Below, one piece after another: positions 1-64,000 of a DNA stretch of 64,000 nt. Location: the NCBI GenBank assembly GCA_001029735.1, contig CP011213.1, forward strand, positions 460,613 to 524,612. The letters are read 5' to 3'. Within the stretch, counting starts at the first letter, position 1. Each line of letters starts with the position of its first letter. The DNA comes from Berkelbacteria bacterium GW2011_GWE1_39_12. Its GTDB lineage: Bacteria; Patescibacteriota; UBA1384; UBA12157. Position numbers and translations under genes: made by a program. Under the pieces are notes generated by a model. The model made no database searches. It was not told where the DNA came from and saw only the letters and a program-made list of their open reading frames with translations.

Positions 1-735
1 TTGGAGCGCTTGGGAACTATTTATGACCAAAATACCGATCTCTTTTTTGAAACTCCGTTAGTTAATATCGACCACCATCCGGGCAACGATTATTTTGGTA
101 AGGTTAACTGGGTTGATTTGACGGCCACGTCAACTGCTGAAATTTTGGTAGCTTTAGTGGAATCACTTGCCAGAGAAAAACCTTTATTAGATATTGACGT
201 TGCGACCGCCTTGCTTACTGGCATTATCGTTGATACAGGCTCATTCCAGAATGCCAACACTACACCAAAATCTTTTACCGTTGCCGCTCAACTGGTTGCA
301 GCAGGTGCCAAACAGCAAGAAATTATTCGCCATGTTTTCAAAACTAAAGCTTTGTCTACTCTTAAGCTCTGGGGCAAAATTCTTTCCAACGTGGTTGAAG
401 AACCAGAATCAAAGTTTGTCTGGTCTAAAGTAACCAAGGAAGACTTTGCCATAAGTGGTGCCGAAGGCGCTGCTTCTTCAGGCGTCATTGATGAACTCTT
501 AAAAACTGCCCCTGGCATTGATTTTGCCATATTACTTTCTGAAAAAATGGACGGTGTGCACGGTTCTCTGCGCGCCGCTATTTCCGGTGTTGATGTTTCC
601 GCTATTGCCAAAATATTTGGCGGTGGAGGACACACAGCTGCGGCTGCTTTCCATCTTGATGGCAAGACCTTAGCCGAGGTCCAGAACGAAATTATCGCTA
701 AAATCAAAGCATTTCAGAGCCAAAAAAACGCTTAG
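1..735 (+). CDS. nrnA: nanoRNase/pAp phosphatase NrnA (DHH-DHHA1), 5'-truncated at window edge
   Basis: ORF runs from the window start; C-terminal GGGH motif is typical of the DHHA1 domain; DHH-like region upstream. Confidence 0.6.
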   Translation: MERLGTIYDQNTDLFFETPLVNIDHHPGNDYFGKVNWVDLTATSTAEILVALVESLAREKPLLDIDVATALLTGIIVDTGSFQNANTTPKSFTVAAQLVAAGAKQQEIIRHVFKTKALSTLKLWGKILSNVVEEPESKFVWSKVTKEDFAISGAEGAASSGVIDELLKTAPGIDFAILLSEKMDGVHGSLRAAISGVDVSAIAKIFGGGGHTAAAAFHLDGKTLAEVQNEIIAKIKAFQSQKNA

Positions 736-820
736 ACGCAAGGAGGTGGCACTGTGAGTTATGGTATAGCTATATTAGGGGTAATTGTCGCTATTTCTGG
801 ATTGATATTCAGTTTAGGAT

Positions 821-1441
821 TTGGGAGAAAGGGGAATTCACGTGGGAGAAACAAAGGTTGTTGACGGTAGTGTTATTGAACGACGTAAAGAGGGAGGCGT
901 TGTTATCTTTGCTTCATTCAGCGGTAAACTAGAGTTAGTTCCTCAATTGGGAGATGGCGGTAAAATTGGCTTGATAATTCACGATACTTCCAGTAGAACT
1001 GCTGGATTTGTGACAAGTCCAGAAGCGCTAACCGTTGCGCTAAAGATACTTAGAGAAGAGAAAGAGGTCGAAGAGTTGGTTGTCAACTGTCCCCATTTTT
1101 CTCTTGAGCCAGGAGGGGAAAGAGGTTGCTTGGCTCACGCCCATGAAGATAGATCTTTACCATGTTCAATAAGAACAAAACAGCAGCTTGATCTATGTGA
1201 AGACTATCGTTTGAGCATGTCGGATCTAAAAAGAAGAATAGAGGCCTGCGAATTTCGATGCAGCAAGGGCTGTATGGCCGGCGCCGCAAAGCCAGGAAAA
1301 ACTGTCGGTCCGTGTTGGGTCAAGAACGAAGCTGACCTGAATAAGTGTGAAGCGGACGGAAAATATCGAACCAAAGCTGAGCTTTGTGCAGAACTCCACG
1401 AATGTGTCGAAAACTTCGATCCTAGGGATAGGATAGATTGA
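821..1441 (+). CDS. hypothetical cysteine-rich protein
   Basis: 206-aa ORF with many Cys in the C-terminal half; visibly higher GC than neighbours; terminator hairpin plus T-run at 1450-1478. Confidence 0.3.
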   Translation: MGERGIHVGETKVVDGSVIERRKEGGVVIFASFSGKLELVPQLGDGGKIGLIIHDTSSRTAGFVTSPEALTVALKILREEKEVEELVVNCPHFSLEPGGERGCLAHAHEDRSLPCSIRTKQQLDLCEDYRLSMSDLKRRIEACEFRCSKGCMAGAAKPGKTVGPCWVKNEADLNKCEADGKYRTKAELCAELHECVENFDPRDRID

Positions 1442-1544
1442 TTTTATGTAACAACCCGACGGTGTTCGCCGGGTTTTTTAATCTTTACAATTAAGAAAAG
1501 CCGGTTCTATAATGCAGCTAGATGTCACACCTTAGGAGAATCTA

Positions 1545-1862
1545 TTGAGTATTGCTTCTAATTGGTTAAGTCAACTAGTTGTTGGTCAAATCTATCAGGT
1601 GACAATTGGGGCTGTTTGCCCTCGGGTTGTCTACCTGCAGATTCTGCCGGAGGATCGTTGCCACATCCATGATCCTCATGCCGACGAAATCGAAGATGGT
1701 ATTATACGGAAAAAGCTTATTTCTCCAGAAATGCCGTGGCTGAAAGATTCTACTGGTAAGGAAACACACATTTACGGTACTGTGGAGAATGTTCAGCTCT
1801 TGGACGAAATCCCGACCGAATGTCGACTCGAACCGCTTGAAGGGGAGCAATTGCGAATTTGA
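1545..1862 (+). CDS. hypothetical protein
   Basis: 105-aa ORF followed by a hairpin terminator at about 1876-1912; start not verified. Confidence 0.3.
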   Translation: MSIASNWLSQLVVGQIYQVTIGAVCPRVVYLQILPEDRCHIHDPHADEIEDGIIRKKLISPEMPWLKDSTGKETHIYGTVENVQLLDEIPTECRLEPLEGEQLRI

Positions 1863-1911
1863 TTATTTACTCTAGAGACATCTCTCTACCCGACGGGAAA
1901 CCTTCGGGTTT

Positions 1912-2397
1912 TTAATTCTTAACATAGAGATAAACGTTGTTCTCGACTTGAACAGGTTCCCATTCGGGGAAAATAAAAGTATTCGAGATCACCTTGGCTC
2001 CTGTTTTGAGTTCTTTTTTTAATTTCTTTTCCATTTGTTTCATCATGCTAGTGATACCAAACAGGGTAATTATGTTGAATTCAGAAAGGTCCGCCTTCCA
2101 GAAGTTTTTTTCCGATATTCGAGCCACATCTTCCATGCCCTGAACAATAATATTTTTTTGTCCTAACATGGCTCGGCTTGGATCAGCTTCAAAACCTTGT
2201 GCAATGGCACCAGCTTTGGCAAAAGCGATTACCACCCGACCATCGCCTGAACCAAGATCGGCCATTCTTTCGCCACCTTGAAGATTTGCCATTTTGACCA
2301 TAATTCTAATTTTTTCCGCCGTACTTGGGACAAACGGGATATCTAATTTTGCTGGTTCCATTACTTCTCCTTTCTTCTTAAGAAGTAAGTATGGCAA
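1912..2397 (-). CDS. class I SAM-dependent methyltransferase (small)
   Basis: DLGSGDGRVVIAFA glycine-rich SAM-binding motif I. Confidence 0.55.
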   Translation of the reverse strand: MPYLLLKKKGEVMEPAKLDIPFVPSTAEKIRIMVKMANLQGGERMADLGSGDGRVVIAFAKAGAIAQGFEADPSRAMLGQKNIIVQGMEDVARISEKNFWKADLSEFNIITLFGITSMMKQMEKKLKKELKTGAKVISNTFIFPEWEPVQVENNVYLYVKN

Positions 2398-2481
2398 AAA
2401 AGCCTAAGGCTTTCTTTAGTAATACGAACAAATAAATGAGTCTGTTAGAGACCAATGTCTTTACAGCTTTCAAGGAGTAGC

Positions 2482-2510
2482 TTGTCAAAGTGTAGAAAAT
2501 TTGCTATAAT
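2482..2510 (+). promoter_or_regulatory. sigma70-like promoter TTGTCA-N17-TATAAT upstream of rpsO
   Basis: Hexamers read directly with 17-nt spacing. Confidence 0.5.
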
Positions 2511-2676
2511 CTTGATGAATCATTAAATTATTTAATCGCCCCGAGCGTAGTCGAGGGGCTGGTTGTTTCTTGGATAATCCGCCAGCTGGCGGACTAGGAA
2601 ATGACACAAAGGAAAAAATGCCAAAAGTTGATTTAATTAAAAAGCAACATGCTTATTTTTTGAAAGGTAGTAAATA

Positions 2677-2928
2677 ATGAAAGTCGATTTAATCAAAAAA
2701 TATCAAACCCACAAAAATGACACTGGTTCCACTGAAGTTCAGGTAGCTTTGCTCACTGAAAAAATCATGGAATTAGCCAAGCATTTGAAAAAGCATGCCA
2801 AAGATTCAGATTCACGCCGCGGTTTATTGATGATGGTTGGAAAACGCCGCCGCTTGCTTAACTATTTGAAAAAGGGTGAACCTAGGAAGTATGAAAAACT
2901 TATCAAGGACTTAGGTCTTAAGAAATAA
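2677..2928 (+). CDS. rpsO: 30S ribosomal protein S15
   Basis: 83 aa; conserved S15 sequence ([14 protein letters not shown]...[15 protein letters not shown]); classic rpsO-pnp order. Confidence 0.9.
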
Positions 2929-3033
2929 GAACCTCTTCGCGAGAAACTTGTTTCTTGAGTTGTAGAAATAATAAGTTTTTGCATGTCAAAGCTGATTAAA
3001 GATTTAGGTTTAAAAAAATAAGACAGTCAATCG

Positions 3034-3098
3034 GTCATTGCGAGTCGGTAGGCGAAGCAATCTGTTTCAGAGATCGCCACATTGACACTTGCGATGAC
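3034..3098. repeat. palindromic intergenic element GTCATTGCGAG...CTCGCAATGAC
   Basis: 11-nt terminal inverted repeat around an internal palindrome; same family as 12005-12066. Confidence 0.5.
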
Positions 3099-3215
3099 AG
3101 AATAAATAGATTTAAAAATTAATATAGCGTGAGATGCGTAGAGCAGGTAAAGGGATAAAAAATTGTTTTTCTCTCTTTAGGTGTTCTACGTTCTCATGCC
3201 TTTTGAAAGGCAAAA

Positions 3216-5318
3216 ATGTCCCAAGACTTTAAAACGACCATTGCAGATAAGGAATTAGTTATCTCCACTGGTAAATTGGCGCAACTTGCGTCTGGTTCTG
3301 TAACGGTTCGCTATGGCGATACCGTTGTTTTGGCAACCGCCGTTGTTGCGGCCGAAGCTCGCGACGACATCGATTATTTCCCGTTGTTAGTGGATTATGA
3401 GGAAAGATTGTATGCCGCCGGTAAGATTTCTGGTTCACGATTTATTAAAAGAGAAGGCCGTCCGTCAGAACAGGCAATACTTACTTGCCGCTTGATTGAC
3501 CGACCGATTCGTCCTTTGTTTCCAAAAGCGTTCAAGAATGATGTACAGGTTGTTATCACTGTTTTATCTTTCGATTTAGAAAACGACCCAGGTATCATTT
3601 CCATCATCGCCGCTTCAGCCGCTCTTTGCCAGTCAAACGCACCTTTCGAAGGTCCAGTGGCTGCTTCCAGAGTTGGTTTAATCGACGGTGAATTTGTTTT
3701 GAACCCAACCGTTAAGCAATTGGAAAATTCCAAACTTGACTTGGTTGTCGCCGGAAATAAAGAAAAAGTTTTGATGCTTGAGGCCGGTTCCAACGAAGTT
3801 GACGAAAAGACTATGATTGAAGCCATAAAATTCGGTCACAAAGGTCTTCAACCAGCGCTTGAAATTCAAAAAGAGCTTATTTCTGAAACCAAGCATACGG
3901 TTGAAGAAGCTGAAGAACCTGCAATTATTAAAGAAATTAAATCATATCTTGGCAAGAAATTGGCCGAAATCGTTTATGTAACAGATAAAGCCAAGCGTCA
4001 AGAACAAATTTCTGCCTTTGAAAAAGAAGTTTTGGAAAATTTTGAAGGTAACTATAAGCAAATTGAATTAAAATCAGCTTTTGGCCAAGTTTTGGAAAAA
4101 GAAGTTCGTCAAGCTGTCATTGATAAAGAAATTCGTCCAGACGGCCGTAAAATCGACGAGATTCGTCCGATTTCGGTTGAAGTGGACTTATTGCCTCGCA
4201 CCCACGGTTCAGGATTATTTACTCGTGGTCAGACGCAGGTTATGTCGATTATCACCCTTGGACCACCTTCTGAAGAACAGATCATTGAAACAATGGAAGA
4301 AGAAGGTACCAAGAGATATATGCATCATTATAACTTCCCACCATTTTCAACGGGTGAAGTTAAACCAATGCGTTCAACATCACGCCGAGAAATTGGTCAT
4401 GGCGCCTTAGCTGAAAGAGCCTTACTTCCTGTCATTCCTTCACGTGAAGAATTCCCTTATACCATTCGTGTTGTTTCTGAAGTTTTGGCTTCAAATGGTT
4501 CGTCTTCAATGGCTTCTACCTGCGGTTCAACCTTAGCCTTGATGGATGCTGGCGTTCCGATTAAAACTCCTGTTGCCGGTATTGCTATGGGCTTAATGAC
4601 TTCTGAAGATGGCAAAAAACATAAGATTTTGACTGATATTGCCGGTATTGAAGACTTTGCCGGAGATATGGACTTTAAGATTACCGCCACTAAAGATGGT
4701 ATTACTGCTATTCAGTTAGATACCAAATTAAAAGGTTTGGACTTCGACGTTTTACAAGAAGCCTTGGTTGCCGCTCGCAAAGCAAATGACACAATTTTAA
4801 GCAAAATCAACGCTGTTATATCTGAACCTCGCAAAGAACTTTCCAAATATGCCCCAAGAATTGAAACCGTGAAAATCCCGATTGATAAAATCGGTGAAAT
4901 TATCGGTCCTGGCGGCAAGAATATTCGCAAATTGATTGAAGATTGCGGTGGCAAAGAAGTCATTACGATCGATATCGAGGATGATGGTACTGTTACGGTT
5001 GCCTCAATTGAACCAGAAGCTTCTAAGAAAGCTTTGACTTATATCGAAGGCGTTACCAAAGAAGTCGAATTAGGTAAGATTTATGAAGGTCCAGTGACCA
5101 CTATCGTCAAAGACAGAATGTCTGGCAAAGAAATCGGCGCCATTGTTCAAGTTTTGCCAAACCAAGATGGTATGGTTCATATTTCTCAGATTGCCGACGA
5201 ACGGGTAGAAAAAATTGAAGACGTCTTGAAAATCGGCCAAGTCGTTAAAGTGAAAGTCATGGAAATTGATAAGGAACGGGGCAGAGTTTCGCTTTCGATC
5301 AAAGCCGCTAAAGAATAA
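3216..5318 (+). CDS. pnp: polynucleotide phosphorylase (PNPase)
   Basis: 700 aa; two RNase PH domains, KH and S1 C-terminus; directly follows rpsO. Confidence 0.95.
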   Translation: MSQDFKTTIADKELVISTGKLAQLASGSVTVRYGDTVVLATAVVAAEARDDIDYFPLLVDYEERLYAAGKISGSRFIKREGRPSEQAILTCRLIDRPIRPLFPKAFKNDVQVVITVLSFDLENDPGIISIIAASAALCQSNAPFEGPVAASRVGLIDGEFVLNPTVKQLENSKLDLVVAGNKEKVLMLEAGSNEVDEKTMIEAIKFGHKGLQPALEIQKELISETKHTVEEAEEPAIIKEIKSYLGKKLAEIVYVTDKAKRQEQISAFEKEVLENFEGNYKQIELKSAFGQVLEKEVRQAVIDKEIRPDGRKIDEIRPISVEVDLLPRTHGSGLFTRGQTQVMSIITLGPPSEEQIIETMEEEGTKRYMHHYNFPPFSTGEVKPMRSTSRREIGHGALAERALLPVIPSREEFPYTIRVVSEVLASNGSSSMASTCGSTLALMDAGVPIKTPVAGIAMGLMTSEDGKKHKILTDIAGIEDFAGDMDFKITATKDGITAIQLDTKLKGLDFDVLQEALVAARKANDTILSKINAVISEPRKELSKYAPRIETVKIPIDKIGEIIGPGGKNIRKLIEDCGGKEVITIDIEDDGTVTVASIEPEASKKALTYIEGVTKEVELGKIYEGPVTTIVKDRMSGKEIGAIVQVLPNQDGMVHISQIADERVEKIEDVLKIGQVVKVKVMEIDKERGRVSLSIKAAKE

Positions 5319-5340
5319 AAAAGAATTCTCGATATATGAA

Positions 5341-5371
5341 AAAGAGACCGGAAAAAAGGTCTCTTTTTGGT
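5341..5371 (+). terminator. rho-independent terminator after pnp
   Basis: AGAGACC...GGTCTCT stem followed by TTTTT. Confidence 0.6.
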
Positions 5372-5379
5372 GTCACAGG

Positions 5380-5408
5380 TTGACAAAATCAGTTTTTTGG
5401 TATATATT
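5380..5408 (+). promoter_or_regulatory. promoter TTGACA-N17-TATATT
   Basis: Near-consensus hexamers about 55 nt upstream of the zinc-ribbon gene. Confidence 0.5.
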
Positions 5409-5461
5409 CGATAGTTCCATAACGAATCAGAAAAACAGTCATGGTTGTTAAGGAGGATTAA

Positions 5462-5764
5462 ATGGCAACAAAATGTCCGAAATGCGGTCATGAAGAAGGT
5501 GGCAATCCTAGTTACTGCACGGATTGCGGCAACAAGAATGGCCCTTTGCCGACTTGCCTGCATTGTGGCGCTCTGATATGGAGTACTCACTCGCATTGCC
5601 AAGGCTGTGGACTTGATCGGAAGACTGCCCTGACGGATCCTGAAAAACTGGAACAGGAAAAAGCCAGGATTTTGGCCGAAGAGCAGCTTCGCGCAGAAAA
5701 GCGGGCAAAGAAGAAGTGGTGGCAGTTCTGGAGGCAAGATCCAGATCTCCTTGAAGGTCCATGA
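5462..5764 (+). CDS. double zinc-ribbon protein with C-terminal coiled-coil
   Basis: Three CxxC...CxxC pairs (CPKCGH, CTDCGN, CLHCGA, CQGCGL); AGGAGG RBS. Confidence 0.5.
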   Translation: MATKCPKCGHEEGGNPSYCTDCGNKNGPLPTCLHCGALIWSTHSHCQGCGLDRKTALTDPEKLEQEKARILAEEQLRAEKRAKKKWWQFWRQDPDLLEGP

Positions 5765-5899
5765 CCTCGTCGTCATTTCAATCAGCCGTGAGCAAATTGT
5801 CATTAATTTGGCAAAATCTCACGGTTTTTTAATTTTTATGATATATTAGAATTAATAGCCAAGCTAAAGCTTGTCGCGGAATTTTATCAAGGATAAAAT

Positions 5900-6064
5900 A
5901 TGAAAACAATATCAATTCAAGAAAAACAAAACCGAATCTTCCGCAAGATGAGCGCGGAAAAAAAACTTAAAATGATGGATAGCTTTTTCCTTATTGTCAG
6001 GATGCTAATTCCATATCTGATTTATTGCCAGTGTCTAGGAAAAAATAAAAGGTTACAGAGTTAG
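5900..6064 (+). CDS. small hypothetical ORF (54 aa)
   Basis: ATG preceded by the CCAAGC/TTGTCGCGGAATTT box and an AAGGA RBS; no similarity recognised. Confidence 0.2.
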   Translation: MKTISIQEKQNRIFRKMSAEKKLKMMDSFFLIVRMLIPYLIYCQCLGKNKRLQS

Positions 6065-6104
6065 AAAACAAGATGTCGTTCCGACAAACATGGAGGAGTC
6101 TAGT

Positions 6105-6139
6105 AAAGAAAGATCTCTCGACTACGCTCGAGATGACAT
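6105..6139 (+). repeat. 33-35 bp direct repeat AAAGATCTCTCGACTACGCTCGAGATGACAT (copy 1)
   Basis: Repeats at 6467-6499, forming the 3' end of the GIY-YIG gene; GTCATTCCGAC..GGAGGAATC-type motifs at 6075-6100 and 6170-6203. Confidence 0.6.
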
Positions 6140-6210
6140 GATGAAAATATTGTTAGATGACAATAGAATGTCATTCCGACCGAGTGAAACGAGTGGAGGA
6201 ATCTTGAATC

Positions 6211-6501
6211 GTGAAAACATATTATGTTTATATAATGGCCAGTTTTAGTAGGGTTCTATATATCGGTATTACAAATGATCTAGCTCGGAGAGTTTATGAG
6301 CATAAAAACGAGCTAAATGACGGATTTACAAAAAGATATAAATGCAAGAAGTTAGTATATTTTGAGTCGTCTTCCGATGTTAATTCGATCTTGGAAAGAG
6401 AAAAGCAATTAAAAAGGTGGAGACGGGATAAGAAAATCTTTTTAATTGAGAAAGACAATTCGGAATGGAAAGATCTCTCGACTTCGCTCGAGATGACATA
6501 G
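6211..6501 (+). CDS. GIY-YIG nuclease family protein (UPF0213-like)
   Basis: YYVYIM...LYIGITNDLARRVYEH...KQLK motif typical of small GIY-YIG proteins; flanked by direct repeats. Confidence 0.75.
   Translation: MKTYYVYIMASFSRVLYIGITNDLARRVYEHKNELNDGFTKRYKCKKLVYFESSSDVNSILEREKQLKRWRRDKKIFLIEKDNSEWKDLSTSLEMT
6467..6499 (+). repeat. direct repeat copy 2 (GGAAAGATCTCTCGACTTCGCTCGAGATGACAT)
   Basis: 1 mismatch to copy 1; supplies the last codons and the stop of the GIY-YIG gene. Confidence 0.6.
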
Positions 6502-6675
6502 AAAAATAACGATTGGTTTCGTGATTTAGAATCAACCCGTCAGCTGGAAGATATTGCTTCAGTCATGGACATCCAAAAGAAATTAGATATGGTTTATATA
6601 AAAAAATGGGTGACAAAGTTTGGTTTGCAAGAAGAATATCAATCGCTCGAAAAGCTATTAAATCGCGATTGAGAA

Positions 6676-6704
6676 TTGACAAACTCAAAAAACAATGCTA
6701 TTAT
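6676..6704 (+). promoter_or_regulatory. promoter TTGACA-N17-TATTAT upstream of the UDG gene
   Basis: Hexamers read directly. Confidence 0.45.
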
Positions 6705-6754
6705 GGGTATGATCAATAAAAAGAACTCGACGAATTTAGAAATTTTTTTGAATT

Positions 6755-7324
6755 ATGAATTACTCGAACTTAGATGAAATTGCAGCTGAAATTAAAATAT
6801 GCAAGAAATGTCCTCTCTTTAGGGGAAGGATAAATGCAGTTCCTGGTTCCGGTAATCCCAATGCCGAGATTCTTTTTATTGGCGAAGGACCTGGACAAAA
6901 TGAAGATAAAAAAGGTTTACCTTTTGTTGGCGATGCCGGCAAGTTCTTAGATGAAATGCTGGAATCTATCAACCTCAAACGTGAAGATATTTTTATTGGC
7001 AATGTGGTTAAATGCCGCCCGCCCAATAATCGCGACCCGTTAGAAGAAGAAGTTGGTGTTTGCACCAGAAATTATCTTATTTCCCAGATTAGATTGATTA
7101 AGCCAAAATTAATTGTTACCTTAGGGCGACACTCCATGCAGGTTTTTTTCCCTCAACTTAAATCGATCTCACAAGTCCACGGCAAAGCTTATAAAAAAGC
7201 TGGTCAGGTTTACTTGATTCTTTATCACCCGGCTGCCGGACTTTATCAACAATCATTAAAAGAAACGATGAAAGATGACTTTAAAAAGATTCCTGAAATA
7301 ATGGAACTCATTAAGGAGAGCTAG
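6755..7324 (+). CDS. uracil-DNA glycosylase, family 4 (Fe-S type)
   Basis: CKKCPL...GEGPG...VGDAG...GNVVKCRPP motifs. Confidence 0.85.
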   Translation: MNYSNLDEIAAEIKICKKCPLFRGRINAVPGSGNPNAEILFIGEGPGQNEDKKGLPFVGDAGKFLDEMLESINLKREDIFIGNVVKCRPPNNRDPLEEEVGVCTRNYLISQIRLIKPKLIVTLGRHSMQVFFPQLKSISQVHGKAYKKAGQVYLILYHPAAGLYQQSLKETMKDDFKKIPEIMELIKES

Positions 7325-7350
7325 AAGCTCTCGTATTAGAAAGACTATGT

Positions 7351-9144
7351 ATGAATAACATTTCTACAACAACAGACCCTAAACCTAGTCGCCGTCCTCA
7401 AAGCGGCGGTTATCGTCAGGGAAATTTTAAAAAAACGAATTTCACCAATCAGACAACCCAAAACAAACCGCTTAAAGTGTACAAGGCTGAATCGCCTCGA
7501 TTAAAAATCATTCCTCTTGGAGGAAACGGCGAAATCGGTAAAAACATGATGATTTATGAGTATGGCGACGATATTATCTTGATCGATTGCGGAATGATGT
7601 TCCCTAGATCAGAAATGCTTGGCGTCGACTTTATTATCCCAAATATTTCTTACTTGGAAGAACGCAAGAATAAGATTCGTGGTTTACTTATTACTCATGG
7701 ACATGAAGATCACATTGGTGCCATTCCTTATGTTTGGCCAAAATTACAGTGTCCAATTTATGCAACAAAATTAACTGCCGGCTTTATTGAAAGCAAATGT
7801 GAAGAATTCGGCCTTAAGCCCAATATTCGTGTTGTTCAGGCAGGCGACAAGATTCAACTTGGTGTGTTTAAAATTGAATTTATTCCGTTTTCGCACACTT
7901 TTTTGGATGACGTCGGTTTGGCGTTCGATACCCCAGACGGCTTTGTCATTCACATTGCTGACTTTAAATTAGATACAAATAAGCTTGAATCCCAAAAGGT
8001 TTTAGGCAAGCTTCATGAATTTTCTGAAAAAGGCGTGAAAGTTTTGATGTTGGAATCAACCAATGTTGAAATCAAATCAGAAAAAATCGCTGAAAGCGTC
8101 GTGCATGACACAATTGCCAATATCTTTACCAAGACAAAGGGCAGATTGATTGTTACTTCATTTGCTTCGTCTTTGGACAGAATCCAAGGCGTGCTAAATG
8201 CTGCGCAAAAAACTCATCGCAAAGTTGCGATTGCCGGACGTTCGATGGAAAAGGCAATCAATATTGCTATGAATCTGGGTTATTTGAAAGTGCCACAGAA
8301 TATCTTAGTCGATATTCGCCGCACCGATAATATTTCCGATGACAAAATTGCCATTCTCTGTACCGGTTCACAAGGTGAAGAATATTCCGCATTGGTTAGA
8401 ATGTCGACCGGTGAGCATAGACAGGTTCGAATTAAAAAAGGCGATACAGTCGTTATTTCTGCCGGAGCTATTCCAGGAAACGAACGCACTGTTGCTGATA
8501 CGGTTAACAACCTTTATCGTTTAGGCGCCGAAGTTTATTACGGTGCAGAACGTGAAAAGATTCACTCTTCTGGTCATGCTAAGAGAGATGAATTGAAATT
8601 GGTTATTGCAACTGCTAAACCTGAATATTTTATTCCAATTCATGGTGAATATCGTCATTTAGTATTACATACCAAATTAGCCGTTGAAATGGGCGTCAAA
8701 GAAGGTAATGCCTTCGCCATTGAAGATGGTCAAATCGTTGAAGTTCATGATGGCAAAGCCAATATTTCCGCTCAGAAAATCGATGCCTCTTACGTCTTAG
8801 TTGACGGATTAGGTGTCGGTGATGTTGGAAATATTGTTTTACGCGATCGTCAGGCGATGGCCAAAGATGGTATCTTTGTGGTTATCTTAACCGTCGATCA
8901 CGAAACCGGAAAAATTGTAACGTCTCCAGATATTATCTCCCGCGGATTTATTTATATGCGCGAGAGGGAAGACTTGGTGTTTAAAGCACGTCAAGAGATC
9001 AAAAAGATGTTTCAGAAGCATAATGAAAAATACCCGGCTAACTGGGATTTCATCAAGAAGGCGATGCGCAACGAATTAGGGGAGTTCTTATATGCCGAAA
9101 CAGAACGAAGACCTATGGTGATACCAGTAATCATCGAAGTTTAA
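7351..9144 (+). CDS. rnj: ribonuclease J
   Basis: 597 aa; metallo-beta-lactamase HxHxDH (HGHEDHIG), beta-CASP and C-terminal domain. Confidence 0.9.
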   Translation: MNNISTTTDPKPSRRPQSGGYRQGNFKKTNFTNQTTQNKPLKVYKAESPRLKIIPLGGNGEIGKNMMIYEYGDDIILIDCGMMFPRSEMLGVDFIIPNISYLEERKNKIRGLLITHGHEDHIGAIPYVWPKLQCPIYATKLTAGFIESKCEEFGLKPNIRVVQAGDKIQLGVFKIEFIPFSHTFLDDVGLAFDTPDGFVIHIADFKLDTNKLESQKVLGKLHEFSEKGVKVLMLESTNVEIKSEKIAESVVHDTIANIFTKTKGRLIVTSFASSLDRIQGVLNAAQKTHRKVAIAGRSMEKAINIAMNLGYLKVPQNILVDIRRTDNISDDKIAILCTGSQGEEYSALVRMSTGEHRQVRIKKGDTVVISAGAIPGNERTVADTVNNLYRLGAEVYYGAEREKIHSSGHAKRDELKLVIATAKPEYFIPIHGEYRHLVLHTKLAVEMGVKEGNAFAIEDGQIVEVHDGKANISAQKIDASYVLVDGLGVGDVGNIVLRDRQAMAKDGIFVVILTVDHETGKIVTSPDIISRGFIYMREREDLVFKARQEIKKMFQKHNEKYPANWDFIKKAMRNELGEFLYAETERRPMVIPVIIEV

Positions 9145-9159
9145 ATAAATATAACAAAA

Positions 9160-9190
9160 TGAAAAAGACCCCTTGGCGGGGTCTTTTTCT
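9160..9190. terminator. bidirectional terminator between rnj and the convergent gene
   Basis: GACCCC/GGGGTC stem with A-run 5' and T-run 3'. Confidence 0.6.
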
Positions 9191-9204
9191 GTATTTAGAG
9201 ATTA

Positions 9205-10026
9205 TTATTTGTTTACGGTATTGTTTTTCATTACGCCTTCGACGCCGGCCCCTATGATCCTAAATTCCTCACGGGTGATTTCTTCCATTGCTGCAGCTCT
9301 TTCACCTGGATCTGTTAAATTCCATAGTTCATGGATCATACCAGTTAAGTCTTCTCTGACTTTTTCGTTGACGTCCCCAATGGTAGCCCAGGCAATCGGA
9401 ATCGGTTCTTTAACCGTTGTTGAAGAACCGTCTGATGTCGGAGCCTGTACTTCACGAACAATTCTCGCATGATCGCCCTTGCCGTCTGGCCACTGATCTT
9501 TTCTTATTGCTTGCAGTCGATTTTGAATGAAGTGAGCAGTATGCTTATCATCTTCACCGCAAATTTCGTAAATTTTCTCATTGAACTTTTTTTCATCAGC
9601 CCTGATAGTCTCGTCCGTATCCTTTCCAATATATTCCCCCTCGAACCTATTTGTTTGATGATAAACATCGCCGAGCTTCATGTTTAAATCTAAGACATCT
9701 CGATCGCTATTTGCAACAATACCTTCAGGGGTTCTTTTTGCTCCGCCAATATGGAACGCGGCAGCTGCTTCTGCCGGAAGTGCCATTCTGATGCCGCCCT
9801 GAATTTTTAGAAATTCTCTCGCACCCAGCTCTTTAGATTGGGCAGGTTGGCTAACCATCATTCCCATTAGAGCTGCAGCAGGGATTAAAAACTTGCCGCC
9901 AGGAAACTTCACCGCAAAATTAGCAAATCTTTCCATTAATCTTACACTATGTGTATCCGTTTCATGACCGTTTTCAGGTGCGACAAAATCTTCACCTTCT
10001 TGGCCTTGTGTCAGTTGTTCAGACAT
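9205..10026 (-). CDS. hypothetical protein (273 aa)
   Basis: Long ORF with RBS-like GGAGAAGAA upstream on the minus strand; no family recognised. Confidence 0.4.
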   Translation of the reverse strand: MSEQLTQGQEGEDFVAPENGHETDTHSVRLMERFANFAVKFPGGKFLIPAAALMGMMVSQPAQSKELGAREFLKIQGGIRMALPAEAAAAFHIGGAKRTPEGIVANSDRDVLDLNMKLGDVYHQTNRFEGEYIGKDTDETIRADEKKFNEKIYEICGEDDKHTAHFIQNRLQAIRKDQWPDGKGDHARIVREVQAPTSDGSSTTVKEPIPIAWATIGDVNEKVREDLTGMIHELWNLTDPGERAAAMEEITREEFRIIGAGVEGVMKNNTVNK

Positions 10027-10120
10027 TCTTCTCCTTTTTTAATTTCTATTAGTTTGATCTTACTAAACTTTGCCAAGATAATGCAATTGGAATATGGTAT
10101 ATTAAAGAAAAGGAGATAAC

Positions 10121-10429
10121 TTGATTGAAACAATGCCTTACGAGAAAATACCCGGAGCAGAACCGGAAAAGGAATCGAAAAGCCCATTGGAAGAAAATAT
10201 GGCTTTCTTGATGGAAGTTATGAGTGCAATTGGGCATTTTCAACAGATAGTCAAAGAAAATCAGGCGGAAATTAATTCTCTGGATGCGATTGTTGATTTG
10301 TCCGAGGATCAGTCCAAAATACTTCAGATGCTTAGAGAACATGTGACCCTAGATAAGTCAAAGATTCAAGAACTTGAAGAAAAGTTTTCAAATCTTTCAA
10401 TTGAACGCAAAAATCTTTTGAATTCATAA
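10121..10429 (+). CDS. hypothetical coiled-coil protein
   Basis: 102-aa ORF, acidic/coiled-coil composition; start uncertain. Confidence 0.3.
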   Translation: MIETMPYEKIPGAEPEKESKSPLEENMAFLMEVMSAIGHFQQIVKENQAEINSLDAIVDLSEDQSKILQMLREHVTLDKSKIQELEEKFSNLSIERKNLLNS

Positions 10430-10541
10430 ATAACTAATAGTGAAAAATAGGCTAAATCTCTTGATTTACTGCTTAATTTTAGGTAAAATGTAACAGATCG
10501 CGAAAACGGCAGCGCAAATATGTTTTGAAGGAGTCTTATGG

Positions 10542-10922
10542 ATGACTGCAAAAGATTTGATGGGAAAAATACCAGCATGCCTGACGGGAACGGACAAGAT
10601 CGTCGATGCAGCCAGATTGATGAAAGAACGGGGAATCGGCTCGATTGCGATAGTAGCGAGCCTCGACAGACTTGAGATCATCGGCATCATAACTGATCGT
10701 GATATTGTAAATGCTGTGGCCGATGGTATTTGCGGCGATAGCCAAATCTCGGCTATTATGAGTGGCGTTGCTCCCTTCGCTATAGTAGAGTGTGACGACA
10801 TAATTACCATCATAAACATGTTCATATCAAGTCAGGTCCGATGTTTGCCGGTCGTCGATGAAAACCGGTGCGTAGTCGGGGTGATTTCGATCTACGACAT
10901 TTGCGATTATTTCATACGTTGA
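10542..10922 (+). CDS. CBS-pair domain protein
   Basis: Two CBS-like repeats (IGSIAIV...GIITDRDIV; RCLPVVDENRCVVGVISIYDI). Confidence 0.7.
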   Translation: MTAKDLMGKIPACLTGTDKIVDAARLMKERGIGSIAIVASLDRLEIIGIITDRDIVNAVADGICGDSQISAIMSGVAPFAIVECDDIITIINMFISSQVRCLPVVDENRCVVGVISIYDICDYFIR

Positions 10923-10962
10923 TCACAGAGAGATCGTGAAAGCTGTTTTTTAGGATGGGACG

Positions 10963-11196
10963 ATGGCAACAAAAATTGTTGAAGTTGACGAAGCGGAATT
11001 AGAGAGTACCGTTCTTACATTATGCGGTCTATTTCCTGCCGGGATACCCATCTCGGCAATAATATCAGCATTAGCTCGAAGAAATATTCAAGTTGAGTCT
11101 GATGAAATTGTTTGCTTAATTGAAAAGCTTATCCGTTTTGAACGGTTAAGATTAAAAGCAATAGACAATTTACTTGTAGTAAAGTTAAATGTTTGA
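10963..11196 (+). CDS. hypothetical small protein
   Basis: 77-aa ORF only. Confidence 0.25.
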   Translation: MATKIVEVDEAELESTVLTLCGLFPAGIPISAIISALARRNIQVESDEIVCLIEKLIRFERLRLKAIDNLLVVKLNV

Positions 11197-11257
11197 ATTT
11201 AGGGCTAATTCCATAACACCGGGAGCATTGTCTTCCGGTTTTTTAGTAAAAATATAA

Positions 11258-11992
11258 TTACTTTAATCCATTCCATGCCATCTCGAAAATGGCGCGTTGG
11301 GTTTGGGCGATCTCTTTAGATTCAATGAGGACACCGAAAGGTTCGGGCGCATAAGTAATGATAATCATTTTATCAGCATAAATATTAATTTCGTTTTTAA
11401 TGGGGAAGATTTTGGAATCGGCGATTTTTACGGTTCGAAGTTGAGCGGTATTATCTTCGAGATATTTTTTTAGTTCAAGTGTGTTTTGGTATATCCCTCG
11501 AAGCTTGATGTTTTTGACAACGCGTCGTTTCACATAGTCAATCGAATAGTCCTCGAGATATTTTACAGTGTCGTTGGTGACATAAGCTAGTATCTCGTCG
11601 CCAGATTTAAGTGACGACAGAGTATCTTCGTATAATTGTTTGATCCCTTCAAAACCGGTAAAGTAGGCCACTTTTGGTTTCTTAGGGTTGGTGTTAAAAA
11701 TCGATTCCAATATTGGCAAATCGTTTTTGAGTTCTCGTTTTTGGGCTTCAATAATATCCAGAAGCTTTTCAGGCTGATGGGCGATAAAGTAGCGCTTTTT
11801 ATCTTCGAATGATTCGTAAATAAAACCCTGTTTTTGCAATCGATACAAAATATCGTAAGTCGTCGGCCGCTTGATATTGGATTTTTGGGCGACCGCGTTG
11901 GCCGTCGCTTTTTCAAGCTGAAGAAGGGCAAAATAAACTTCTTGCTCTTTTTGGTTGAACCCTAATTTTTCTAATGATTGTAAATATTGCAT
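11258..11992 (-). CDS. TrmB-family transcriptional regulator
   Basis: N-terminal winged HTH (LGFNQKEQEVYFALLQL...ATANAVAQKSNIKRPTTYDILYRLQKQGFI) and TrmB-like C-terminal domain. Confidence 0.7.
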   Translation of the reverse strand: MQYLQSLEKLGFNQKEQEVYFALLQLEKATANAVAQKSNIKRPTTYDILYRLQKQGFIYESFEDKKRYFIAHQPEKLLDIIEAQKRELKNDLPILESIFNTNPKKPKVAYFTGFEGIKQLYEDTLSSLKSGDEILAYVTNDTVKYLEDYSIDYVKRRVVKNIKLRGIYQNTLELKKYLEDNTAQLRTVKIADSKIFPIKNEINIYADKMIIITYAPEPFGVLIESKEIAQTQRAIFEMAWNGLK

Positions 11993-12004
11993 TTTTCTTT
12001 TTCT

Positions 12005-12066
12005 GTCATCGCGAGCCGAAGCGTGGCGATCTATAGATTGCTTCGTCGCAAGCTTCTCGCAATGAC
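12005..12066. repeat. palindromic intergenic element GTCATCGCGAG...CTCGCAATGAC
   Basis: Same terminal inverted repeat family as 3034-3098; internal ATCTATAGAT palindrome. Confidence 0.5.
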
Positions 12067-12280
12067 TAATATATTTGTCGAAAACTACCGACTAAATACA
12101 TTATAACACAGCTAAATTAACCTGTCAATAAATAAGACGAAAACACTTGACAATATAATTGATTTATGATACAGTACTCTGTTCAGGATTAGATATCATC
12201 TAATCTGATCGTACCTTAATGTCATCCCGGTCTAGATCCGGGATCCATATTTGCCGGCGGGCTAACGCGGAGGAGAAAAG

Positions 12281-12920
12281 GATGAAATCTCAGAGTTTCC
12301 GTAATTATAAAATCGGAGCTAAGGTTACCTTTTTGGTCATGATTGCTGAATCGATCTTCTGGCTGGTCTGGATGTTCTCTAGACCAATTCCGTCTTTGTC
12401 CTACATGGGTATAAAGGTCAACATGTGGTTCACAGATCTGGTCTTACTTTTCCTCTTATTTATTCCCGCCATTGCATTAACCATGATGTTTGTTGGACAT
12501 TGGGATGATTCGGAATGGGAGAGAAGTGATGAAATGCGGGGAATGATGACGACGGTAAGCGGGGCTGCCGGAATTGTTGCGATTCTAATGACACTCGTAG
12601 TAAGTCCTTCAGCTTTTCCTATCTCTCTGGTTTTTTTGATTACAATACCAATTTTAACCGGATTGTTTTCAAGTGGTGGTTATCTATGGGTTGTCTTAAA
12701 TTCGGCCCCGATATCTGTAGGCTGTTTGGCGATTGTTATTGCACTTCAATATGGTCTTGGCGTCGGATTAGCTAGTTGGATGATTGGCTTGGTAGTCTGT
12801 GAGATTCTGCTGGCAGGAGCCTATGGATTTGGTAGAATAGTTAGATTTGTGATTCGCATGGCTTTTTTGCTATTTACGAAACTACCATGGAGAGCAATAG
12901 GTCGATGGGTTGTAAAGTGA
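12281..12920 (+). CDS. hypothetical polytopic membrane protein
   Basis: Several hydrophobic segments; internal ATG with GGAGGAGAAAAGG RBS preferred over the ORF-track start. Confidence 0.4.
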
Positions 12921-13428
12921 TCGAACTGGTCGGCTGGCGGAGAAATCCGCCGGCCCAAACCTCGGATGCATTATTAAAATATAGTGCATCGGAGAGCTTG
13001 AAATCGCACTTTGACAATTTGAAGGAGGAATTTTAATTGAAATCGATTGTTTGGGCCATCTGTTTCCTTGCTATGGTTTTCCCGATTATGGTGATGAGAG
13101 GGGAAAAATATTCATGGCGTTTCTGGATGATAATTATCATTGGTAGTGTTTTTGTCGGGAATATCACAGCAAAAATATTCCAGTAAATTCAATGCACGAG
13201 GATCGCAGGAGGGAAAAAAATGGAATTCATTTGTAATTTTGTGGTAGCTATGATAATCGTTGAAATCATTGTTCGTTTGAGAAAGAAGTGGAGGTAAAGA
13301 AGAAGGGTGAAAAAATGATCAATAACCACCGGGTGGCGAAGCGCTTCCCGGTTTTTTTTAATAATAAAAATATTTGTTCTGGATACCGGATCCTGCTTGT
13401 AGCCGGTCCGGCATGACAAGTCAAATAA

Positions 13429-13512
13429 AAAAGCGCGAAACTGCATATTAGATCCCTCGACTGCGCTCGGGATGACAACCTTTAGTGTCATTCCGACCAA
13501 CGTGGAGGAATC
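13429..13512 (+). repeat. 84-bp direct repeat, copy 1
   Basis: Identical to 13918-14001; contains the CTCGACTGCGCTCGGGATGACA and GTCATTCCGACCAACGTGGAGGAATC motif family. Confidence 0.8.
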
Positions 13513-13532
13513 TGTCGTGTGACATTATAGTA

Positions 13533-13566
13533 ACAAAAAAGCGCCAGGATTAATTAGGCGCTTGTA
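13533..13566 (-). terminator. rho-independent terminator for the minus-strand 98-aa gene
   Basis: AAGCGCC/GGCGCTT stem followed by a T-run on the minus strand. Confidence 0.5.
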
Positions 13567-13568
13567 TT

Positions 13569-13865
13569 TTATGTGAAGGACAGTTCGATCTCGAAAATCT
13601 GTCGGTTATCTTCCTGGGAAAGATAATAAAGAATATGAGCGACGGCTTCCAGGATGCTATGTTCAGAGTTATCGTAGCTTGCTGTCCCAGCAAAGAGAAT
13701 CACTTTGTCCCATTTCGGTAAGCATACTTTGAAGAACGCTTCGTCTGAATCGTCAGGCAGGATCTTGACATCGCATTCTCTTCCGATTAGGTCTTTTAGC
13801 TGTTGCACTAAGCTGGATGCGAGCTCATCATCGTATAACCAGTTTGGAATGTTCAGATTATGCAT
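13569..13865 (-). CDS. hypothetical protein (98 aa) between the 84-bp direct repeats
   Basis: ORF with GGAGGTGAACC RBS on the minus strand; no recognised family. Confidence 0.35.
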   Translation of the reverse strand: MHNLNIPNWLYDDELASSLVQQLKDLIGRECDVKILPDDSDEAFFKVCLPKWDKVILFAGTASYDNSEHSILEAVAHILYYLSQEDNRQIFEIELSFT

Positions 13866-13917
13866 GGTTCACCTCCTTTTGTGACATTAAAACATAGCAT
13901 AAGTATCAAGTAATGTC

Positions 13918-14001
13918 AATAAAGCGCGAAACTGCATATTAGATCCCTCGACTGCGCTCGGGATGACAACCTTTAGTGTCATTCCGACCAACGTGGAGGA
14001 A
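13918..14001 (+). repeat. 84-bp direct repeat, copy 2
   Basis: 100 percent identical to copy 1. Confidence 0.8.
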
Positions 14002-14506
14002 TCCTTCATGAATGTGGCAATAATGTACAAAAAAGTGCGAAACAGTGCGCGCTCCATATTTTTTAAGCATAACAAAAAAGCGCGATCGAGATGCGGTCCA
14101 TTAATTTTAATTATAAACCGATCGTCGCGCTTTGTTGAGTAAAGACTTATGAGTTCTATCCTACCTTTACCAGCTGCCTGGTGAACGTAAGATTGGAAGC
14201 CTTTAATCCCACTCCTTTTAATAATGTGCTTGGGTAAGCTCTAGTGAAGTCTTTGAGAAGCGAACTTATCCACAATTTGTTAATGGGATTATATTAGTAT
14301 AAAACATACGTCAACGTTTGTCAAGCGTTTAACCTTATAGCGCTGTCTTAAATTAATTAATTTGTTTTACGAAAATGTATTTTAAACCTGTTAATAATGT
14401 AAATAATTGTTTTTGGTCGCTGATTGATCTTTTGCTCCGAAAATGATATAATGGAATCACTGGGTATCAACCTGTTTTAACTTTTGGTATTCAGAGGGGA
14501 AAAATA

Positions 14507-14620
14507 ACGCCCCACTTCGCTAAAGCTTCGCGGGACACACTTCGCTCAAATTACAACAGTTAATGGAGCGGCTTGCCACGCGTAGCCCGATGCGGAGCAG
14601 AGGGCGAAGTGTGGAGGGAT
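14507..14620 (+). promoter_or_regulatory. conserved leader element, copy A (about 112 nt), ending in the SD GGAGGG 8 nt before the ftsK ATG
   Basis: Three-copy element (also 18870-18972 and 29189-29289); conserved CACACTTCGC ... GCGAAGTGTG long-range inverted repeat next to the SD; internal hairpin with a G-U/A-U substitution between copies. Confidence 0.6.
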
Positions 14621-14626
14621 TTTTTT

Positions 14627-16870
14627 ATGGCCAAGAGAAAGTACAGACGAAAAGGTCAACGACTTTCAGTCTGGGAAGAAATGGATTGGAGTGTACAACC
14701 GGAGACAGCAAAATCGGTTACTTCAGTCATTTTGATTATCTTGGGCTTAATCATTTTATTAGGTATTTTTGGACTCGCCGGCGTTACTGGAAAATTTTTC
14801 TTACGTCTTTCAACTGATCTCTGGGGATTATTGGGATATTTAATTCCCTTTATTTTTCTTACCTACGGAGTTGGACTCTTAATTAAAAGCGAACGTTTTC
14901 AAATAAAGCCGATGACGGTTGTCGGCACTGTTTTATTGATGATATTTTTGCCGGCGCTTATTCACCCGGTCGGCGGAGCTATCGGCGGTGGTATTAGAAG
15001 CCTATTTGTGGCAATGGTTGGTTTCTACGCCAGCTTAATTTTGCTTTTTGGTTTAACCATTGTGGGATTGCTTGTGACGATGAATACTTCCATTGTTGAT
15101 CTTTGGCAGCGAATAAAACCGGAGAGTGGCGGGGAAGCGTCTGGTGGCGGAGTTCGTGTGAATGAAAACGGCGCTCGAGCATCGGTTTTCACCTTGCCCA
15201 ATCGCCAAGCACCTCAGCCTCATAGCAGTATGATTCAGCCTTTCCAGGGCGGGGACAAAACATGGAACTTTCCCCCGCTTGATTTATTGGAAACTGGGTC
15301 AGGTAAAGCCACCTCTGGGAACATCCCAAAGAACGTCGATATTATTCAAAAGACTCTATCTGATTTTGGCGTACCGGTGGCGATGGGTGATGTTAATGTT
15401 GGTCCGACAGTTACGCAATATACATTAAAGCCTGGGACTTCGGTTAAACTAAATCAAATTACGGCTCGCGCCAATGATCTTTCCTTAGCTCTGGCTCAGC
15501 ACCCGATTCGTATCGAAGCGCCAATTCCGGGAAAATCTGCCGTTGGTATAGAAATTCCAAACAAAACTTTTGCCACTGTTTCACTCCGCGAAGTTTTGGA
15601 AAGTGAAGAATGCAAAGCTTCAAAATCCAACCTTACTTTAGCCATTGGCCGCGATGTTGCCGGTCAAGCTGTGGCCGCCGATCTAAAACAAATGCCTCAC
15701 CTTCTGATCGCTGGTGCGACTGGTTCAGGAAAATCGGTTGGTATCAACGCCATGATTTTATCTTTGCTTTATCAGAACTCGCCAAATGACCTAAGATTGA
15801 TTTTAGTTGACCCTAAACGTGTTGAATTTACTCATTATAATGACGTACCGCATCTTCTTTGCCCGGTTGTTTTCGATGTCGATAAAACCGTTTCGGCGCT
15901 CCGCTGGGCGGTGGCGGAAATGGATCGACGTTTCAGAGTTTTGCAGGAAACCGGAAGACGCAATATTGAAGCTTATAATCAAAATCCGCCAAACGGAAAA
16001 CTACCTTACATTGTTATTTTTATCGATGAGTTGGCTGATCTTATGGCTCAAGCTGGGAATGAAGTGGAATCGGCAATTGTGCGTCTGGCCCAGATGGCCA
16101 GAGCCGTTGGTATTCACTTGGTTGTGGCAACTCAGCGTCCTTCTGTCGACGTTATCACTGGTTTGATTAAGGCTAATATTACTAACCGTATTGCTTTTGC
16201 GGTCGCCTCTCAAATTGATTCCCGTACTATTCTGGACGCTTCTGGCGCTGAAAAACTTTTGGGCAAAGGTGATATGCTCTGGTTGGGTAACGATCTCGGT
16301 AAGCCAAAACGTATCCAAGGTGTTTTAATTACAGATAAAGAAGTTGATAAAATTACTAATTTCTTAAAGAATGAAAGTGCGCCGCAATATGACGAAACAA
16401 TTTTATCCTATCATACGCCGTCGCAAGGCGGAGTGGGCGGCGGAGGCGATATGAGTTCTTCTGACGATCTTTATAATGAAGCCAAGGAAGTCGTAGTGAT
16501 GGCTGGCAAAGCATCGGCCTCGCTCTTGCAAAGACGTCTGCGGGTCGGTTATGCTCGAGCTGCCAGACTTTTAGATATGTTGGAATCAGAGGGAATAATT
16601 GGTCCGGCTGATGGCGCCAAGCCACGTGACGTGATGATAGACCCCGTCGCTTTAGAGCACGAAAGAAATCAAGCCTCAATGCCGATGAACCAAGCACCTC
16701 AGGCTCATTTTGCGCCGACGCCATCTGGATTTAGCCGTCCGACTTCACCTGAACCGCAATATACTCAAGAACCGGCATTACCTCAAGCGCCTCAATATCC
16801 TGCAGATGGTCCTGATGAATTTACAATTAATGGCGGCACTGAAAACGATGTAGATAATTTTGGAAGGTAA
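14627..16870 (+). CDS. ftsK: DNA translocase FtsK/SpoIIIE
   Basis: N-terminal TM segments, Walker A GATGSGKS, C-terminal winged-helix gamma domain; the ORF-track N-terminal extension lies inside the repeat, so ATG 14627 is preferred. Confidence 0.9.
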   Translation: MAKRKYRRKGQRLSVWEEMDWSVQPETAKSVTSVILIILGLIILLGIFGLAGVTGKFFLRLSTDLWGLLGYLIPFIFLTYGVGLLIKSERFQIKPMTVVGTVLLMIFLPALIHPVGGAIGGGIRSLFVAMVGFYASLILLFGLTIVGLLVTMNTSIVDLWQRIKPESGGEASGGGVRVNENGARASVFTLPNRQAPQPHSSMIQPFQGGDKTWNFPPLDLLETGSGKATSGNIPKNVDIIQKTLSDFGVPVAMGDVNVGPTVTQYTLKPGTSVKLNQITARANDLSLALAQHPIRIEAPIPGKSAVGIEIPNKTFATVSLREVLESEECKASKSNLTLAIGRDVAGQAVAADLKQMPHLLIAGATGSGKSVGINAMILSLLYQNSPNDLRLILVDPKRVEFTHYNDVPHLLCPVVFDVDKTVSALRWAVAEMDRRFRVLQETGRRNIEAYNQNPPNGKLPYIVIFIDELADLMAQAGNEVESAIVRLAQMARAVGIHLVVATQRPSVDVITGLIKANITNRIAFAVASQIDSRTILDASGAEKLLGKGDMLWLGNDLGKPKRIQGVLITDKEVDKITNFLKNESAPQYDETILSYHTPSQGGVGGGGDMSSSDDLYNEAKEVVVMAGKASASLLQRRLRVGYARAARLLDMLESEGIIGPADGAKPRDVMIDPVALEHERNQASMPMNQAPQAHFAPTPSGFSRPTSPEPQYTQEPALPQAPQYPADGPDEFTINGGTENDVDNFGR

Positions 16871-16871
16871 A

Positions 16872-17600
16872 ATGGATCAACGAAACGAACAACTAAAAGA
16901 ACTGTTAGAATCTGAAAAGCAAGAATTTTTAGCGGTTATGAGTCATGAACTCCGTACTCCCATGACTGGAGTCAAGGGTTACTTGTCGATGGTTTTAGAT
17001 GGCGACGCAGGTCCTATTTCTGACGACGTCAAAGAATATGTTTCAGAGGCATATGTTGCCAATGATCGGTTGATTCGCTTGGTTGATCACATGATGAAAG
17101 TTGTCGCTATCCAAGAAGGAAACTTACGATTCGATATTAAAAAAGTTGATCTAGTTCAAACGGTAGAGATGTTAACTCATGATTTTGCCGAACCAGCCAA
17201 AGAGAAGAACTTAACAATTGTTTATGAGAAGCCTGATCATCAAATTTTCGTTTCAGCTGACCCTGACAGATTAAGAGAACTTTTAATGAATTTAATCTCG
17301 AATGCGATAAAGTTTACGCAAGAAGGCTCAATTACGATTAGCCATCGCAACATCAACCACCATTTAGAGGTAGTAGATATTAAAGATACCGGCATTGGAA
17401 TTGACCGCCAACAACAATCAAGGATATTTGAAATTTTTTCAAAAGCTAATTTAAGTTTATCAGGTCAAGAAAAAGGTACCGGGCTTGGGCTTTTCTTAGC
17501 CAATAAGTTTGCTGAAGCACAAGATGGAAAGATTTGGCTAGATAGTTCCGAAGTGGGTGTTGGCAGTACTTTTTCCGCCGCTTTTGAAAAAGTGGATTAA
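16872..17600 (+). CDS. soluble histidine kinase (HisKA + HATPase_c only)
   Basis: H-box MSHELRTPMTGVKGY; N, G1 and G2 boxes; no TM or sensor domain. Confidence 0.8.
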   Translation: MDQRNEQLKELLESEKQEFLAVMSHELRTPMTGVKGYLSMVLDGDAGPISDDVKEYVSEAYVANDRLIRLVDHMMKVVAIQEGNLRFDIKKVDLVQTVEMLTHDFAEPAKEKNLTIVYEKPDHQIFVSADPDRLRELLMNLISNAIKFTQEGSITISHRNINHHLEVVDIKDTGIGIDRQQQSRIFEIFSKANLSLSGQEKGTGLGLFLANKFAEAQDGKIWLDSSEVGVGSTFSAAFEKVD

Positions 17601-17618
17601 CATGAAACTAGGAGTAAT

Positions 17619-17987
17619 ATGTCTAAAATTTTAATCGTTGAAGATGATCCGGTCCTCAGTAAAATGTACGCTAAAAAGTTTGAAAAAGATGGCTTTGATG
17701 TAACTTCGGCTTATGATGGGCAAGAAGCGGTTGATAAAATTAATGGAAATAAGTTTGACGTCGTTTTGCTTGATATAATGCTTCCAAAACTCGATGGCTT
17801 TGCTGTTTTAAAAAATATCAAAGAAAACTCTAAATTTAAAGATTTACCTGTCATTTTATCGACCAATCTTGGTGGCGGAGAGCAAGATAAGACTAAAGGT
17901 GAGCAAATGGGCGCTGTTGACTACTTAGTCAAATCGGATTTTACGCCAAGTGAAATTGTTGAAAAAGTAAAAGCGCATATAAAGTGA
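17619..17987 (+). CDS. single-domain response regulator (CheY-like receiver)
   Basis: ILIVEDD...DVVLLDIMLPKLDG...K motifs; 122 aa, no output domain. Confidence 0.85.
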   Translation: MSKILIVEDDPVLSKMYAKKFEKDGFDVTSAYDGQEAVDKINGNKFDVVLLDIMLPKLDGFAVLKNIKENSKFKDLPVILSTNLGGGEQDKTKGEQMGAVDYLVKSDFTPSEIVEKVKAHIK

Positions 17988-18020
17988 GCATCGAATAATC
18001 CCTCGGCTTAAAGGAGAACA

Positions 18021-18386
18021 ATGTCCAAGATATTGATGATTGAAGACGATATAATGTTGGCTCAGATGTATCAACGTAAATTAGAGGAGAACGGCTTATC
18101 GGTAAAGCTCGCTTATTCTGGTACGGAAGGCTTAGCGGAAGCGCAAATGGAAAAGCCTGATCTAATTTTACTCGACATCATGATGCCGAAGATGAATGGC
18201 TTTGATGTTTTAAAGCGTCTGAAAGAAAATATTATCTTGAAGGAAATTCCTGTAATTGTATTAACGGCTTTAACTCAAGACAGCGACAGAGAAGAAAGTA
18301 AAAAGTTAGGAGCTGTCGATTACTTAATTAAATCTGATTTTACGCCTGGTCAAATAATCGATAAAATTCAGAAATATCTGAAATAA
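18021..18386 (+). CDS. single-domain response regulator (receiver only)
   Basis: Paralogue of the previous gene, 121 aa. Confidence 0.85.
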   Translation: MSKILMIEDDIMLAQMYQRKLEENGLSVKLAYSGTEGLAEAQMEKPDLILLDIMMPKMNGFDVLKRLKENIILKEIPVIVLTALTQDSDREESKKLGAVDYLIKSDFTPGQIIDKIQKYLK

Positions 18387-18494
18387 AATTTAGTTGAAAT
18401 TCCATAAAATTCATCAAGCGAAATCTTTATAAAGCATTTTGCTTTGCAAGCTACGCTTATAGACTTTCGACTAAAGCGACCAAAGGGAGCGGTT

Positions 18495-18869
18495 ATGGCT
18501 AAAATTTTGATTGTCGAAGACGATGTAACACTTTCCAAAATGTACCAGAAGAAGTTAATGCTGGCCGGGTATGCTGTCGAAGCATCTTTTAATGGTAAAG
18601 ATGCAGTTGTAAAAACCGCTGAAGAAATGCCAGATTTGGTCTTACTTGATATAATGTTACCAGGAATTGATGGCTTCGAAGTGGTGAAACAATTGAAAGC
18701 CAATAAGAAAACAGCGAGTATCCCGATTATTATTTTGACTAACCTTGGGACATCAGAAGTTTTTATTGATGAAGCTAAAATGCTAGGTGTACAGCAATAC
18801 CTAGTGAAGTATAAGACTTCTGGGACAGAGTTAGTTGAGAAAATAAAGGAAGAATTAGAAATTAATTAA
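18495..18869 (+). CDS. single-domain response regulator (receiver only)
   Basis: MAKILIVEDD start with AAGGGAG RBS; the upstream part of the ORF-track ORF is probably untranslated. Confidence 0.8.
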   Translation: MAKILIVEDDVTLSKMYQKKLMLAGYAVEASFNGKDAVVKTAEEMPDLVLLDIMLPGIDGFEVVKQLKANKKTASIPIIILTNLGTSEVFIDEAKMLGVQQYLVKYKTSGTELVEKIKEELEIN

Positions 18870-18972
18870 ACGCCCCACTTCGCTAAAGCTTTGCGGGACA
18901 CACTTCGCTCCAAATAGAGTGAGGCTTGTCACGCATAGCCCGATGCGGAGCTGAGGGCGAAGTGTGGAGGGG
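18870..18972 (+). promoter_or_regulatory. conserved leader element, copy B
   Basis: About 90 percent identical to copy A; immediately 5' of the GAF-PAS kinase. Confidence 0.6.
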
Positions 18973-21109
18973 CAAAATAGAAGAGAAAAAAGCAGTCCAG
19001 ACTGAAATACAAACAGAAGTTCAGTCTCTTTATCAGATCTCGCAAATCGCGGCCAAAGCTAAAAATCTTGATGCTTTGTGGCAGCCGCTTTTTGATGAAA
19101 TTTCAAAAATCATGCAGGTTGATGCCGGTACTTTAATGATACTGGAAGATGACGAGTTGGTAAGAAAAACGGCTAAAGGACTGGGCGATAATATCATGAA
19201 AGAGCCGCCAATTCCAAGATCAAAAGGTGGCGTTTCTTGGAAAGCCGTCACGACTCGTGATGAAGTGGTAATAAATGACCTTTCGGCTTCAGACATCGCT
19301 TCACAGGCGCTTAAGGAAGGTGAGTTTCATTCATTGATGACTGTACCGATGATGGTCCGAGAACAAGTTATCGGTGTAATCAGTATTTTTGCCCGTAAGG
19401 GTCGAAACTTTTCCGATTCTGACGTTTCCATGTTTAGAGCCATTGCTAACCAAGCCGCTTTAGCGATTATCAGTTTAACCTCGGCCGAATTTTTAAAAGA
19501 AAATAAGAAGAGACTAGCCGAACTTTCGGCTTTAAATCAAATTTCCAGATCAGTGGCGACCTTATTTGATTTTGAAGAAACTTTGTTTTCGATTATAGGT
19601 TTAATAACTAAACAACTAAGAGGCGATCAGGGTGTGATTGTTCTATTTGATCACAAGGAAAAGTTACTTAAAGCTGCTCTGCCTGCCTTTAATTTGACCC
19701 CTTCTCAGGTTAGGGATTTTCGTACTCGAACAGATGAAGGTGCGACCGGCCAGGCATTTTGCAAAGGTATCCCGATTAATATCGAGACGATAGATCAAGA
19801 AACCAAAGAAACTTTAGAACGAGCAAAAATTACTGGTGTTAAAAGTATGTTGGTCGCCCCGCTGAAAGTTAAGTCTCAAACCTTGGGCGTTATTCATGTC
19901 TTTTCGTCGAAAGAAAAAAACTTTACTGCTGATGACCTCAAACTATTTAATATTCTAACTTCGTCAGCGGCGGTGGTGGTCAATTCGTCATATATTTATC
20001 AAAAAATCGAAGAGGAAAAAAAGAAAGACGACGCTTTACTTTCTTCGATAGGTGAAGGAGTTTTGGCGGTAAACGATAACCGAGACATTATCTTGCTAAA
20101 CGCTGCCGGAGAAAGAATTACGGGCTTTTTACAAGAAGAATTATTAGGAAAATCTGTGGAAAGTACCCTGCAAATTCTTAACGACAAAAAAGTGATGATT
20201 TCTCGGGAGGAATCTCCTATAGCCAAAGTTTTAACCGACGGCAAGCCAATTTTCATGAACAACGTCTTTTTAAAAAGACATGACGGCGTATTATTTCCTG
20301 CCCGCTTTAACGTCGCCGCCACTCATGATGCCATGGATAAAATTATTGGCGCCATTGTGGTCTTTAATGATATAACGCATGATTTGGAAGTCGAACGGAT
20401 GAAGCAAGAACTTATTTCGATAGCTACTCATGAATTAAGGACGCCGATTACTGGTATTAAAGGTTATCTGGAAATGATTTTGGACGGGGATACGGGTGGC
20501 GTCAATAAGGAAACAAAAGAAGTGCTAGATGAAATGTCGGCCATCAATGGACGTATTGCAGACTTGGTTGATGATTTGTTAAATATTGGCCGGATTGAAC
20601 AGGGAAGAATTGAGATCAAACCAAAGCCAACTAACCTAATTGTTCTGATCTATAACTGTATCAAAGAATTATCAGTTCAGGCTAAAGAGAAAAATTTAGA
20701 GTTGATTTTTAATCCGCCAACCGATATTCCTCAAATTTTAGCTGATCCAGACAGAACAAAACAAATATTAGTGAACCTTATCGGTAATGCTATTAAATAC
20801 ACACCAGAAGGCAAGAAGAGCAAGGTTGAGGACTGGAATGAAATTGAAATTACCTTGGATAAAAAGGGTAAAGATATCGTTTGCCACGTTAAAGATCATG
20901 GTTTAGGTATTTCCAAAGAAGGGCAAAAGCAGCTTTTCCAGAAGTTCTCACGCGTTAAAACTGATCAAACGCGAATGATCACAGGTACTGGTTTGGGGCT
21001 ATGGATTACTAAACAGATTGTAGAGATGATGAGCGGAAAGATTTGGGTTGAATCTGTTGAGGGTAAAGGTTCAACATTCTCGTTTACCTTGCCGCAAAAT
21101 AGCGTCTGA
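18926..21109 (+). CDS. cytoplasmic sensor histidine kinase (GAF-GAF-PAS-HisKA-HATPase_c)
   Basis: Two GAF-like regions, one PAS region, H-box ATHELRTPITGIKGY, and ATPase boxes. The start is uncertain: TTG 18926 or GTG 18962 inside the repeat, because the first ATG (19112) would truncate GAF-1. Confidence 0.8.
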   Translation: MSRIARCGAEGEVWRGKIEEKKAVQTEIQTEVQSLYQISQIAAKAKNLDALWQPLFDEISKIMQVDAGTLMILEDDELVRKTAKGLGDNIMKEPPIPRSKGGVSWKAVTTRDEVVINDLSASDIASQALKEGEFHSLMTVPMMVREQVIGVISIFARKGRNFSDSDVSMFRAIANQAALAIISLTSAEFLKENKKRLAELSALNQISRSVATLFDFEETLFSIIGLITKQLRGDQGVIVLFDHKEKLLKAALPAFNLTPSQVRDFRTRTDEGATGQAFCKGIPINIETIDQETKETLERAKITGVKSMLVAPLKVKSQTLGVIHVFSSKEKNFTADDLKLFNILTSSAAVVVNSSYIYQKIEEEKKKDDALLSSIGEGVLAVNDNRDIILLNAAGERITGFLQEELLGKSVESTLQILNDKKVMISREESPIAKVLTDGKPIFMNNVFLKRHDGVLFPARFNVAATHDAMDKIIGAIVVFNDITHDLEVERMKQELISIATHELRTPITGIKGYLEMILDGDTGGVNKETKEVLDEMSAINGRIADLVDDLLNIGRIEQGRIEIKPKPTNLIVLIYNCIKELSVQAKEKNLELIFNPPTDIPQILADPDRTKQILVNLIGNAIKYTPEGKKSKVEDWNEIEITLDKKGKDIVCHVKDHGLGISKEGQKQLFQKFSRVKTDQTRMITGTGLGLWITKQIVEMMSGKIWVESVEGKGSTFSFTLPQNSV

Positions 21110-21165
21110 GTTGCAAGAGTTATAGTGATTACATATAATAAAGATGAATAAAAAGAGCATCAATA

Positions 21166-21240
21166 GGTAAGCTTCGCTTACCGCGGAATTTTTCCCTGGA
21201 AGGAAAAATATAGTTAAGCTGTCGATTACCGCGGAATTTT
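21166..21240 (+). promoter_or_regulatory. two tandem TTACCGCGGAATTTT boxes, each followed by a GGA(A/G)AAAATAT RBS-like segment
   Basis: Variant of the CCAAGC/TTGTCGCGGAATTT element; sits directly upstream of the 21253 ATG. Confidence 0.5.
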
Positions 21241-21252
21241 CAAGGAGAAAAT

Positions 21253-21648
21253 ATGGCAAAAGCCAAATTGCTTTTAGTTGAAGACGACGTAACTTTATCT
21301 AAAATGTATGAAAAGAAATTTAAGACCGAAGGGTATGATGTTGAAGTAGCCTATGATGGTTTAGATGGTTTAGATAAAGCAGTTAAGGGGAAACCGGATT
21401 TAGTGGTTTTGGACATCATGCTGCCAAAAATGGATGGTTTATCAGTATTTAAAAAAATGCGTAGTACTCCGGACACTTTTAAAACTCCAGTATTACTACT
21501 GACCAACTTTGATCAAGAAGATACTGTTTTTGAATGTTTCAAACTCGGGGCAGTTGATTATTTGTTAAAATCTTCAGTCACTCCAAAGCAGGTAGTAGAA
21601 AAAGTCGGTAACTTGCTTAAAGGTATCGAAGGCCCGATAACAGAGTAA
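21253..21648 (+). CDS. single-domain response regulator (receiver only)
   Basis: Fourth receiver paralogue, 131 aa. Confidence 0.85.
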   Translation: MAKAKLLLVEDDVTLSKMYEKKFKTEGYDVEVAYDGLDGLDKAVKGKPDLVVLDIMLPKMDGLSVFKKMRSTPDTFKTPVLLLTNFDQEDTVFECFKLGAVDYLLKSSVTPKQVVEKVGNLLKGIEGPITE

Positions 21649-21675
21649 ATAAAATATAGATATTAAGGAGGTAAC

Positions 21676-22176
21676 TTGAGAAAGAAGGGTTTTACACTCA
21701 TCGAGCTACTTATTGTGGTAGCAATTATTGCCATCTTGGCGATTATTGTTGTGGTGGCAATTAACCCGGCAAAAATGTTATCAAAGGCTCGAGATTCACA
21801 GAGATTTTCCGATACTACCAGTATTGCGACAGCTGTAAATCTTTATCTAGCCGACAACAATGATTTTACTGGCCTCGTGGGTCCGTATCTTTCAACTGTT
21901 GGTTCAACAGATAACGCACGTAAAAAGAATGATGCAACTGGCTGGATCCCAATTAACTTCACCGCTATTTCATCTGGAGCCCCTTTGGCTGCATTACCTC
22001 TTGATCCGACCAATACTGCTACGTATCACTATACTTTTGGTGTGAGTACGATCAATAAGACTTATGAGATCGATTGTGCTTTCGAACATTCAGACAACAC
22101 GCCAAAACATTCAGCAGACGGTGGTAATAATTCAGATGCTTATGAAGTTGGCACAGATTTGACTATTTTACCTTAA
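21676..22176 (+). CDS. type IV pilin (prepilin with N-terminal cleavage/methylation domain)
   Basis: MRKKGFTLIELLIVVAIIAILA class III signal. Confidence 0.8.
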   Translation: MRKKGFTLIELLIVVAIIAILAIIVVVAINPAKMLSKARDSQRFSDTTSIATAVNLYLADNNDFTGLVGPYLSTVGSTDNARKKNDATGWIPINFTAISSGAPLAALPLDPTNTATYHYTFGVSTINKTYEIDCAFEHSDNTPKHSADGGNNSDAYEVGTDLTILP

Positions 22177-22193
22177 GGTTTTAAGGAGAAGAA

Positions 22194-22790
22194 TTGCACA
22201 ATGTTACGCCGATAATCTTTTACTTTCTGTATTTCGGGACGAGTATACTTTTTGTGGTTTTGCTTTTCTGTTTTCTCGTCAGCAAAAAATTTAAGCAATT
22301 TTTAAAGCCGGCAGTTTATATCTCGATTGCGATTTTCCTTGTTTCGTTAGCCAATCAGATTTTGAATTTGTATTTTGCAGTAAAAGGGTCATCGTTTGGA
22401 CAGTATTTATTAGAGGGAATGAACGGCTTCTTTTGGCAGAAGACTATTGGATTATCCAAATCTTATTTTCTTTCATTTCTTTTTGCCATTTCAATCTTTT
22501 TCATTGCCCAGTTAGTTTTTGAAAAGCAAAAGAGGCAGGTGCTGGACGAATATGCTCCGACAATCGCTTTTGTTACTGCATTATTAGTCGGTTCAGTTCA
22601 GATTATTCCACTCTTCGTCGCCGCTTTTATTTTTGCCATTGTATACCAGTTAATATATTTGGTGGTAAAAAAAGTTAGCGATAGTCGAGTGTCAATTGTC
22701 CCGTTTTTGATTTTAGCGGCGCTGATTATCCAGGTATTACAGATTTTTCCGTTTTACGATAAGTTTTTGGGGTGGTTGCACATTATCTAG
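22194..22790 (+). CDS. polytopic membrane protein, possibly prepilin-peptidase-like
   Basis: 198 aa with 5-6 hydrophobic helices inside the pilus operon; no clear A24 catalytic motif. Confidence 0.3.
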   Translation: MHNVTPIIFYFLYFGTSILFVVLLFCFLVSKKFKQFLKPAVYISIAIFLVSLANQILNLYFAVKGSSFGQYLLEGMNGFFWQKTIGLSKSYFLSFLFAISIFFIAQLVFEKQKRQVLDEYAPTIAFVTALLVGSVQIIPLFVAAFIFAIVYQLIYLVVKKVSDSRVSIVPFLILAALIIQVLQIFPFYDKFLGWLHII

Positions 22791-22814
22791 TAGTTTGGCG
22801 AAGAAAGGAGGGGC

Positions 22815-24536
22815 ATGCTCCATATCCCATTGGGGGAACTAAAAAAGACACTTGTTGGCTCTGGTTTTATTGATGAAAGTCAATTTAACCAAGCTTTTGA
22901 AGAAGCTAGCAAGACCGATCGTGATATCACTAATATCATTGTCGAACATGGTGATATTTCTGAAGAATATTTGGCCGAGATTTTGGCCGATTATTTTGAT
23001 GTAAAATTTGTTTCCTTGGGAAAAATTAAAATTCCAGAAGAGGTGGTTCAGATTATTCCCGAGAACCTAGCCAAGAGTAAAAAAGTTATTCCATTTGAAG
23101 CGCCCGATGATCAAACCTTGAAAGTAGCCATGGAGGACCCGGGCGACTTAGATGCGATCAATTTTTTAGAAAAATCCACGGGAAGAAAAATTCTGCCTTT
23201 CATTACGACCGCTGGCAGTTTTCGTGAGGCGCTAGGTGTTTATAAAAAATCAATTGCTAAAGATTTTACCAAGATTATCGAAGAAAATGTCGCTAGGAGC
23301 AAAGCAGAAGGAAAAGATGCGGAACAGATGGCGAAAGATTTACCGGTGATCAATATTTTAAACACCATTATGGAATATGCTATTTCTCAGCGGGCTTCTG
23401 ATGTGCATATGGAAATGTTACCGAAAGAATTTTTGGTGAGATTTAGAATCGACGGCATCTTACGCGATATTGTAAGTCTTTCTCCTGTAGTGCATCCGGC
23501 CATAGTAGCCAGAGTCAAAATTCTAGCTGATATCAAAATAGATGAACACCGTTTACCTCAAGATGGACGATTCCGTTATGAAAGTGAAAACAGCGCCGAC
23601 GATTCGCATAGCACAGCTGTCCGTGTTTCGGTGATTCCGGCATTTTACGGCGAGAAGGTTGTTATGCGTTTGCTCGAAGAGTCTGAAAGATTTTTAACTT
23701 TAGAAGAATTGGGTCTTTCAAGCCGCAATTTCACTTTAGTTAATAAAGCCATTTTGCAGCCCCACGGCATGATCCTCTCGACCGGGCCAACTGGTTCCGG
23801 TAAAACTACCTCCTTGTATACAATTTTGCATATATTAAATCGACCTGAAGTTAATATTTCAACGATTGAAGATCCAATTGAATACGATGTAAAGCGGGTC
23901 AATCAAATTCAGGTAAATCCTAAAATTAATTTAACCTTCGCCGATGGACTCAGAAGTCTGCTTCGCCAAGATCCAGATATTTTAATGGTGGGGGAAATTC
24001 GTGATAAAGAAACGGCCGACATGGCCATCCATTCGGCTTTGACCGGTCACTTGGTACTTTCCACACTTCACACTAACGATGCGCCTGGAGCCATCCCTAG
24101 GATGATTGATATGGGAGTGGAGCCGTTCCTGCTTTCTTCGACTTTGAATTTAGTCGTCGCTCAAAGATTGGTGAGAAAAATTTGTACTAATTGTGTCACG
24201 ACAGTAAAGATGACAGATGATCAAAAAAAACAATTAGAACAAACCATTAAAGCTTTAGGCGGCAAGATCAAATTACCAGGTAAAATTTATAAAGGTAAAG
24301 GTTGCCAAGAATGCGGCGGATCTGGATTTAAGGGTAGAATCGGTATTTTTGAAGTCATGGCCATCACGCCGGAAATGCAAGAAATTATGGCCACTAAAGT
24401 TTCTGAATTGTCTGAGGAAAAAATTAGAGTGCAAGCTTTGGCTGACGGAATGGTGACAATGATGGAAGACGGTTTTATGAAAGTGGAATCGGGGATAACG
24501 ACTTTAGAAGAAGTGCTCAGAGTGACGAGCGAATAG
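22815..24536 (+). CDS. pilB: type IV pilus assembly ATPase PilB (GspE family)
   Basis: GSPII_E N-terminal domain, Walker A GPTGSGKTT, tetracysteine CxxC..CxxC. Confidence 0.9.
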   Translation: MLHIPLGELKKTLVGSGFIDESQFNQAFEEASKTDRDITNIIVEHGDISEEYLAEILADYFDVKFVSLGKIKIPEEVVQIIPENLAKSKKVIPFEAPDDQTLKVAMEDPGDLDAINFLEKSTGRKILPFITTAGSFREALGVYKKSIAKDFTKIIEENVARSKAEGKDAEQMAKDLPVINILNTIMEYAISQRASDVHMEMLPKEFLVRFRIDGILRDIVSLSPVVHPAIVARVKILADIKIDEHRLPQDGRFRYESENSADDSHSTAVRVSVIPAFYGEKVVMRLLEESERFLTLEELGLSSRNFTLVNKAILQPHGMILSTGPTGSGKTTSLYTILHILNRPEVNISTIEDPIEYDVKRVNQIQVNPKINLTFADGLRSLLRQDPDILMVGEIRDKETADMAIHSALTGHLVLSTLHTNDAPGAIPRMIDMGVEPFLLSSTLNLVVAQRLVRKICTNCVTTVKMTDDQKKQLEQTIKALGGKIKLPGKIYKGKGCQECGGSGFKGRIGIFEVMAITPEMQEIMATKVSELSEEKIRVQALADGMVTMMEDGFMKVESGITTLEEVLRVTSE

Positions 24537-24546
24537 AAAGACCAAA

Positions 24547-25767
24547 TTGGCCTTTAAAACTGGAGGTTTTTTGCTTTTCGAATACACAGCAGCCGGACAA
24601 GACGGCACAATCAGGAAAAGTCAGATGGAAGCGACCGATAAAGACGCGGTTATTTCATATTTAAAAAGAAAAGATTTTTTAGTTATCCGTGTGGCAGAAA
24701 AAGCTGAAGATATTGGTCAGGTCTTTGCCGGCAAAGTGACGGCGTTAGAAAAGATTGATTTAACTGGTAACTTGTCGATTATGTTAAAAGCCGGTGTTGG
24801 GATGCCTGAAGCCTTGGAAATTATCTCCAAAGACTCGAAAAATCCCTATTTTGAAAAAGTCTGCTCATCTTTAAAATCCAATTTGGAAAATGGCCGGCCA
24901 CTATCAGTTGGTTTAAAGCATTATCCCAAAGATTTTAGTAACGTATTTATTAGTCTGATTAAAGCCGGCGAAGCTTCAGGAAAATTGGAACAGGTTTTAG
25001 CTCAATTAAGCCAACAGTTAAAAAAAGAACATAGCTTGGTGACAAAAATTCGAAGCGCCTTTGCCTATCCTGTAGTGCTGGTTTGCGGCTTAATCGCAGT
25101 GGTGATTCTTTTAATGACTTTTGTCTTACCAAAGCTTGTCACATTGTTTTCTGATTCAAATTTAAAATTGCCATTAGGTACTCGTATTGTTTTTGATATA
25201 TCTCAAGCGCTGTCGGCTAGACCGATTTTTACGCTTATCGGAGTAATTTTATTAACAATAATAATTCTGTTTTTAGCGCGTAACCAAAAAATCAAAGCCT
25301 TTTCTTTGCGAACGGTTTATCATTTACCGGTTGCATCACAGCTAATTGCTCAAATGGAATTGGCTCGATTTTCCAGAACTTTATCGAGCCTGATGCAAAG
25401 TGGTGTGCCAATTGTCCAGGCATTGGAGATTACTGCGGAAGCACTTAGTCTGCCTCAGTATAAAAAAATGGTACTAGACGCCAAAGAAGACATCGCCAAA
25501 GGCGTATCTTTAACCAATGCTTTTAAAAAGAACGAAAAAATTTTCCCACAAATGCTGGTTTCCGTCATGCAGGTTGGAGAAAAAACGGGAAATTTAGATA
25601 AGCTTTTATTAAGTATCGGTGATTATTTTGAAGAACAAGTTGATAACACTTTAAGTGTTTTAACAAGTTTGGTCGAGCCAGTGTTACTGGTTGTTGTCGG
25701 AGTAGCGATTGGTGGGATGGCGATTTCTATAATCTTGCCAATCTATCAGCTAATCGGAAGTTTTTAA
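24547..25767 (+). CDS. pilC: type IV pilus platform protein PilC (GspF family)
   Basis: Two GspF repeats, 3 TM segments, 406 aa. Confidence 0.85.
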   Translation: MAFKTGGFLLFEYTAAGQDGTIRKSQMEATDKDAVISYLKRKDFLVIRVAEKAEDIGQVFAGKVTALEKIDLTGNLSIMLKAGVGMPEALEIISKDSKNPYFEKVCSSLKSNLENGRPLSVGLKHYPKDFSNVFISLIKAGEASGKLEQVLAQLSQQLKKEHSLVTKIRSAFAYPVVLVCGLIAVVILLMTFVLPKLVTLFSDSNLKLPLGTRIVFDISQALSARPIFTLIGVILLTIIILFLARNQKIKAFSLRTVYHLPVASQLIAQMELARFSRTLSSLMQSGVPIVQALEITAEALSLPQYKKMVLDAKEDIAKGVSLTNAFKKNEKIFPQMLVSVMQVGEKTGNLDKLLLSIGDYFEEQVDNTLSVLTSLVEPVLLVVVGVAIGGMAISIILPIYQLIGSF

Positions 25768-25769
25768 AT

Positions 25770-26294
25770 ATGGCGAAAAATATGGCCTTTCGGGCGCGGA
25801 ATTTCAATCGAAATATAGCCCTTGGGACGCAGAATTTCCGAAGAAATATTAAATCATCGAAGGGTTTTACCCTAATCGAGATTTTGGTAGTGATGGCGAT
25901 TTTAGTTGTAATGGCCGGTTTTTCTGTTGCGAGCTTAACCTCCTTCGGCCGAAGTAGTAATATTGATGGCGATTACATGACGCTAGAATCGTCTTTAAGA
26001 CTGGCCGAAAGTAATTCACAAGCCAACTTAGGTGACAGCCAATGGGGAATTCACCTAGAAAGTAATCGGTTCACGCTTTTTAGCGGATCGACTTATAATG
26101 CTTCTGATATTGCCAATAATAAAGTAAGAACATTTTCTAACGGCGTTGTATTAAGTTGGAGCCTCGCTGACGGTGGTCAAGACATTTTGTTCAACAAAGG
26201 CAAAACCTCCACTATTAATACTGGTACGCTTACTCTTTCGGGTAGTGGCAATAGCAAGCAACTTACATTGAATGGTGAGGGCACAATTGAATAA
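25770..26294 (+). CDS. pseudopilin with unusually long (about 39 aa) leader before G-FTLIEILVV
   Basis: Prepilin motif KGFTLIEILVVMAIL. Confidence 0.65.
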   Translation: MAKNMAFRARNFNRNIALGTQNFRRNIKSSKGFTLIEILVVMAILVVMAGFSVASLTSFGRSSNIDGDYMTLESSLRLAESNSQANLGDSQWGIHLESNRFTLFSGSTYNASDIANNKVRTFSNGVVLSWSLADGGQDILFNKGKTSTINTGTLTLSGSGNSKQLTLNGEGTIE

Positions 26295-28254
26295 AAAATG
26301 TAATTTATTTTTTCACTTGAAAAGCCCTGGACAACTCTTGGTCGAGGTAGTTTTATCAGTTGGCCTTATTGCACTGCTAGTGGCGGCTGTGGTGCCACTG
26401 GTTTTATCAAGCACCAAAGCGATGAGAGACCAAGAAAAAGTTTCTCAGGCTTCGCTCTTGGGTAAGGAGACACTGGACACTGTGCGAGCAATCAAAGAGG
26501 AAGATTGGAACAGTATCTATTTACCTTTAGGCACGTCTAGTAAAGGTTCTGTAAATTTATATCACACTGAGTTAATTTCCGATAAATGGCAGTTGGTTAC
26601 TGGAGAAGAATCAGTTACTCTTGATGGCAACAATTTTCAGCGCAGTTTAATCATTGAAAATGTTTCCAGAACTGGTTCAAATGGCAGCGGTGAAATTGAG
26701 CCTAATTATAATAGTTTGCGCGACGATCCTTCGACTCAAAAGATCACAGTGACTGTTGGCGGTTTTGGCGGCTCCCCAATTGTTTTGGTAGAATTTGTCA
26801 GCCGCTGGAGTAATCAACTTTTTTCTGACACTTCTTGGTCTACAGGGCAAAACCCAACCCAAACTAACGTTGATTTTGCCTCTACGCCAGGTGCCTTGCT
26901 TCTTACTTCAAGAGGTGGTGGGAATGATACCTATGGAAATAAGTTTTTAATGACGGCTACTGCCACGATTGGCGCATTAAATAACACAACCAAACAGGCC
27001 GATATGCGTTTTACGGCACAGCAAGACGGCACCGTTAATAATGTCAGTGTTTATTTAACCACGGCATCTAGTTTGGCAGGAACTAAATATAATTATGGAC
27101 TTCAAGCGGATAATAGCGGCTTGCCAAGCGGTACATATCTAAGCTCTGCATCATCATTTTTCAATAAAACTGGGTGGAAAACAATAACAATTCCTTCAGT
27201 TAGTGTTACTGCTGGAACTGTTTATCATCTTGTGGTGCAGTACGCTTCCGGCAGAGCACCAACCGCAGCTAATTATATTGATATTCGAGATTCTTCGCCG
27301 CAAAATAATATAATACCCAAAATTCAAAAAACTGATTTAAATCAAAATACACTATTTTATAGCGGCACTGTTTGGGGCATTCAAAATAGGGAGCCGATTT
27401 ACCGTCTTGGTTTTATCGATGGCTCATTCGAAGGTAATCCTTATGATACCTTCGAAGCCCGTTCTATTTTCGGCGCTAACTGGGAAGGTGAAACAATGAC
27501 GATTGCCGGTGATAAAGTGGCCAATAGTTTGAGTTTAATGGTTTCCAAAAGCACTGCAGTTAATCCAGCCGATGATCTGCACTTTACCATAGAGGATTTA
27601 ACCACCAGCACTAAATTAGTTGATAATTTAGTCTTTACTAATGGTGCGGCCTTAACAACCGGTTACTCCATGAAGACTTATACTTTTTCTTCACCTATTA
27701 CTTTGACAGACACGCATCAATATCGATTGTACTTTTCGTCGCCGTTCGCAAATAGAATCAATTTTTATCGGATTATTAATGTTTCTAACCCTGGTACTGC
27801 TGGTTTTAAAGATATAAATTGGGATGGAACTAAATCGTTAGTTTCTCGTTCAACTAAATCAGGAGCAAACTGGACTGAAACAGACTACATTGATTTATCG
27901 GGTTATTATTTTAGTCTAAGTGCGGCGTCAACCTATAGTTTAAGCGGTTATCTTGTTTCTCAGACCTTTGATGCAACTAAGAAGGCTGGCTTCAACCGTA
28001 TTTCTTGGACCAATCTTACTTTACCAGCAAATACGAGTGTCAAGCTTCAATTGGCTGCCAACAATGATCAATCCACCTGGAACTTTAGTGGTCCTGACGG
28101 CACGGCTGGGACTTATTACACTATTAATTCTGGTGAAAACATCAGTTCTGTGCTTTCAAATAATCGTTATATTAGATACAAAGCATATTTAGCGACAACT
28201 AATGATAAAGTTACGCCGGTATTGGCCGATGTGACATTAGGTTATTCTCTTTGA
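26272..28254 (+). CDS. giant pilin-like protein (660 aa), probable minor pilin or tip adhesin
   Basis: N-terminal G-QLLVEVVLSVGLIAL prepilin-like segment followed by a large Ser/Thr/Asn-rich beta-type domain. Confidence 0.5.
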   Translation: MVRAQLNKKCNLFFHLKSPGQLLVEVVLSVGLIALLVAAVVPLVLSSTKAMRDQEKVSQASLLGKETLDTVRAIKEEDWNSIYLPLGTSSKGSVNLYHTELISDKWQLVTGEESVTLDGNNFQRSLIIENVSRTGSNGSGEIEPNYNSLRDDPSTQKITVTVGGFGGSPIVLVEFVSRWSNQLFSDTSWSTGQNPTQTNVDFASTPGALLLTSRGGGNDTYGNKFLMTATATIGALNNTTKQADMRFTAQQDGTVNNVSVYLTTASSLAGTKYNYGLQADNSGLPSGTYLSSASSFFNKTGWKTITIPSVSVTAGTVYHLVVQYASGRAPTAANYIDIRDSSPQNNIIPKIQKTDLNQNTLFYSGTVWGIQNREPIYRLGFIDGSFEGNPYDTFEARSIFGANWEGETMTIAGDKVANSLSLMVSKSTAVNPADDLHFTIEDLTTSTKLVDNLVFTNGAALTTGYSMKTYTFSSPITLTDTHQYRLYFSSPFANRINFYRIINVSNPGTAGFKDINWDGTKSLVSRSTKSGANWTETDYIDLSGYYFSLSAASTYSLSGYLVSQTFDATKKAGFNRISWTNLTLPANTSVKLQLAANNDQSTWNFSGPDGTAGTYYTINSGENISSVLSNNRYIRYKAYLATTNDKVTPVLADVTLGYSL

Positions 28255-28283
28255 TTTGCCGCAAATTATTCCTGGAAAAAAAC

Positions 28284-28784
28284 ATGAAAAACAAATTTTT
28301 TACAAAAAGACGGGGCGTAACACTAATGGAGCTGATTATTTACATCGGTGTGATGTCAATTGTGATTGTGGCCATTACGGATTTGGCTGGTCGCCTGGTT
28401 TTTGCGCAAAAGAAAAATAACGCTTCTACTGAAATAAATGAGACATCAAACCTTATTTCAGGTAAACTAAACAGCGATATTGCCAATGCAACTGCAGTGA
28501 ATGGCATATTTCCTTCCAACACTTTAATTTTAACTGTCGACGGTCATCAACTTCAGTATGATTTATCCGACAATAATTTAAGTCTTAAAACAGATAGCGG
28601 TGAAGCGGTTAAATTAAATTCGAGTCGCATCAAAATTCAGCCAGTCGTTCCTAGCACAATGATTTTTAATAAAGCAGAGAATGGTTCGGCAAATTCCGTT
28701 AGCTATAAAATGAATTTTACTTTGTTAACCGGTTCTGGCATAGGAAATACTGTGCAGACGACGATTTTGATGAGGGCAAAATGA
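28284..28784 (+). CDS. pseudopilin
   Basis: MKNKFFTKRRGVTLMELIIYIGVMSIVIVAI; internal ATG preferred over the ORF-track start. Confidence 0.65.
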   Translation: MKNKFFTKRRGVTLMELIIYIGVMSIVIVAITDLAGRLVFAQKKNNASTEINETSNLISGKLNSDIANATAVNGIFPSNTLILTVDGHQLQYDLSDNNLSLKTDSGEAVKLNSSRIKIQPVVPSTMIFNKAENGSANSVSYKMNFTLLTGSGIGNTVQTTILMRAK

Positions 28785-29188
28785 AAATAAATCCAAGACA
28801 AAAAGGCCAAGCTTTATTAATCGGTATTTTAATTATTTTTACTGCTGCGATTTCTTTGGCAGTGGCCTCCGGCGTAATTGCTTCAAACCAGGTTTCAGTG
28901 AGCCAAAATCAGAAACTGTCAGCCCAGGCTTCGAACTTGGCTCATACCTGTCTAGATAACGGTTTAATGAATTTCAGCCGTGGCAATTTTACTGCGCCGG
29001 CTCAATTGAATAGTAATGGTGGAACTTGTACAATAAATATAAGCGGTAGTAGTCCAATATACCAAGTGACATCCACCGCTGAGTTTAATTTAGCGATATT
29101 CAATAAAAAAGTTACCAGAAAAATAGAGGCGACAGTTACAACCGTTGGTGGTTTAACAAGAGTCACATCTTTGCAGGAAATATATTAA
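28781..29188 (+). CDS. pilin-like hypothetical protein
   Basis: N-terminal GQALLIGILIIFTAAISLAVA hydrophobic segment in pilin position. Confidence 0.4.
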   Translation: MKINPRQKGQALLIGILIIFTAAISLAVASGVIASNQVSVSQNQKLSAQASNLAHTCLDNGLMNFSRGNFTAPAQLNSNGGTCTINISGSSPIYQVTSTAEFNLAIFNKKVTRKIEATVTTVGGLTRVTSLQEIY

Positions 29189-29289
29189 GTCCTACTCCGC
29201 TAAAGCTACGCAGGACACACTTCGCTCATAGTTAGAGTGAGGCTTGCCAGCGTAGCCCGAAGCGAAGACGAGGGCGAAGTGTGGAGGGG
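29189..29289 (+). promoter_or_regulatory. conserved leader element, copy C, ending GGAGGGG 3 nt before the pilM GTG
   Basis: The 3' 40 nt and central GGACACACTTCGCTC are identical to copies A and B; the 5' arm has diverged. Confidence 0.6.
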
Positions 29290-29291
29290 CA

Positions 29292-30677
29292 GTGCAGATT
29301 TCGGGACTTCAAATTAGCGGAACTCGAGTTTCTTTGCTTACCTTGAAAAAACAGGGCGATGCTTTGCATGTCCTTTCTTTTGCTACGCTCGAATTAAAAG
29401 ACGGTATTATTGAAAACGGTATTTTAAAAAATCCGAGAGAACTAACCACGGCTTTAATTGCTTTAAAAAAGATGGGTAAGCCTAAAAAAATTGGCAGCAA
29501 CTATGTGGTTGTGGGTTTACCGGAGGAATTAGTTTACTTAACCGTTAAGCCTTTTCCTTCAATTGAAGAAGACGATATCAGAGATGCTTTAGAACTTAAC
29601 TTAAGGGAGTTCATGCCCGGCGATTCAGAAAAAATCTTTTGGGGTTTTCAGAGTATCAAAACCAAAGAAAATGCTGAAGTTCTCTTGGCCTCGGTTAATC
29701 ATGAAGCCTTAACCGCATATCTCAGCGTGTTTGCAAATGCCAAACTCACACCAGTGGCGGTTGAGCCATCGTCCCTGGCTTCGGCCCGCGCTTTTAAAGA
29801 AATCAGCCCATCGTTATTAGTTGATATCGATAAAAAAAATGTATTGGTTGCAGCTTTTAGCGATAAGATTGTTCGTTATAGTAACGGTTTTCCATTTGAT
29901 GGTGAGAATCTGGCTTTGACAATCAAAAAGATAATAGGTTTTTATAAATCAAAGAGAGAACTTGAATCGGTAGACATTATAATTTCCGGACGTGTGTCGG
30001 CAGACGAAATTTCCAAGCTCAATAAATATACCGGTGAAAATGTTTTAGCTGCCAAAGAAAAATTAATTTTTAAAAACGGAGAGGTTAGTTCGCCAGTCGT
30101 CCTAGGCTTAGCAATGAGAGGCTTGTTAGAGCAGAAAGACGATGAAAATCTTTCCTTATTACCCCTTGGGACAGCCGAAGGATATGAGGAAAAGAAGGCT
30201 CTGTATTCTGTTGGTGCCATCGCCAACCTTACTACCGTTGTCAGTATTCTCTTTATTGCTATTTTTATTGGCTTTATTGTCCTTTTAAATTATTTGAGTT
30301 ATTCGTCTGATCAGCAACTTTCGACTTTAAGTAGTCAAAAGATTGATCCGCAAACTACTGAAGCCCAAAAAAAGTTGGCGGCTTTGGAGCCAAAAGTTTC
30401 CTATATTAAAACTATTTCCAAGGGAGTTTCGCCCATTGGCGATAAAATTCAAGGAGTCACTTCTGCTGCTCCCGATGGAATAAATTTAAAAAGTGTAACG
30501 ATGGCCAAGGACACTTCGACTATCCAAGCGGTAGGTACTGCTCAGGATCGTGATACTTTGGGTGTCTTTAAAGATGGGTTAATAGAGAACAAGCTTTTTT
30601 CTAAAGTCGATCTTATCTCGACGAGCGTGACTGATACCTCGGTTGATTTCACCATTAACATAGCCATAAAGAAATAA
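29292..30677 (+). CDS. pilM: PilM-PilN fusion (actin-like ATPase domain + TM + periplasmic PilN-like domain)
   Basis: PilM-type N-terminus, then TM helix LTTVVSILFIAIFIGFIVLL and a C-terminal periplasmic region; GTG start. Confidence 0.7.
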   Translation: MQISGLQISGTRVSLLTLKKQGDALHVLSFATLELKDGIIENGILKNPRELTTALIALKKMGKPKKIGSNYVVVGLPEELVYLTVKPFPSIEEDDIRDALELNLREFMPGDSEKIFWGFQSIKTKENAEVLLASVNHEALTAYLSVFANAKLTPVAVEPSSLASARAFKEISPSLLVDIDKKNVLVAAFSDKIVRYSNGFPFDGENLALTIKKIIGFYKSKRELESVDIIISGRVSADEISKLNKYTGENVLAAKEKLIFKNGEVSSPVVLGLAMRGLLEQKDDENLSLLPLGTAEGYEEKKALYSVGAIANLTTVVSILFIAIFIGFIVLLNYLSYSSDQQLSTLSSQKIDPQTTEAQKKLAALEPKVSYIKTISKGVSPIGDKIQGVTSAAPDGINLKSVTMAKDTSTIQAVGTAQDRDTLGVFKDGLIENKLFSKVDLISTSVTDTSVDFTINIAIKK

Positions 30678-30678
30678 A

Positions 30679-31272
30679 ATGCAAGAAAAAAAATTACAAA
30701 TTATCGAAGACCCTAAGGTAACGATTCGAAAGGCAGTTCGTAAGACTACTGTAATTTCTCTATCGGTCATCATTATAACGATTGCCGCTATTTTTTTTCT
30801 TGTCAAAGAAATTAATAAGAAAACTTTAGCCATACAGACTAAGCAAAATTTGATTTATTCGACAAATCAAAAAGCCAATGCCAGTGCCGAATTGATGCGC
30901 CAATGGTTAGAGATTGCGCCGAATATGGAAAAAATCAACAATTCCTTACCGGCAGCCAGTAACTTATTGGATTATATGGGTGAATTAGAGAAGATTGCAT
31001 CTGAAGTCGGCGTGAGTCAGAATGTCAAAATTCAATCGGTACCTACCAATGGTGTGGTAGTAGGTTCGGTTGTACCTAAAGGCGCGAGTGTGGAATATAC
31101 TATTGAATTAAAAGGTGATTTCAACCAGTTCGATGATTACTTGTCGCGGCTGGAGAATGCGCCTTTCTACACTCAAATTACGGCTGTAAATTACATCGGT
31201 CCGGATTCGACGAGTAAAACATCAATTGGTTCTGCTACTATTGGCGCTAAGGTTTACACGTTTGGTAACTAA
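30679..31272 (+). CDS. PilO-like bitopic membrane protein
   Basis: Single N-terminal TM plus periplasmic domain, located after pilM/N. Confidence 0.45.
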   Translation: MQEKKLQIIEDPKVTIRKAVRKTTVISLSVIIITIAAIFFLVKEINKKTLAIQTKQNLIYSTNQKANASAELMRQWLEIAPNMEKINNSLPAASNLLDYMGELEKIASEVGVSQNVKIQSVPTNGVVVGSVVPKGASVEYTIELKGDFNQFDDYLSRLENAPFYTQITAVNYIGPDSTSKTSIGSATIGAKVYTFGN

Positions 31273-31284
31273 AAAGAGGTTGTT

Positions 31285-31482
31285 TTGTATATCAAAGAAA
31301 GCATTATCCGTTTAATCTATATCTTTTTGTTTATCACCTTTGCCGGATGTCTATTTTTTACGACCAGGTACTTAAGTAATGCTGGGAAAGTAGCAAATAA
31401 TCCTAGTAATGAAGTAATTAGCGCTAATGCAAACAGTGTCGATCAAAAAACGCTCGAACAGATACTAATAAAAGTCCAATAA
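31285..31482 (+). CDS. small membrane protein (65 aa)
   Basis: ORF with one TM segment; TTG/ATG start uncertain. Confidence 0.25.
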   Translation: MYIKESIIRLIYIFLFITFAGCLFFTTRYLSNAGKVANNPSNEVISANANSVDQKTLEQILIKVQ

Positions 31483-31513
31483 GATTTGACTCTTAGAGGG
31501 AAAGCACCTTACA

Positions 31514-32236
31514 ATGGGCTTGTCACTATTTTTTGATAACGAACTAAACCTGGAGCGAAATTTGTCAGACTTTAAGAGAAGAAAAATTAGTTTTGAAAAA
31601 AACCTTGGCGAAATTTTAAAATCTGCTCGTAAGAAAAAAGAAATTACTTTAGACCAAGCTGAGGAAGAAACAAAAGTTCGAGTTAAATATTTGAAGGCAC
31701 TGGAAGAGGGCCGCTATGAAGCGCTGCCTGGGAATGTTTATGCCTTGGGATTTCTCTCTAAATATGTTGATTTTTTAGAGCTAAACAAAGAAGATTTAAT
31801 GCGCCGTTTCCGCTTGGAGCGAGGCGAATCTCAATACGACGACTTTCATTCTAAATTAATGCCAGAGCGGCGAATTAAAGAACCTTTACTATATTTGACG
31901 CCAAAAGTGGTGGTTGTGGTGTCAGTTATTTTGGTTTTAGCCGGACTTTTGGGGTATATTATTTATAGTGTTAGAGCGTTTACAACTCCGCCGAACCTAC
32001 TGGTTTCGTCGCCATCCTCAGAGCAGGTTTTAACCAGAAGCACAGTGGATATTATTGGTAAAACAGACGAAGGCGTGACATTATTAATTAACGATCAAAC
32101 AGTTTTGCTTGATGATCGAGGAAATTTTACGCAACAAGTAAAATTAAATCCTGGCCTTAATACTTTTGAGGTAAAGGCGATTAGTCGGTTGAAAAAAGAG
32201 AAAGTGGTTCAAGTCAAAATTTTAGCACAATTTTAA
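31514..32236 (+). CDS. RodZ-like protein (N-terminal XRE-type HTH, TM, C-terminal domain)
   Basis: LGEILKSARKKKEITLDQAEEETKVRVKYLKALEEG HTH followed by a TM helix. Confidence 0.55.
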   Translation: MGLSLFFDNELNLERNLSDFKRRKISFEKNLGEILKSARKKKEITLDQAEEETKVRVKYLKALEEGRYEALPGNVYALGFLSKYVDFLELNKEDLMRRFRLERGESQYDDFHSKLMPERRIKEPLLYLTPKVVVVVSVILVLAGLLGYIIYSVRAFTTPPNLLVSSPSSEQVLTRSTVDIIGKTDEGVTLLINDQTVLLDDRGNFTQQVKLNPGLNTFEVKAISRLKKEKVVQVKILAQF

Positions 32237-32264
32237 ATAATTAAGGGGCAACGGAGAAAATATG

Positions 32265-32294
32265 GCCAAGCCAAAAGCTTGTCGCGGAATTTTC
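32265..32294 (+). promoter_or_regulatory. CCAAGC-hairpin/TTGTCGCGGAATTTT box upstream of recA
   Basis: GCCAAGCCAAAAGCTTGTCGCGGAATTTTC; flanked by duplicated GGAGAAAATATGGC (32253-32266 and 32302-32315). Confidence 0.55.
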
Positions 32295-32310
32295 TCCAAA
32301 AGGAGAAAAT

Positions 32311-33456
32311 ATGGCAAATGGTGAAGACAAGGCAAAAAAAGAAGCATTAGAAATGGCTTTTTCGCAGATTGAGCGTCAGTTTGGCACTGGTGCCATTATG
32401 CGATTCGGTCAAAAAGAGAAGTTAAAAATCGATGCGATTTCGACTGGTTCGGTTTCTTTGGATTTAGCTTTAGGGGTTGGCGGTTTTCCTCGCGGCCGTA
32501 TCATTGAAATTTATGGTCCTGAAGCTTCGGGTAAAACTACTTTGGCTTTGCATGCGATCGCCGAAGCTCAGAAAAAAGGTGGCATCGCCGCTTTTGTCGA
32601 CGCTGAACATGCTTTTGATCCTGAATATGCCGCCAGAATTGGCATTAATACCGAAGAATTATTAATTTCTCAGCCGGACACAGGGGAGCAAGCATTAGAA
32701 ATTACCGAAACCTTAGTTCGCTCAAATGCTTTGGACATAATTGTCGTTGACTCTGTTGCCGCTTTGGTGCCACGCGCAGAAATCGAAGGCGAAATGGGCG
32801 ATTCAATGATGGGTGTCCAGGCAAGATTGATGAGCCAAGCTCTTCGCAAGCTTACTGGTGCCATTTCCAAAAGTAAAACCATTGTTATTTTTATTAACCA
32901 GATTCGTATGAAAATCGGCGTAATGTTTGGTAACCCTGAAACCACTGCTGGTGGTATGGCTTTGAAGTTTTATTCATCAATTAGATTAGATATTCGCCGC
33001 ACCGAGCAACTGAAAAATGGTGAAGAAATTGTTGGAAACCACACGAAAGTAAAAATTGTGAAGAATAAAGTGGCTCCACCATTCCGTATCGCTGAATTTG
33101 ATATTATGTATGGTGAAGGTATTTCCAAAACTGGTGAATTGCTGGATATCGGTGTTAAAGAAGGCATTGTCAGTAAAGCCGGTTCTTGGTATCAATTTGG
33201 CACAGAAAAACTTGGCCAAGGCAGAGAAGGCGCGAAGGAATATTTAGCTGATCACCATAAAATTGCCAAAGAAATTGAAGAATTAATTTTTGAAAAGATC
33301 GAAAAAGAAGAATCGGACGATAAGCAGGAAAAACAGGACAAGCAAGAAAAAAGAGAGAAACAGGACAAAGAGGAGAATAAGTCGGATAAATCCGAAAAGC
33401 AAGAAAAAGTTGAAAAAGCCGAGAAACCTGTTAAGGCAGAAAAAGTCGAAGAATAA
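32311..33456 (+). CDS. recA: recombinase RecA with low-complexity KQEK/DK C-terminal tail
   Basis: GPEASGKTT Walker A and full RecA core; about 45-aa repetitive Lys/Glu/Asp/Gln tail. Confidence 0.95.
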
Positions 33457-33483
33457 TGCTTTTTAACTAATTCGGAAATAATT

Positions 33484-33912
33484 ATGCACGATCCTGGCAG
33501 CACGCTGAAGATCGCTCTAACTTTTTTAAAGTTCCGGCCACGGACGGTTTTTGAGTTAACTGAAAAGTTAAAGAGCAAAAACATTTCACAGGAAGAAATC
33601 GATAAAACACTTGAAGTCTTAACAAGAAATAAATTGTTAGGAGACGCAGAATTTGCTAAGATGTGGGTAAGGGATAGAAATCTGTTTAAGCCATCAGGGT
33701 CCTTTGTTTTGAAGTTGGAACTCAGAAAGCTGGGTGTATCAGATGAAGATATTGAGACGGCTTTAGAAAACCAAGATGAAGAAGCACTGGCAAGAAAGGC
33801 TTTGGAATCTAAATCCCGATATCGTAATGCGGAATTTAATAAACAGGCACAGTTTCTTCAGCGCAGAGGTTTTAATCCCGGCATTATCTTTAAAATTTTG
33901 AAAAAAAATTAA
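33484..33912 (+). CDS. recX: regulatory protein RecX
   Basis: 142 aa; RecX-like helical repeats; immediately after recA. Confidence 0.75.
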   Translation: MHDPGSTLKIALTFLKFRPRTVFELTEKLKSKNISQEEIDKTLEVLTRNKLLGDAEFAKMWVRDRNLFKPSGSFVLKLELRKLGVSDEDIETALENQDEEALARKALESKSRYRNAEFNKQAQFLQRRGFNPGIIFKILKKN

Positions 33913-33928
33913 AAAAGCAGGAGGGGCT

Positions 33929-36265
33929 TTGAGTAAAAATATACTTTGGTTCAAGGAAGTTACTAAGGACGATATCGGTCTTGTCGGTGGTAAAGGTGCG
34001 AACTTGGGCGAACTCACACGTGCTGGGCTGCCAGTGCCTCCTGGATTTATCGTAACGGCGCAGGCTTATTTTGATTTTGTGAAAGCCACTGGACTCGATC
34101 AAGATATCAAAAAACTATTAACTGGAATCGATCCGGAAAATAGCAAAGTCTTGCACGAAATTGCCACAAAGTTACAAAAAGATATTATCAGCAAGCCAAT
34201 GCCGACTGATTTAAGTAAAGAAATTATTCACAGTTACCAAGAACTCTACACTAAGGGCGCTTCAAGTATTTTTGTAGCCGTCCGTTCTTCTGCTACCGCG
34301 GAAGATCTACCTGGAGCGTCATTTGCTGGTCAGCAAGCCACCTTTTTAAATACTTCAGGTTCTGACGAAGTGGTTAAAGCTGTTAGAAAATGTTGGGCTT
34401 CACTTTTTGAAGCCAGAGCAATTTATTATCGCGCAATTAACAAATTTGATCATATGAAGGTTGGAATTGCCGTGCCAGTACAAAAGATGATTCAATCTGA
34501 GAAATCAGGCATTATGTTTACATTGGATCCGATGACTAACGATGAATCTCGTATTGTGATCGAGGCTGGCTGGGGGCTAGGCGAGGCCATCGTTAGTGGC
34601 TCGGTGACGCCTGACCATTATGTTGTTTCGAAAAGCGATATGAAGATATTAGAAAAGAAAGTTGAAAAGCAGACTTGGAAGATCGCCAAAGTTGGAAATG
34701 GGGATAAGCATGTGACGATTGATAAGAAGGAACAAGAAATACAGAAACTAACAGATGAAGAAATTGTCGAAGTGGCAAAGATGGGAAAAGAAATAGAAGA
34801 ACACTATAAGTTTCCTCAAGATACAGAATGGGCCGTTGAAAATGGCAAAATTTATTTTGTCCAATCAAGACCGATTACAACGATTGATATTAAAAAACCT
34901 GACAACGATAAGCCTACAGATGGAAAAGGAGACGCCAATGATGTCTCAAAAGCCGAAGTGATTTTGAAAGGTGCCGCCGCTTCTCTTGGCTTGGCATCTG
35001 GTCCGGTGATAAAATTGCAAAATCCGTCTGAAACCGATCGAGTTAAAAAAGGCGACGTGTTAGTGACAGAGATGACTACGCCCGACTATGTGCCGGCCAT
35101 GAAAAAAGCTTCTGCAATTGTCACTGATACTGGGGGTCAAACCTCTCATGCTGCCATTGTTAGCCGCGAACTCGGTATTCCTTGTGTTGTTGGGACTGGT
35201 ACGGCAACCCATGTCTTAAAAGATGGCCAGATAATTTCTGTCGATGGTGCCAAAGGTGTGGTTTATAAAGGTAAAATAACGAGAACCGAGGCACCTGGAA
35301 CTGAAAATGCTGTCGCTGGAACACATCCAGTTTCTGGCTCAATGGTGACGGAAGTGCCGGTGACGGCAACAAAAGTCTATGTTAACTTGGGCGAACCATC
35401 AGCGGCGGAAAGAGTGGCTCAGCTACCTTGCGATGGAGTGGGACTACTTCGCGCCGAATTTATGATCGCTGAAATTGGCGAACACCCAAGAGCCTTGGTA
35501 AATGCCGGCAAAGCTGATTTTTATGTCGATAAACTGGCCGAAGGCATGCGCACAATTAGCCAGGCTTTTCATCCTCGACCGGTGATTTATCGCGCGACAG
35601 ACTTCAAAACTAATGAATATAGAAATCTTAAAGGTGGCGAAAATATTGAGCCGCAAGAAAATAATCCAATGATTGGTTATCGTGGGGCTTCTCGCTATAT
35701 TAAAGAACCAGACCTATTCAAGCTTGAATTAGAAGCGATGAAGAGGGTGCGAAATAAATATGACCTGAAAAATCTTTGGATCATGATTCCGTTTGTTCGA
35801 ACAGTCGAAGAACTTGAAAAAGTTAAGGCGATGATCGAAGAAGCGGGCTTAGAACGCAGCAATGATTTCAAAATCTGGATGATGGCCGAAATTCCATCAA
35901 ATGTCATCTTGATGGATCGATTCCTAAATGTTGGTGTTGATGGAGTTTCAATCGGATCAAATGACTTAACTCAGCTCACTTTAGGTATTGATCGAGATAA
36001 CGAGCACATGGCTGAAGAATTTGACGAAAGAGATCATGCTGTCGAACTTTCAATTGCTCATATTATTAAGACTTGCCGTAAACATCACGTAACTTGTTCG
36101 ATTTGCGGCCAAGCGGCCACGACTTATCCGGAAATCGCTGAATTGATGGTAAGAGAGGGTGCAACTTCTGTTTCAGTTTCACCAGATTCGGTCGTTGCTA
36201 CTCGCCGTTTAATTGCCTCTGTTGAAACCAAAATATTGCTAAACAAGATTGTCGACGACAACTAG
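33929..36265 (+). CDS. ppsA: phosphoenolpyruvate synthase (pyruvate, water dikinase)
   Basis: 778 aa; ATP-grasp N-terminus, phosphohistidine motif TGGQTSHAAIVSRELGIPCVVG, PEP-utilising TIM-barrel C-terminus. Confidence 0.8.
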   Translation: MSKNILWFKEVTKDDIGLVGGKGANLGELTRAGLPVPPGFIVTAQAYFDFVKATGLDQDIKKLLTGIDPENSKVLHEIATKLQKDIISKPMPTDLSKEIIHSYQELYTKGASSIFVAVRSSATAEDLPGASFAGQQATFLNTSGSDEVVKAVRKCWASLFEARAIYYRAINKFDHMKVGIAVPVQKMIQSEKSGIMFTLDPMTNDESRIVIEAGWGLGEAIVSGSVTPDHYVVSKSDMKILEKKVEKQTWKIAKVGNGDKHVTIDKKEQEIQKLTDEEIVEVAKMGKEIEEHYKFPQDTEWAVENGKIYFVQSRPITTIDIKKPDNDKPTDGKGDANDVSKAEVILKGAAASLGLASGPVIKLQNPSETDRVKKGDVLVTEMTTPDYVPAMKKASAIVTDTGGQTSHAAIVSRELGIPCVVGTGTATHVLKDGQIISVDGAKGVVYKGKITRTEAPGTENAVAGTHPVSGSMVTEVPVTATKVYVNLGEPSAAERVAQLPCDGVGLLRAEFMIAEIGEHPRALVNAGKADFYVDKLAEGMRTISQAFHPRPVIYRATDFKTNEYRNLKGGENIEPQENNPMIGYRGASRYIKEPDLFKLELEAMKRVRNKYDLKNLWIMIPFVRTVEELEKVKAMIEEAGLERSNDFKIWMMAEIPSNVILMDRFLNVGVDGVSIGSNDLTQLTLGIDRDNEHMAEEFDERDHAVELSIAHIIKTCRKHHVTCSICGQAATTYPEIAELMVREGATSVSVSPDSVVATRRLIASVETKILLNKIVDDN

Positions 36266-36285
36266 CCGGTTAAGAGTATTTACTC

Positions 36286-36314
36286 TTGACAAACGCTGCA
36301 ATTTGTCGTATGCT
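36286..36314 (+). promoter_or_regulatory. promoter TTGACA-N17-TATGCT
   Basis: Consensus -35 with 17-nt spacing; drives a short transcript ending at the 36648 terminator. Confidence 0.5.
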
Positions 36315-36437
36315 GACAATACCTTTTAATGGAAGGTGGTGATAGCCTGGTGCTGTTTAACAGTTCGTGAAGGTTTTTTCGTTTTCAAAGATGGTAACCA
36401 TGGCTTAACAGAACATCAAGAAGACGAAGGAGAGAAA

Positions 36438-36629
36438 ATGGGAGCACTTAGTGCGCATGATCGTAAGGTGATTCGTAAGGCCGATGATCCTTCTGCTCGC
36501 CCTGGATTACGAGAAAAAGCCAGTGAGATAGTCACCTCCAAAGCAATCGGTAGCGGGTCTACTGGCCGCCGCCGTAATAACAATTCACGTTCTGAAACTC
36601 ATCGCGTTTCGCGCGCAAGATGCTGATCT
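36438..36629 (+). CDS. small basic hypothetical protein (63 aa)
   Basis: GAAGGAGAGAAA RBS, Arg/Lys-rich; could instead be part of an unannotated small RNA. Confidence 0.25.
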
Positions 36630-36647
36630 TGCATTCGTTGTTTTTGT

Positions 36648-36672
36648 AACCGCCCACCCGGGCGGTTTTTTC
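36648..36672 (+). terminator. rho-independent terminator
   Basis: CCGCCC...GGGCGG stem plus TTTTTT. Confidence 0.7.
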
Positions 36673-36712
36673 TTTTCTTTCAGGAGGAAATTTGGTAGAA
36701 TAAAAAAGTATT

Positions 36713-36802
36713 GGAGAGGTCGCATAGTGGCCTAGTGCGCGCGCTTGGAAAGCGCGTAAGTCCGCAAGGGCTTCGAGAGTTCGAATCTCTCCCTCTCCGC
36801 CA
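36713..36802 (+). tRNA. tRNA-Ser (anticodon GGA)
   Basis: Cloverleaf read by eye: acceptor GGAGAGG/CCTCTCC, anticodon loop TTGGAAA, long variable arm, T-loop GTTCGAATC, encoded CCA. Confidence 0.85.
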
Positions 36803-36826
36803 AGAATAGCATGGAGACATAATATT

Positions 36827-37342
36827 ATGGTTAGAGGACCAAAATTAATCGTGCTCCGCGGGCCATCGGGATCAGGTAAAAGTACCGTAGCAAAAATCAT
36901 TTTCAAGGAAGCCCAGCATAAGACTGTATTGATTGAGCAAGACTATTATCGTTTTATCTTTAATCCACCAGGCGGTGACATGAAACCAAATACAGGCACA
37001 ATCCATCGGTTAATACTACACAATACATTGGAAGCGCTCAAGGATGGTTACGACGTTATCCTGGAAGGAATTTTGAGCGTAAAATCATATAATGGGATTC
37101 TGGAAGAAATCTTTCGCCAACATCCGCAGGATAATTACATCTTTTATTTTGATATAAGTTTGGAGGAAACGATAAGGCGTCATACCACACGGCCAGACAA
37201 GACTTTAATGTTTGGCGAAGAGGAGATGCGCAAATGGTATCCTAGAGCACATAAATCCAATCATGAGTTAGAGCAGATTATCCCGGAACAGTATTCAGTA
37301 AAAGAAACCGTAAAATATATTAAACAAACAGCCGGGTTGTAG
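36827..37342 (+). CDS. P-loop kinase (AAA_33/zeta-toxin-like)
   Basis: Walker A GPSGSGKST at N-terminus; 171 aa. Confidence 0.5.
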   Translation: MVRGPKLIVLRGPSGSGKSTVAKIIFKEAQHKTVLIEQDYYRFIFNPPGGDMKPNTGTIHRLILHNTLEALKDGYDVILEGILSVKSYNGILEEIFRQHPQDNYIFYFDISLEETIRRHTTRPDKTLMFGEEEMRKWYPRAHKSNHELEQIIPEQYSVKETVKYIKQTAGL

Positions 37343-37384
37343 ATCAGATTGCCTTGCCAAAGTTAATATTTTCAAGGAGTAATC

Positions 37385-38437
37385 TTGAGTGAATTTTCAC
37401 CCTTTAGCCAAGATCCTGAAGTTTTAGCTAGTATGCCTTTAACCGCAGACCTTGTGGAACATTCTGCTGAAGAAGAGAAAAAAGCTCCTTTGGAAAAGTA
37501 TCTAAATAGCGAAATTGTAAGTAAACTTACAAACCTATTTGATGAATTAGCAAAAAAATATGAAGATATGAGCTACGATTCAACTGACGGCTTAGATTTT
37601 GCCGATGAATTAAGTACTAGAGCAGAAGAAATATTTGCCTCTCAGAAAAATGAAGTAAGCGAAAGCGTTAAATTCTCATTTGGAAAAATGGGCGAAGTTC
37701 TTGAAGAGGATTTGGCCTTTTCACTTGACGAAGAAAGAGCTTCCGGCGGTTTTGTCTCAGAAAAAGAAGAAAAAATTTTAGAATGGTTCGATAATAATAG
37801 CCAAAAAGAAATGCTTCACGACATGGTTAAATGGCAGCAAGAAGCTATGAAAATGACACAATGGCTTTCAATGCTTGAAGGTGGAGATGTCTTAATCAAT
37901 CAATTTTATGAGCGTTGGCGCCAATTTGCCGGAAAAAGGCTTGGTGCTGAAGGGGCTGAATCAATTGTGCGAGGAATAACCGGCCCGCTTTTATTTTCAA
38001 AATTATGCGATGAGGCCGGCTACGACGTCTTTTTGCCAGATGTGGTTTGGGATCGTGATGAAAAAATTGATTTTTTAATTAAGGATAAAAGTTCTCAGGA
38101 TATGGTTTATGCCACACAGATGAAGTCAAAAAAAGCCGGTAATTTGGGCGTAAGAATCGAGGGTAGTAACGATCAGAGTGATCTTCAAGGAAAAGCGCTG
38201 AAGGAGAAAGAGAGTCTAGAAAAAAGTGTTGGAAAATTTGACCGTATATGGAGCGGTAAATATGGTATCAGAATGAAACCTTTGTTTGTCACGGTAGATG
38301 GTTTAATCGAAAGTCAATATGATTTAGGAACTGGTGAAATGGTTGATAAGAAATTAAAGTCTCAACTAATCGAAAATATTAAGCAATCACTTGCTAACCA
38401 AATAGGCTCAGAAGAGCAATTAGCGCAAGCTGCGTAA
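37385..38437 (+). CDS. hypothetical acidic protein (350 aa)
   Basis: ORF with AAGGAG RBS; no recognised domain. Confidence 0.35.
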   Translation: MSEFSPFSQDPEVLASMPLTADLVEHSAEEEKKAPLEKYLNSEIVSKLTNLFDELAKKYEDMSYDSTDGLDFADELSTRAEEIFASQKNEVSESVKFSFGKMGEVLEEDLAFSLDEERASGGFVSEKEEKILEWFDNNSQKEMLHDMVKWQQEAMKMTQWLSMLEGGDVLINQFYERWRQFAGKRLGAEGAESIVRGITGPLLFSKLCDEAGYDVFLPDVVWDRDEKIDFLIKDKSSQDMVYATQMKSKKAGNLGVRIEGSNDQSDLQGKALKEKESLEKSVGKFDRIWSGKYGIRMKPLFVTVDGLIESQYDLGTGEMVDKKLKSQLIENIKQSLANQIGSEEQLAQAA

Positions 38438-38445
38438 GGAGAAAA

Positions 38446-38604
38446 ATGTCAGAAAACGAAAATTTACCAACCCCCGATGAATTAATGAATCCGCAAAGCA
38501 AAGTTATTAAAAAGGAACTGCCTTCTGTTGAAGAAAAGAAACCTGGAATTGAAGAAGAGTTGCCGGAAGATTTAGCAGAAAATAAAAAAGAAGAAGGACA
38601 ATAA
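38446..38604 (+). CDS. small acidic ORF (52 aa) immediately upstream of the ABC permease
   Basis: AAGGAGAAAA RBS; Glu/Lys/Pro-rich. Confidence 0.2.
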   Translation: MSENENLPTPDELMNPQSKVIKKELPSVEEKKPGIEEELPEDLAENKKEEGQ

Positions 38605-38605
38605 A

Positions 38606-39898
38606 ATGAGAGAAATTCTACGCAATATGTGGCGAAGAAAGTTTCGCACGTTTTTAACTATTTTTGGCATTGTAATCGGAATGTTCGCATTCACGGTCAT
38701 GGGCTCGATGGCTTTAAAATTTAATAAAATGATTGAGGGTGGCAAAAAATACATTACGGGCCAAATTACAATTATGCCAAAAGGGACTAGCTTTACTGGC
38801 GGAGGCAGTAATTCGATGTTACCGATAGACACTTTAACTGAAATTTCCAAGGTTGAAGGCGTTCAAGCTGTCGGCGTGGGAGTTGAGTTATCTCTCGAGG
38901 AGCCGAATCCCGATGATCCGATGGGGGCAAGTATGTCTTTTGGGACACCGCCAACGATTGAGGGTATGGATTTAAACTCAAATTACGAAAATAGGAATTG
39001 GAAAACAATGGATATGAAAGAGGGGAAAATGATCGCTAAAGGAGATAGTGATGATAAAATCACCGTGGGCTACACGATTGCACTGGACAAAAATTTAAAA
39101 ACTGGCGACAAATTCAAAATTCGTGGGCGCGAATTTGAAGTGGCAGGGGTATTGGATAAGACTATGACAGGACCAGACTCATATGTTTTTATGCCGATTA
39201 CGCCGGCGCGAGAACTGCTGATTGCGTCTAATCCGTTTTTGAAATCGCTAAAAGAGCAGTCGGATAATGCTGCAAAAATCTCAGATGCTGCGTTGGCGGC
39301 AATGCCAACGGCCACACGCGAACAAATAATCAGTGCCAAATCATTTAAAGTCGACGATGTGACGACGATGGCCGGTGTTTCTTGGAAAGATGGCGCAGAT
39401 TCGGAAGTTGTCTCGAATCGGATTAAAGAACAATTTAAGGATCAGGTCTTAGTTTTATCTCCTGTTAAAATGGGTGAACAAATTGACAAGGCATCAGTTA
39501 TGTTTAATGCAATAATCTTAGGCATGGCATTACTAGCATTGATCGTAGGTAGCTTTTCAATTATTAACACGATGGTGATGAGTATTTCTGAGCGCACTAA
39601 AGAGATTGGGATTAAAAAAGCTTTAGGTGCTTCTGGTTGGTCAATCGCTCGAGAATATACATTAGAAGCTGGAATCATCGGCTTACTTGGTGGCGCTATT
39701 GGCATGGGTCTAGGCGTTTTAACTGCGGTTCTACTCAATCACAAATTAGCGGAAAAGGGAGCGGAAATCTTTTTAATACAAAACAACTTTCTTGCCGGCG
39801 TGATTATTTTCTCCTTTGCTATTGGTATTTTCGCGGGAATTATTCCAGCAATGCGGGCGGCAAAGATGAAAGTTGTAGAAGCGATAAGGGAGCTATAG
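38606..39898 (+). CDS. ABC transporter permease, FtsX/MacB type
   Basis: N-terminal TM, large periplasmic domain, C-terminal 3-TM FtsX-like domain. Confidence 0.8.
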   Translation: MREILRNMWRRKFRTFLTIFGIVIGMFAFTVMGSMALKFNKMIEGGKKYITGQITIMPKGTSFTGGGSNSMLPIDTLTEISKVEGVQAVGVGVELSLEEPNPDDPMGASMSFGTPPTIEGMDLNSNYENRNWKTMDMKEGKMIAKGDSDDKITVGYTIALDKNLKTGDKFKIRGREFEVAGVLDKTMTGPDSYVFMPITPARELLIASNPFLKSLKEQSDNAAKISDAALAAMPTATREQIISAKSFKVDDVTTMAGVSWKDGADSEVVSNRIKEQFKDQVLVLSPVKMGEQIDKASVMFNAIILGMALLALIVGSFSIINTMVMSISERTKEIGIKKALGASGWSIAREYTLEAGIIGLLGGAIGMGLGVLTAVLLNHKLAEKGAEIFLIQNNFLAGVIIFSFAIGIFAGIIPAMRAAKMKVVEAIREL

Positions 39899-39930
39899 CC
39901 GGAATTTTCTAGAAAGAAAATATAAAAAAT

Positions 39931-40608
39931 ATGAAAAATATAATAATTGGTAAAAATTTAAAAAAATGTTATAAGATGAGTAAAACCAATACGGTTAATG
40001 CTCTTAATGGTGTCGATGTTGAAATCCAAGAGGGGGATTTTACTGCTATTGTCGGTCCGTCTGGTTGTGGTAAATCGACTTTGCTGCATATTTTAGGCTT
40101 ACTGGATCGTCCTGATTCTGGTGAACTTTCTATCGACGAGATTGATGTTTCAAAGATGAAGGAGCGACAAGCCTATAAACTTCGGGCTAAAAAAATTGGT
40201 TTTGTCTTTCAGGGTTTCAATCTCATTCCCACTTTGACCGCATTGGAAAATATTATGCTCGCCGGCCAATATGGCGGTTTAAAGCCAAAAGCCCGTAAAG
40301 AAAAAGCGTTGGCGTTACTGGAAAAAATGGGATTGAAAGACCGAGCTAATCATAAACCAAATGAACTTTCTGGTGGTCAACAACAACGCATTGCGTTAGC
40401 GAGAGCGCTAGTCAATGATCCGTCTTTAATTTTAGCCGATGAGCCGACAGGAGAGTTAGACAGCAAAACATCCTTGGAAATTATCGAAATGCTAAAAAAA
40501 TTGAATAAAGAGGAAAACAGAACATTTATAATTGTGACACATAACAATGAAGTAGCTGAAGCTTGCAAAAAGACAATTAGACTCAGAGACGGCAAAAACG
40601 ATAATTAA
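39931..40608 (+). CDS. ABC transporter ATP-binding protein (MacB/LolD-like)
   Basis: Walker A GPSGCGKST, signature LSGGQQQR, Walker B LILADE. Confidence 0.85.
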   Translation: MKNIIIGKNLKKCYKMSKTNTVNALNGVDVEIQEGDFTAIVGPSGCGKSTLLHILGLLDRPDSGELSIDEIDVSKMKERQAYKLRAKKIGFVFQGFNLIPTLTALENIMLAGQYGGLKPKARKEKALALLEKMGLKDRANHKPNELSGGQQQRIALARALVNDPSLILADEPTGELDSKTSLEIIEMLKKLNKEENRTFIIVTHNNEVAEACKKTIRLRDGKNDN

Positions 40609-40623
40609 AATTTGGAGAGCAAA

Positions 40624-40694
40624 TAGCCAAGCTACCACTTGTCGCGGAAATTTAAGGATTAAATTATAATTGGCAAAAGCCAATTTCGGAAATT
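40624..40694 (+). promoter_or_regulatory. CCAAGC/TTGTCGCGGAAATTT box followed by tandem duplication CGGAAATTTAAGGATTAAATTAT
   Basis: Fourth member of the box family; duplicated RBS-proximal segment. Confidence 0.5.
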
Positions 40695-40707
40695 TAAGGA
40701 TTAAATT

Positions 40708-41127
40708 ATGAAAAAAAGAGTTGAGACAAAATTTGGCTACGTTGTAGTAATTATTGTTAATATTATTCTTTTTTATATTTTTAACCATTTGCTCTTGTGG
40801 CATATACCTTTTTTACTCCAAAGCTGGAACGCCCCGCTTGGAATCATAAATATTCAAATTTTAGGGACTATTACTGCGACCTTAATTTATTTGATCTTTG
40901 ACCCCTCTTGGTTTAAAGCGCTTACAAAAACAATCTTAAACATTGTCAGTTTTCTTTTCATGCTGACTATTTATTATGTATTTCCGTTTAACTTTTCAGT
41001 TTATTCACACCTTCCTTGGTTGGAAAACACGGTTAAAATATTAATTATAATAAGTTTAGCGCTTACAACGGTTGGGATTTTGGTCGAGTTTATCAAAATT
41101 TTTGTTAAAGAAAAGAAGGATAAATGA
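40708..41127 (+). CDS. hypothetical membrane protein
   Basis: 139 aa with 4 hydrophobic helices. Confidence 0.35.
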   Translation: MKKRVETKFGYVVVIIVNIILFYIFNHLLLWHIPFLLQSWNAPLGIINIQILGTITATLIYLIFDPSWFKALTKTILNIVSFLFMLTIYYVFPFNFSVYSHLPWLENTVKILIIISLALTTVGILVEFIKIFVKEKKDK

Positions 41128-41594
41128 AAACATTGGTTGTTTACTATTCACGTTCTGGTCACAATGAAAGTTTGGCGAGAAATATCGCCAAGAAGCTGAA
41201 TAATTCAGAGATTGAAGAAATCGTTGATCTCAAAAATCGTGAAGGCGGTTGGGGAATCTTCATTTCTATTTTGGGCCAATTCAGTAAAAAGTTAACTCAG
41301 ATACAGACTCAGATAAATAATCCGAAAGATTTTGATTTAGTGGTAATAGTTTCGCCGCTCTGGGCGGGGATTCTGCCTTCTCCGACGAGAACATATATCG
41401 CCAAAAATAATGAAAACTTGAAAAAGTATGCCTTTATTTCTGTTTCTGGCTCAGGTAAAGATAATTCGAAAGCGATCGAGGATATAGAGAAAACTGTCCA
41501 TCAATCTCCATCTGCCTCTTTGTTATTAAGCGAATCCGATTATAAAGGCGATGCTTCCTTGCAGATTGAAGAATTTTTGAATAACTTAGCTTAA
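41124..41594 (+). CDS. flavodoxin-like fold protein
   Basis: MKTLVVYYSRSGHNE N-terminus typical of flavodoxin-like/NADPH quinone reductase folds. Confidence 0.45.
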   Translation: MKTLVVYYSRSGHNESLARNIAKKLNNSEIEEIVDLKNREGGWGIFISILGQFSKKLTQIQTQINNPKDFDLVVIVSPLWAGILPSPTRTYIAKNNENLKKYAFISVSGSGKDNSKAIEDIEKTVHQSPSASLLLSESDYKGDASLQIEEFLNNLA

Positions 41595-41650
41595 GAAATA
41601 GATTTTTAAAAATGAGGCTTAACCGCCTCTTTTTTAATACTTAGTTACTC

Positions 41651-41708
41651 TGTGGATAACTTTGGCAAAACTGTGGATATGTCTAATTGTGGATAAGATG
41701 AGGATAAG
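41651..41708 (+). promoter_or_regulatory. cluster of DnaA-box-like 9-mers (TGTGGATAA, TGTGGATAT, TGTGGATAA, GAGGATAAG) followed by an AT-rich tract
   Basis: Three reverse complements of TTATCCACA within 46 bp, same orientation. Confidence 0.5.
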
Positions 41709-41813
41709 TTTACAATCTATTTTTGTCTATCTAATACCGTATCTATCACTTGTCTATTTAACATTTGCCTTGCTATTTATCTATCGATAAAATAGACTTG
41801 GTGTAAGAGATAA

Positions 41814-42326
41814 ATGGTTGGGGAAATTGTGGCTAAAGTAAAAATTGATCTACAAAATAAATGCTTAGAGATTGAAGGTGAAGAGGCTTTTATCGCTGAT
41901 ATTTTTAGCGAAACCCAGAAGTTGTTCATGAATGATCTTGAGGCTCTAGCTGTGGATAAGTCTAGCATTGTTACTAAGAGACAGCACAAAAACGGAGTAC
42001 TAAAAGAGTCATACACAATTATCAAGAATATAGATTTCAACGAGCCGAAATCATTGAAATCTTTTTATAGCTCGAAAAAACCACAATCTGCCCTTGAGAA
42101 AAATGCAATTTTTATTTATTACTTGGATAAAATCGCATCAATCAAAAATATTAACTTAAATCATATCTATACTTGCTATAAAGAAGTTGGCGAAAAACTA
42201 CCCCAGGCGCTCAAGCAGAGCCTGGCAGACACTTCAAGTAAGAAAGGTTGGATTGACACTAAATCTATGTCAGATATCAAAATAACGATTAAAGGCGAAA
42301 GTTTAGTGGAGCATGAACTAGTCTAA
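41814..42326 (+). CDS. hypothetical protein
   Basis: 170-aa ORF only. Confidence 0.3.
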   Translation: MVGEIVAKVKIDLQNKCLEIEGEEAFIADIFSETQKLFMNDLEALAVDKSSIVTKRQHKNGVLKESYTIIKNIDFNEPKSLKSFYSSKKPQSALEKNAIFIYYLDKIASIKNINLNHIYTCYKEVGEKLPQALKQSLADTSSKKGWIDTKSMSDIKITIKGESLVEHELV

Positions 42327-42354
42327 AAATGATATAGTTAAGTCAGGAGAACAT

Positions 42355-44073
42355 TTGGACGAAATTGAGCAAATTAAACAGCGAATTGATATTGTCGAAC
42401 TTATTTCAAGTTATTTGACAGTCAAAAAAGCAGGTACGAGCTATCGTAGCTTATGTCCTTTTCATAATGAAAAAACCCCATCAATGATGATCTCGCCAGA
42501 ACGACAAACTTTCAAGTGTTTTGGCTGTAACGAAGGCGGCGATATTTTTGAGTTTGTGATGAAAATGGAAAATTTAAGTTTTCGTGAAGCACTGGAAATG
42601 TTAGCTCAACGAGCCGGTGTGAAGCTCGAGCGCTATAAGCCAAAGAATTCCGAACAGGAAGCGAACAACTCAAATAAAAAAACGCGGCTTTTTCAAATTA
42701 ACGCTTTGTCGGCACAGGTCTTTCACAAAATTTTAATGACCCACTCATCAGCCGAACAAGCCAGAGCTTATTTAAAAAAGCGAAAATTAACCGAACAAAC
42801 ACAAAAAGATTTTTTGATTGGTTATGCACCTTCGTCTCGAGCTTTAAAATCTTTTTTGTTAAAAAGAGGCTTCACGGAAGCTGAAATTCAAGAAGCGGGA
42901 AGTCCGGATCGATTTTATAAAAGAATTATGTTTCCAATTACCGATGTGATGGGTAATGTTCTAGGCTTTACTGGTCGGGTCTTGGAAGCCGATATCCAGC
43001 CAAAATACCTGAATACTCCGGAAACAGTCATTTTTCATAAGGGTCGAATTCTATACAACTTGGTTCGTGCTCGCGGCGAAATCAAAATGAAGAAAGAAAC
43101 TGTTGTGGTTGAAGGCCAGATGGATGTGATTTCGTCTTATCAAGCCGGAGTTCAGAATGTGGTGGCAACTTCCGGTACTGCCCTAACTGAAGATCACCTA
43201 CAAATTCTTTACCGTTATACGCCAAATATTTCTTTTGCTTTTGACGCTGATAGCGCAGGTTTATCGACGGCCAAAAAGGCCTATGAAATGGCCATCGTTC
43301 AAGGTTTTAATGTTAAAATGGTGGAAATAAAGGATTTTAAGGATCCTGGAGAAATGATCGAAAAGGATCCTGACCTTTGGATACAAACTGTTGAAAAGGC
43401 TAAGCCAGTCATAAATTGGTTTTTTGACTTAGCTTTTTCTAAAAAAGACGAACTCACTTCGGTCGACAAAAAAGAAATAGCTAAAGAACTGCTACCAATT
43501 ATTAAAAAGATTCCTGATTCGATAGAGCAGGCTCATTTTGTAGAAATTTTAGCAAAAAAATTAATGCTGCCAGACAAAATCATATTCGAAGCTTTGAACC
43601 GAGTTGCCGGTAAAACTGAAAAAACCTCCAAAAAACCCCAAGAAAGCGAATATTATAAGACAACAATGGAAGAAGTTTTGATTGGCATTTTGGCTTCGAA
43701 AAAAGAAATTTTGGAAGAAATATTGCCAATTGTGTCGATTGATGATTTTGATAATATTTGGTGTAAAACAGTTTACAGTACCCTTTTAAACTGGTATAAT
43801 AATAGTAGAAAAACTGACGATTTAGGAAAATTTCTAACTTCGCATCTCAAACCTCAAGAATATAAAAAGCTTGAGTTGATTTTGATGGAAGTAGAAAAAG
43901 ACTATGCTGAAGAGTCTCTGCCGGCAGCGAAAGATATCGCTTCAAGAATTAAAGAAAACCGGCGTGAAAAATTAAAAGATAAATTTGCTAAAGAAATTGG
44001 TCAAGCCGAAGAAAAAGGCGATAAAGAGAAATTAAAAGAACTAATCAAGGAGTTTCAAGATGCCATCAAATAA
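42355..44073 (+). CDS. dnaG: DNA primase DnaG
   Basis: Zinc ribbon [10 protein letters not shown]...C.GC, TOPRIM domain (EGQMD, DAD). Confidence 0.9.
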
Positions 44074-45259
44074 AAAAAATGATATTGACGTTGCTAGAGC
44101 TAGTCGTGATCGTAATAAAATCGCTCATGATGAAAAAGTTGAACTAAAAGCAGCTAAGAAAAAAGGTAGAATTAAGAAAAAAGAGGAAGTCAAAGTTAAC
44201 TTTCCTGAAGGCATTCAAAACTTGATTGCCAAGGGTCATGAACATGGCTTCGTCACCTTTCAAGAAATAATGCAGGCTTTTAACGAACCAGAAAAAAATC
44301 TGGCTTTGCTTGACGCTCTCTATGAAGAATTTTTAGAACAGGGTATAGATGTCACCCAAGGTAAAAAATTACTTGATGTTCCGGGTGAAGAGGGCGCTGC
44401 AGCAAAAGCCGTTTCCGAACTTAAAGATATTTCTGACGATTCGGTTCGTATGTATTTGCGTGAAATCGGCCGGATTCCATTACTTACTACGGAAGAAGAA
44501 ATTAAGCTCGCCAAAAGAATTGAGGCCGGTGATGAAAACGCTAAACGAAAATTAGCTGAAGCCAACCTTCGTCTAGTCGTTTCAATTGCTAAAAAATATA
44601 TTGGTCGGGGATTAACCTTGTTGGATTTAATCCAAGAAGGAAATACTGGCTTGCTTCGTGCTGTGGAAAAATTCGATTACCATAAAGGATATAAATTTTC
44701 GACGTATGCGACTTGGTGGATTCGTCAGGCTATTACTCGCGCTATTGCTGACCAGGCCAGAACCATTCGTATCCCAGTTCACATGGTTGAAACAATTAAT
44801 AAATTGATTCGTGTTCAACGTCAATTGGTCCAAGACCTTGGTCGTGAACCATTACCTGAAGAAATTGCTTCTGAAATGGGTATTCCGGTTGATAAAGTTG
44901 AGCATATCATTAAAATCTCTCAAGAAACTGTTTCACTGGAAGCACCTGTTGGCGAAGAAGAAGATTCGAAGTTGGGTGATTTCATTGAAGATAAAATTTC
45001 TTTATCTCCTGAAGAGAATGCCATTTATCAATTGATGAAAGGCCATGTTGGCGAATCATTGAACTTTCTTGCCCCAAGAGAACAAAAAATTCTTAAAATG
45101 CGTTTCGGTTTAGATGAAACCGGTCGCACTCATACACTCGAAGAAGTTGGCAAGGAATTTGGTGTGACGCGTGAACGTATCAGACAGATCGAAGCCAAGG
45201 CTTTGCAGAAAATGAAAAAGCACGAGCAGTCTCAAAAGCTTAAAGATTATTTAAAATAA
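44060..45259 (+). CDS. rpoD: RNA polymerase sigma-70 factor RpoD
   Basis: Regions 1.2, 2 ([10 protein letters not shown]...[10 protein letters not shown]), 3 and 4; follows dnaG as in the classic operon. Confidence 0.9.
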
Positions 45260-45577
45260 GTACCTAACTTTTATGTCCGAATATAATTTTTCGATTTTTT
45301 TGGCGACAGTAAAATCTCTTTCTGTCACTTTACTGCCAATACTGAAGCGAGAAAGTTCAAATGTGATTTTTTTGTACTTGATAATTATATCGGGGTGATG
45401 ATCAATTTCATTACAGAAAGGCGCCAAGCTGTTAACTAATTCAAGCCCATCACTGAAAGACTTAAACTCAAATGTTTTAGTGATTTTATTGCCAGAGTAT
45501 TTCCAGCCAGGAAGATTTATTAAGCGTTCATAAATTTCCGCTTGTGATAATGGTTGTAGATCGAGATCGTTTTCCAT
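45251..45577 (-). CDS. pterin-4a-carbinolamine dehydratase (PCD/DCoH)
   Basis: EIDHHPD motif in a 108-aa protein. Confidence 0.7.
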
Positions 45578-45757
45578 TTTTTCCTTTCAACTGATTAATT
45601 ACTACCTTATAATATGCTTGTCTAGAGATTAAGGGTTTGTGAAAACGAATAAAAAATAATATTTACAAGAGTAAGGAAAAATGTTAAAATAGCTGTGTAG
45701 GTAATATGCGACTTACAACATATTCCCCGGTAGCTCAGCGGTAGAGCAAATCCCTGT

Positions 45758-46325
45758 ACCCTAAAAATCCTCCGTCATTGTGCCATACTAGCGTATAATA
45801 ATTATATGGATAAGAGAACATATAAAGATCGTGCACAATATAACATTCAAGCAGTCGCGAAGCGAAGAAGAAAGATCAAAGCGATGGCAATTGAATACAA
45901 AGGCGGAAAGTGTAGTATCTGTGGTTATAATAAATATGCCGGCGCTTTAGATTTTCACCATATAGACGAATCAACCAAAAAGTTTGATTTATCTACCAAG
46001 GGTCTTACTAGATCATGGGAAAGGACTAAAACCGAGATAGATAAGTGCATATTGGTTTGTGCCAATTGCCACAGAGAAATACACGCTGGATTAGTGCAGC
46101 TTCCCGTGGAAACACGGGTTGAAAAATAAGGTTAATTGCCCCACAAGGGGTCCCGCGTAGCTTTACGCGAAGTGGGATCGGGAAGCCCTGAGTTTTGTTC
46201 AGGGTAATCCGCAGCCAAGCTTCGATGAAAGTCGTTGAAGGTTCAGAGACTATACGCCTTAGGCCGAAACGTAAAGCCGTCGGTTATGAGATAGTCCACC
46301 CTCTTAAGTAATTAGGAGACACGTG
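45758..46325 (+). mobile_element. group I intron in the tRNA anticodon loop, carrying an HNH homing endonuclease ORF
   Basis: Core sequences GTTCAGAGACTATA (P7 5' / R) at 46234-46247 and GAGATAGTCC (P7 3' / S) at 46285-46294. Terminal G immediately before exon 2. ORF sits in the 5' peripheral region. Confidence 0.7.
45806..46129 (+). CDS. HNH homing endonuclease (intron-encoded)
   Basis: CSICG...HH.D......N....CANCHREIH HNH motif; 107 aa. Confidence 0.75.
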   Translation: MDKRTYKDRAQYNIQAVAKRRRKIKAMAIEYKGGKCSICGYNKYAGALDFHHIDESTKKFDLSTKGLTRSWERTKTEIDKCILVCANCHREIHAGLVQLPVETRVEK

Positions 46326-46360
46326 TAAGGATAAGGTCGTCCGTTCGAATCGGACCCGGG

Positions 46361-46469
46361 GAGCCACTAAAAATGATCATCGTCAGATGGTCTTTTTTAG
46401 TGGCCGATGCATCGGAGCCAAGTTATAATTTGCTTTGCAAATTTCCGAATTTACGAAGTAAATATAAAA
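46361..46469 (+). repeat. 109-bp direct repeat (left copy) beginning with the last nucleotides of the tRNA (GAGCCA) and containing the hairpin CCACTAAAAA...TTTTTAGTGG
   Basis: Second copy at 48707-48813, about 85 percent identical and collinear. Confidence 0.65.
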
Positions 46470-46500
46470 TAGACGCAAACGGTTGCCGTCTTTTTTGTTT
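46468..46500 (+). terminator. terminator-like hairpin GACGCAAACGGTTGCCGTC plus T-run (repeated at 54214-54246)
   Basis: Read directly; part of a dispersed repeat module. Confidence 0.5.
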
Positions 46501-46574
46501 TTAAACTTTCATTGTTTTTTCTTGGTGTAACTGATAAATTAGAGTAAAGAGCGCAAAAACTTTTAAGGAGACTG

Positions 46575-47573
46575 ATGTCCAAATTTATTCCAGGATTAGA
46601 GCTAAGCGAACGTTTCTTTTTTGAAGCAGTAAAACCAATTCTTGACAAAGAACTACCTAACCTAAAATATTCAGCTGGTCTCATCGGCTATGGCTCAGAA
46701 GTATTAGGTTTTGATACTGAAGAATCAACAGATCACCATTGGGGACCGCGATTCTTGATGTTTTTGGAAGAAGAAAATTTTGATGCCCAGAAAGTTGAAA
46801 TCGACAAAATCCTAAGCGAAAAATTGCCACATAATTTTCTGGGATTCAGTACTAATTATACCGAAGGCGATAAAATAGGAGTTCGTCATCCTGAGCCAAT
46901 AACGAGTGGTCCAATTAGGCACTTTGTGGAATTTTACACGATAAAATCCTATTTAGAAAAACGCTTAAATATAAGTTCAGTAGAATCTCTTACGAACGTC
47001 GATTGGATAAAATTTCCCGAACAAAGATTACTAGAGACTATTTCCGGTAAAGTATTTATTGACGGTCTTGGCAAATTAGAAGAAATGAGAGAGGCACTTC
47101 ATTACTACCCGAAGGATGTATGGCTATATCGATTAGCAAGCGAGTGGCAAAAGATCAGTGACATTGAAGCTTTTGTCGGACGGTGCGGAGATGTGGATGA
47201 CGATCTTGGTTCTCGTCTTGTTGCGAGTGATATTATTAAATCTATTATGAATCTCTGTTTTCTAATGGAGAGAAGCTATATCCCTTATTCGAAATGGTTT
47301 GGTAGTGGTTTCAAAAGATTAAAAAGTTCAGAAGTTTTGCTGCCAGTTCTTATGAATATAATGACTTCTCCAGACTGGAAAGAGCGGGAATCGAATTTAT
47401 CGCAAGCTTACAAAATAATCGCTCATATGCATAACAATCTTAATATTACGGAAAAAATGTCCGAAGAAGTCGAATCTTACTACGGTCGACCATATTTGGT
47501 AATTCGAGCTGATAAATTTGCGGAAAAGATAATGGATCAAATACCGGAAGGCAGCAGAGAGGAAATGAAATGA
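46575..47573 (+). CDS. nucleotidyltransferase-fold protein
   Basis: GYGSEVLGFDTEESTD matches the Pol-beta-type NTase motif hG[GS]x9-13 D x [DE]. Confidence 0.45.
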   Translation: MSKFIPGLELSERFFFEAVKPILDKELPNLKYSAGLIGYGSEVLGFDTEESTDHHWGPRFLMFLEEENFDAQKVEIDKILSEKLPHNFLGFSTNYTEGDKIGVRHPEPITSGPIRHFVEFYTIKSYLEKRLNISSVESLTNVDWIKFPEQRLLETISGKVFIDGLGKLEEMREALHYYPKDVWLYRLASEWQKISDIEAFVGRCGDVDDDLGSRLVASDIIKSIMNLCFLMERSYIPYSKWFGSGFKRLKSSEVLLPVLMNIMTSPDWKERESNLSQAYKIIAHMHNNLNITEKMSEEVESYYGRPYLVIRADKFAEKIMDQIPEGSREEMK

Positions 47574-48019
47574 AAAAACCAATAAATAATAATTTAGTCA
47601 TACAACTACATATCCCTGATTTTGATGTTGCGAAAGATTTTTATTCAAAACTTGGCTTTGAGGTGGCAATGGATGATAAACCGAATGATAAATTGCCTGG
47701 TTATTTTACTATGATTCGCAAAGATGATTTAGGTCAAACTTTACTTAATTTTTATGGCGGTGACGAGAGAGTATACGATCAAGCCTTTTTTAAACAATTT
47801 CCAAAAGAAACAAAAAGAGGATACGAAGTATCAATAACGATTGCAACGAACAGTATCGACAAGCTATATCAATCAGTTCAAGCTAATCTAAAAGAATCGA
47901 TTGTAAGAGAATTAAAAGAAATTGAAGATCACGGAAATGTTTGGAAAGATTTCCGAATGGTTGATCCCTTTGGGTTTTATTTGAGATTTACAGAACTTAT
48001 CGATTGGGGGCAAGTGTGA
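47570..48019 (+). CDS. hypothetical protein
   Basis: 149-aa ORF overlapping the previous stop; no family recognised. Confidence 0.3.
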   Translation: MKKPINNNLVIQLHIPDFDVAKDFYSKLGFEVAMDDKPNDKLPGYFTMIRKDDLGQTLLNFYGGDERVYDQAFFKQFPKETKRGYEVSITIATNSIDKLYQSVQANLKESIVRELKEIEDHGNVWKDFRMVDPFGFYLRFTELIDWGQV

Positions 48020-48034
48020 AAGGAGAGGACAAAT

Positions 48035-48514
48035 ATGTCTATTATAATTAGACAAGGAAAACCAGAAGATATTAGTCAAACTAAAAACCATTTGATTGAG
48101 CTTTGGGTTGAACATTCTAAACATGAACCAGATTTATTGGATGAAGAAAAAATGAGAAATACAGATGCAGAAAGCCATTACAATAAATGCCTTGAAAATC
48201 CTGATAAAAATTTTGTTTTTGTCGCAGAAGACAGCGGCAAAATTGTTGGGTTTTTGGCATCTTATATTGACGAGATTCCTGCTTTTTTTGAACACCCAAC
48301 AATTCTATATCTTGATGAGATTTTCGTCTTGCCTGATTATCGGCGACAAGGTGTTGCTCAATCGCTAATACTGCAAGCAGAAAATATAGCAAAAGAAAAA
48401 GGAATTAAAAGAATACAAGCGAGAGTCTACACGTTTAACACAGGAATGCATAAGTTTTTAGAATCAATGGGATATAGAGCACCTTATGCAACTTGGGATA
48501 AGACATTGGAGTAA
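48035..48514 (+). CDS. GNAT family N-acetyltransferase
   Basis: Acetyl-CoA-binding motif RRQGVAQSLILQAENIAKEKG. Confidence 0.8.
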   Translation: MSIIIRQGKPEDISQTKNHLIELWVEHSKHEPDLLDEEKMRNTDAESHYNKCLENPDKNFVFVAEDSGKIVGFLASYIDEIPAFFEHPTILYLDEIFVLPDYRRQGVAQSLILQAENIAKEKGIKRIQARVYTFNTGMHKFLESMGYRAPYATWDKTLE

Positions 48515-48567
48515 TCAGAGAGATAATATCATTTAGTTACAAACATTTAGTATGGCCAATTTTATTT

Positions 48568-48687
48568 TAACCTGACCCCAGTATTCTAATCATTCAATAA
48601 TGTTATAATTTTCTTTGTTAAGAAAATTTCGGGATTTTTCTGAGAGAAAAATATAAGCGGAGCTTGCAACTCGCCGTCGCTCGTTAT
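48568..48687 (+). repeat. intergenic repeat module (TTAACCTGACCCCAGTATTC...TTGTTAAGAAAATTTCGG...AAGCGGAGCTTGCAACTCGCCGTCGCTCGTTAT)
   Basis: Collinear copy at 51053-51175, about 85 percent identical; partial copy at 54104-54160. Confidence 0.6.
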
Positions 48688-48706
48688 AATATTTTGACTA
48701 ACATGG

Positions 48707-48813
48707 AGCCACTAAAAAGTAGCCAATACGTTGGTCTTTTTTAGTGGTGGATGCACGCGGAGCCAAGTTATAATTTGCTTACAAATTTCCGAATTTACGA
48801 AGTAAATATAAAA
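48707..48813 (+). repeat. 107-bp direct repeat (right copy), followed by a terminator hairpin at 48819-48847
   Basis: Matches 46361-46469 including GAGCCACTAAAAA and GGAGCCAAGTTATAATTTGCTT...TTTCCGAATTTACGAAGTAAATATAAAA. Confidence 0.65.
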
Positions 48814-48883
48814 AAGCGGTTGATGGCAGCCGTTTTTTTTGTTTTTATATTTTCTAACTGATAAAATAGATTCAGGAGTTTAT

Positions 48884-49438
48884 ATGAAAAACGCAATTAT
48901 TTTACATGGCACAGGAGATTCAGCTGATAATTTTTGGTTTCCATATGTGAAAAAAGAATTGGAATCGCGCGGATACGATGTTTGGCTGCCGAACTTACCT
49001 TGCGCGGAAAAACCTAATATCAAAGATTGGCTCTCATTTGTTCTAGAAAGTGGCAAAATTACCGAAGAGACAGTTTTAATTGGTCATTCTGCCGGTGCTC
49101 AAATAATCTTGTCTGTATTAGAAAATCTAAATATTAAAATCAAGCAAGCGATTCTGGTTTCCGGTTATAGTAAAGAACTTCCCAAAGATGTTAATAGTGA
49201 AATGAATAAATACGAATTTAATTGGGAGTCAATCCGACCGCATGCTGGTAAGTTTGCTTTTGTAAATTCTGATAATGATCCATGGGGATGTGATGATAAA
49301 CAAGGTAGAATAATGTTCGACCATTTGGGTGGTATGCAAATTATCCTTCATGAGGGTCATATGGGATCTAATAAATTTAATCAACCATATAAAGAATTTC
49401 CACTAATTGTAAAATTAGTGGAGTTAGGAGAAATTTAA
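48884..49438 (+). CDS. alpha/beta hydrolase (YdeN/RBBP9-like serine hydrolase)
   Basis: GHSAG nucleophile elbow; IILHGTGDS N-terminus; 184 aa from the internal ATG with AGGAG RBS. Confidence 0.55.
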   Translation: MKNAIILHGTGDSADNFWFPYVKKELESRGYDVWLPNLPCAEKPNIKDWLSFVLESGKITEETVLIGHSAGAQIILSVLENLNIKIKQAILVSGYSKELPKDVNSEMNKYEFNWESIRPHAGKFAFVNSDNDPWGCDDKQGRIMFDHLGGMQIILHEGHMGSNKFNQPYKEFPLIVKLVELGEI

Positions 49439-49453
49439 TAAAGGAGTAATACG

Positions 49454-49864
49454 ATGAGTAATAAAGACTTTATCGAAGACATCGTCCCCGAAGACTATAA
49501 AACAAGGGGTAGTTATTCACCGGCAAAAAAGATAGATTTAGGTGGTTTTTACCTTATATTTGTGTCAGGGGTGCAAGCACCGAAAGACGATAACCACAGA
49601 GTAGTAACTGAAGATGTAGAAGAACAAACAAAATTAGTATTCGAAGACATTATTAAAATTTTACAGCAAGCAGACGCAACAATAGACGATGTTGTGAAGG
49701 CTGTCATCTATATCACTGATATGGATGACTTTGACAAAATCTCAAAAGTTAGAGGTGAATATTTTCGAAACGCTGTACCGGTAAGCACGCTGATAGAGGT
49801 AAACAGAATGACCAGAGATGGTGCAAAGATTGAAATTGAAGTAACGGCGATTGTTAAAAAATAA
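49454..49864 (+). CDS. RidA/YjgF family protein
   Basis: 136 aa; conserved C-terminal R..GAKIEIEV region. Confidence 0.75.
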   Translation: MSNKDFIEDIVPEDYKTRGSYSPAKKIDLGGFYLIFVSGVQAPKDDNHRVVTEDVEEQTKLVFEDIIKILQQADATIDDVVKAVIYITDMDDFDKISKVRGEYFRNAVPVSTLIEVNRMTRDGAKIEIEVTAIVKK

Positions 49865-51036
49865 TGGATAAATTAAATAAAAATATAACCAAACTGTATC
49901 TGCTTGATATTTTTTCAAGTACTCAATTTCAATCCGTTGTGGCGGTATTATTTTTGTTAGCAAAAGGATTTAATCTCGGACAAGTTTTACTCTTTGGCTC
50001 TATTTATGCGGCTGGGGCCTTGGTAAGTGAAATTCCAACCGGCTCAATTAGCGACAAGTATGGACGAAAAACCAGCTTGATTCTTTCTACTCTAATAGAA
50101 CTTCCGGCATTTATAATCGTGATTTTATCTCATTCGTTTGTTCTAATTGGAATAATGTATTTTATTTTTGGAATTGCCGCTTCATTTACTTCCGGCACAG
50201 ACACAGCAATGTTGTACGATACTTTGAAAGGTATCGGCAAAGAAGATGATTTCAAAAAGATTAACGGTAAACTAAAATGGTATGGTGCTTGGGGTGGTGC
50301 AATCGGCGGAATTATCGGTGCATTTTTAGCTAAATATAATTTGGCTTATGCTTGGTGGGCGTGGGCTGGCGTATTGGTAATTATGCTTTTTATCCAACTT
50401 TCGTTAACGGAACCAGCCAAGGCTTATGCTAAGAAAACAAATACATATCTAAAAAATATTGGGCAAAGTTTGAAAGTTGCTTTCAGGGGTGAGGCTAGTT
50501 TTTTCATTCTTTACGCTGCAATAATTTGGTTTTTCTTTTGGCTGGGTTGGTCACTTTGGCAGCCATACTTAAAACTTACTAATTTACCGGTGGTTTATTT
50601 CGGATTCTTTTACGCGGGAGTTAGTTTGATTAGTGGATTTGTTTCCAAACAAGCACATCTTATCGAAAAGAAAATTGGTGTTCGGTTGTCATTATTTCTA
50701 ATCCCAATTTTTCTAGCGATAGCCCTCATTTTAGAATCAAGAATTGTTCTTGTTTTCAGTTTTCTATTTATCGCAATCCAAGCCGTGGCAAGTGGCTATT
50801 TTGGTCCGATCACTGATGACTATGTGAATCATCGTGTTTCGTCAGAAAGTAGAGCAACAGTTTTATCAGTTAAGAATATGATTTCTAGACTAATTTTTAT
50901 GGTATTTTCTCCGTTGGTTGGATATTTCTCTAATCTTTATAGTTTACAAACTGCGCTGATGATGGTTGGAGTAATTCTTATTATCGTCTCAATTATATTT
51001 TTGATTTATTCAAAATCATCATTAAGAAACGCTTAG
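49864..51036 (+). CDS. MFS transporter
   Basis: 12 predicted TM helices; GxxSDKYGRK motif in loop 2-3. Confidence 0.7.
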   Translation: MDKLNKNITKLYLLDIFSSTQFQSVVAVLFLLAKGFNLGQVLLFGSIYAAGALVSEIPTGSISDKYGRKTSLILSTLIELPAFIIVILSHSFVLIGIMYFIFGIAASFTSGTDTAMLYDTLKGIGKEDDFKKINGKLKWYGAWGGAIGGIIGAFLAKYNLAYAWWAWAGVLVIMLFIQLSLTEPAKAYAKKTNTYLKNIGQSLKVAFRGEASFFILYAAIIWFFFWLGWSLWQPYLKLTNLPVVYFGFFYAGVSLISGFVSKQAHLIEKKIGVRLSLFLIPIFLAIALILESRIVLVFSFLFIAIQAVASGYFGPITDDYVNHRVSSESRATVLSVKNMISRLIFMVFSPLVGYFSNLYSLQTALMMVGVILIIVSIIFLIYSKSSLRNA

Positions 51037-51052
51037 CACTGCCAATTTTCTC

Positions 51053-51253
51053 TTAACCTTACCCCAGTACTCATAATCGTCCAGTATTGTTATAATTTTC
51101 TTTGTTAAGAAAATTTCGGAATTTTTCTGAAGGAAAAATATAAGCGAAGCTTGCAACTCGCCGTCGCTCGTTATAAGCGAAGCTTGCAACTCGCCGTCGC
51201 TCGTTATAAGCGAAGCTTGCAACTCGCCGTTGCTCGTTATAAGCGAAGCTTGA
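51053..51253 (+). repeat. intergenic repeat module, then a tandem array of 3.4 copies of the 33-bp unit AAGCGAAGCTTGCAACTCGCCGTCGCTCGTTAT (51143-51253)
   Basis: Unit copies at 51143, 51176 and 51209, plus a partial fourth; a single copy of the unit at 48655-48687. Confidence 0.75.
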
Positions 51254-51425
51254 CGCCCAGCGGCCTTAAATTTTTGACTAACACATAGCTTAACCTGTTT
51301 CAAGTAATTTAGTAAAAATTAATAGGAAAAATTTTCAATAAGGGTAAAAATATTTTCAAGTTTGATCTATGTTAAATACAGTGGTAAATTATCGCCGTTT
51401 TTTAGTAAAGTAATCAATATACTAC

Positions 51426-51647
51426 TTGACAAGTAATACAACTATTTGTAATACTTGTATTATTATAAATAACAAACAAAGAGTAACAATTTTTATTGAT
51501 CCCGCACTCGCGAAACACGCTAGAGCTCAAGCGGTCATCGAGGAAATCACCTTGACGGCTCTTTTTGAAAAAGCATTAATTAAATATTTGCCAGAAGAAA
51601 CTATTATCAAGAAACCCGCAATCGAAACGGATCTTAATAAAGGATGA
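51426..51647 (+). CDS. ribbon-helix-helix (CopG/Arc-like) small protein
   Basis: RVTIFIDPALAKHARAQAVIEEITLTALFEKALIKYL resembles an RHH DNA-binding fold; true start probably internal. Confidence 0.35.
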   Translation: MTSNTTICNTCIIINNKQRVTIFIDPALAKHARAQAVIEEITLTALFEKALIKYLPEETIIKKPAIETDLNKG

Positions 51648-51694
51648 TAAGTGTGTTTCGCGTGAATGCGCTCATTTATCACAGGTAACCAAAA

Positions 51695-51991
51695 ATGAAT
51701 TTAACTATTTTTTACCAGCTCACAGTTAGCGTTTTTTGTGTTGTGGCTACAATTTTCATGATCGTTCTTTTTGTATGGGCGGTGATTATTCGTAAACAGA
51801 TCAATGGTTTAATTATAAAGTTTGAAGAAATTGCTGTTACAACTAAGACTGCAACAGGGGAAATTAAAGATTTTGTTGGAAGAACAATTGAACATTTGGA
51901 AAAATTTAAAGACAGTATTTTAACGTTCGAATTTATTCGCAAGATAACTTCTGAAGTAATAACATTAATAAAAAGTAATAAAAAGGAGTAG
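51695..51991 (+). CDS. small membrane protein
   Basis: N-terminal TM helix; 98 aa. Confidence 0.3.
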   Translation: MNLTIFYQLTVSVFCVVATIFMIVLFVWAVIIRKQINGLIIKFEEIAVTTKTATGEIKDFVGRTIEHLEKFKDSILTFEFIRKITSEVITLIKSNKKE

Positions 51992-51993
51992 TA

Positions 51994-52326
51994 ATGGACA
52001 AGACAACAAAAGGGGTCATCGTTGGAGCATCTGTCGGTGTACTAGCAGGGGCAATCGCGGGTATTTTGTTTGCACCGCAATCTGGTAAAGAAACACGAGA
52101 GGATATTAAAAAATATCTTCATGAGATGAAAGAAAAAATTGCCGAGGAATTGTCAAAAGTCGGAGAAATTACTAAAGAGAAGTACGATGAAATTGTTAAC
52201 AAAGTAGTAAAAATTTATGAAACGGAAAAAAAGATTTCCAGTGAAGATGCAGCCGACATTAAGGATAAGTTAGAAAAGAACTATGACGAAATCGTGAAAA
52301 TTGCCACCGAACCATCAAAAGAATAA
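51994..52326 (+). CDS. YtxH-like (DUF948) protein
   Basis: GVIVGASVGVLAGAIAGILFAPQSGKETRE N-terminus typical of YtxH. Confidence 0.5.
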   Translation: MDKTTKGVIVGASVGVLAGAIAGILFAPQSGKETREDIKKYLHEMKEKIAEELSKVGEITKEKYDEIVNKVVKIYETEKKISSEDAADIKDKLEKNYDEIVKIATEPSKE

Positions 52327-52361
52327 TTTTGGGGACTTGAATTTAAAAAAGGAGGGAATCT

Positions 52362-53303
52362 GTGAGAAAATTTGTTAAAGTTTCGGTGATAGCCATATTG
52401 GCTATATCATCTTTTCTTGTTTTGGCAGGACCAACTACCGCGTTTGCAGCAACGGCAACAACACCAGTTTTGGGAAAGACTCTTACGTTTGGTATTCTTT
52501 CTAGCACCTACACCAATACTGCTGTCGGAACTACTATTAACGGAGATCTTGGATATACTACCGGACCCGCAGTACTACCTACGATAAATGGCACGAAATA
52601 TGTAGCCGAATCAACTTACAATCAAGCAGGGTTAGATCAGGCCACTGCTTTGGCTGAACTTAATAGTCAATCGGCTACATTTACCTTTGCACCAGGGGCA
52701 ATTGATCTTGCCAGTGATACTACACATGGTGCAATTGGCGTCTATACACCTGGAGTGTATTCGATAACTGGCGCGGCAAACATTGGCGGAGGGGGAACAA
52801 TTACTTTAAATGGCGCGGGGACATATATCTTTAGAATGGATGGCGCACTTAACACATCAGCTGACTCTAAGGTTATATATATTAATGGCGCATCACCTTG
52901 CGATATTTTCTGGACGCCGACCCAAGCCACCACGCTTGGTGCTAACTCTACATTTGTAGGAACTGATATTGACGCCTCGGGAATTACTATTGGTAGCACT
53001 GTAACATGGACGGGAAGAGCATTGGCTTTTGGTGGAACAGTTTCGACTGCTGCAGACACTATCACCGTACCTGATTGTGCGGCTACAGAAACATCTGCAG
53101 TAGCTACACTAGCCGCCGCAGATGCCGCTGCCGCAGCTACACTAGCCGCCGAAAATGCCGCAAATGCCGCCGCTGCCGCTAAATTGCCGAATACCGGAGT
53201 TGGTCAAACTCAAAATAGTATGCCTTGGATTATCGTTATACCAGTTGGTATTTTTGCAGTCGCGATCTTGCTCTGTATTATCCGCAGAAAAGAAACAGCT
53301 TAA
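52362..53303 (+). CDS. LPXTG-anchored surface protein (LPNTG), Thr/Gly/Ala-rich, possibly beta-helical
   Basis: Signal peptide, C-terminal KLPNTG + hydrophobic segment + RRKE. Confidence 0.65.
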   Translation: MRKFVKVSVIAILAISSFLVLAGPTTAFAATATTPVLGKTLTFGILSSTYTNTAVGTTINGDLGYTTGPAVLPTINGTKYVAESTYNQAGLDQATALAELNSQSATFTFAPGAIDLASDTTHGAIGVYTPGVYSITGAANIGGGGTITLNGAGTYIFRMDGALNTSADSKVIYINGASPCDIFWTPTQATTLGANSTFVGTDIDASGITIGSTVTWTGRALAFGGTVSTAADTITVPDCAATETSAVATLAAADAAAAATLAAENAANAAAAAKLPNTGVGQTQNSMPWIIVIPVGIFAVAILLCIIRRKETA

Positions 53304-53385
53304 TATAATCACAAAGAATAATTGCTAAACAAAAGCCAGACAAGAGTTGGTTTGGCTTTTGTGGTTATAAACTTTTGAGGTGTTT

Positions 53386-54015
53386 ATGCAACCGAAAATT
53401 TCATTAGGACAAACACCATTAATAGCCGTTATTATAGGGTTTGTACTTTCTTTGACAATTCTTTTCTGTTTTGTTCCTAAAAATACAATTCAAAGTAGTT
53501 CGACACCATTTATTAATGAAAATAAACCTGTAAAAACCATTATCAATCCCGATCAAGAAAAAGTGAATTACGGATTGCCAATGCGCCTTAAAATTCCAGA
53601 AATTAATGTTGATGCTACTATTGATAATGCGGGTCTTACTCCCGATGGAACCATGGAGTCGCCGAAAAGTCCAAGTGGCGTGGTATGGTATAAACTTGGG
53701 GCACGGCCCGGGGAAATTGGCAGTGCTGTTATCGCTGGACATTACGGGACATGGAAAAATGGTGAGAAGTCGGTGTTTGATGATTTATCAAAATTAAACC
53801 CAGGCGATAAAATATATATAGAAGATGATATGGGAAAAACAACTACTTTCGTTTTAAAAAATAGCCAAAGTTATGATCCGAGTGCAGACGCTTCAGGTGT
53901 ATTTAACTCAAATGACGGGAAATCTCATCTTAATCTTGTTACCTGTGAAGGAATTTGGAATCCAATTTCTCAAAGCTATAGCAAGCGTCTAGTGATGTTT
54001 GCTGATAAGGAATAA
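53386..54015 (+). CDS. sortase family transpeptidase
   Basis: IAGHYGT (His), LVTCEG (TLxTC Cys), N-terminal TM anchor. Confidence 0.7.
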   Translation: MQPKISLGQTPLIAVIIGFVLSLTILFCFVPKNTIQSSSTPFINENKPVKTIINPDQEKVNYGLPMRLKIPEINVDATIDNAGLTPDGTMESPKSPSGVVWYKLGARPGEIGSAVIAGHYGTWKNGEKSVFDDLSKLNPGDKIYIEDDMGKTTTFVLKNSQSYDPSADASGVFNSNDGKSHLNLVTCEGIWNPISQSYSKRLVMFADKE

Positions 54016-54313
54016 ATAGGTTATTTCTTGGACCATATTTAGTTGTGATCAAATTATTGATTACCGTTTATTATATTACTGGTAGTACCGCCACTTTTAT
54101 TTCAACCTATCCCCAGTTATTATAATCGCTCAAATAACTTATAAATTTCTAAGAGTTATTTTTAAAAAAATTCGAGCATCTTCAATCAGGCGGAGCCAAG
54201 TTATAAAAAAGACGCAAACGGTTGCCGTCCTTTTTGTTTTTATACTTTATGATTAATGAAAATGAAAAAGGACACTCGAAATACAAGTGTCCTGCTTAAA
54301 AAAGGTTACGGGT

Positions 54314-54904
54314 TTATCTTGCTGGCTCAAACCAGAATCCGCTCCACCAGCAAGGTTCAACATTAACATCGTAGTCGGAAAGTAGGACCCAGCCAAGATC
54401 TGAATAAACCGCGGGGTGGTGACTGTATCTTTCAACAACGATTCTTTGGTGGTGTAATATTGGTACCGGGCCAAATAAATCGGGGTCAACAGTTTCAACC
54501 TTGAATACTTGCAGATATTTTCCTGGCAATATTCTACTATGCAAATCCTGTGTCGAACCATATTCCGACGATACAGTCGCTAGCTGTACATGCTCTCTCT
54601 CGAAAAAAGTGTGATTGTAAAGCTGGGATCGATAGTGCTCTGCACGACGTAGTACTGTTTCGATTGGCATATCAGTCTTACCTGCACGGATCATACGAAA
54701 CAATTCATGACCAGCTTGCATGATTGAATCTCTTGATGGCCGATCTGATGCCTCGGGCGAAAAGAACAATTCATCCGAAACCCATTTCGACATCACTTCA
54801 TTGGCTCTCTTTCGGTCAATAATGTTCCCATTTTGGCCAAACCAAAGGCAGATGTCGGTAACGAGCGAGGCAAATCGTCCAAGACTATCCATATCAGTAT
54901 TCAT
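54314..54904 (-). CDS. hypothetical protein (196 aa)
   Basis: ORF only; Trp-rich C-terminus. Confidence 0.3.
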   Translation of the reverse strand: MNTDMDSLGRFASLVTDICLWFGQNGNIIDRKRANEVMSKWVSDELFFSPEASDRPSRDSIMQAGHELFRMIRAGKTDMPIETVLRRAEHYRSQLYNHTFFEREHVQLATVSSEYGSTQDLHSRILPGKYLQVFKVETVDPDLFGPVPILHHQRIVVERYSHHPAVYSDLGWVLLSDYDVNVEPCWWSGFWFEPAR

Positions 54905-55020
54905 TCAAGAACCCCCTCAAAGATAATTTGTCAAGTTTGTTGCTGCTGCCAATATAGCATAAAAATACTGGTATATCAAGATTATTTTGTGTTTGTTTTT
55001 TATTACTGCCTGATAAATTT

Positions 55021-55542
55021 TTATTTGAGCGGATATTCCACTTTCTCGTTCTTGATTTGTGCAAAGGGTGTCATCAAATGAGGCTTAGCCGATTTTTCAG
55101 TAAAAATATCAATCACCTCGAAATTATGAACTAACAAAGCATCCCCAATCAGTGATCTGTGGCAGCGCCATGGAACAGCTTCGGCACACATGATCGCAGT
55201 ATCGTTTTTTTCTGCAATCTTAAGCAATCCTTTTAAGTTTTCCTCAAGCTCGGTTGTTTGCATATAATCGGCAAAACCGCGAAACGAGGCATTTCTCCAG
55301 GCTGTGTTAACTGAGTTTCTGGCGACATGACGAAAACCGCCGAGACCAGCCATATGAATATAGTGAATTCCATAATCAGTTAAATTTTTTTCTAAAATAT
55401 TCTCATTGAATTGTGGATTGTGCAGGGATCTCGTAATTGTCCGCACATCGACAACGATTTCAATATCATAAAATTTCAAAAGTTGGATAAATTCTGTTAT
55501 GGGATGAGTAGAATGCCCAACTGTGTAAATTTTTTTAACCAT
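55021..55542 (-). CDS. DUF488 family protein
   Basis: MVKKIYTVGHSTH N-terminus typical of DUF488; ATG at 55542 with GGGGTA RBS preferred over the longer ORF. Confidence 0.55.
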   Translation of the reverse strand: MVKKIYTVGHSTHPITEFIQLLKFYDIEIVVDVRTITRSLHNPQFNENILEKNLTDYGIHYIHMAGLGGFRHVARNSVNTAWRNASFRGFADYMQTTELEENLKGLLKIAEKNDTAIMCAEAVPWRCHRSLIGDALLVHNFEVIDIFTEKSAKPHLMTPFAQIKNEKVEYPLK

Positions 55543-55848
55543 CAGGTATACCCCAATCAAAATATTTTTACTTAAAAGTATAAAACATCTCAAGAAACAT
55601 TTATATGGTTTTTTATCTATAGCACTGACAAAGCAAAAATTATTAATAGCAAATATTCGAGCATCTTCAATCAGACGGAGCCAATCCACAGCGCGGATGG
55701 CGGATGCAATCGGCGCCAACCGACAAAGTCGGTCTTTAAATTGTCTTTTATTTTTGCTGAGCGTATATTTAAATCAACCGTCGAGTTATAGCTTGTCTAC
55801 GTTGCGAAGCTTAAAGCACATATTGCAGTTTCAAAGGAGGCGAGAGAT

Positions 55849-56166
55849 GTGTCTAGGTGGAGAAAAGCCAAAGACAAGCGCGCGATCCAGATTGGTGGAT
55901 ATCTTTGTGAGGTTTGCGGTCTTCAGTTAACAAGACGAGATATTGTCGGCCACCATAAGAGATTTCGCTGTTATGGTGGAGAAGACACTGTCGAAAATTG
56001 TATGCTGAAATGCCAAAGGTGTGAACAACTATTTGACCATGTTCCTCAAAACTCTGAAGGGTTTGAAGGTGATCATAATGCTCGGCGAAGGGACAGAAGA
56101 AATACGGTTGATATTCCATGTCAGCAGCCTTATGTGTCCAGCATGCAAATCGGTTGCCCTTGCTAG
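55849..56166 (+). CDS. HNH endonuclease (stand-alone)
   Basis: CEVCG...HH........N....C..C HNH-type pattern; 105 aa. Confidence 0.55.
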   Translation: MSRWRKAKDKRAIQIGGYLCEVCGLQLTRRDIVGHHKRFRCYGGEDTVENCMLKCQRCEQLFDHVPQNSEGFEGDHNARRRDRRNTVDIPCQQPYVSSMQIGCPC

Positions 56167-56380
56167 CTTGAAAAACGCTTCCGCAATACTAGACCGGGAA
56201 AAGATACTGGAAGTAATATCGTGCTAGCTGTTTCTGAAAAACCGGGCTACTTTAAGATCGGAGGCTAAATCGGATTCTAGTCCAACAATCCATTTCACCT
56301 AAGCCGGGTACCCGGCTTTTTTAAGCAGATGGATAAATAGGTGATTGGCAATATCTTACTATTAATGTCTAAGAAAATAA

Positions 56381-56962
56381 TTAATTAGGCTTTGCGATAA
56401 CGATTAGCCTTTTGTCAATTGTTCCAATTGGCCAGCAAGTCATTAGGGTTAATTGTTCAGATTCTGTTGGTTTTAAAACACTTACATCATTAGGACTTAC
56501 TATTTTTTTATCGGTCACTTTGTAGATGTACTCTTTTTGTTGCCACCAAACTGAAATTAGGTCGTCATCGTCTAAATCATTCAATTTGGCAAATATTGTC
56601 TTATATTCGCCAGGGTCCCACAAATAATAGGAAGAATGTCCAAAAATAAAAATATTACTCTTTTCGCCCGGATTTGCCGTGCCGGCAAACTGAGCGACGC
56701 CATTTTCTAGCGCTGAATCATATATCTCTTTATTTTTTCCGTCAACATTAGCAATAACGGGAGCTGAAATATTTAGTTTTGTAATCTCTAAATGGAAATC
56801 CTTGAATTTTGCTTGTGGTGTTGGGTTATTTGTCTCTAATTGACTTGAGTTATCCGTTGTGTTTACATTTTTTCTACTATTTATGCCAACGATGCCAACC
56901 AAAACAAGAAAAATGATGATTAAAAGCGTTTTAATTAAAATTTTTTTATTAATTTTTTTCAT
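56381..56962 (-). CDS. sortase family transpeptidase
   Basis: IFGHSS (His) and LTLMTCWP (Cys) motifs, N-terminal TM. Confidence 0.65.
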   Translation of the reverse strand: MKKINKKILIKTLLIIIFLVLVGIVGINSRKNVNTTDNSSQLETNNPTPQAKFKDFHLEITKLNISAPVIANVDGKNKEIYDSALENGVAQFAGTANPGEKSNIFIFGHSSYYLWDPGEYKTIFAKLNDLDDDDLISVWWQQKEYIYKVTDKKIVSPNDVSVLKPTESEQLTLMTCWPIGTIDKRLIVIAKPN

Positions 56963-57169
56963 AGGGTAATAATACATCCGTTGTGTCCTCGTGTTCTTGT
57001 TTAATTAGCCAATATTTTACATTTTTTATTGCTGAAATGGTTAAATCGAACAATTTAATCACTTCTTTATTATGATAATTTGTTATTAGTAAGAGAAAAG
57101 AAGTTTGTGACCGAATTTTCTCAATGGTTGGTCGATATAAACTTTCTAAAAATTAACGGGAGAAAATCA

Positions 57170-57901
57170 ATGAAAAAAGTATTTAATTATTCACTTAGCT
57201 TAATCGGTTTGGCTCTTTTAATTTCAGCAGTTTTTATCGGTGGTGTGGACAACACTTTTGCTCATACCGACACTAGTCCGTCAGTCACAATAGTTAATTC
57301 ACCGACGGGAGAAGTAACGCCTGGTGATGTTATAACTTATACTATTGATGCAAATAGTTTAGGCTTAAGTAACTCCGGTGTCTTGACTGCAACTTGGAAT
57401 GATCCTGACAATGTATCAACTTACGTTGATGGCTCTGCATCCGAAGGTTCAGAAGTTGATTTGGCTAACCATAAAATTACTTGGAATTTGATCAATATGG
57501 TGGATGAACCACAAGTTCTTTCTTTCCAATTAATGATGAATAGCGACAATCCAATAGATGGAACTTTTACCGTGGAAGTTTCTTCCTCAGCAGACTTTAT
57601 GGATGATGGCAATTCATTTGATTTTGGTAGTGGTAGCTGTGATATCTGCGGCAGTTGTGATATTTGCGGTAGCTGTGATATTTGCGCCAGTTGCGAATCA
57701 TGTAATTGCGATACCTGTGTCGGTCCAACAGAAAAAGTAATAACCAGTAATACTGTTGCTAATACTGTGACTTATGTTACTGAACAGCCCGAAGAAGAAG
57801 ATGAAGAAGAAGAGGTGTTAGGGATTGAAGAAAGTGCTCTACCTCTTACCGGTGCAGACACGTCTTATTTGAACGGAATTTTCAGCTTAATAAAATTTTG
57901 A
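57170..57901 (+). CDS. LPXTG-anchored surface protein (LPLTG) with (G)SCDICG Cys repeats
   Basis: Signal peptide; SGSCDICGSCDICGSCDICASCESCNCDTC block; acidic EEEDEEEE; C-terminal LPLTG + hydrophobic tail. Confidence 0.6.
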   Translation: MKKVFNYSLSLIGLALLISAVFIGGVDNTFAHTDTSPSVTIVNSPTGEVTPGDVITYTIDANSLGLSNSGVLTATWNDPDNVSTYVDGSASEGSEVDLANHKITWNLINMVDEPQVLSFQLMMNSDNPIDGTFTVEVSSSADFMDDGNSFDFGSGSCDICGSCDICGSCDICASCESCNCDTCVGPTEKVITSNTVANTVTYVTEQPEEEDEEEEVLGIEESALPLTGADTSYLNGIFSLIKF

Positions 57902-58026
57902 TTTTAATACTAATTATTTAGTTAAAAAAATTCTCAGATTTCCTGAGAATTTTTTTTAAACTCATCGATTACAGGGTTGACATTGTGTCTTTTTAACGGT
58001 AAGCTATTTATCGTAAGAAAGGACAA

Positions 58027-58770
58027 ATGTATAAAATTAACCCCAAAAGAGGCTTGGAAAGCCTCAAAAAGATCTTCTCAAGAAGATCTAAATTTTTTTT
58101 ATTAGTGCCGGTGACGATTGCGATTCTAGTAGCAGGTATGTTTTTAGTTAAGCCAAACGTTTTACCCAAATTAAATGCAGCCCCAAGCCGAGAAGACACG
58201 GTAAAGTCAGAAATAATAAAACCTGTTTTACCAAGTGATCAGAATGTGGTCGGATTAGATGAAAAGGTAGCAAAAGAAGAGCCTAAACAGACGACGGCTA
58301 AAAAAATAAAAGTTGTTCCAGCTCCGACAGTAAAAAGCATAAAGAAAACTACAACACCGATTAATTCAGTTGTATCTCCACCTGTTGCAAGTGTAAGTTC
58401 AAGTGCTAGTACTATACTAAGCCTGGTAAATGAAGCCAGGCGAGCGAATAGCCTTAGTAGTGTCAGTTACAATTCAAAACTTAGTCAGGCAGCGCAAGCA
58501 AAAGCCGATGATATGTCGAGTCAAAACTATTTCTCTCATACCAACCCTCAAGGGCAAAATGATTTTTACTTTGCAACCTCTGCAGGTTATAAATATTCTT
58601 GGATCGGCTCAAACATTGCCAAGGGAAGTTATTCTAGTGCGCAAGGAGTTTTTGACGCTTGGATGAATAGTCCGGGGCATAAGGCTAATATTCTAGGTGC
58701 CAAGGGATTAGAAATTGGATATGCCCAAAACGGTCAGTATTTCAGCTTTTTTATTGGTGCCGCTCAGTAG
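58027..58770 (+). CDS. CAP/SCP/PR1-like domain protein with N-terminal TM anchor
   Basis: YFSHTNPQG...GENI..G...AQ.VFDAWMNSPGHKANIL CAP signature motifs. Confidence 0.7.
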   Translation: MYKINPKRGLESLKKIFSRRSKFFLLVPVTIAILVAGMFLVKPNVLPKLNAAPSREDTVKSEIIKPVLPSDQNVVGLDEKVAKEEPKQTTAKKIKVVPAPTVKSIKKTTTPINSVVSPPVASVSSSASTILSLVNEARRANSLSSVSYNSKLSQAAQAKADDMSSQNYFSHTNPQGQNDFYFATSAGYKYSWIGSNIAKGSYSSAQGVFDAWMNSPGHKANILGAKGLEIGYAQNGQYFSFFIGAAQ

Positions 58771-59054
58771 ATTGACGGTCGTTATCTAAACTATATAAAA
58801 ACGGTCGGAGATTGCATCAAAGGCCGTTTTTGTGATTTAAAACGATGAATTAATATTTACAGCTACTATGATTGAACTATGATCACTTTGCTGGTTATTT
58901 ACCTCGTTTCTTTATTTGCTTATATTACTTTCTTTTACTATGTCATCAAAAGAGTTTATGAATTAAAATTAACAAATGATAAAATTGAAAAAATTATAAA
59001 TTTTTTTATAGCAACAAGTGCAATCTTAATCTGTCTTAGTTTCTTTTTACTAAT

Positions 59055-59801
59055 ATGAAAAGTCTATTTAATATTCCCGGTGTCGATGAAAAAGAAATTA
59101 TACTGATGGTACGTAAGCATTGGATTACTGCCGTTTTAAGTATTGTCTATGGTTTATTTAGTTTAGTTGTATTTATTTTCTTGTTAAGATATCTGGCTCT
59201 GATCCAAGTGGGAATCTTTGCTTGGAGATTAACAATCGTGATTTTAACGATATATTTGCTTGTTACTTTATTATACATCTTCAATGATATTGTTAAATAT
59301 TATTATGATGTCTTAGTTCTAACAAAAGAAAAAATTATTAAAGTGGATCAAAAGAATCTGATATCAAGATTAATTTTTGAAATAGAATCGAAAAAAGTTT
59401 TAAACGTTAGCTCTGTCTATCCAACGTTCATTCACGCTTTATTTAAATTCGGAAATACAGTAATCGAGCTAGAGCATGAAACAATCACATTCTTTTTTGT
59501 TCCAAATCCTGTCAGGATATCGAAGGCAATTGCGGAGATCAATAAAATGAAGAAAGAATTGGGTTTAAAGCCCGGTAATAATGTTACAGAGTTTTCTACA
59601 AAGGAGGATGAAATGGTTGCCATTAGTGGATTAGAAAAAATAGATAAAAAAGATCAAGGTGAAGGAAAAACTACAGAGGATCTTTTGAAAGCCCAAACAG
59701 AGTTAGCTGCCAAAGAATTGCTAAAACAACGGTCGTCAACTAATAAAAAACCAAAATCTTGGATCGAGATCATTTTCGAAGAAATTTTTGGTCGATTTTG
59801 A
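59055..59801 (+). CDS. hypothetical membrane protein
   Basis: Two N-terminal TM helices; 248 aa. Confidence 0.35.
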   Translation: MKSLFNIPGVDEKEIILMVRKHWITAVLSIVYGLFSLVVFIFLLRYLALIQVGIFAWRLTIVILTIYLLVTLLYIFNDIVKYYYDVLVLTKEKIIKVDQKNLISRLIFEIESKKVLNVSSVYPTFIHALFKFGNTVIELEHETITFFFVPNPVRISKAIAEINKMKKELGLKPGNNVTEFSTKEDEMVAISGLEKIDKKDQGEGKTTEDLLKAQTELAAKELLKQRSSTNKKPKSWIEIIFEEIFGRF

Positions 59802-59853
59802 TTTGTTTTGTTTTCCAATGAAATGATGAGTTCAGTTTATTATTATTAAGTTA

Positions 59854-62013
59854 ATGGAAAAAATAGATCTTAAATTAGCTTTTCTTTCTACTTATCCGCC
59901 AAGCCGTTGTGGGATTGCAACGTTTGCTTCTTCACTAATAGAAAATTTAGAGCATTATTTAAATAGTCAGATAAAAATTATAGCGGTGAGTGATCTTAAA
60001 CAAGCATATCCACCTCAGGTTATCTTTGAAATTAATCAAAATCAAAAACAGTCATATTTTGAGGCTGCTAAGATGATAAATACTAGCAGTATTGAAGTCG
60101 TAATTCTCCAGCACGAATATGGTATTTTTGGTGGAGAAGATGGCGAATATATTTTAAATTTTTTAGAAAATATTAATAAGCCAATTGTGACAAGCTTACA
60201 CTCGGTACTACATGTACATAGTACTCATCGAAAATTACTAACTCAAAAGATCTTAAATCTTTCCAATTCGGTAGTCGTCATGACGAAGGCAGCAAAAAAA
60301 ATTCTATTGGAAACTATGGATATTCAGGCAGAAAAAATTTTTGTCGTGCCTCACGGAGTACCAAATGTTCGCTTTGATGAGAAAGATAAAATCAAGGATT
60401 TTTTAGGCTTAGATAATAAGAAAGTTGTGAGCACTTTTGGATTATTGAATAGAGGCAAGGGGATTGAATTGGCAATTTCTTCTGTGTCGGAATTAGTTTC
60501 AACATATCCAGATATTTTGTATTTAATTATCGGAGTAACACACCCTAAAATATTAGAAAAAGAAGGTGAGCAATATCGCAGATCATTAATGCGACAAGTT
60601 AAGGAAATGAAGTTAACAAATAATGTTCGTTTTATCGATAGCTATTTAGATTATTATGATTTAGTTTGTTATTTAAAAGCGACTGATGTTTACCTTGCTC
60701 CGCAGTTAGATTTAAATCAAGCTTTTTCAGGAACAATTTCTTATGCGCTAGGTTGTGGATGCGTTGTTGTTTCGTCACCCACATCGTATGCAAAGGAAGT
60801 GCTTTCTGATGGACGGGGAGTTATAGTTGAACCAAAAAGCGAAAAAATCAGTAACGAGCTCAAAAAAATATTCACGTCAGAGGATTCGATTAAAAAAACT
60901 GCTCTTAAAAGTTATCGATATGCTCGTTCTATGACTTGGCACCAGGTTGGTTTGAAATATTTAGATGTAATAGAGAAAAATCTTTTTATAAACAATGATG
61001 GTTGGGCACAGCGACTGCCAAATTTTAAATCGCCCCCTCCTTTAAATCACTTATTAAACAATACTACTGACTTTGGATTATATCAGCATATGATAGGAAG
61101 CACTCCAAACATCGAGTTTGGTTACAGCTTAGACGATCAAGCAAGAGCCTTAATTGCATGCCATGAATTGTCCTATAATTTTACCGATTTAAAAGTAGAA
61201 AAATATAAAAAAGTTTACTTGAGTTTTTTAGATAACGCTATTGATAACAAAGGTCGAATTCACAATTTTTTTAGTGATGCGCAAAAATATATTGATAAAA
61301 ATGCCTCTGCAGATTCAATAGCGCGAAGTTTTTGGGCATTAAGTTGTTGCAAGGAAGATAGCAGATATAAAATTAAAACAAATAAAATACTTAGTATTTA
61401 TCAGAATAAATTAAATTTTGATCATGTAAAACCTATTTCGTACTCTTTGCTCGGTTATACTAACCTAAAGAATAAAGAGATGACTATATTGCTAGCAGAC
61501 AAATTAATCGAAAGATTTAGTCAAACCAGCAATAAATCCTGGCAATGGTTCGAAGATGAGCTTACTTGGGCAAATGCAATAGTTATTTTATCTCTTTGCA
61601 AGGCTTATAAATTGACAAAAAACAGCATCTATCTGAGCACGGCATTAAAATCTTTAAAGTTTTTAGAAAAGCATTCTATTGTATCGGGATATCCTGCACC
61701 GATTGGTCAAAAAAAATGGTACAAGAGAAACAAGTGTCGAAGTTTGTTTGACCAACAGCCGATCGAAGTAGCAGATATGGTGATGCTTTATAATGAGCTC
61801 TTTTATATTACGGGTGAAAAAAAATACAAAGATAAAGCCTTCTTTTGGTTTGGTTGGTATTTTGGCAATAATATGAATAATGTATTGATCTTTGATCCGA
61901 TCACAAAAGGTGTTTGTGACGGACTTTCCAAAAACGGTGTGAATAAAAACCAAGGAGCTGAATCGATTGTAACTTATTTAATGGCTTACTCGTCATTTAA
62001 TAAGCCCATTTAA
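59854..62013 (+). CDS. glycosyltransferase family 4 domain fused to a C-terminal domain of about 330 aa of unknown function
   Basis: GT4-like Rossmann halves in the first 380 aa or so; no recognisable family for the C-terminus. Confidence 0.6.
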   Translation: MEKIDLKLAFLSTYPPSRCGIATFASSLIENLEHYLNSQIKIIAVSDLKQAYPPQVIFEINQNQKQSYFEAAKMINTSSIEVVILQHEYGIFGGEDGEYILNFLENINKPIVTSLHSVLHVHSTHRKLLTQKILNLSNSVVVMTKAAKKILLETMDIQAEKIFVVPHGVPNVRFDEKDKIKDFLGLDNKKVVSTFGLLNRGKGIELAISSVSELVSTYPDILYLIIGVTHPKILEKEGEQYRRSLMRQVKEMKLTNNVRFIDSYLDYYDLVCYLKATDVYLAPQLDLNQAFSGTISYALGCGCVVVSSPTSYAKEVLSDGRGVIVEPKSEKISNELKKIFTSEDSIKKTALKSYRYARSMTWHQVGLKYLDVIEKNLFINNDGWAQRLPNFKSPPPLNHLLNNTTDFGLYQHMIGSTPNIEFGYSLDDQARALIACHELSYNFTDLKVEKYKKVYLSFLDNAIDNKGRIHNFFSDAQKYIDKNASADSIARSFWALSCCKEDSRYKIKTNKILSIYQNKLNFDHVKPISYSLLGYTNLKNKEMTILLADKLIERFSQTSNKSWQWFEDELTWANAIVILSLCKAYKLTKNSIYLSTALKSLKFLEKHSIVSGYPAPIGQKKWYKRNKCRSLFDQQPIEVADMVMLYNELFYITGEKKYKDKAFFWFGWYFGNNMNNVLIFDPITKGVCDGLSKNGVNKNQGAESIVTYLMAYSSFNKPI

Positions 62014-62045
62014 ATATGTTAGTATATAAAAAAAAAGGAGGTTTT

Positions 62046-62795
62046 ATGGGAAAAAAATTACAAGGCCTGAAGAAGTTTAACCTTTTGATGGCTTTTCTGC
62101 ATTTCGGTCAGGGTGTGGCCATGTTGTTCTTGTCGAGTAATTTTTCACTGCCGGTGAATGCATCGTTTTTAAGTTTCGATTTTTTAACACAAAAGTTGGT
62201 TCCAGAAAACTCTGTTTTGTATGATCTCAGGATTGGCCCAGCAATCGCCGTTTTTTTATTTATTTCCGCATTAGCACATCTTTTGGTTTCGACTGTTCTT
62301 AATAAATGGTATAACGAAAATCTGGCCAAAGGAATTAATTATGCCAGGTGGATTGAATATTCTTTCTCTTCCTCTATTATGATTGTGATTATTGCGATGC
62401 TGGTGGGAGTTTATGACATTGCCGCTTTGATATTGATTTTCACACTTAACGCTATGATGATTTTGTTTGGCTGGATGATGGAACTGCACAATCAGACTAC
62501 TTCAAAAACAAACTGGACATCATTTTATTTTGGATGCATTGCCGGAATCGTTCCGTGGATTGTTATCGCCATATATCTTTTTGGCGCTCACGATAAAGCC
62601 CCTAATTTTGTTTATTGGCTCTACTTTTCCATCTTTTTATTTTTCAATTGTTTTGCAATTAACCAAATCTTGCAATACAAAAAGGTGGGTAAGTGGGCTA
62701 ATTATCTTTACGGCGAACGAGATTACATTATTTTAAGTTTGGTGGCCAAATCACTCCTTGCTTGGCAAGTTTTTGGCGGGACACTCAGGCCTTAA
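62046..62795 (+). CDS. heliorhodopsin
   Basis: Blocks match characterised heliorhodopsins: RWIEYSFSSSIMIVIIA (counterion Glu), MILFGW, FGCIAGIVPWI, QYKKVGKWANYLYGERDYIILSLVAKSLLAWQ (Schiff-base Lys in SLVAKS). Seven hydrophobic helices. Confidence 0.8.
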   Translation: MGKKLQGLKKFNLLMAFLHFGQGVAMLFLSSNFSLPVNASFLSFDFLTQKLVPENSVLYDLRIGPAIAVFLFISALAHLLVSTVLNKWYNENLAKGINYARWIEYSFSSSIMIVIIAMLVGVYDIAALILIFTLNAMMILFGWMMELHNQTTSKTNWTSFYFGCIAGIVPWIVIAIYLFGAHDKAPNFVYWLYFSIFLFFNCFAINQILQYKKVGKWANYLYGERDYIILSLVAKSLLAWQVFGGTLRP

Positions 62796-62816
62796 ATTAT
62801 CTTAAATGTGTAATAT

Positions 62817-62872
62817 GAAAAGCCGTTTTTGCACAAATGACAACGTGCTCTTGCGGCTTTTTTGCGCATAAT
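62817..62872 (+). terminator. rho-independent terminator after the heliorhodopsin gene
   Basis: AAAAGCCG ... CGGCTTTT stem followed by a T-run. Confidence 0.55.
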
Positions 62873-63053
62873 ATATACTTAAATTAAGGTTTAGATGGGT
62901 TAGTAAATCGCCAATTTTGGCGGTAGATGTATTCATTTCTATAAGGTTATATATCAAAAGGAGAGGGTTTATTTTATAGCGGCAGCTTAAAACAAACTTG
63001 TGTTCTTTTTCAGTTGCAGAAAAGTATTACAGAAATTTATGAGGTTATAAATA

Positions 63054-64000
63054 ATGTCTAAAGGAGAGGGTTTATATCCAGCGCCTACACGAAAGCGGAT
63101 CGAAGATCTCGATGCGCAAATTGCTGGTATCCAAAAAGGGACACGAGCCCTTGTTCCCGCTATAATTCCTTTACACGATATCCTAAGACAGAAATTTCGT
63201 TGGTACTACAAATGGACGGCATGGCCAGCCAGTAAGACAATTAACCTATTAGTATTATTTATATATTTAATTGGCGCCTCTTGGTTTGGTGCTCATTTTT
63301 TTATGAATTCAAAAATGGCTAAAGCGGCGACTATCACCACTTTATCTTATGCTACAGGGAATGGCTCAGGCAGTACAGTTACTAATCCGGCTGGTGCAAC
63401 AAGTGATAAAGCAACTTATCTTTCGGCGGCTACAGATTTTGAGGGTCCTAAAACGTCTGGTACAGAAATTGCCACCGCTGATTATTCTAATATTGCTTCT
63501 TCCAATGATGTTAGATATACGACAACTATTGCCCCGATCCTCGGGAAAGCTCCATATCAAATCTTTCGCTTTTACATAGATCCCGCTGTGATCAATAAAA
63601 CTGCTATTACCAGGTTCGTATTCACTCATGAGGGTTATAGTACCAGAGCCACATATCATAGCCGCACTATTACTGTCTTTGGCGGCGTAGCGACCGTGAA
63701 TGAAACAACTAATGTTACCGATACTAATTTAGCCTTATCTTTCGATACAACCTCTCTCAATATAAGTAACTACGTTGATAGTTCGAATTATGTTTATTTT
63801 ATGGTAAAGGGTATTGTTGCTACGCCTGCTGTTGCCTCTACTCTTAATACTGACTATGTGAAGCTTGACGTTACTACAATTGTTCCACCTTCCGCGCCAA
63901 CTATTACTGCTCCAAATGGTGGCGAATCATGGGAACCTGGTAGTATCAATAATGTTATTTGGGATACTGCCGGATCAGGCTTAAAGTACCAAGTTGAAGC
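63054..64000 (+). CDS. large secreted/surface protein, 3'-truncated at the window edge (not in the ORF track)
   Basis: Open frame from ATG 63054 to the window end; N-terminal signal-anchor LLVLFIYLIGASWFGAHFF, then Thr/Ser/Asn-rich extracellular region. Confidence 0.45.
   Translation, partial: MSKGEGLYPAPTRKRIEDLDAQIAGIQKGTRALVPAIIPLHDILRQKFRWYYKWTAWPASKTINLLVLFIYLIGASWFGAHFFMNSKMAKAATITTLSYATGNGSGSTVTNPAGATSDKATYLSAATDFEGPKTSGTEIATADYSNIASSNDVRYTTTIAPILGKAPYQIFRFYIDPAVINKTAITRFVFTHEGYSTRATYHSRTITVFGGVATVNETTNVTDTNLALSFDTTSLNISNYVDSSNYVYFMVKGIVATPAVASTLNTDYVKLDVTTIVPPSAPTITAPNGGESWEPGSINNVIWDTAGSGLKYQVE

Follow-up and report, generated by a model that had tools for sequence, protein, structure and literature searches.

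The group I introns of Azoarcus tRNA-Ile and of Anabaena/Nostoc tRNA-Leu(UAA) have a small core, in which P2 directly follows the guide sequence and both P2 and P9 are capped by GNRA tetraloops; they belong to subgroup IC3, are inserted at other loop positions than the intron described here, and contain no open reading frame (ORF). The cyanobacterial tRNA-fMet(CAU) intron encodes I-Ssp6803I, a PD-(D/E)XK homing endonuclease. HNH endonucleases encoded in group I introns are known from phages (I-HmuI, I-TevIII, I-PfoP3I). Several of them nick, their introns reside in protein-coding genes, and the enzymes are larger and possess extra DNA-binding modules. The number of interrupted tRNA types in bacteria was expanded from 4 to 21 by Williams (bioRxiv 2020, 10.1101/2020.01.27.920355). 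The closest described systems are the tRNA-Asn introns reported by Nakagawa et al. (mSystems 2026, PMC13011429; preprint July 2025). According to the main Results and part of the supplement of this study, 95 complete Patescibacteria genomes were surveyed, and 15 tRNA-Asn(GUU) genes contain a group I intron between positions 35 and 36. Four Asn 35/36 introns of more than 500 bp encode HNH (PF01844) endonucleases, and many others are without an ORF. For the ORF-less Asn intron of GCA_016700035.1, GTP-dependent self-splicing was demonstrated in vitro; sequencing of the ligated tRNA gave exactly the 35/36 junction, and an omega-G-to-C mutant was blocked. A tRNA-Leu intron served as positive control, and PF11645 cases occurred among the tRNA-fMet introns. 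The same source reports the two-nucleotide miscall between Asn and Thr by ARAGORN and tFind that also affects our locus, and credits Williams 2020 with both this miscall and the type name Asn.4Ug.

The locus analysed here lies in a stretch of 64,000 nucleotides (the window) from Berkelbacteria bacterium GW2011_GWE1_39_12 (GCA_001029735.1, CP011213.1:460613-524612), a member of the CPR/Patescibacteria with a small genome, in the following GWE1_39_12; coordinates are counted from the first letter of the window. Table S3 of PMC13011429 lists for GCA_001029735.1 an Asn(GTT) 35/36 intron on the plus strand (tRNA 506336-506978, intron 506370-506937, 568 nt). The sequence given there is identical to our locus over the approximately 400 nt compared, and the class UBA1384 named in the table is the GTDB name for Berkelbacteria (PMC8172020). 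Both the locus and its class are already published, and they are confirmed here rather than newly described. A first-pass annotation of the window had considered an ORF-bearing intron in a tRNA-Asn gene unusual; this view is out of date, because the class, the HNH ORFs and the locus itself are found in PMC13011429.

We assign a probability of roughly 0.9 to the reading that a single tRNA-Asn(GUU) gene is split between positions 35 and 36 by a self-splicing 568-nt group I intron containing an HNH gene. There is no difference in kind from the Patescibacteria Asn 35/36 introns of PMC13011429, as far as these are described in its main Results and part of its supplement: phylum, tRNA, insertion site, U(-1)/omega-G, the Asn/Thr ambiguity and the PF01844 HNH gene of the long copies are the same. 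[quoted passage not shown] With the Azoarcus and Anabaena introns, the GWE1_39_12 intron shares the compact core, the guide directly 5' of P2 and GNRA loops on P2 (GAAA) and P9 (GUAA). Its HNH protein is encoded within a group I intron like the phage enzymes I-HmuI, I-TevIII and I-PfoP3I, but comprises 107 residues and belongs to a tRNA gene.

The interrupted tRNA gene and its ribozyme core

The gene and the signals around it consist of the following elements, all located on the plus strand:

45662..45690, plus strand: promoter-like site TTTACA-17 nt-TAAAAT with TG before the -10 (consensus scan, pattern match only)
45724..45757, plus strand: tRNA-Asn(GUU) exon 1, comprising the acceptor 5' strand, the D arm, the anticodon stem 5' strand and the loop nucleotides C32 U33 G34 U35 (ARAGORN)
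45758..46325, plus strand: group I intron, 568 nt, between tRNA positions 35 and 36 (Rfam RF00028; ARAGORN; PMC13011429)
46326..46366, plus strand: tRNA-Asn exon 2, comprising U36 A37 A38, the anticodon stem 3' strand, the variable loop, the T arm, the acceptor 3' strand, G73 and CCA
46375..46400, plus strand: terminator-like hairpin with a T-run, 9 nt past the CCA (consensus scan, pattern match only)

Two tRNA halves with complementary acceptor strands, a G discriminator and CCA had been noticed beforehand, and both the sequence and ARAGORN bear this out. The strands TCCCCGG (45724-45730) and CCGGGGA (46356-46362) are complementary, the second is followed by G73 and an encoded CCA, and the tRNA has its 3' end at 46366. 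When joined, the exons give a standard tRNA-Asn(GUU) (ARAGORN). In default mode, ARAGORN predicted no tRNA at 45724-46366, and its sole call in the 64-kb window was tRNA-Ser(GGA) at 36713-36802. The intron-aware search advised in the first-pass annotation returned tRNA-Asn(gtt) for 45724-46366 and placed an intron of 568 nt after position 35 of the anticodon loop, i(35,568). Neither a second tRNA-Asn nor a second group I intron was detected in the window (ARAGORN, Rfam); the claim that this is the only copy of the tRNA in the window holds with and without introns allowed. Four independent metagenome assemblies contain the pre-tRNA with 100% identity, so it is not an assembly artefact; the contig is also present in several groundwater metagenomes. 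The neighbouring genes encode DnaG, RpoD and a pterin-4a-carbinolamine dehydratase-like protein, which indicates a bacterial chromosome. The promoter-like site precedes the tRNA 5' end by 34 nt; the region contains no more sites of this kind than expected from shuffled sequence.

When one genome per species was scanned, 266 genomes proved to encode a relative of the intron ORF, and 80 loci were fetched. In 63 of these, the ORF is located inside a tRNA interruption of 499-712 nt with the same outer boundaries (ARAGORN). The 63 related introns and the GWE1_39_12 precursor constitute the set of 64 sequences used below; for covariation, the 3' 262 nt of the 64 introns were aligned and pair types were counted at the coordinates of GWE1_39_12. 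The resulting core is composed as follows, with the slash in P1 marking the 5' splice site:

45754..45759, plus strand: P1 5' strand CUGU/AC, across the 5' splice site; pairs with 46094-46099
46094..46099, plus strand: internal guide sequence (IGS) GUGCAG, the P1 3' strand; GCAG is nearly invariant directly 5' of P2 (n=64)
46103..46118, plus strand: P2 hairpin CCCGUG-GAAA-CACGGG; 57-62 of 64 paired per position, many compensatory changes; in the MFE fold
46127..46133, plus strand: P3 5' strand UAAGGUU, which holds the ORF stop codon; covaries with 46255-46261
46179..46211, plus strand: P4 (46179-46182 / 46208-46211), enclosing P5 (46185-46191 / 46199-46205); covariation, MFE fold
46214..46242, plus strand: P6 and P6a hairpin; covariation for P6, MFE fold for P6a
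46248..46296, plus strand: P7 (46248-46252 / 46292-46296), enclosing the P3 3' strand (46255-46261) and P8; GACUA/UAGUC invariant
46301..46318, plus strand: P9 hairpin CUCUUAA-GUAA-UUAGGAG; covariation at most positions, MFE fold
46325..46325, plus strand: omega-G, the terminal guanosine of the intron; G before TAA in 64/64

The assignment of the interruption to group I, already made in the first-pass annotation, is supported by Rfam, by covariation and by the omega-G. The Rfam model Intron_gpI (RF00028), named there as a check, matched 46096-46318 over its full length with 55.5 bits (E 2.3e-11), which is above the gathering score of 50. The core elements recognized at that stage, GTTCAGAGACTATA (46241-46254) and GAGATAGTCC (46288-46297), are present and correspond to the R/S-like P7 region, and G46325 directly precedes the first exon 2 nucleotide 46326, as had been stated. 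The P1 wobble U(-1).G (45757/46096) was found in 60 of 62 relatives, and intron position +1 covaries with the IGS (G-C 37, A-U 16, G.U 4). Base pairs are also exchanged in P3 (for example U-A/C-G and A-U/G-C/U-A/C-G) and in P4, where G-C, C-G, A-U and U-A types occur and 61-64 of the 64 sequences are paired. In P6, the pairs 46214/46242 and 46215/46241 are formed in 61-64 of 64 sequences with C-G/G-C exchange; P8 (46263-46267 / 46280-46284) covaries as well. Note that P7 is invariant in 63-64 of the 64 sequences and thus argues neither for nor against pairing. The MFE fold of 46094-46325 recovered the core helices with z = -3.8, and none of 200 shuffles was as stable. The lack of a P3-P9 fold had been named as an argument against a group I intron; P3-P9 can be built, and P3, P4, P8 and P9 covary. 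For P10, the start of exon 2 was compared with the bases 5' of the IGS, and nothing convincing was seen apart from a 3-bp UAA/UUA pairing with a 2-nt offset.

On this basis, we propose the following pathway. The gene would be transcribed as a 643-nt precursor, in which the core 46094-46325 would fold into P2-P9, while GUGCAG would pair with CUGU/AC to give P1, in which a U.G wobble marks the splice site. A free guanosine would attack after U45757; G46325 would then enter the same site, and ligation of the exons would generate the loop C-U-G-U-U-A-A with the anticodon GUU. The ligated 75-nt tRNA would read ...CCCUGUUAAGG.... The P1 loop holds the gene of a 107-aa zinc-bound HNH protein, probably with its own -10 element, and this protein would most likely be a homing endonuclease that nicks or cuts the intron-less tRNA-Asn gene, whereupon repair copies the intron, the ORF or both. 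By analogy with the relative that splices in vitro (PMC13011429), the GWE1_39_12 copy probably splices too; maturation of an essential single-copy tRNA gene would then depend on a ribozyme.

The HNH gene and its relatives

The P1 loop contains two further elements:

45791..45799, plus strand: internal -10-like element GCGTATAAT, separated by 6 nt from the start codon of the ORF downstream (sequence; putative promoter function)
45806..46129, plus strand: ORF of a 107-aa HNH nuclease in the P1 loop (intact ORF; Pfam HNH; invariant residues)

The presence of a 107-aa HNH ORF in the intron, another claim of the first-pass annotation, was corroborated by its intact frame at 45806-46129, by Pfam and by invariant residues. 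The last 36 nt of the ORF coincide with the IGS, with P2 and with the first bases of P3; the stop codon TAA (46127-46129) thereby belongs to P3. The product is 100% identical to the NCBI entry 'HNH endonuclease [Candidatus Berkelbacteria bacterium]'. A comparison with HNH profiles, suggested earlier, gave a marginal match to Pfam HNH PF01844, 21.7 bits at a cut-off of 21.4; 32 of 40 family members match PF01844 at E<=0.01, the best with 4e-6. Among 40 HNH relatives, 27 positions are invariant. The residues C36, C39, H51, H52, C85, N87 and C88 are invariant, H89 and H93 nearly so, and the protein displays the motifs CxxC, HH and CANCH (C85-A-N87-C88-H89). Differences from the GWE1_39_12 ORF amount to 3357 at third codon positions versus 1606 and 1362 at the other two; this excess indicates purifying selection on the protein. 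As regards the beta-beta-alpha-metal fold of HNH nucleases, the AlphaFold model is confident (pLDDT 88.3), and its top PDB fold matches are all HNH nucleases (CBASS Cap5, Cas9 HNH, the Gme HNH nicking enzyme and T4 Endo VII), with weak scores (E at least 0.06, TM ~0.4). The nearest solved relative in a PDB sequence search was the HNH domain of McrA, again with a weak score (E 0.013), and a search of NCBIfam with the HNH protein gave no meaningful match. Taken together, the assignment as an HNH nuclease is sound.

At least 32 of 60 related introns have the consensus TGnTATAMT of the -10-like element at the corresponding position, in the form TGGTATACT or TGATATAAT. Judged from sequence, an internal promoter may be present, and the ORF mRNA would then be nearly leaderless. 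The main Results and part of the supplement of PMC13011429 describe neither the position of the ORF in the P1 loop with its overlap of IGS, P2 and P3, nor the internal -10-like element.

At least 266 species-level genomes encode relatives of the HNH protein, and such relatives are found in over 3,400 protein clusters. Over the 80 loci, which represent many CPR classes, identity in the best-matching segment is 59-85%. Fourteen of the 80 loci have an intact HNH gene that is situated outside the tRNA. Nine of these genes are located just upstream of the 5' end of a tRNA-Asn that contains an ORF-less intron of 190-244 nt; in L046 the end of the HNH gene overlaps the tRNA start by ~10 nt, and in the other eight loci a gap of 10-59 nt separates the two. 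Two HNH genes lie downstream of a tRNA-Asn with an ORF-less intron, and three (L049, L061, L050) adjoin an uninterrupted tRNA-Asn. Rfam confirmed the short introns in eight of the nine upstream and in both downstream cases (56-81 bits) as well as the three uninterrupted tRNAs; at the gathering score, no Rfam match was obtained for L004, L046 and L060. These arrangements are interspersed in a clustering of the HNH proteins. For example, the free-standing HNH protein of L002 and the intron-borne one of L003 are 86% identical, and the tRNA exons of the two loci are identical. At this tRNA, some genomes have the ORF and others lack it, and in others again it is degenerate or free-standing. Among the intron-borne ORFs, those of L020 and L079 have a non-ATG or upstream start, and those of L032 and L034 contain premature stops.

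Due to the position of the ORF and its patchy distribution (ORF-less introns, premature stops, free-standing copies), we infer a homing function, in which the putative nuclease activity would be directed at the intron-less tRNA-Asn gene. It is unlikely that the protein is not, or no longer, a homing endonuclease and is kept for a role linked to tRNA-Asn, be it as a folding aid for the intron or in a host function. The conservation given above is unusually high for a selfish gene, and the HNH gene is always linked to tRNA-Asn, uninterrupted genes included, as one would expect for such a role; but the residues for catalysis and zinc binding in an active HNH nuclease do not vary, some copies have premature stops, and a mobile nuclease gene is in keeping with both the patchy presence and the movement between intron and flank. 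Moreover, the ORF is dispensable, being absent from many Asn 35/36 introns including the one that splices in vitro (PMC13011429).

The arrangements listed above may be ordered into a series leading from a free-standing HNH gene at an uninterrupted tRNA via a free-standing gene at an ORF-less intron to an ORF in the P1 loop, with the GWE1_39_12 element as its end state. We put this order forward tentatively, as a possibility that falls somewhat short of being probable. In collaborative homing (reviewed in PMC3984707), a free-standing endonuclease and an ORF-less intron share one site, and this arrangement has been proposed to precede the invasion of an intron by an endonuclease gene. It is resembled by the related loci in which the HNH gene is found immediately beside a tRNA-Asn interrupted by an ORF-less intron. 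The known cases concern phage protein-coding genes, and the likeness holds for the relatives, not for the GWE1_39_12 locus itself. If the series is true, cellular genomes would offer a natural example of the origin of mobile group I introns by 'collaborative homing then intron invasion', and a spread beyond Patescibacteria would be shown as well. The three genomes with an HNH gene beside an uninterrupted tRNA-Asn are unexplained by a simple model according to which the enzyme cuts every intron-less allele. The free-standing arrangement is not described in the main Results and part of the supplement of PMC13011429, and the term 'free-standing' is absent from its main text. Our HNH survey adds scale and offers a lead on the entry of endonuclease genes into introns; the series of HNH genes in related genomes, some free-standing and others intron-borne, is worth following.

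Copy-specific features of the GWE1_39_12 intron

One element distinguishes the GWE1_39_12 copy from its relatives:

46139..46178, plus strand: insertion of ~40 nt between P3 and P4, forming two small hairpins (spacer comparison; MFE fold)

The spacer between P3 and P4 has 45 nt in GWE1_39_12 and 5 nt in 60 of the 64 sequences, and the insertion occurs in none of the other 63 aligned introns. It is identical in 4 other assemblies of the locus. A second Berkelbacteria contig (L001) carries a different, longer insertion at the same site, and seems to be without P7-3', P9 and the start of exon 2. Rfam placed the P3 5' strand inside the insertion, where non-canonical pairs result; this placement was rejected in favour of 46127-46133 / 46255-46261, as determined by covariation. 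The insertion is the reason for the misplaced P3 and for the score of 55.5 bits, compared with 101.6 bits for the nearest relative, L005.

A second peculiarity concerns the distance from the P7 5' strand to the P3 3' strand, which is only 2 nt in GWE1_39_12 and six relatives and 10-50 nt in 57 of the 64 sequences. Introns of subgroup IA have extra P7.1/P7.2 hairpins between P7 and P3. The GWE1_39_12 intron lacks these hairpins. The covariance models used in PMC13011429 assigned the Patescibacteria tRNA-Asn introns to subgroup IA; its main Results and part of its supplement describe neither the absence of P7.1/P7.2-like hairpins in GWE1_39_12 nor the copy-specific P3-P4 insertion.

An insertion unique to this copy, a low Rfam score and the apparent losses in L001 could be taken as signs of a dead, disrupted tRNA gene, whose intron no longer splices, for instance owing to the 40-nt insertion, and whose host obtains tRNA-Asn from elsewhere. 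We regard this as highly improbable: none of the core helices is disrupted, the two nucleotides at the splice sites are preserved, the inserted segment forms self-contained hairpins, and the locus is identical in several assemblies. In addition, tRNA-Asn is indispensable, and tRNAscan-SE detected no other one in the complete genome (PMC13011429, Table S2). For this genome, the third amino-acid column of Table S2 gives 0 genes by tRNAscan-SE, 1 by ARAGORN and 0 by tFind. We took this column as Asn, based on alphabetical order and on agreement with Table 1 of the same source; read in this way, the interrupted gene is the only tRNA-Asn of the complete genome. A separate intact tRNA-Asn gene, which the first-pass annotation had named as the finding that would mark the locus as a pseudogene, is thus absent from the table.

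Identity of the spliced tRNA

As both possible joins, Asn at 35/36 and Thr at 33/34, give a valid cloverleaf (ARAGORN), the boundary was judged by comparison with relatives. Among the related loci, ARAGORN switches between Asn(gtt) and Thr(tgt), the latter being called for 24 of 80; tFind calls the GWE1_39_12 locus Thr (supplement of PMC13011429). All 64 sequences of the set follow one junction rule, with exon 1 ending in ...CUGU, the intron in G, and exon 2 starting with UAA.... Under this common boundary, the spliced products of all 64 are tRNA-Asn(GTT) (ARAGORN). The two bases before this terminal G are TG in 58 sequences, CG in five and AG in one; when the boundary is shifted by 2 nt, no more than 34 of the 64 retain a terminal G.

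A tRNA-Thr(UGU) interrupted at 33/34, in which exon 1 would end at 45755 and exon 2 would begin at 46324, is close to refuted: it would have a U before the 5' splice site and G46323 as intron end in addition to the valid cloverleaf and the Thr calls of both programs, but the shift would deprive nearly half of the relatives of their terminal G, the varying bases before the real omega-G would create different anticodons, U45755 pairs with A46098 in P1, whereas U45757 makes the U.G wobble, the tRNA body resembles tRNA-Asn as detailed below, and sequencing of the ligated tRNA from a relative gave Asn (PMC13011429). On these comparative grounds, the ambiguity is settled as Asn(GUU). The first-pass annotation had named Asn-GUU as probable and Thr as an alternative; the junction rule in 64/64, the P1 register and the likeness to an uninterrupted tRNA-Asn bear out the former, and the hedge 'or Thr' can go. 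Note that standard tRNA finders miss the locus or call it Thr, which distorts CPR tRNA inventories and estimates of genome completeness; this point is already in the literature.

The joined tRNA of GWE1_39_12 was finally compared with tRNA genes that contain no intron. It is identical to the uninterrupted tRNA-Asn of the related locus L049 at 63 of 73 positions, and the anticodon arm is identical throughout. The tRNA body has U1-A72 and G73; G73 is a feature of bacterial tRNA-Asn. In PMC13011429, the best intron-less match of the GWE1_39_12 tRNA is likewise a tRNA-Asn, with 84% identity over 75 nt.

HNH genes inside and outside the intron

The HNH gene family of the window intron is not confined to introns: at 14 loci, free-standing copies adjoin a tRNA-Asn gene which either carries an ORF-less intron at position 35/36 or has no intron. 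They are arranged as follows (L numbers denote loci encoding relatives of the window HNH ORF).

Location of free-standing HNH genes
Upstream of the tRNA: L002, L004, L013, L046, L048, L057, L060, L072, L073
Downstream of the tRNA: L038, L042
Beside an uninterrupted tRNA-Asn: L049, L061, L050

Protein clustering intermingled the free-standing and the intron-borne copies. The free-standing HNH protein of L002 and the intron-borne one of L003 are 86% identical, and their tRNA exons are the same. This distribution is reminiscent of collaborative homing or of intron invasion. Among the intron-borne ORFs, those of L032 (about 1495-1557) and L034 (about 1495-1710) are interrupted by premature stop codons, which would fit the phase of decay in a homing-endonuclease life cycle.

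In at least 32 of 60 introns (leaders of L003-L080), an extended -10-like motif precedes the start codon of the HNH ORF by 6-10 nt; it reads TGGTATACT or TGATATAAT in the relatives and GCGTATAAT in the window (45791-45808). No obvious Shine-Dalgarno sequence accompanies it. The motif suggests an internal promoter, whose transcript would start downstream of exon 1 and be a nearly leaderless mRNA.

Overlap with and insertions into the ribozyme

Two segments of the window intron are concerned.

46094-46129: final 12 codons of the HNH ORF, which also make up the IGS and P2 as well as the beginning of P3
46139-46178: copy-specific insertion of about 40 nt, forming two hairpins between P3 and P4

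The ORF stop codon falls within P3, and ribozyme folding would compete with translation of the shared segment. For the near-invariant residues Q98 and P100 of the HNH protein, RNA constraint probably contributes as much as protein constraint. The insertion expands the P3-P4 spacer to 45 nt, versus 5 nt in 60 of the 64 aligned introns; because of it, the Rfam score of the window intron is halved and P3 is misplaced by Rfam.

A longer, different insertion occupies the same site in L001 (about 1185-1240), a locus on a second Berkelbacteria MAG contig (JAENIV010000087.1). Here, P8 is joined directly to the exon 2 T loop (about 1290-1345): the locus lacks P7-3', P9, omega-G and the initial ~18 nt of exon 2, and Rfam gave no intron match in L001. 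Either the gene is dead or the short contig was misassembled.

Records without a Patescibacteria label

Introns at position 35/36 of tRNA-Asn, together with the HNH gene, also occur in four records lacking a Patescibacteria label.

Records concerned
L079: OY970063.1, 2.92-Mb chromosome, titled 'delta proteobacterium'
L076: 1.52-Mb contig
L075: Elusimicrobia title
L063: Limisphaerales title

Among complete genomes, Nakagawa et al. (mSystems 2026, PMC13011429) found HEG-bearing IA introns at 35/36 in Patescibacteria only. The chromosome harboring L079, where the intron-bearing locus adjoins a rubrerythrin-like gene, is with 2.9 Mb larger than a CPR genome could be. Several further loci with 'Gammaproteobacteria' or 'Pseudomonadales' titles look like mislabelled CPR bins.

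Other features of the window

Immediately 5' of the tRNA locus that carries the intron, a dnaG-like ORF (42355-44073) and an rpoD-like ORF (44060-45259) overlap by 14 nt (44060-44073) and represent the conserved dnaG-rpoD pairing. A 33-bp tandem repeat (51139-51252; 3.5 copies, 98% matches) is apparently intergenic; it accounts for a repetitive minus-strand ORF (51022-51303), which is spurious.

Follow-up and report, generated by a model that had tools for sequence, protein, structure and literature searches.

The heliorhodopsin gene found near the end of the window (the whole 64-kb stretch of Berkelbacteria DNA that we analysed) encodes a canonical heliorhodopsin, and it lies directly downstream of a gene whose product joins a GT4 domain to an (alpha/alpha)6 barrel. 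This adjacency is most probably accidental, a feature of gene order particular to this lineage and its compact genome, and not a functional pairing. The useful outcome is a negative one: as the adjacency does not recur, the glycosyltransferase neighbour gives no clue to heliorhodopsin function and should not serve as a hint to it. The literature already covers CPR heliorhodopsins, the absence of retinal synthesis and the variety of their neighbourhoods, and the databases already recognise the protein, a standard member of its family. The features of the region are the following:

58794..58833, + strand: terminator-like hairpin with a U-run, after a CAP-domain gene (-20.8 kcal/mol, z = -2.95)
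58879..59058, + strand: 59-aa hydrophobic ORF sharing 4 nt (ATGA) with the following gene; gene call in L001/L002
59055..59801, + strand: 248-aa protein, hydrophobic in its N-terminal region, assigned to no family
59854..60993, + strand: GT4 (GT-B type) domain of the 719-aa protein (Glycos_transf_1; motif QX7Y)
60994..62013, + strand: second domain of the 719-aa protein, a C-terminal carbohydrate-active (alpha/alpha)6 barrel, stop codon included
62014..62045, + strand: A/T-rich spacer of 32 nt without hairpin, with the Shine-Dalgarno sequence AAAGGAGG at 62034-62041
62046..62795, + strand: heliorhodopsin, 249 aa (Pfam, NCBIfam and PDB alignments)
62817..62864, + strand: intrinsic-terminator-like hairpin with a GCCG/CGGC core and A-tract/U-tract, which ends the unit (-25.1 kcal/mol, z = -4.48)
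63055..64000, + strand, running off the window: N-terminal part of a >3333-aa surface protein that carries fibronectin type III repeats (PF00041 fn3)

The heliorhodopsin call made by the first-pass annotation is amply borne out. The product of 62046-62795 covers the whole Pfam profile PF18761 (positions 1-242 of 242; 1.9e-103, 345.5 bits for a cut-off of 26.7 bits) and scores 351.7 bits against the NCBIfam equivalog NF038020, whose cut-off is 100 bits. It carries both RWIEYS and SLVAKS, and the Glu of the former and the Lys of the latter, which had been proposed as counterion and Schiff-base residues, are homologous to the heliorhodopsin residues: in the alignments, the columns of Glu104 and Lys235 are those of E108 and K238 in TaHeR and of E107 and K241 in 48C12. 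The Glu104 column is also the only one that differs between the mutant entry 7CLJ (E108D) and 6IS6, and Ser231 and Lys235 (SLVAK, the SxxxK of helix 7) pair with S237 and K241 of 6SU3 and with K238 of 6IS6. Judged from the sequence, the key residues are His19, His78, Glu104 (counterion), Gln207, Ser231 and Lys235 (Schiff base). Hydropathy delineates seven hydrophobic helices, and the N-terminus is predicted to be inside, as the proposed topology check had anticipated, with 11 K+R in the cytoplasmic loops vs 4 outside. The protein would thus be a seven-helix membrane protein with a cytoplasmic N-terminus, holding all-trans-retinal as a Schiff base on Lys235 with Glu104 as counterion. Its function, taken over from the heliorhodopsins characterised in bacteria and archaea, would be that of a light sensor or regulator with a slow photocycle, rather than that of an ion pump. 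An identical heliorhodopsin, so named in UniRef, is encoded by GCA_003509005.1 (Candidatus Berkelbacteria), and public records already carry Berkelbacteria proteins named 'heliorhodopsin HeR'.

Among the PDB matches of the protein are two heliorhodopsins, TaHeR and 48C12. TaHeR, from a Thermoplasmatales archaeon (PDB 6IS6; 7CLJ for the E108D mutant), aligns end to end with a single one-residue gap (E = 3.2e-82, 279 bits) and has in common with the Berkelbacteria protein the counterion Glu, the SxxxK Lys, both His and the long first extracellular loop; its host is an archaeon, whereas the present host is a bacterium of the CPR and its protein is known here from sequence alone. The founding member 48C12, from freshwater Actinobacteria (PDB 6SU3/6UH3), is farther (E = 7.5e-64) and differs by short indels in two of the extracellular loops; its H23, H80, E107, Q213, S237 and K241 correspond to H19, H78, E104, Q207, S231 and K235 here. 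CPR heliorhodopsins have been described, with SLVAK as their commonest motif (Chiriac et al. 2022, PMC9166423), and the CPR rhodopsins of that study and of Jaffe et al. 2022 (PMC9296517) share with ours a small-genome Patescibacteria host, SLVAK, a rhodopsin gene without retinal-synthesis genes around it and a proposed reliance on retinal made elsewhere, by other organisms. These surveys, however, deal mainly with Saccharimonadia and the present host belongs to the Berkelbacteria, of which a text search of PMC9166423 returned no mention.

The first-pass annotation had seen no retinal-synthesis gene nearby, and indeed none of the called genes of the 64-kb window has a Blh/BCD, CrtB, CrtI or CrtY Pfam family on record. 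Within the scope of this window, the retinal probably comes from other organisms by scavenging, and the external supply that had been suggested is a reasonable idea. It is not a new one: it is in print for the rhodopsins of the CPR and for TaHeR. The organisms that use TaHeR lack a retinal pathway, and its apoprotein has an opening through which retinal enters (PMC9296517).

The upstream gene (59854-62013, + strand) encodes 719 aa, in which Pfam Glycos_transf_1 is matched at aa 177-348 with 58.2 bits (gathering score 26.4 bits), while the NCBIfam GT4 matches are all sub-threshold. The GT4 fusion described earlier therefore stands, with a C-terminal part of about 340 residues for the 330 or so first given, and this part has no Pfam match above threshold. 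It is assigned the (alpha/alpha)6 toroid fold (AGE/cellobiose 2-epimerase, GH9, GH76 and relatives). As candidate catalytic residues it presents an invariant DD pair and D253, Q254 and D309, and it is at most 18% identical to every solved structure, the best match, 7TEM, being itself without assigned function. The classical EX7E motif of GT4 enzymes is absent from the C-terminal Rossmann domain, where NQAFSGTISYALG gives QX7Y instead; the Q/SGT/YA columns, Q and Y included, are nearly invariant among the 44 sequences of the family, and a classical GT4 neighbour from the loci of the fusion enzyme has EPFGLSVAE. Inspected by eye, the N-terminus displays no signal peptide or hydrophobic stretch, and the enzyme appears to be a soluble, two-domain carbohydrate enzyme, its solubility being likewise judged by eye. 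This fusion defines an uncharacterised family, widespread in Patescibacteria and DPANN archaea, for which we found no characterised member and which may deserve separate attention. It has a conserved GH130 partner and an altered GT4 motif.

A GH130 phosphorylase (Pfam 3.3e-45) is a neighbour of the fusion enzyme in 55 of 82 loci of the family, and one homologue, in L088, is surrounded by sugar-metabolism Pfam families in the order GalP_UDP_transf - APH - GH130 - fusion enzyme - APH - GT4 - GT4 - S6PP (faint). Because GH130 recurs in this way, the role of the enzyme would lie in cytoplasmic sugar metabolism, possibly that of mannosides or oligosaccharides, and not in the cell envelope. The label of cell-envelope glycosyltransferase given at first sight is thus unsupported by the context of the family, as it is by the N-terminus. 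The arrangement recalls the GH130/GT4 mannoside clusters, such as that of Thermoanaerobacter sp. X-514 (PMC4264767), in which a GT4 is encoded beside a GH130 beta-mannoside phosphorylase, but in the window the GT4 is fused to an (alpha/alpha)6 barrel, QX7Y replaces EX7E, and GH130 is absent.

We can now consider how the two genes are expressed. They would be the last two genes of a probable four-gene unit that opens with those for the 59-aa peptide and the 248-aa membrane protein and has terminator-like hairpins on both sides. The hairpin at 58794-58833 is probably the upstream border, and none of 200 shuffled sequences folds as well as the one at 62817-62864. In L087, a near relative with the same gene order, the sequence 3' of the heliorhodopsin gene gives no significant fold (z = -1.39). 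The 52-nt and 32-nt spacers of the unit contain no hairpin (z = +0.86 for 62014-62045), in agreement with the earlier remark that no terminator separates the last two genes. The 248-aa protein gives no significant Pfam or NCBIfam match and is absent from the other heliorhodopsin loci. Co-transcription of the enzyme and the heliorhodopsin is likely from this layout, but their translational coupling, which had been claimed, is unsupported, since the gap (32 nt, and not 30 as first counted) is close to the median of same-strand gaps in the window (34 nt, with 47% of pairs at 32 nt or less) and since the heliorhodopsin gene has its own strong Shine-Dalgarno, from which it would be translated. The pair also lacks the overlapping or abutting stop and start codons by which coupled genes are recognised. 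An in-frame ATG at 62016, which would leave a 2-nt gap and bring real coupling, was considered as the true start and rejected, because the corresponding ATG of L087 is not in frame and because this start overlaps the Shine-Dalgarno, which is conserved.

The heliorhodopsin gene could also be transcribed alone, from a promoter that lies in the spacer or upstream of it, inside the 3' end of the enzyme gene; the two genes would then be mere neighbours. The spacer and the gene end are A/T-rich, with a -10-like TATATA/TAGTAT at 62020-62029 and a weak promoter-like match at 61854-61881; a strong Shine-Dalgarno precedes the heliorhodopsin and none is seen before the ATG of the enzyme; and GC3 is 0.28 in the enzyme gene vs 0.42 in the heliorhodopsin gene. 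Such promoter-like matches are nevertheless no more frequent in the region than chance allows (18 found vs 22.2 expected from shuffled sequence), and a -10 box at 62020-62029 would leave almost no leader ahead of the Shine-Dalgarno. Moreover, L087 keeps the Shine-Dalgarno and the ATG at 62046 while the rest of its spacer has diverged, indel included. We therefore deem a separate promoter unlikely and retain co-transcription as the likely arrangement.

The conservation of the adjacency was examined from both sides. In 80 heliorhodopsin loci from GTDB species (57-77% identity), in which both halves of the enzyme were searched by tblastn and profile HMMs, the fusion enzyme was found within 10 kb of the heliorhodopsin in none; reciprocally, none of 81 loci of the enzyme family (80 metagenome loci and L088) contains a heliorhodopsin, and a conserved heliorhodopsin-glycosyltransferase linkage is thus rejected. 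The three closest heliorhodopsins (83, 80 and 79% identity) all have other neighbours, so that outside one near relative the partner recurs in none of the 164 loci surveyed. That relative is L087, the only one to keep the order enzyme - heliorhodopsin, with an enzyme 63% identical; since the next gene, which encodes the giant protein, is also retained there, the shared order is plain synteny. The informative genomic context that the first-pass annotation had seen in this neighbour is consequently unsupported. The genes immediately upstream of the heliorhodopsin differ from locus to locus, and all-against-all clustering of the ORFs of the 80 loci, which we used to look for a conserved neighbour of the clade, returned nothing more specific than ABC ATPases of a generic kind (16 loci) and two-component genes (response regulators, histidine kinases). 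A signature of co-adaptation was also sought and not found: every residue that the two enzyme-linked heliorhodopsins have in common also occurs among 20 unlinked relatives. Published surveys of heliorhodopsin contexts contain no glycosyltransferase group either (PMC8612252, PMC11109279), the ten recurrent neighbour groups described among 448 heliorhodopsins not including them (PMC11109279), and no such linkage is apparent from the titles and abstract openings of the literature that mentions both.

Non-conservation alone is still compatible with a local partnership, since certain heliorhodopsins have been shown to bind a protein encoded by a lineage-specific neighbouring gene and to modulate it, be it a glutamine synthetase, a photolyase or an ABC transporter (PMC9529153, PMC9769723, PMC11109279). 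The heliorhodopsin could accordingly be a 'helper' rhodopsin, the cytoplasmic loops of which would, upon illumination, bind and modulate either the 719-aa fusion enzyme or the 248-aa membrane protein of the unit and place glycan metabolism under the control of light. Besides this precedent, what favours it is also what speaks against an accident: the shared strand, the 32-nt spacer without detectable terminator, the probable co-transcription, and the order kept in L087 despite the divergence of the enzyme to 63% identity. In AbHeR-glutamine synthetase, TfHeR-photolyase and OcHeR-OmrDE ABC transporter, the heliorhodopsin gene likewise lies on the same strand directly beside its partner, with a short spacer, and it was this layout that led to the studies in question (PMC9529153, PMC9769723, PMC11109279). 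Those partners, however, recur beside heliorhodopsins in several organisms, whereas the fusion enzyme does so in one near relative only. The three surveys (0/80, 0/81 and 0/3), the giant-protein gene kept along with the pair in L087, the lack of derived residues common to the two linked proteins, the absence from the window of GH130, the conserved partner of the enzyme family, and the place of glycosyltransferases outside the ten recurrent groups (PMC11109279) together make such a helper very unlikely. It is likewise very unlikely that this Berkelbacteria lineage recruited the heliorhodopsin to modulate, in response to light, the enzyme co-transcribed with it or the membrane protein of 248 aa; if true, glycan or mannoside metabolism would join the short list of heliorhodopsin-regulated processes, in an episymbiont that borrows its retinal. 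An accident of gene order thus remains our preferred reading.

Beyond the heliorhodopsin, the large surface protein noticed at first is confirmed: its ORF starts at 63055 and encodes more than 3333 aa with fn3 repeats. Its gene is probably a separate unit, because it lies downstream of the terminator-like hairpin (-25.1 kcal/mol), which occupies part of the 259 nt between the two genes. It corresponds to gene 11009-20750+ in L001/L002, and its product has a hydrophobic stretch near the N-terminus.

The gene considered here is an ordinary and already known one, which was correctly identified but whose context was over-read. Judged by its sequence, the ORF at 62046-62795 (forward strand, 249 aa) is a canonical heliorhodopsin. 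It matches the whole Pfam Heliorhodopsin profile (1.9e-103) and scores 351.7 bits against the NCBIfam HeR equivalog (cut-off 100), so the identity proposed in the first-pass annotation holds. Among PDB entries, full-length alignments are obtained with TaHeR, the heliorhodopsin of a Thermoplasmatales archaeon (6IS6, 3.2e-82), and with 48C12, the founding member of the family (6SU3, 7.5e-64). Every residue that forms the retinal pocket or the counterion in characterised heliorhodopsins is present in the translated protein: H23, H80, E107, Q213, S237 and K241 of 48C12 are aligned to His19, His78, Glu104, Gln207, Ser231 and Lys235. The column of Glu104 is the exact site where the E108D mutant entry 7CLJ departs from 6IS6. 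Since Glu104 and Lys235 align with characterised heliorhodopsins, the homology that had been claimed for the Lys and the Glu stands. The predicted topology is of the inverted type expected of the family: seven helices are hydrophobic and, if the N-terminus is placed inside, 11 Lys+Arg fall on the cytoplasmic side versus 4 outside.

None of this is new. Heliorhodopsins have been documented in bacteria of the candidate phyla radiation (CPR), where SLVAK is the commonest motif (PMC9166423), and public databases already annotate this same protein, as heliorhodopsin in UniRef, with close relatives named "heliorhodopsin HeR" at NCBI. An identical protein in an identical neighbourhood is found in Candidatus Berkelbacteria GCA_003509005.1 (contig DODL01000011.1) and in several metagenome assemblies. 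A contig of 915 kb also encodes the identical protein.

The surroundings of the gene are organised as follows.

58794-58833: terminator-like hairpin with a U-run, 3' of a CAP-domain gene (z = -2.95)
58879-59058: 59-aa hydrophobic ORF
59055-59801: 248-aa protein, hydrophobic in its N-terminal region, in ATGA overlap with the 59-aa ORF
59854-62013, forward strand: 719-aa enzyme, after a 52-nt spacer
62046-62795, forward strand: heliorhodopsin, after a 32-nt spacer
62817-62864: strong hairpin with a U-tract, at the predicted end of the unit (-25.1 kcal/mol, z = -4.5)
63055-64000: start of an fn3-repeat protein with a hydrophobic stretch near its N-terminus, which continues at 11009-20750+ of the matching source contigs (L001/L002)

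The 59-aa ORF, the 248-aa gene, the enzyme and the heliorhodopsin are predicted to form one unit. Co-transcription of the last two is likely, because terminator-like hairpins flank the unit while its internal spacers are unstructured. In particular, none of 200 shuffles folded as well as the distal hairpin, the 52-nt spacer upstream of the enzyme is unstructured, and folding analysis found no stable fold in the 32-nt spacer, so that no terminator is detectable between enzyme and heliorhodopsin. It is improbable that the heliorhodopsin has a promoter of its own: the DNA is A/T-rich here, which would favour one, but promoter-like matches show no enrichment (18 observed versus 22.2 expected). The unit is not homogeneous in composition, as GC3 is 0.28 in both the enzyme and 248-aa genes and 0.42 in the heliorhodopsin gene, and GC falls to 0.33 over 58-62 kb; this contrast may come from a recent juxtaposition or from the codon bias of membrane proteins. 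The 248-aa protein belongs to no Pfam or NCBIfam family. In L088, a locus carrying an enzyme homologue, a protein weakly homologous to it (24% over 166 aa, E about 1e-5) is encoded 7 kb downstream of that enzyme homologue. The large protein reported downstream of the heliorhodopsin is indeed there, the fn3 protein exceeding 3333 aa in the source contig, and its gene, which starts 259 nt past the heliorhodopsin stop, probably belongs to a separate transcription unit. A similar giant gene lies 3' of the heliorhodopsin in L087, a near relative.

Translational coupling of the heliorhodopsin to the enzyme, which had also been claimed, finds no support on closer inspection. The enzyme stop ends at 62013 and the heliorhodopsin ATG lies at 62046, preceded within the spacer by a strong Shine-Dalgarno of its own, AAAGGAGG at 62034-62041. 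The 32-nt gap is unremarkable, as the median over the 55 same-strand neighbour pairs of the window is 34 nt and 47% of them are separated by 32 nt or less. One database entry uses a second in-frame ATG, at 62016, as the start. We rejected it, and took 62046 instead, because L087 preserves both the Shine-Dalgarno and the later ATG, while the counterpart of the upstream ATG is out of frame there.

The adjacency of enzyme and heliorhodopsin had been presented as an informative context, but it does not recur. We scanned one genome per GTDB species with an alignment of the window's heliorhodopsin clade, which gave 80 loci (57-77% identity, flanks of up to 10 kb each) from Berkelbacteria, Saccharibacteria, Kerfeldbacteria, Dojkabacteria, CPR3, Chloroflexota, Actinomycetota and Thermoplasmata. 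The enzyme is found in 0 of these 80: tblastn queries with the whole enzyme and with its two halves separately gave no match at E <= 1e-5, and profile HMMs of the halves matched only a remote generic GT4, 7 kb off, in one locus. Conversely, a scan of metagenomes with an alignment of the enzyme's C-terminal domain gave 80 loci, and neither these nor L088 carry a heliorhodopsin in their flanks (0/81). The immediate upstream genes of the heliorhodopsin vary among loci. On the usable contigs with the most similar heliorhodopsins, the gene lies beside an unknown protein and, 3', a rubrerythrin (83% identity), a TspO gene, 3' (80%), or an fn3 protein and RpoD/DnaG (79%). In this last locus (L173) the heliorhodopsin directly adjoins RpoD and DnaG in convergent orientation, whereas in the window RpoD/DnaG (42355-45259) share its strand and precede it by about 17 kb; the clade thus shows a fluid gene order near the heliorhodopsin. 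Only L087 retains the order, with 33 nt between an enzyme of 63% and a heliorhodopsin of 84% identity; it retains the giant downstream gene as well, so the shared order is ordinary synteny of close relatives.

Clustering of all neighbours in the 80 loci returned only generic ABC-transporter ATPases (16/80) and two-component genes, which are the most recurrent neighbours of the related heliorhodopsins. The ABC-ATPase, rubrerythrin and TspO neighbours recall the published associations with ABC transporters and oxidative stress. A strict operon screen found glutaredoxin, peroxidase and related genes, and histidine kinases near heliorhodopsins (PMC8612252), and a survey of 448 heliorhodopsins gave ten recurrent neighbour groups, glycosyltransferase not being among them (PMC11109279); both agree with an adjacency that does not recur. 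A lineage-specific helper-rhodopsin role toward the adjacent enzyme is conceivable because the known heliorhodopsin partnerships are lineage-specific (PMC9529153, PMC9769723, PMC11109279), but the adjacency is all that speaks for it and we consider it very unlikely. No residue is common to the two enzyme-linked heliorhodopsins and missing from 20 unlinked relatives, and the GC3 contrast between enzyme and heliorhodopsin genes likewise speaks against a functional link.

The enzyme itself is, as described, a GT4 domain (Pfam Glycos_transf_1, 58.2 bits, aa 177-348) fused to a C-terminal domain of about 340 aa. That domain gives no Pfam match above threshold (a sub-threshold C5-epim_C only), and the best structural match of its (alpha/alpha)6 barrel is YPO2471 (7TEM), a protein without known function. 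Patescibacteria and DPANN archaea (Woesearchaeota, Pacearchaeota, Nanoarchaeota) commonly encode full-length homologues of about 720-750 aa at 37-63% identity, and about 12 loci carry each half as a gene of its own, the two lying side by side. The invariant residues of the family include the DD pair of the barrel (GYSLDDQAR), and QX7Y replaces the classical EX7E of the GT4 domain family-wide. A GH130 phosphorylase (Pfam 3.3e-45) neighbours the family in 55 of 82 loci, at a median distance of about 900 bp, as in the L088 cluster (GalP_UDP_transf - APH - GH130 - enzyme - APH - GT4 - GT4 - faint S6PP); the GH130/GT4 cluster of PMC4264767 offers a comparison for this context. No GH130 is found among the window genes near the present copy. 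With this family context, and with neither a signal peptide nor a hydrophobic stretch seen by eye at the N-terminus, the enzyme is more likely to act in cytoplasmic mannoside or oligosaccharide metabolism than in the cell-envelope role first assigned. This uncharacterised GT4-(alpha/alpha)6/GH130 module is the only item here that might merit separate study.

By analogy with the family, the heliorhodopsin would bind all-trans-retinal at Lys235, undergo a slow photocycle with no net ion transport, and signal to or modulate cytoplasmic or membrane partners. As had been noted, no retinal-synthesis gene lies nearby: no Blh/BCD, CrtB, CrtI or lycopene-cyclase family was found on the called genes of the 64-kb window, and on this scope retinal is probably acquired from neighbouring organisms. 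The scavenging idea is published: it has been put forward for CPR rhodopsins and also for TaHeR, in which uptake proceeds via an opening in the apoprotein (PMC9296517).

The remaining window content is typical Patescibacteria housekeeping, with PNPase, RNase J, FtsK, a two-component cluster, type IV pilus genes, RecA, PPDK, DnaG and RpoD, along with sortases and their likely substrates. A surface-protein gene cluster spans 52362-57901.

52362-53303: Ice_binding-domain protein
53380-54015, forward strand: sortase
56381-56977, reverse strand: sortase
57080-57901: 273-aa protein containing cysteine-rich CDICGS repeats and an acidic stretch, with an LPLTG motif resembling a sorting signal close to its C-terminus

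Between 16860 and 31272, a HisKA kinase, a run of three single-domain response regulators and a GAF/PAS histidine kinase are followed by a fourth response regulator and by a type IV pilus/T2SS-like cluster (N_methyl pilin, T2SSE, T2SSF, PilM).
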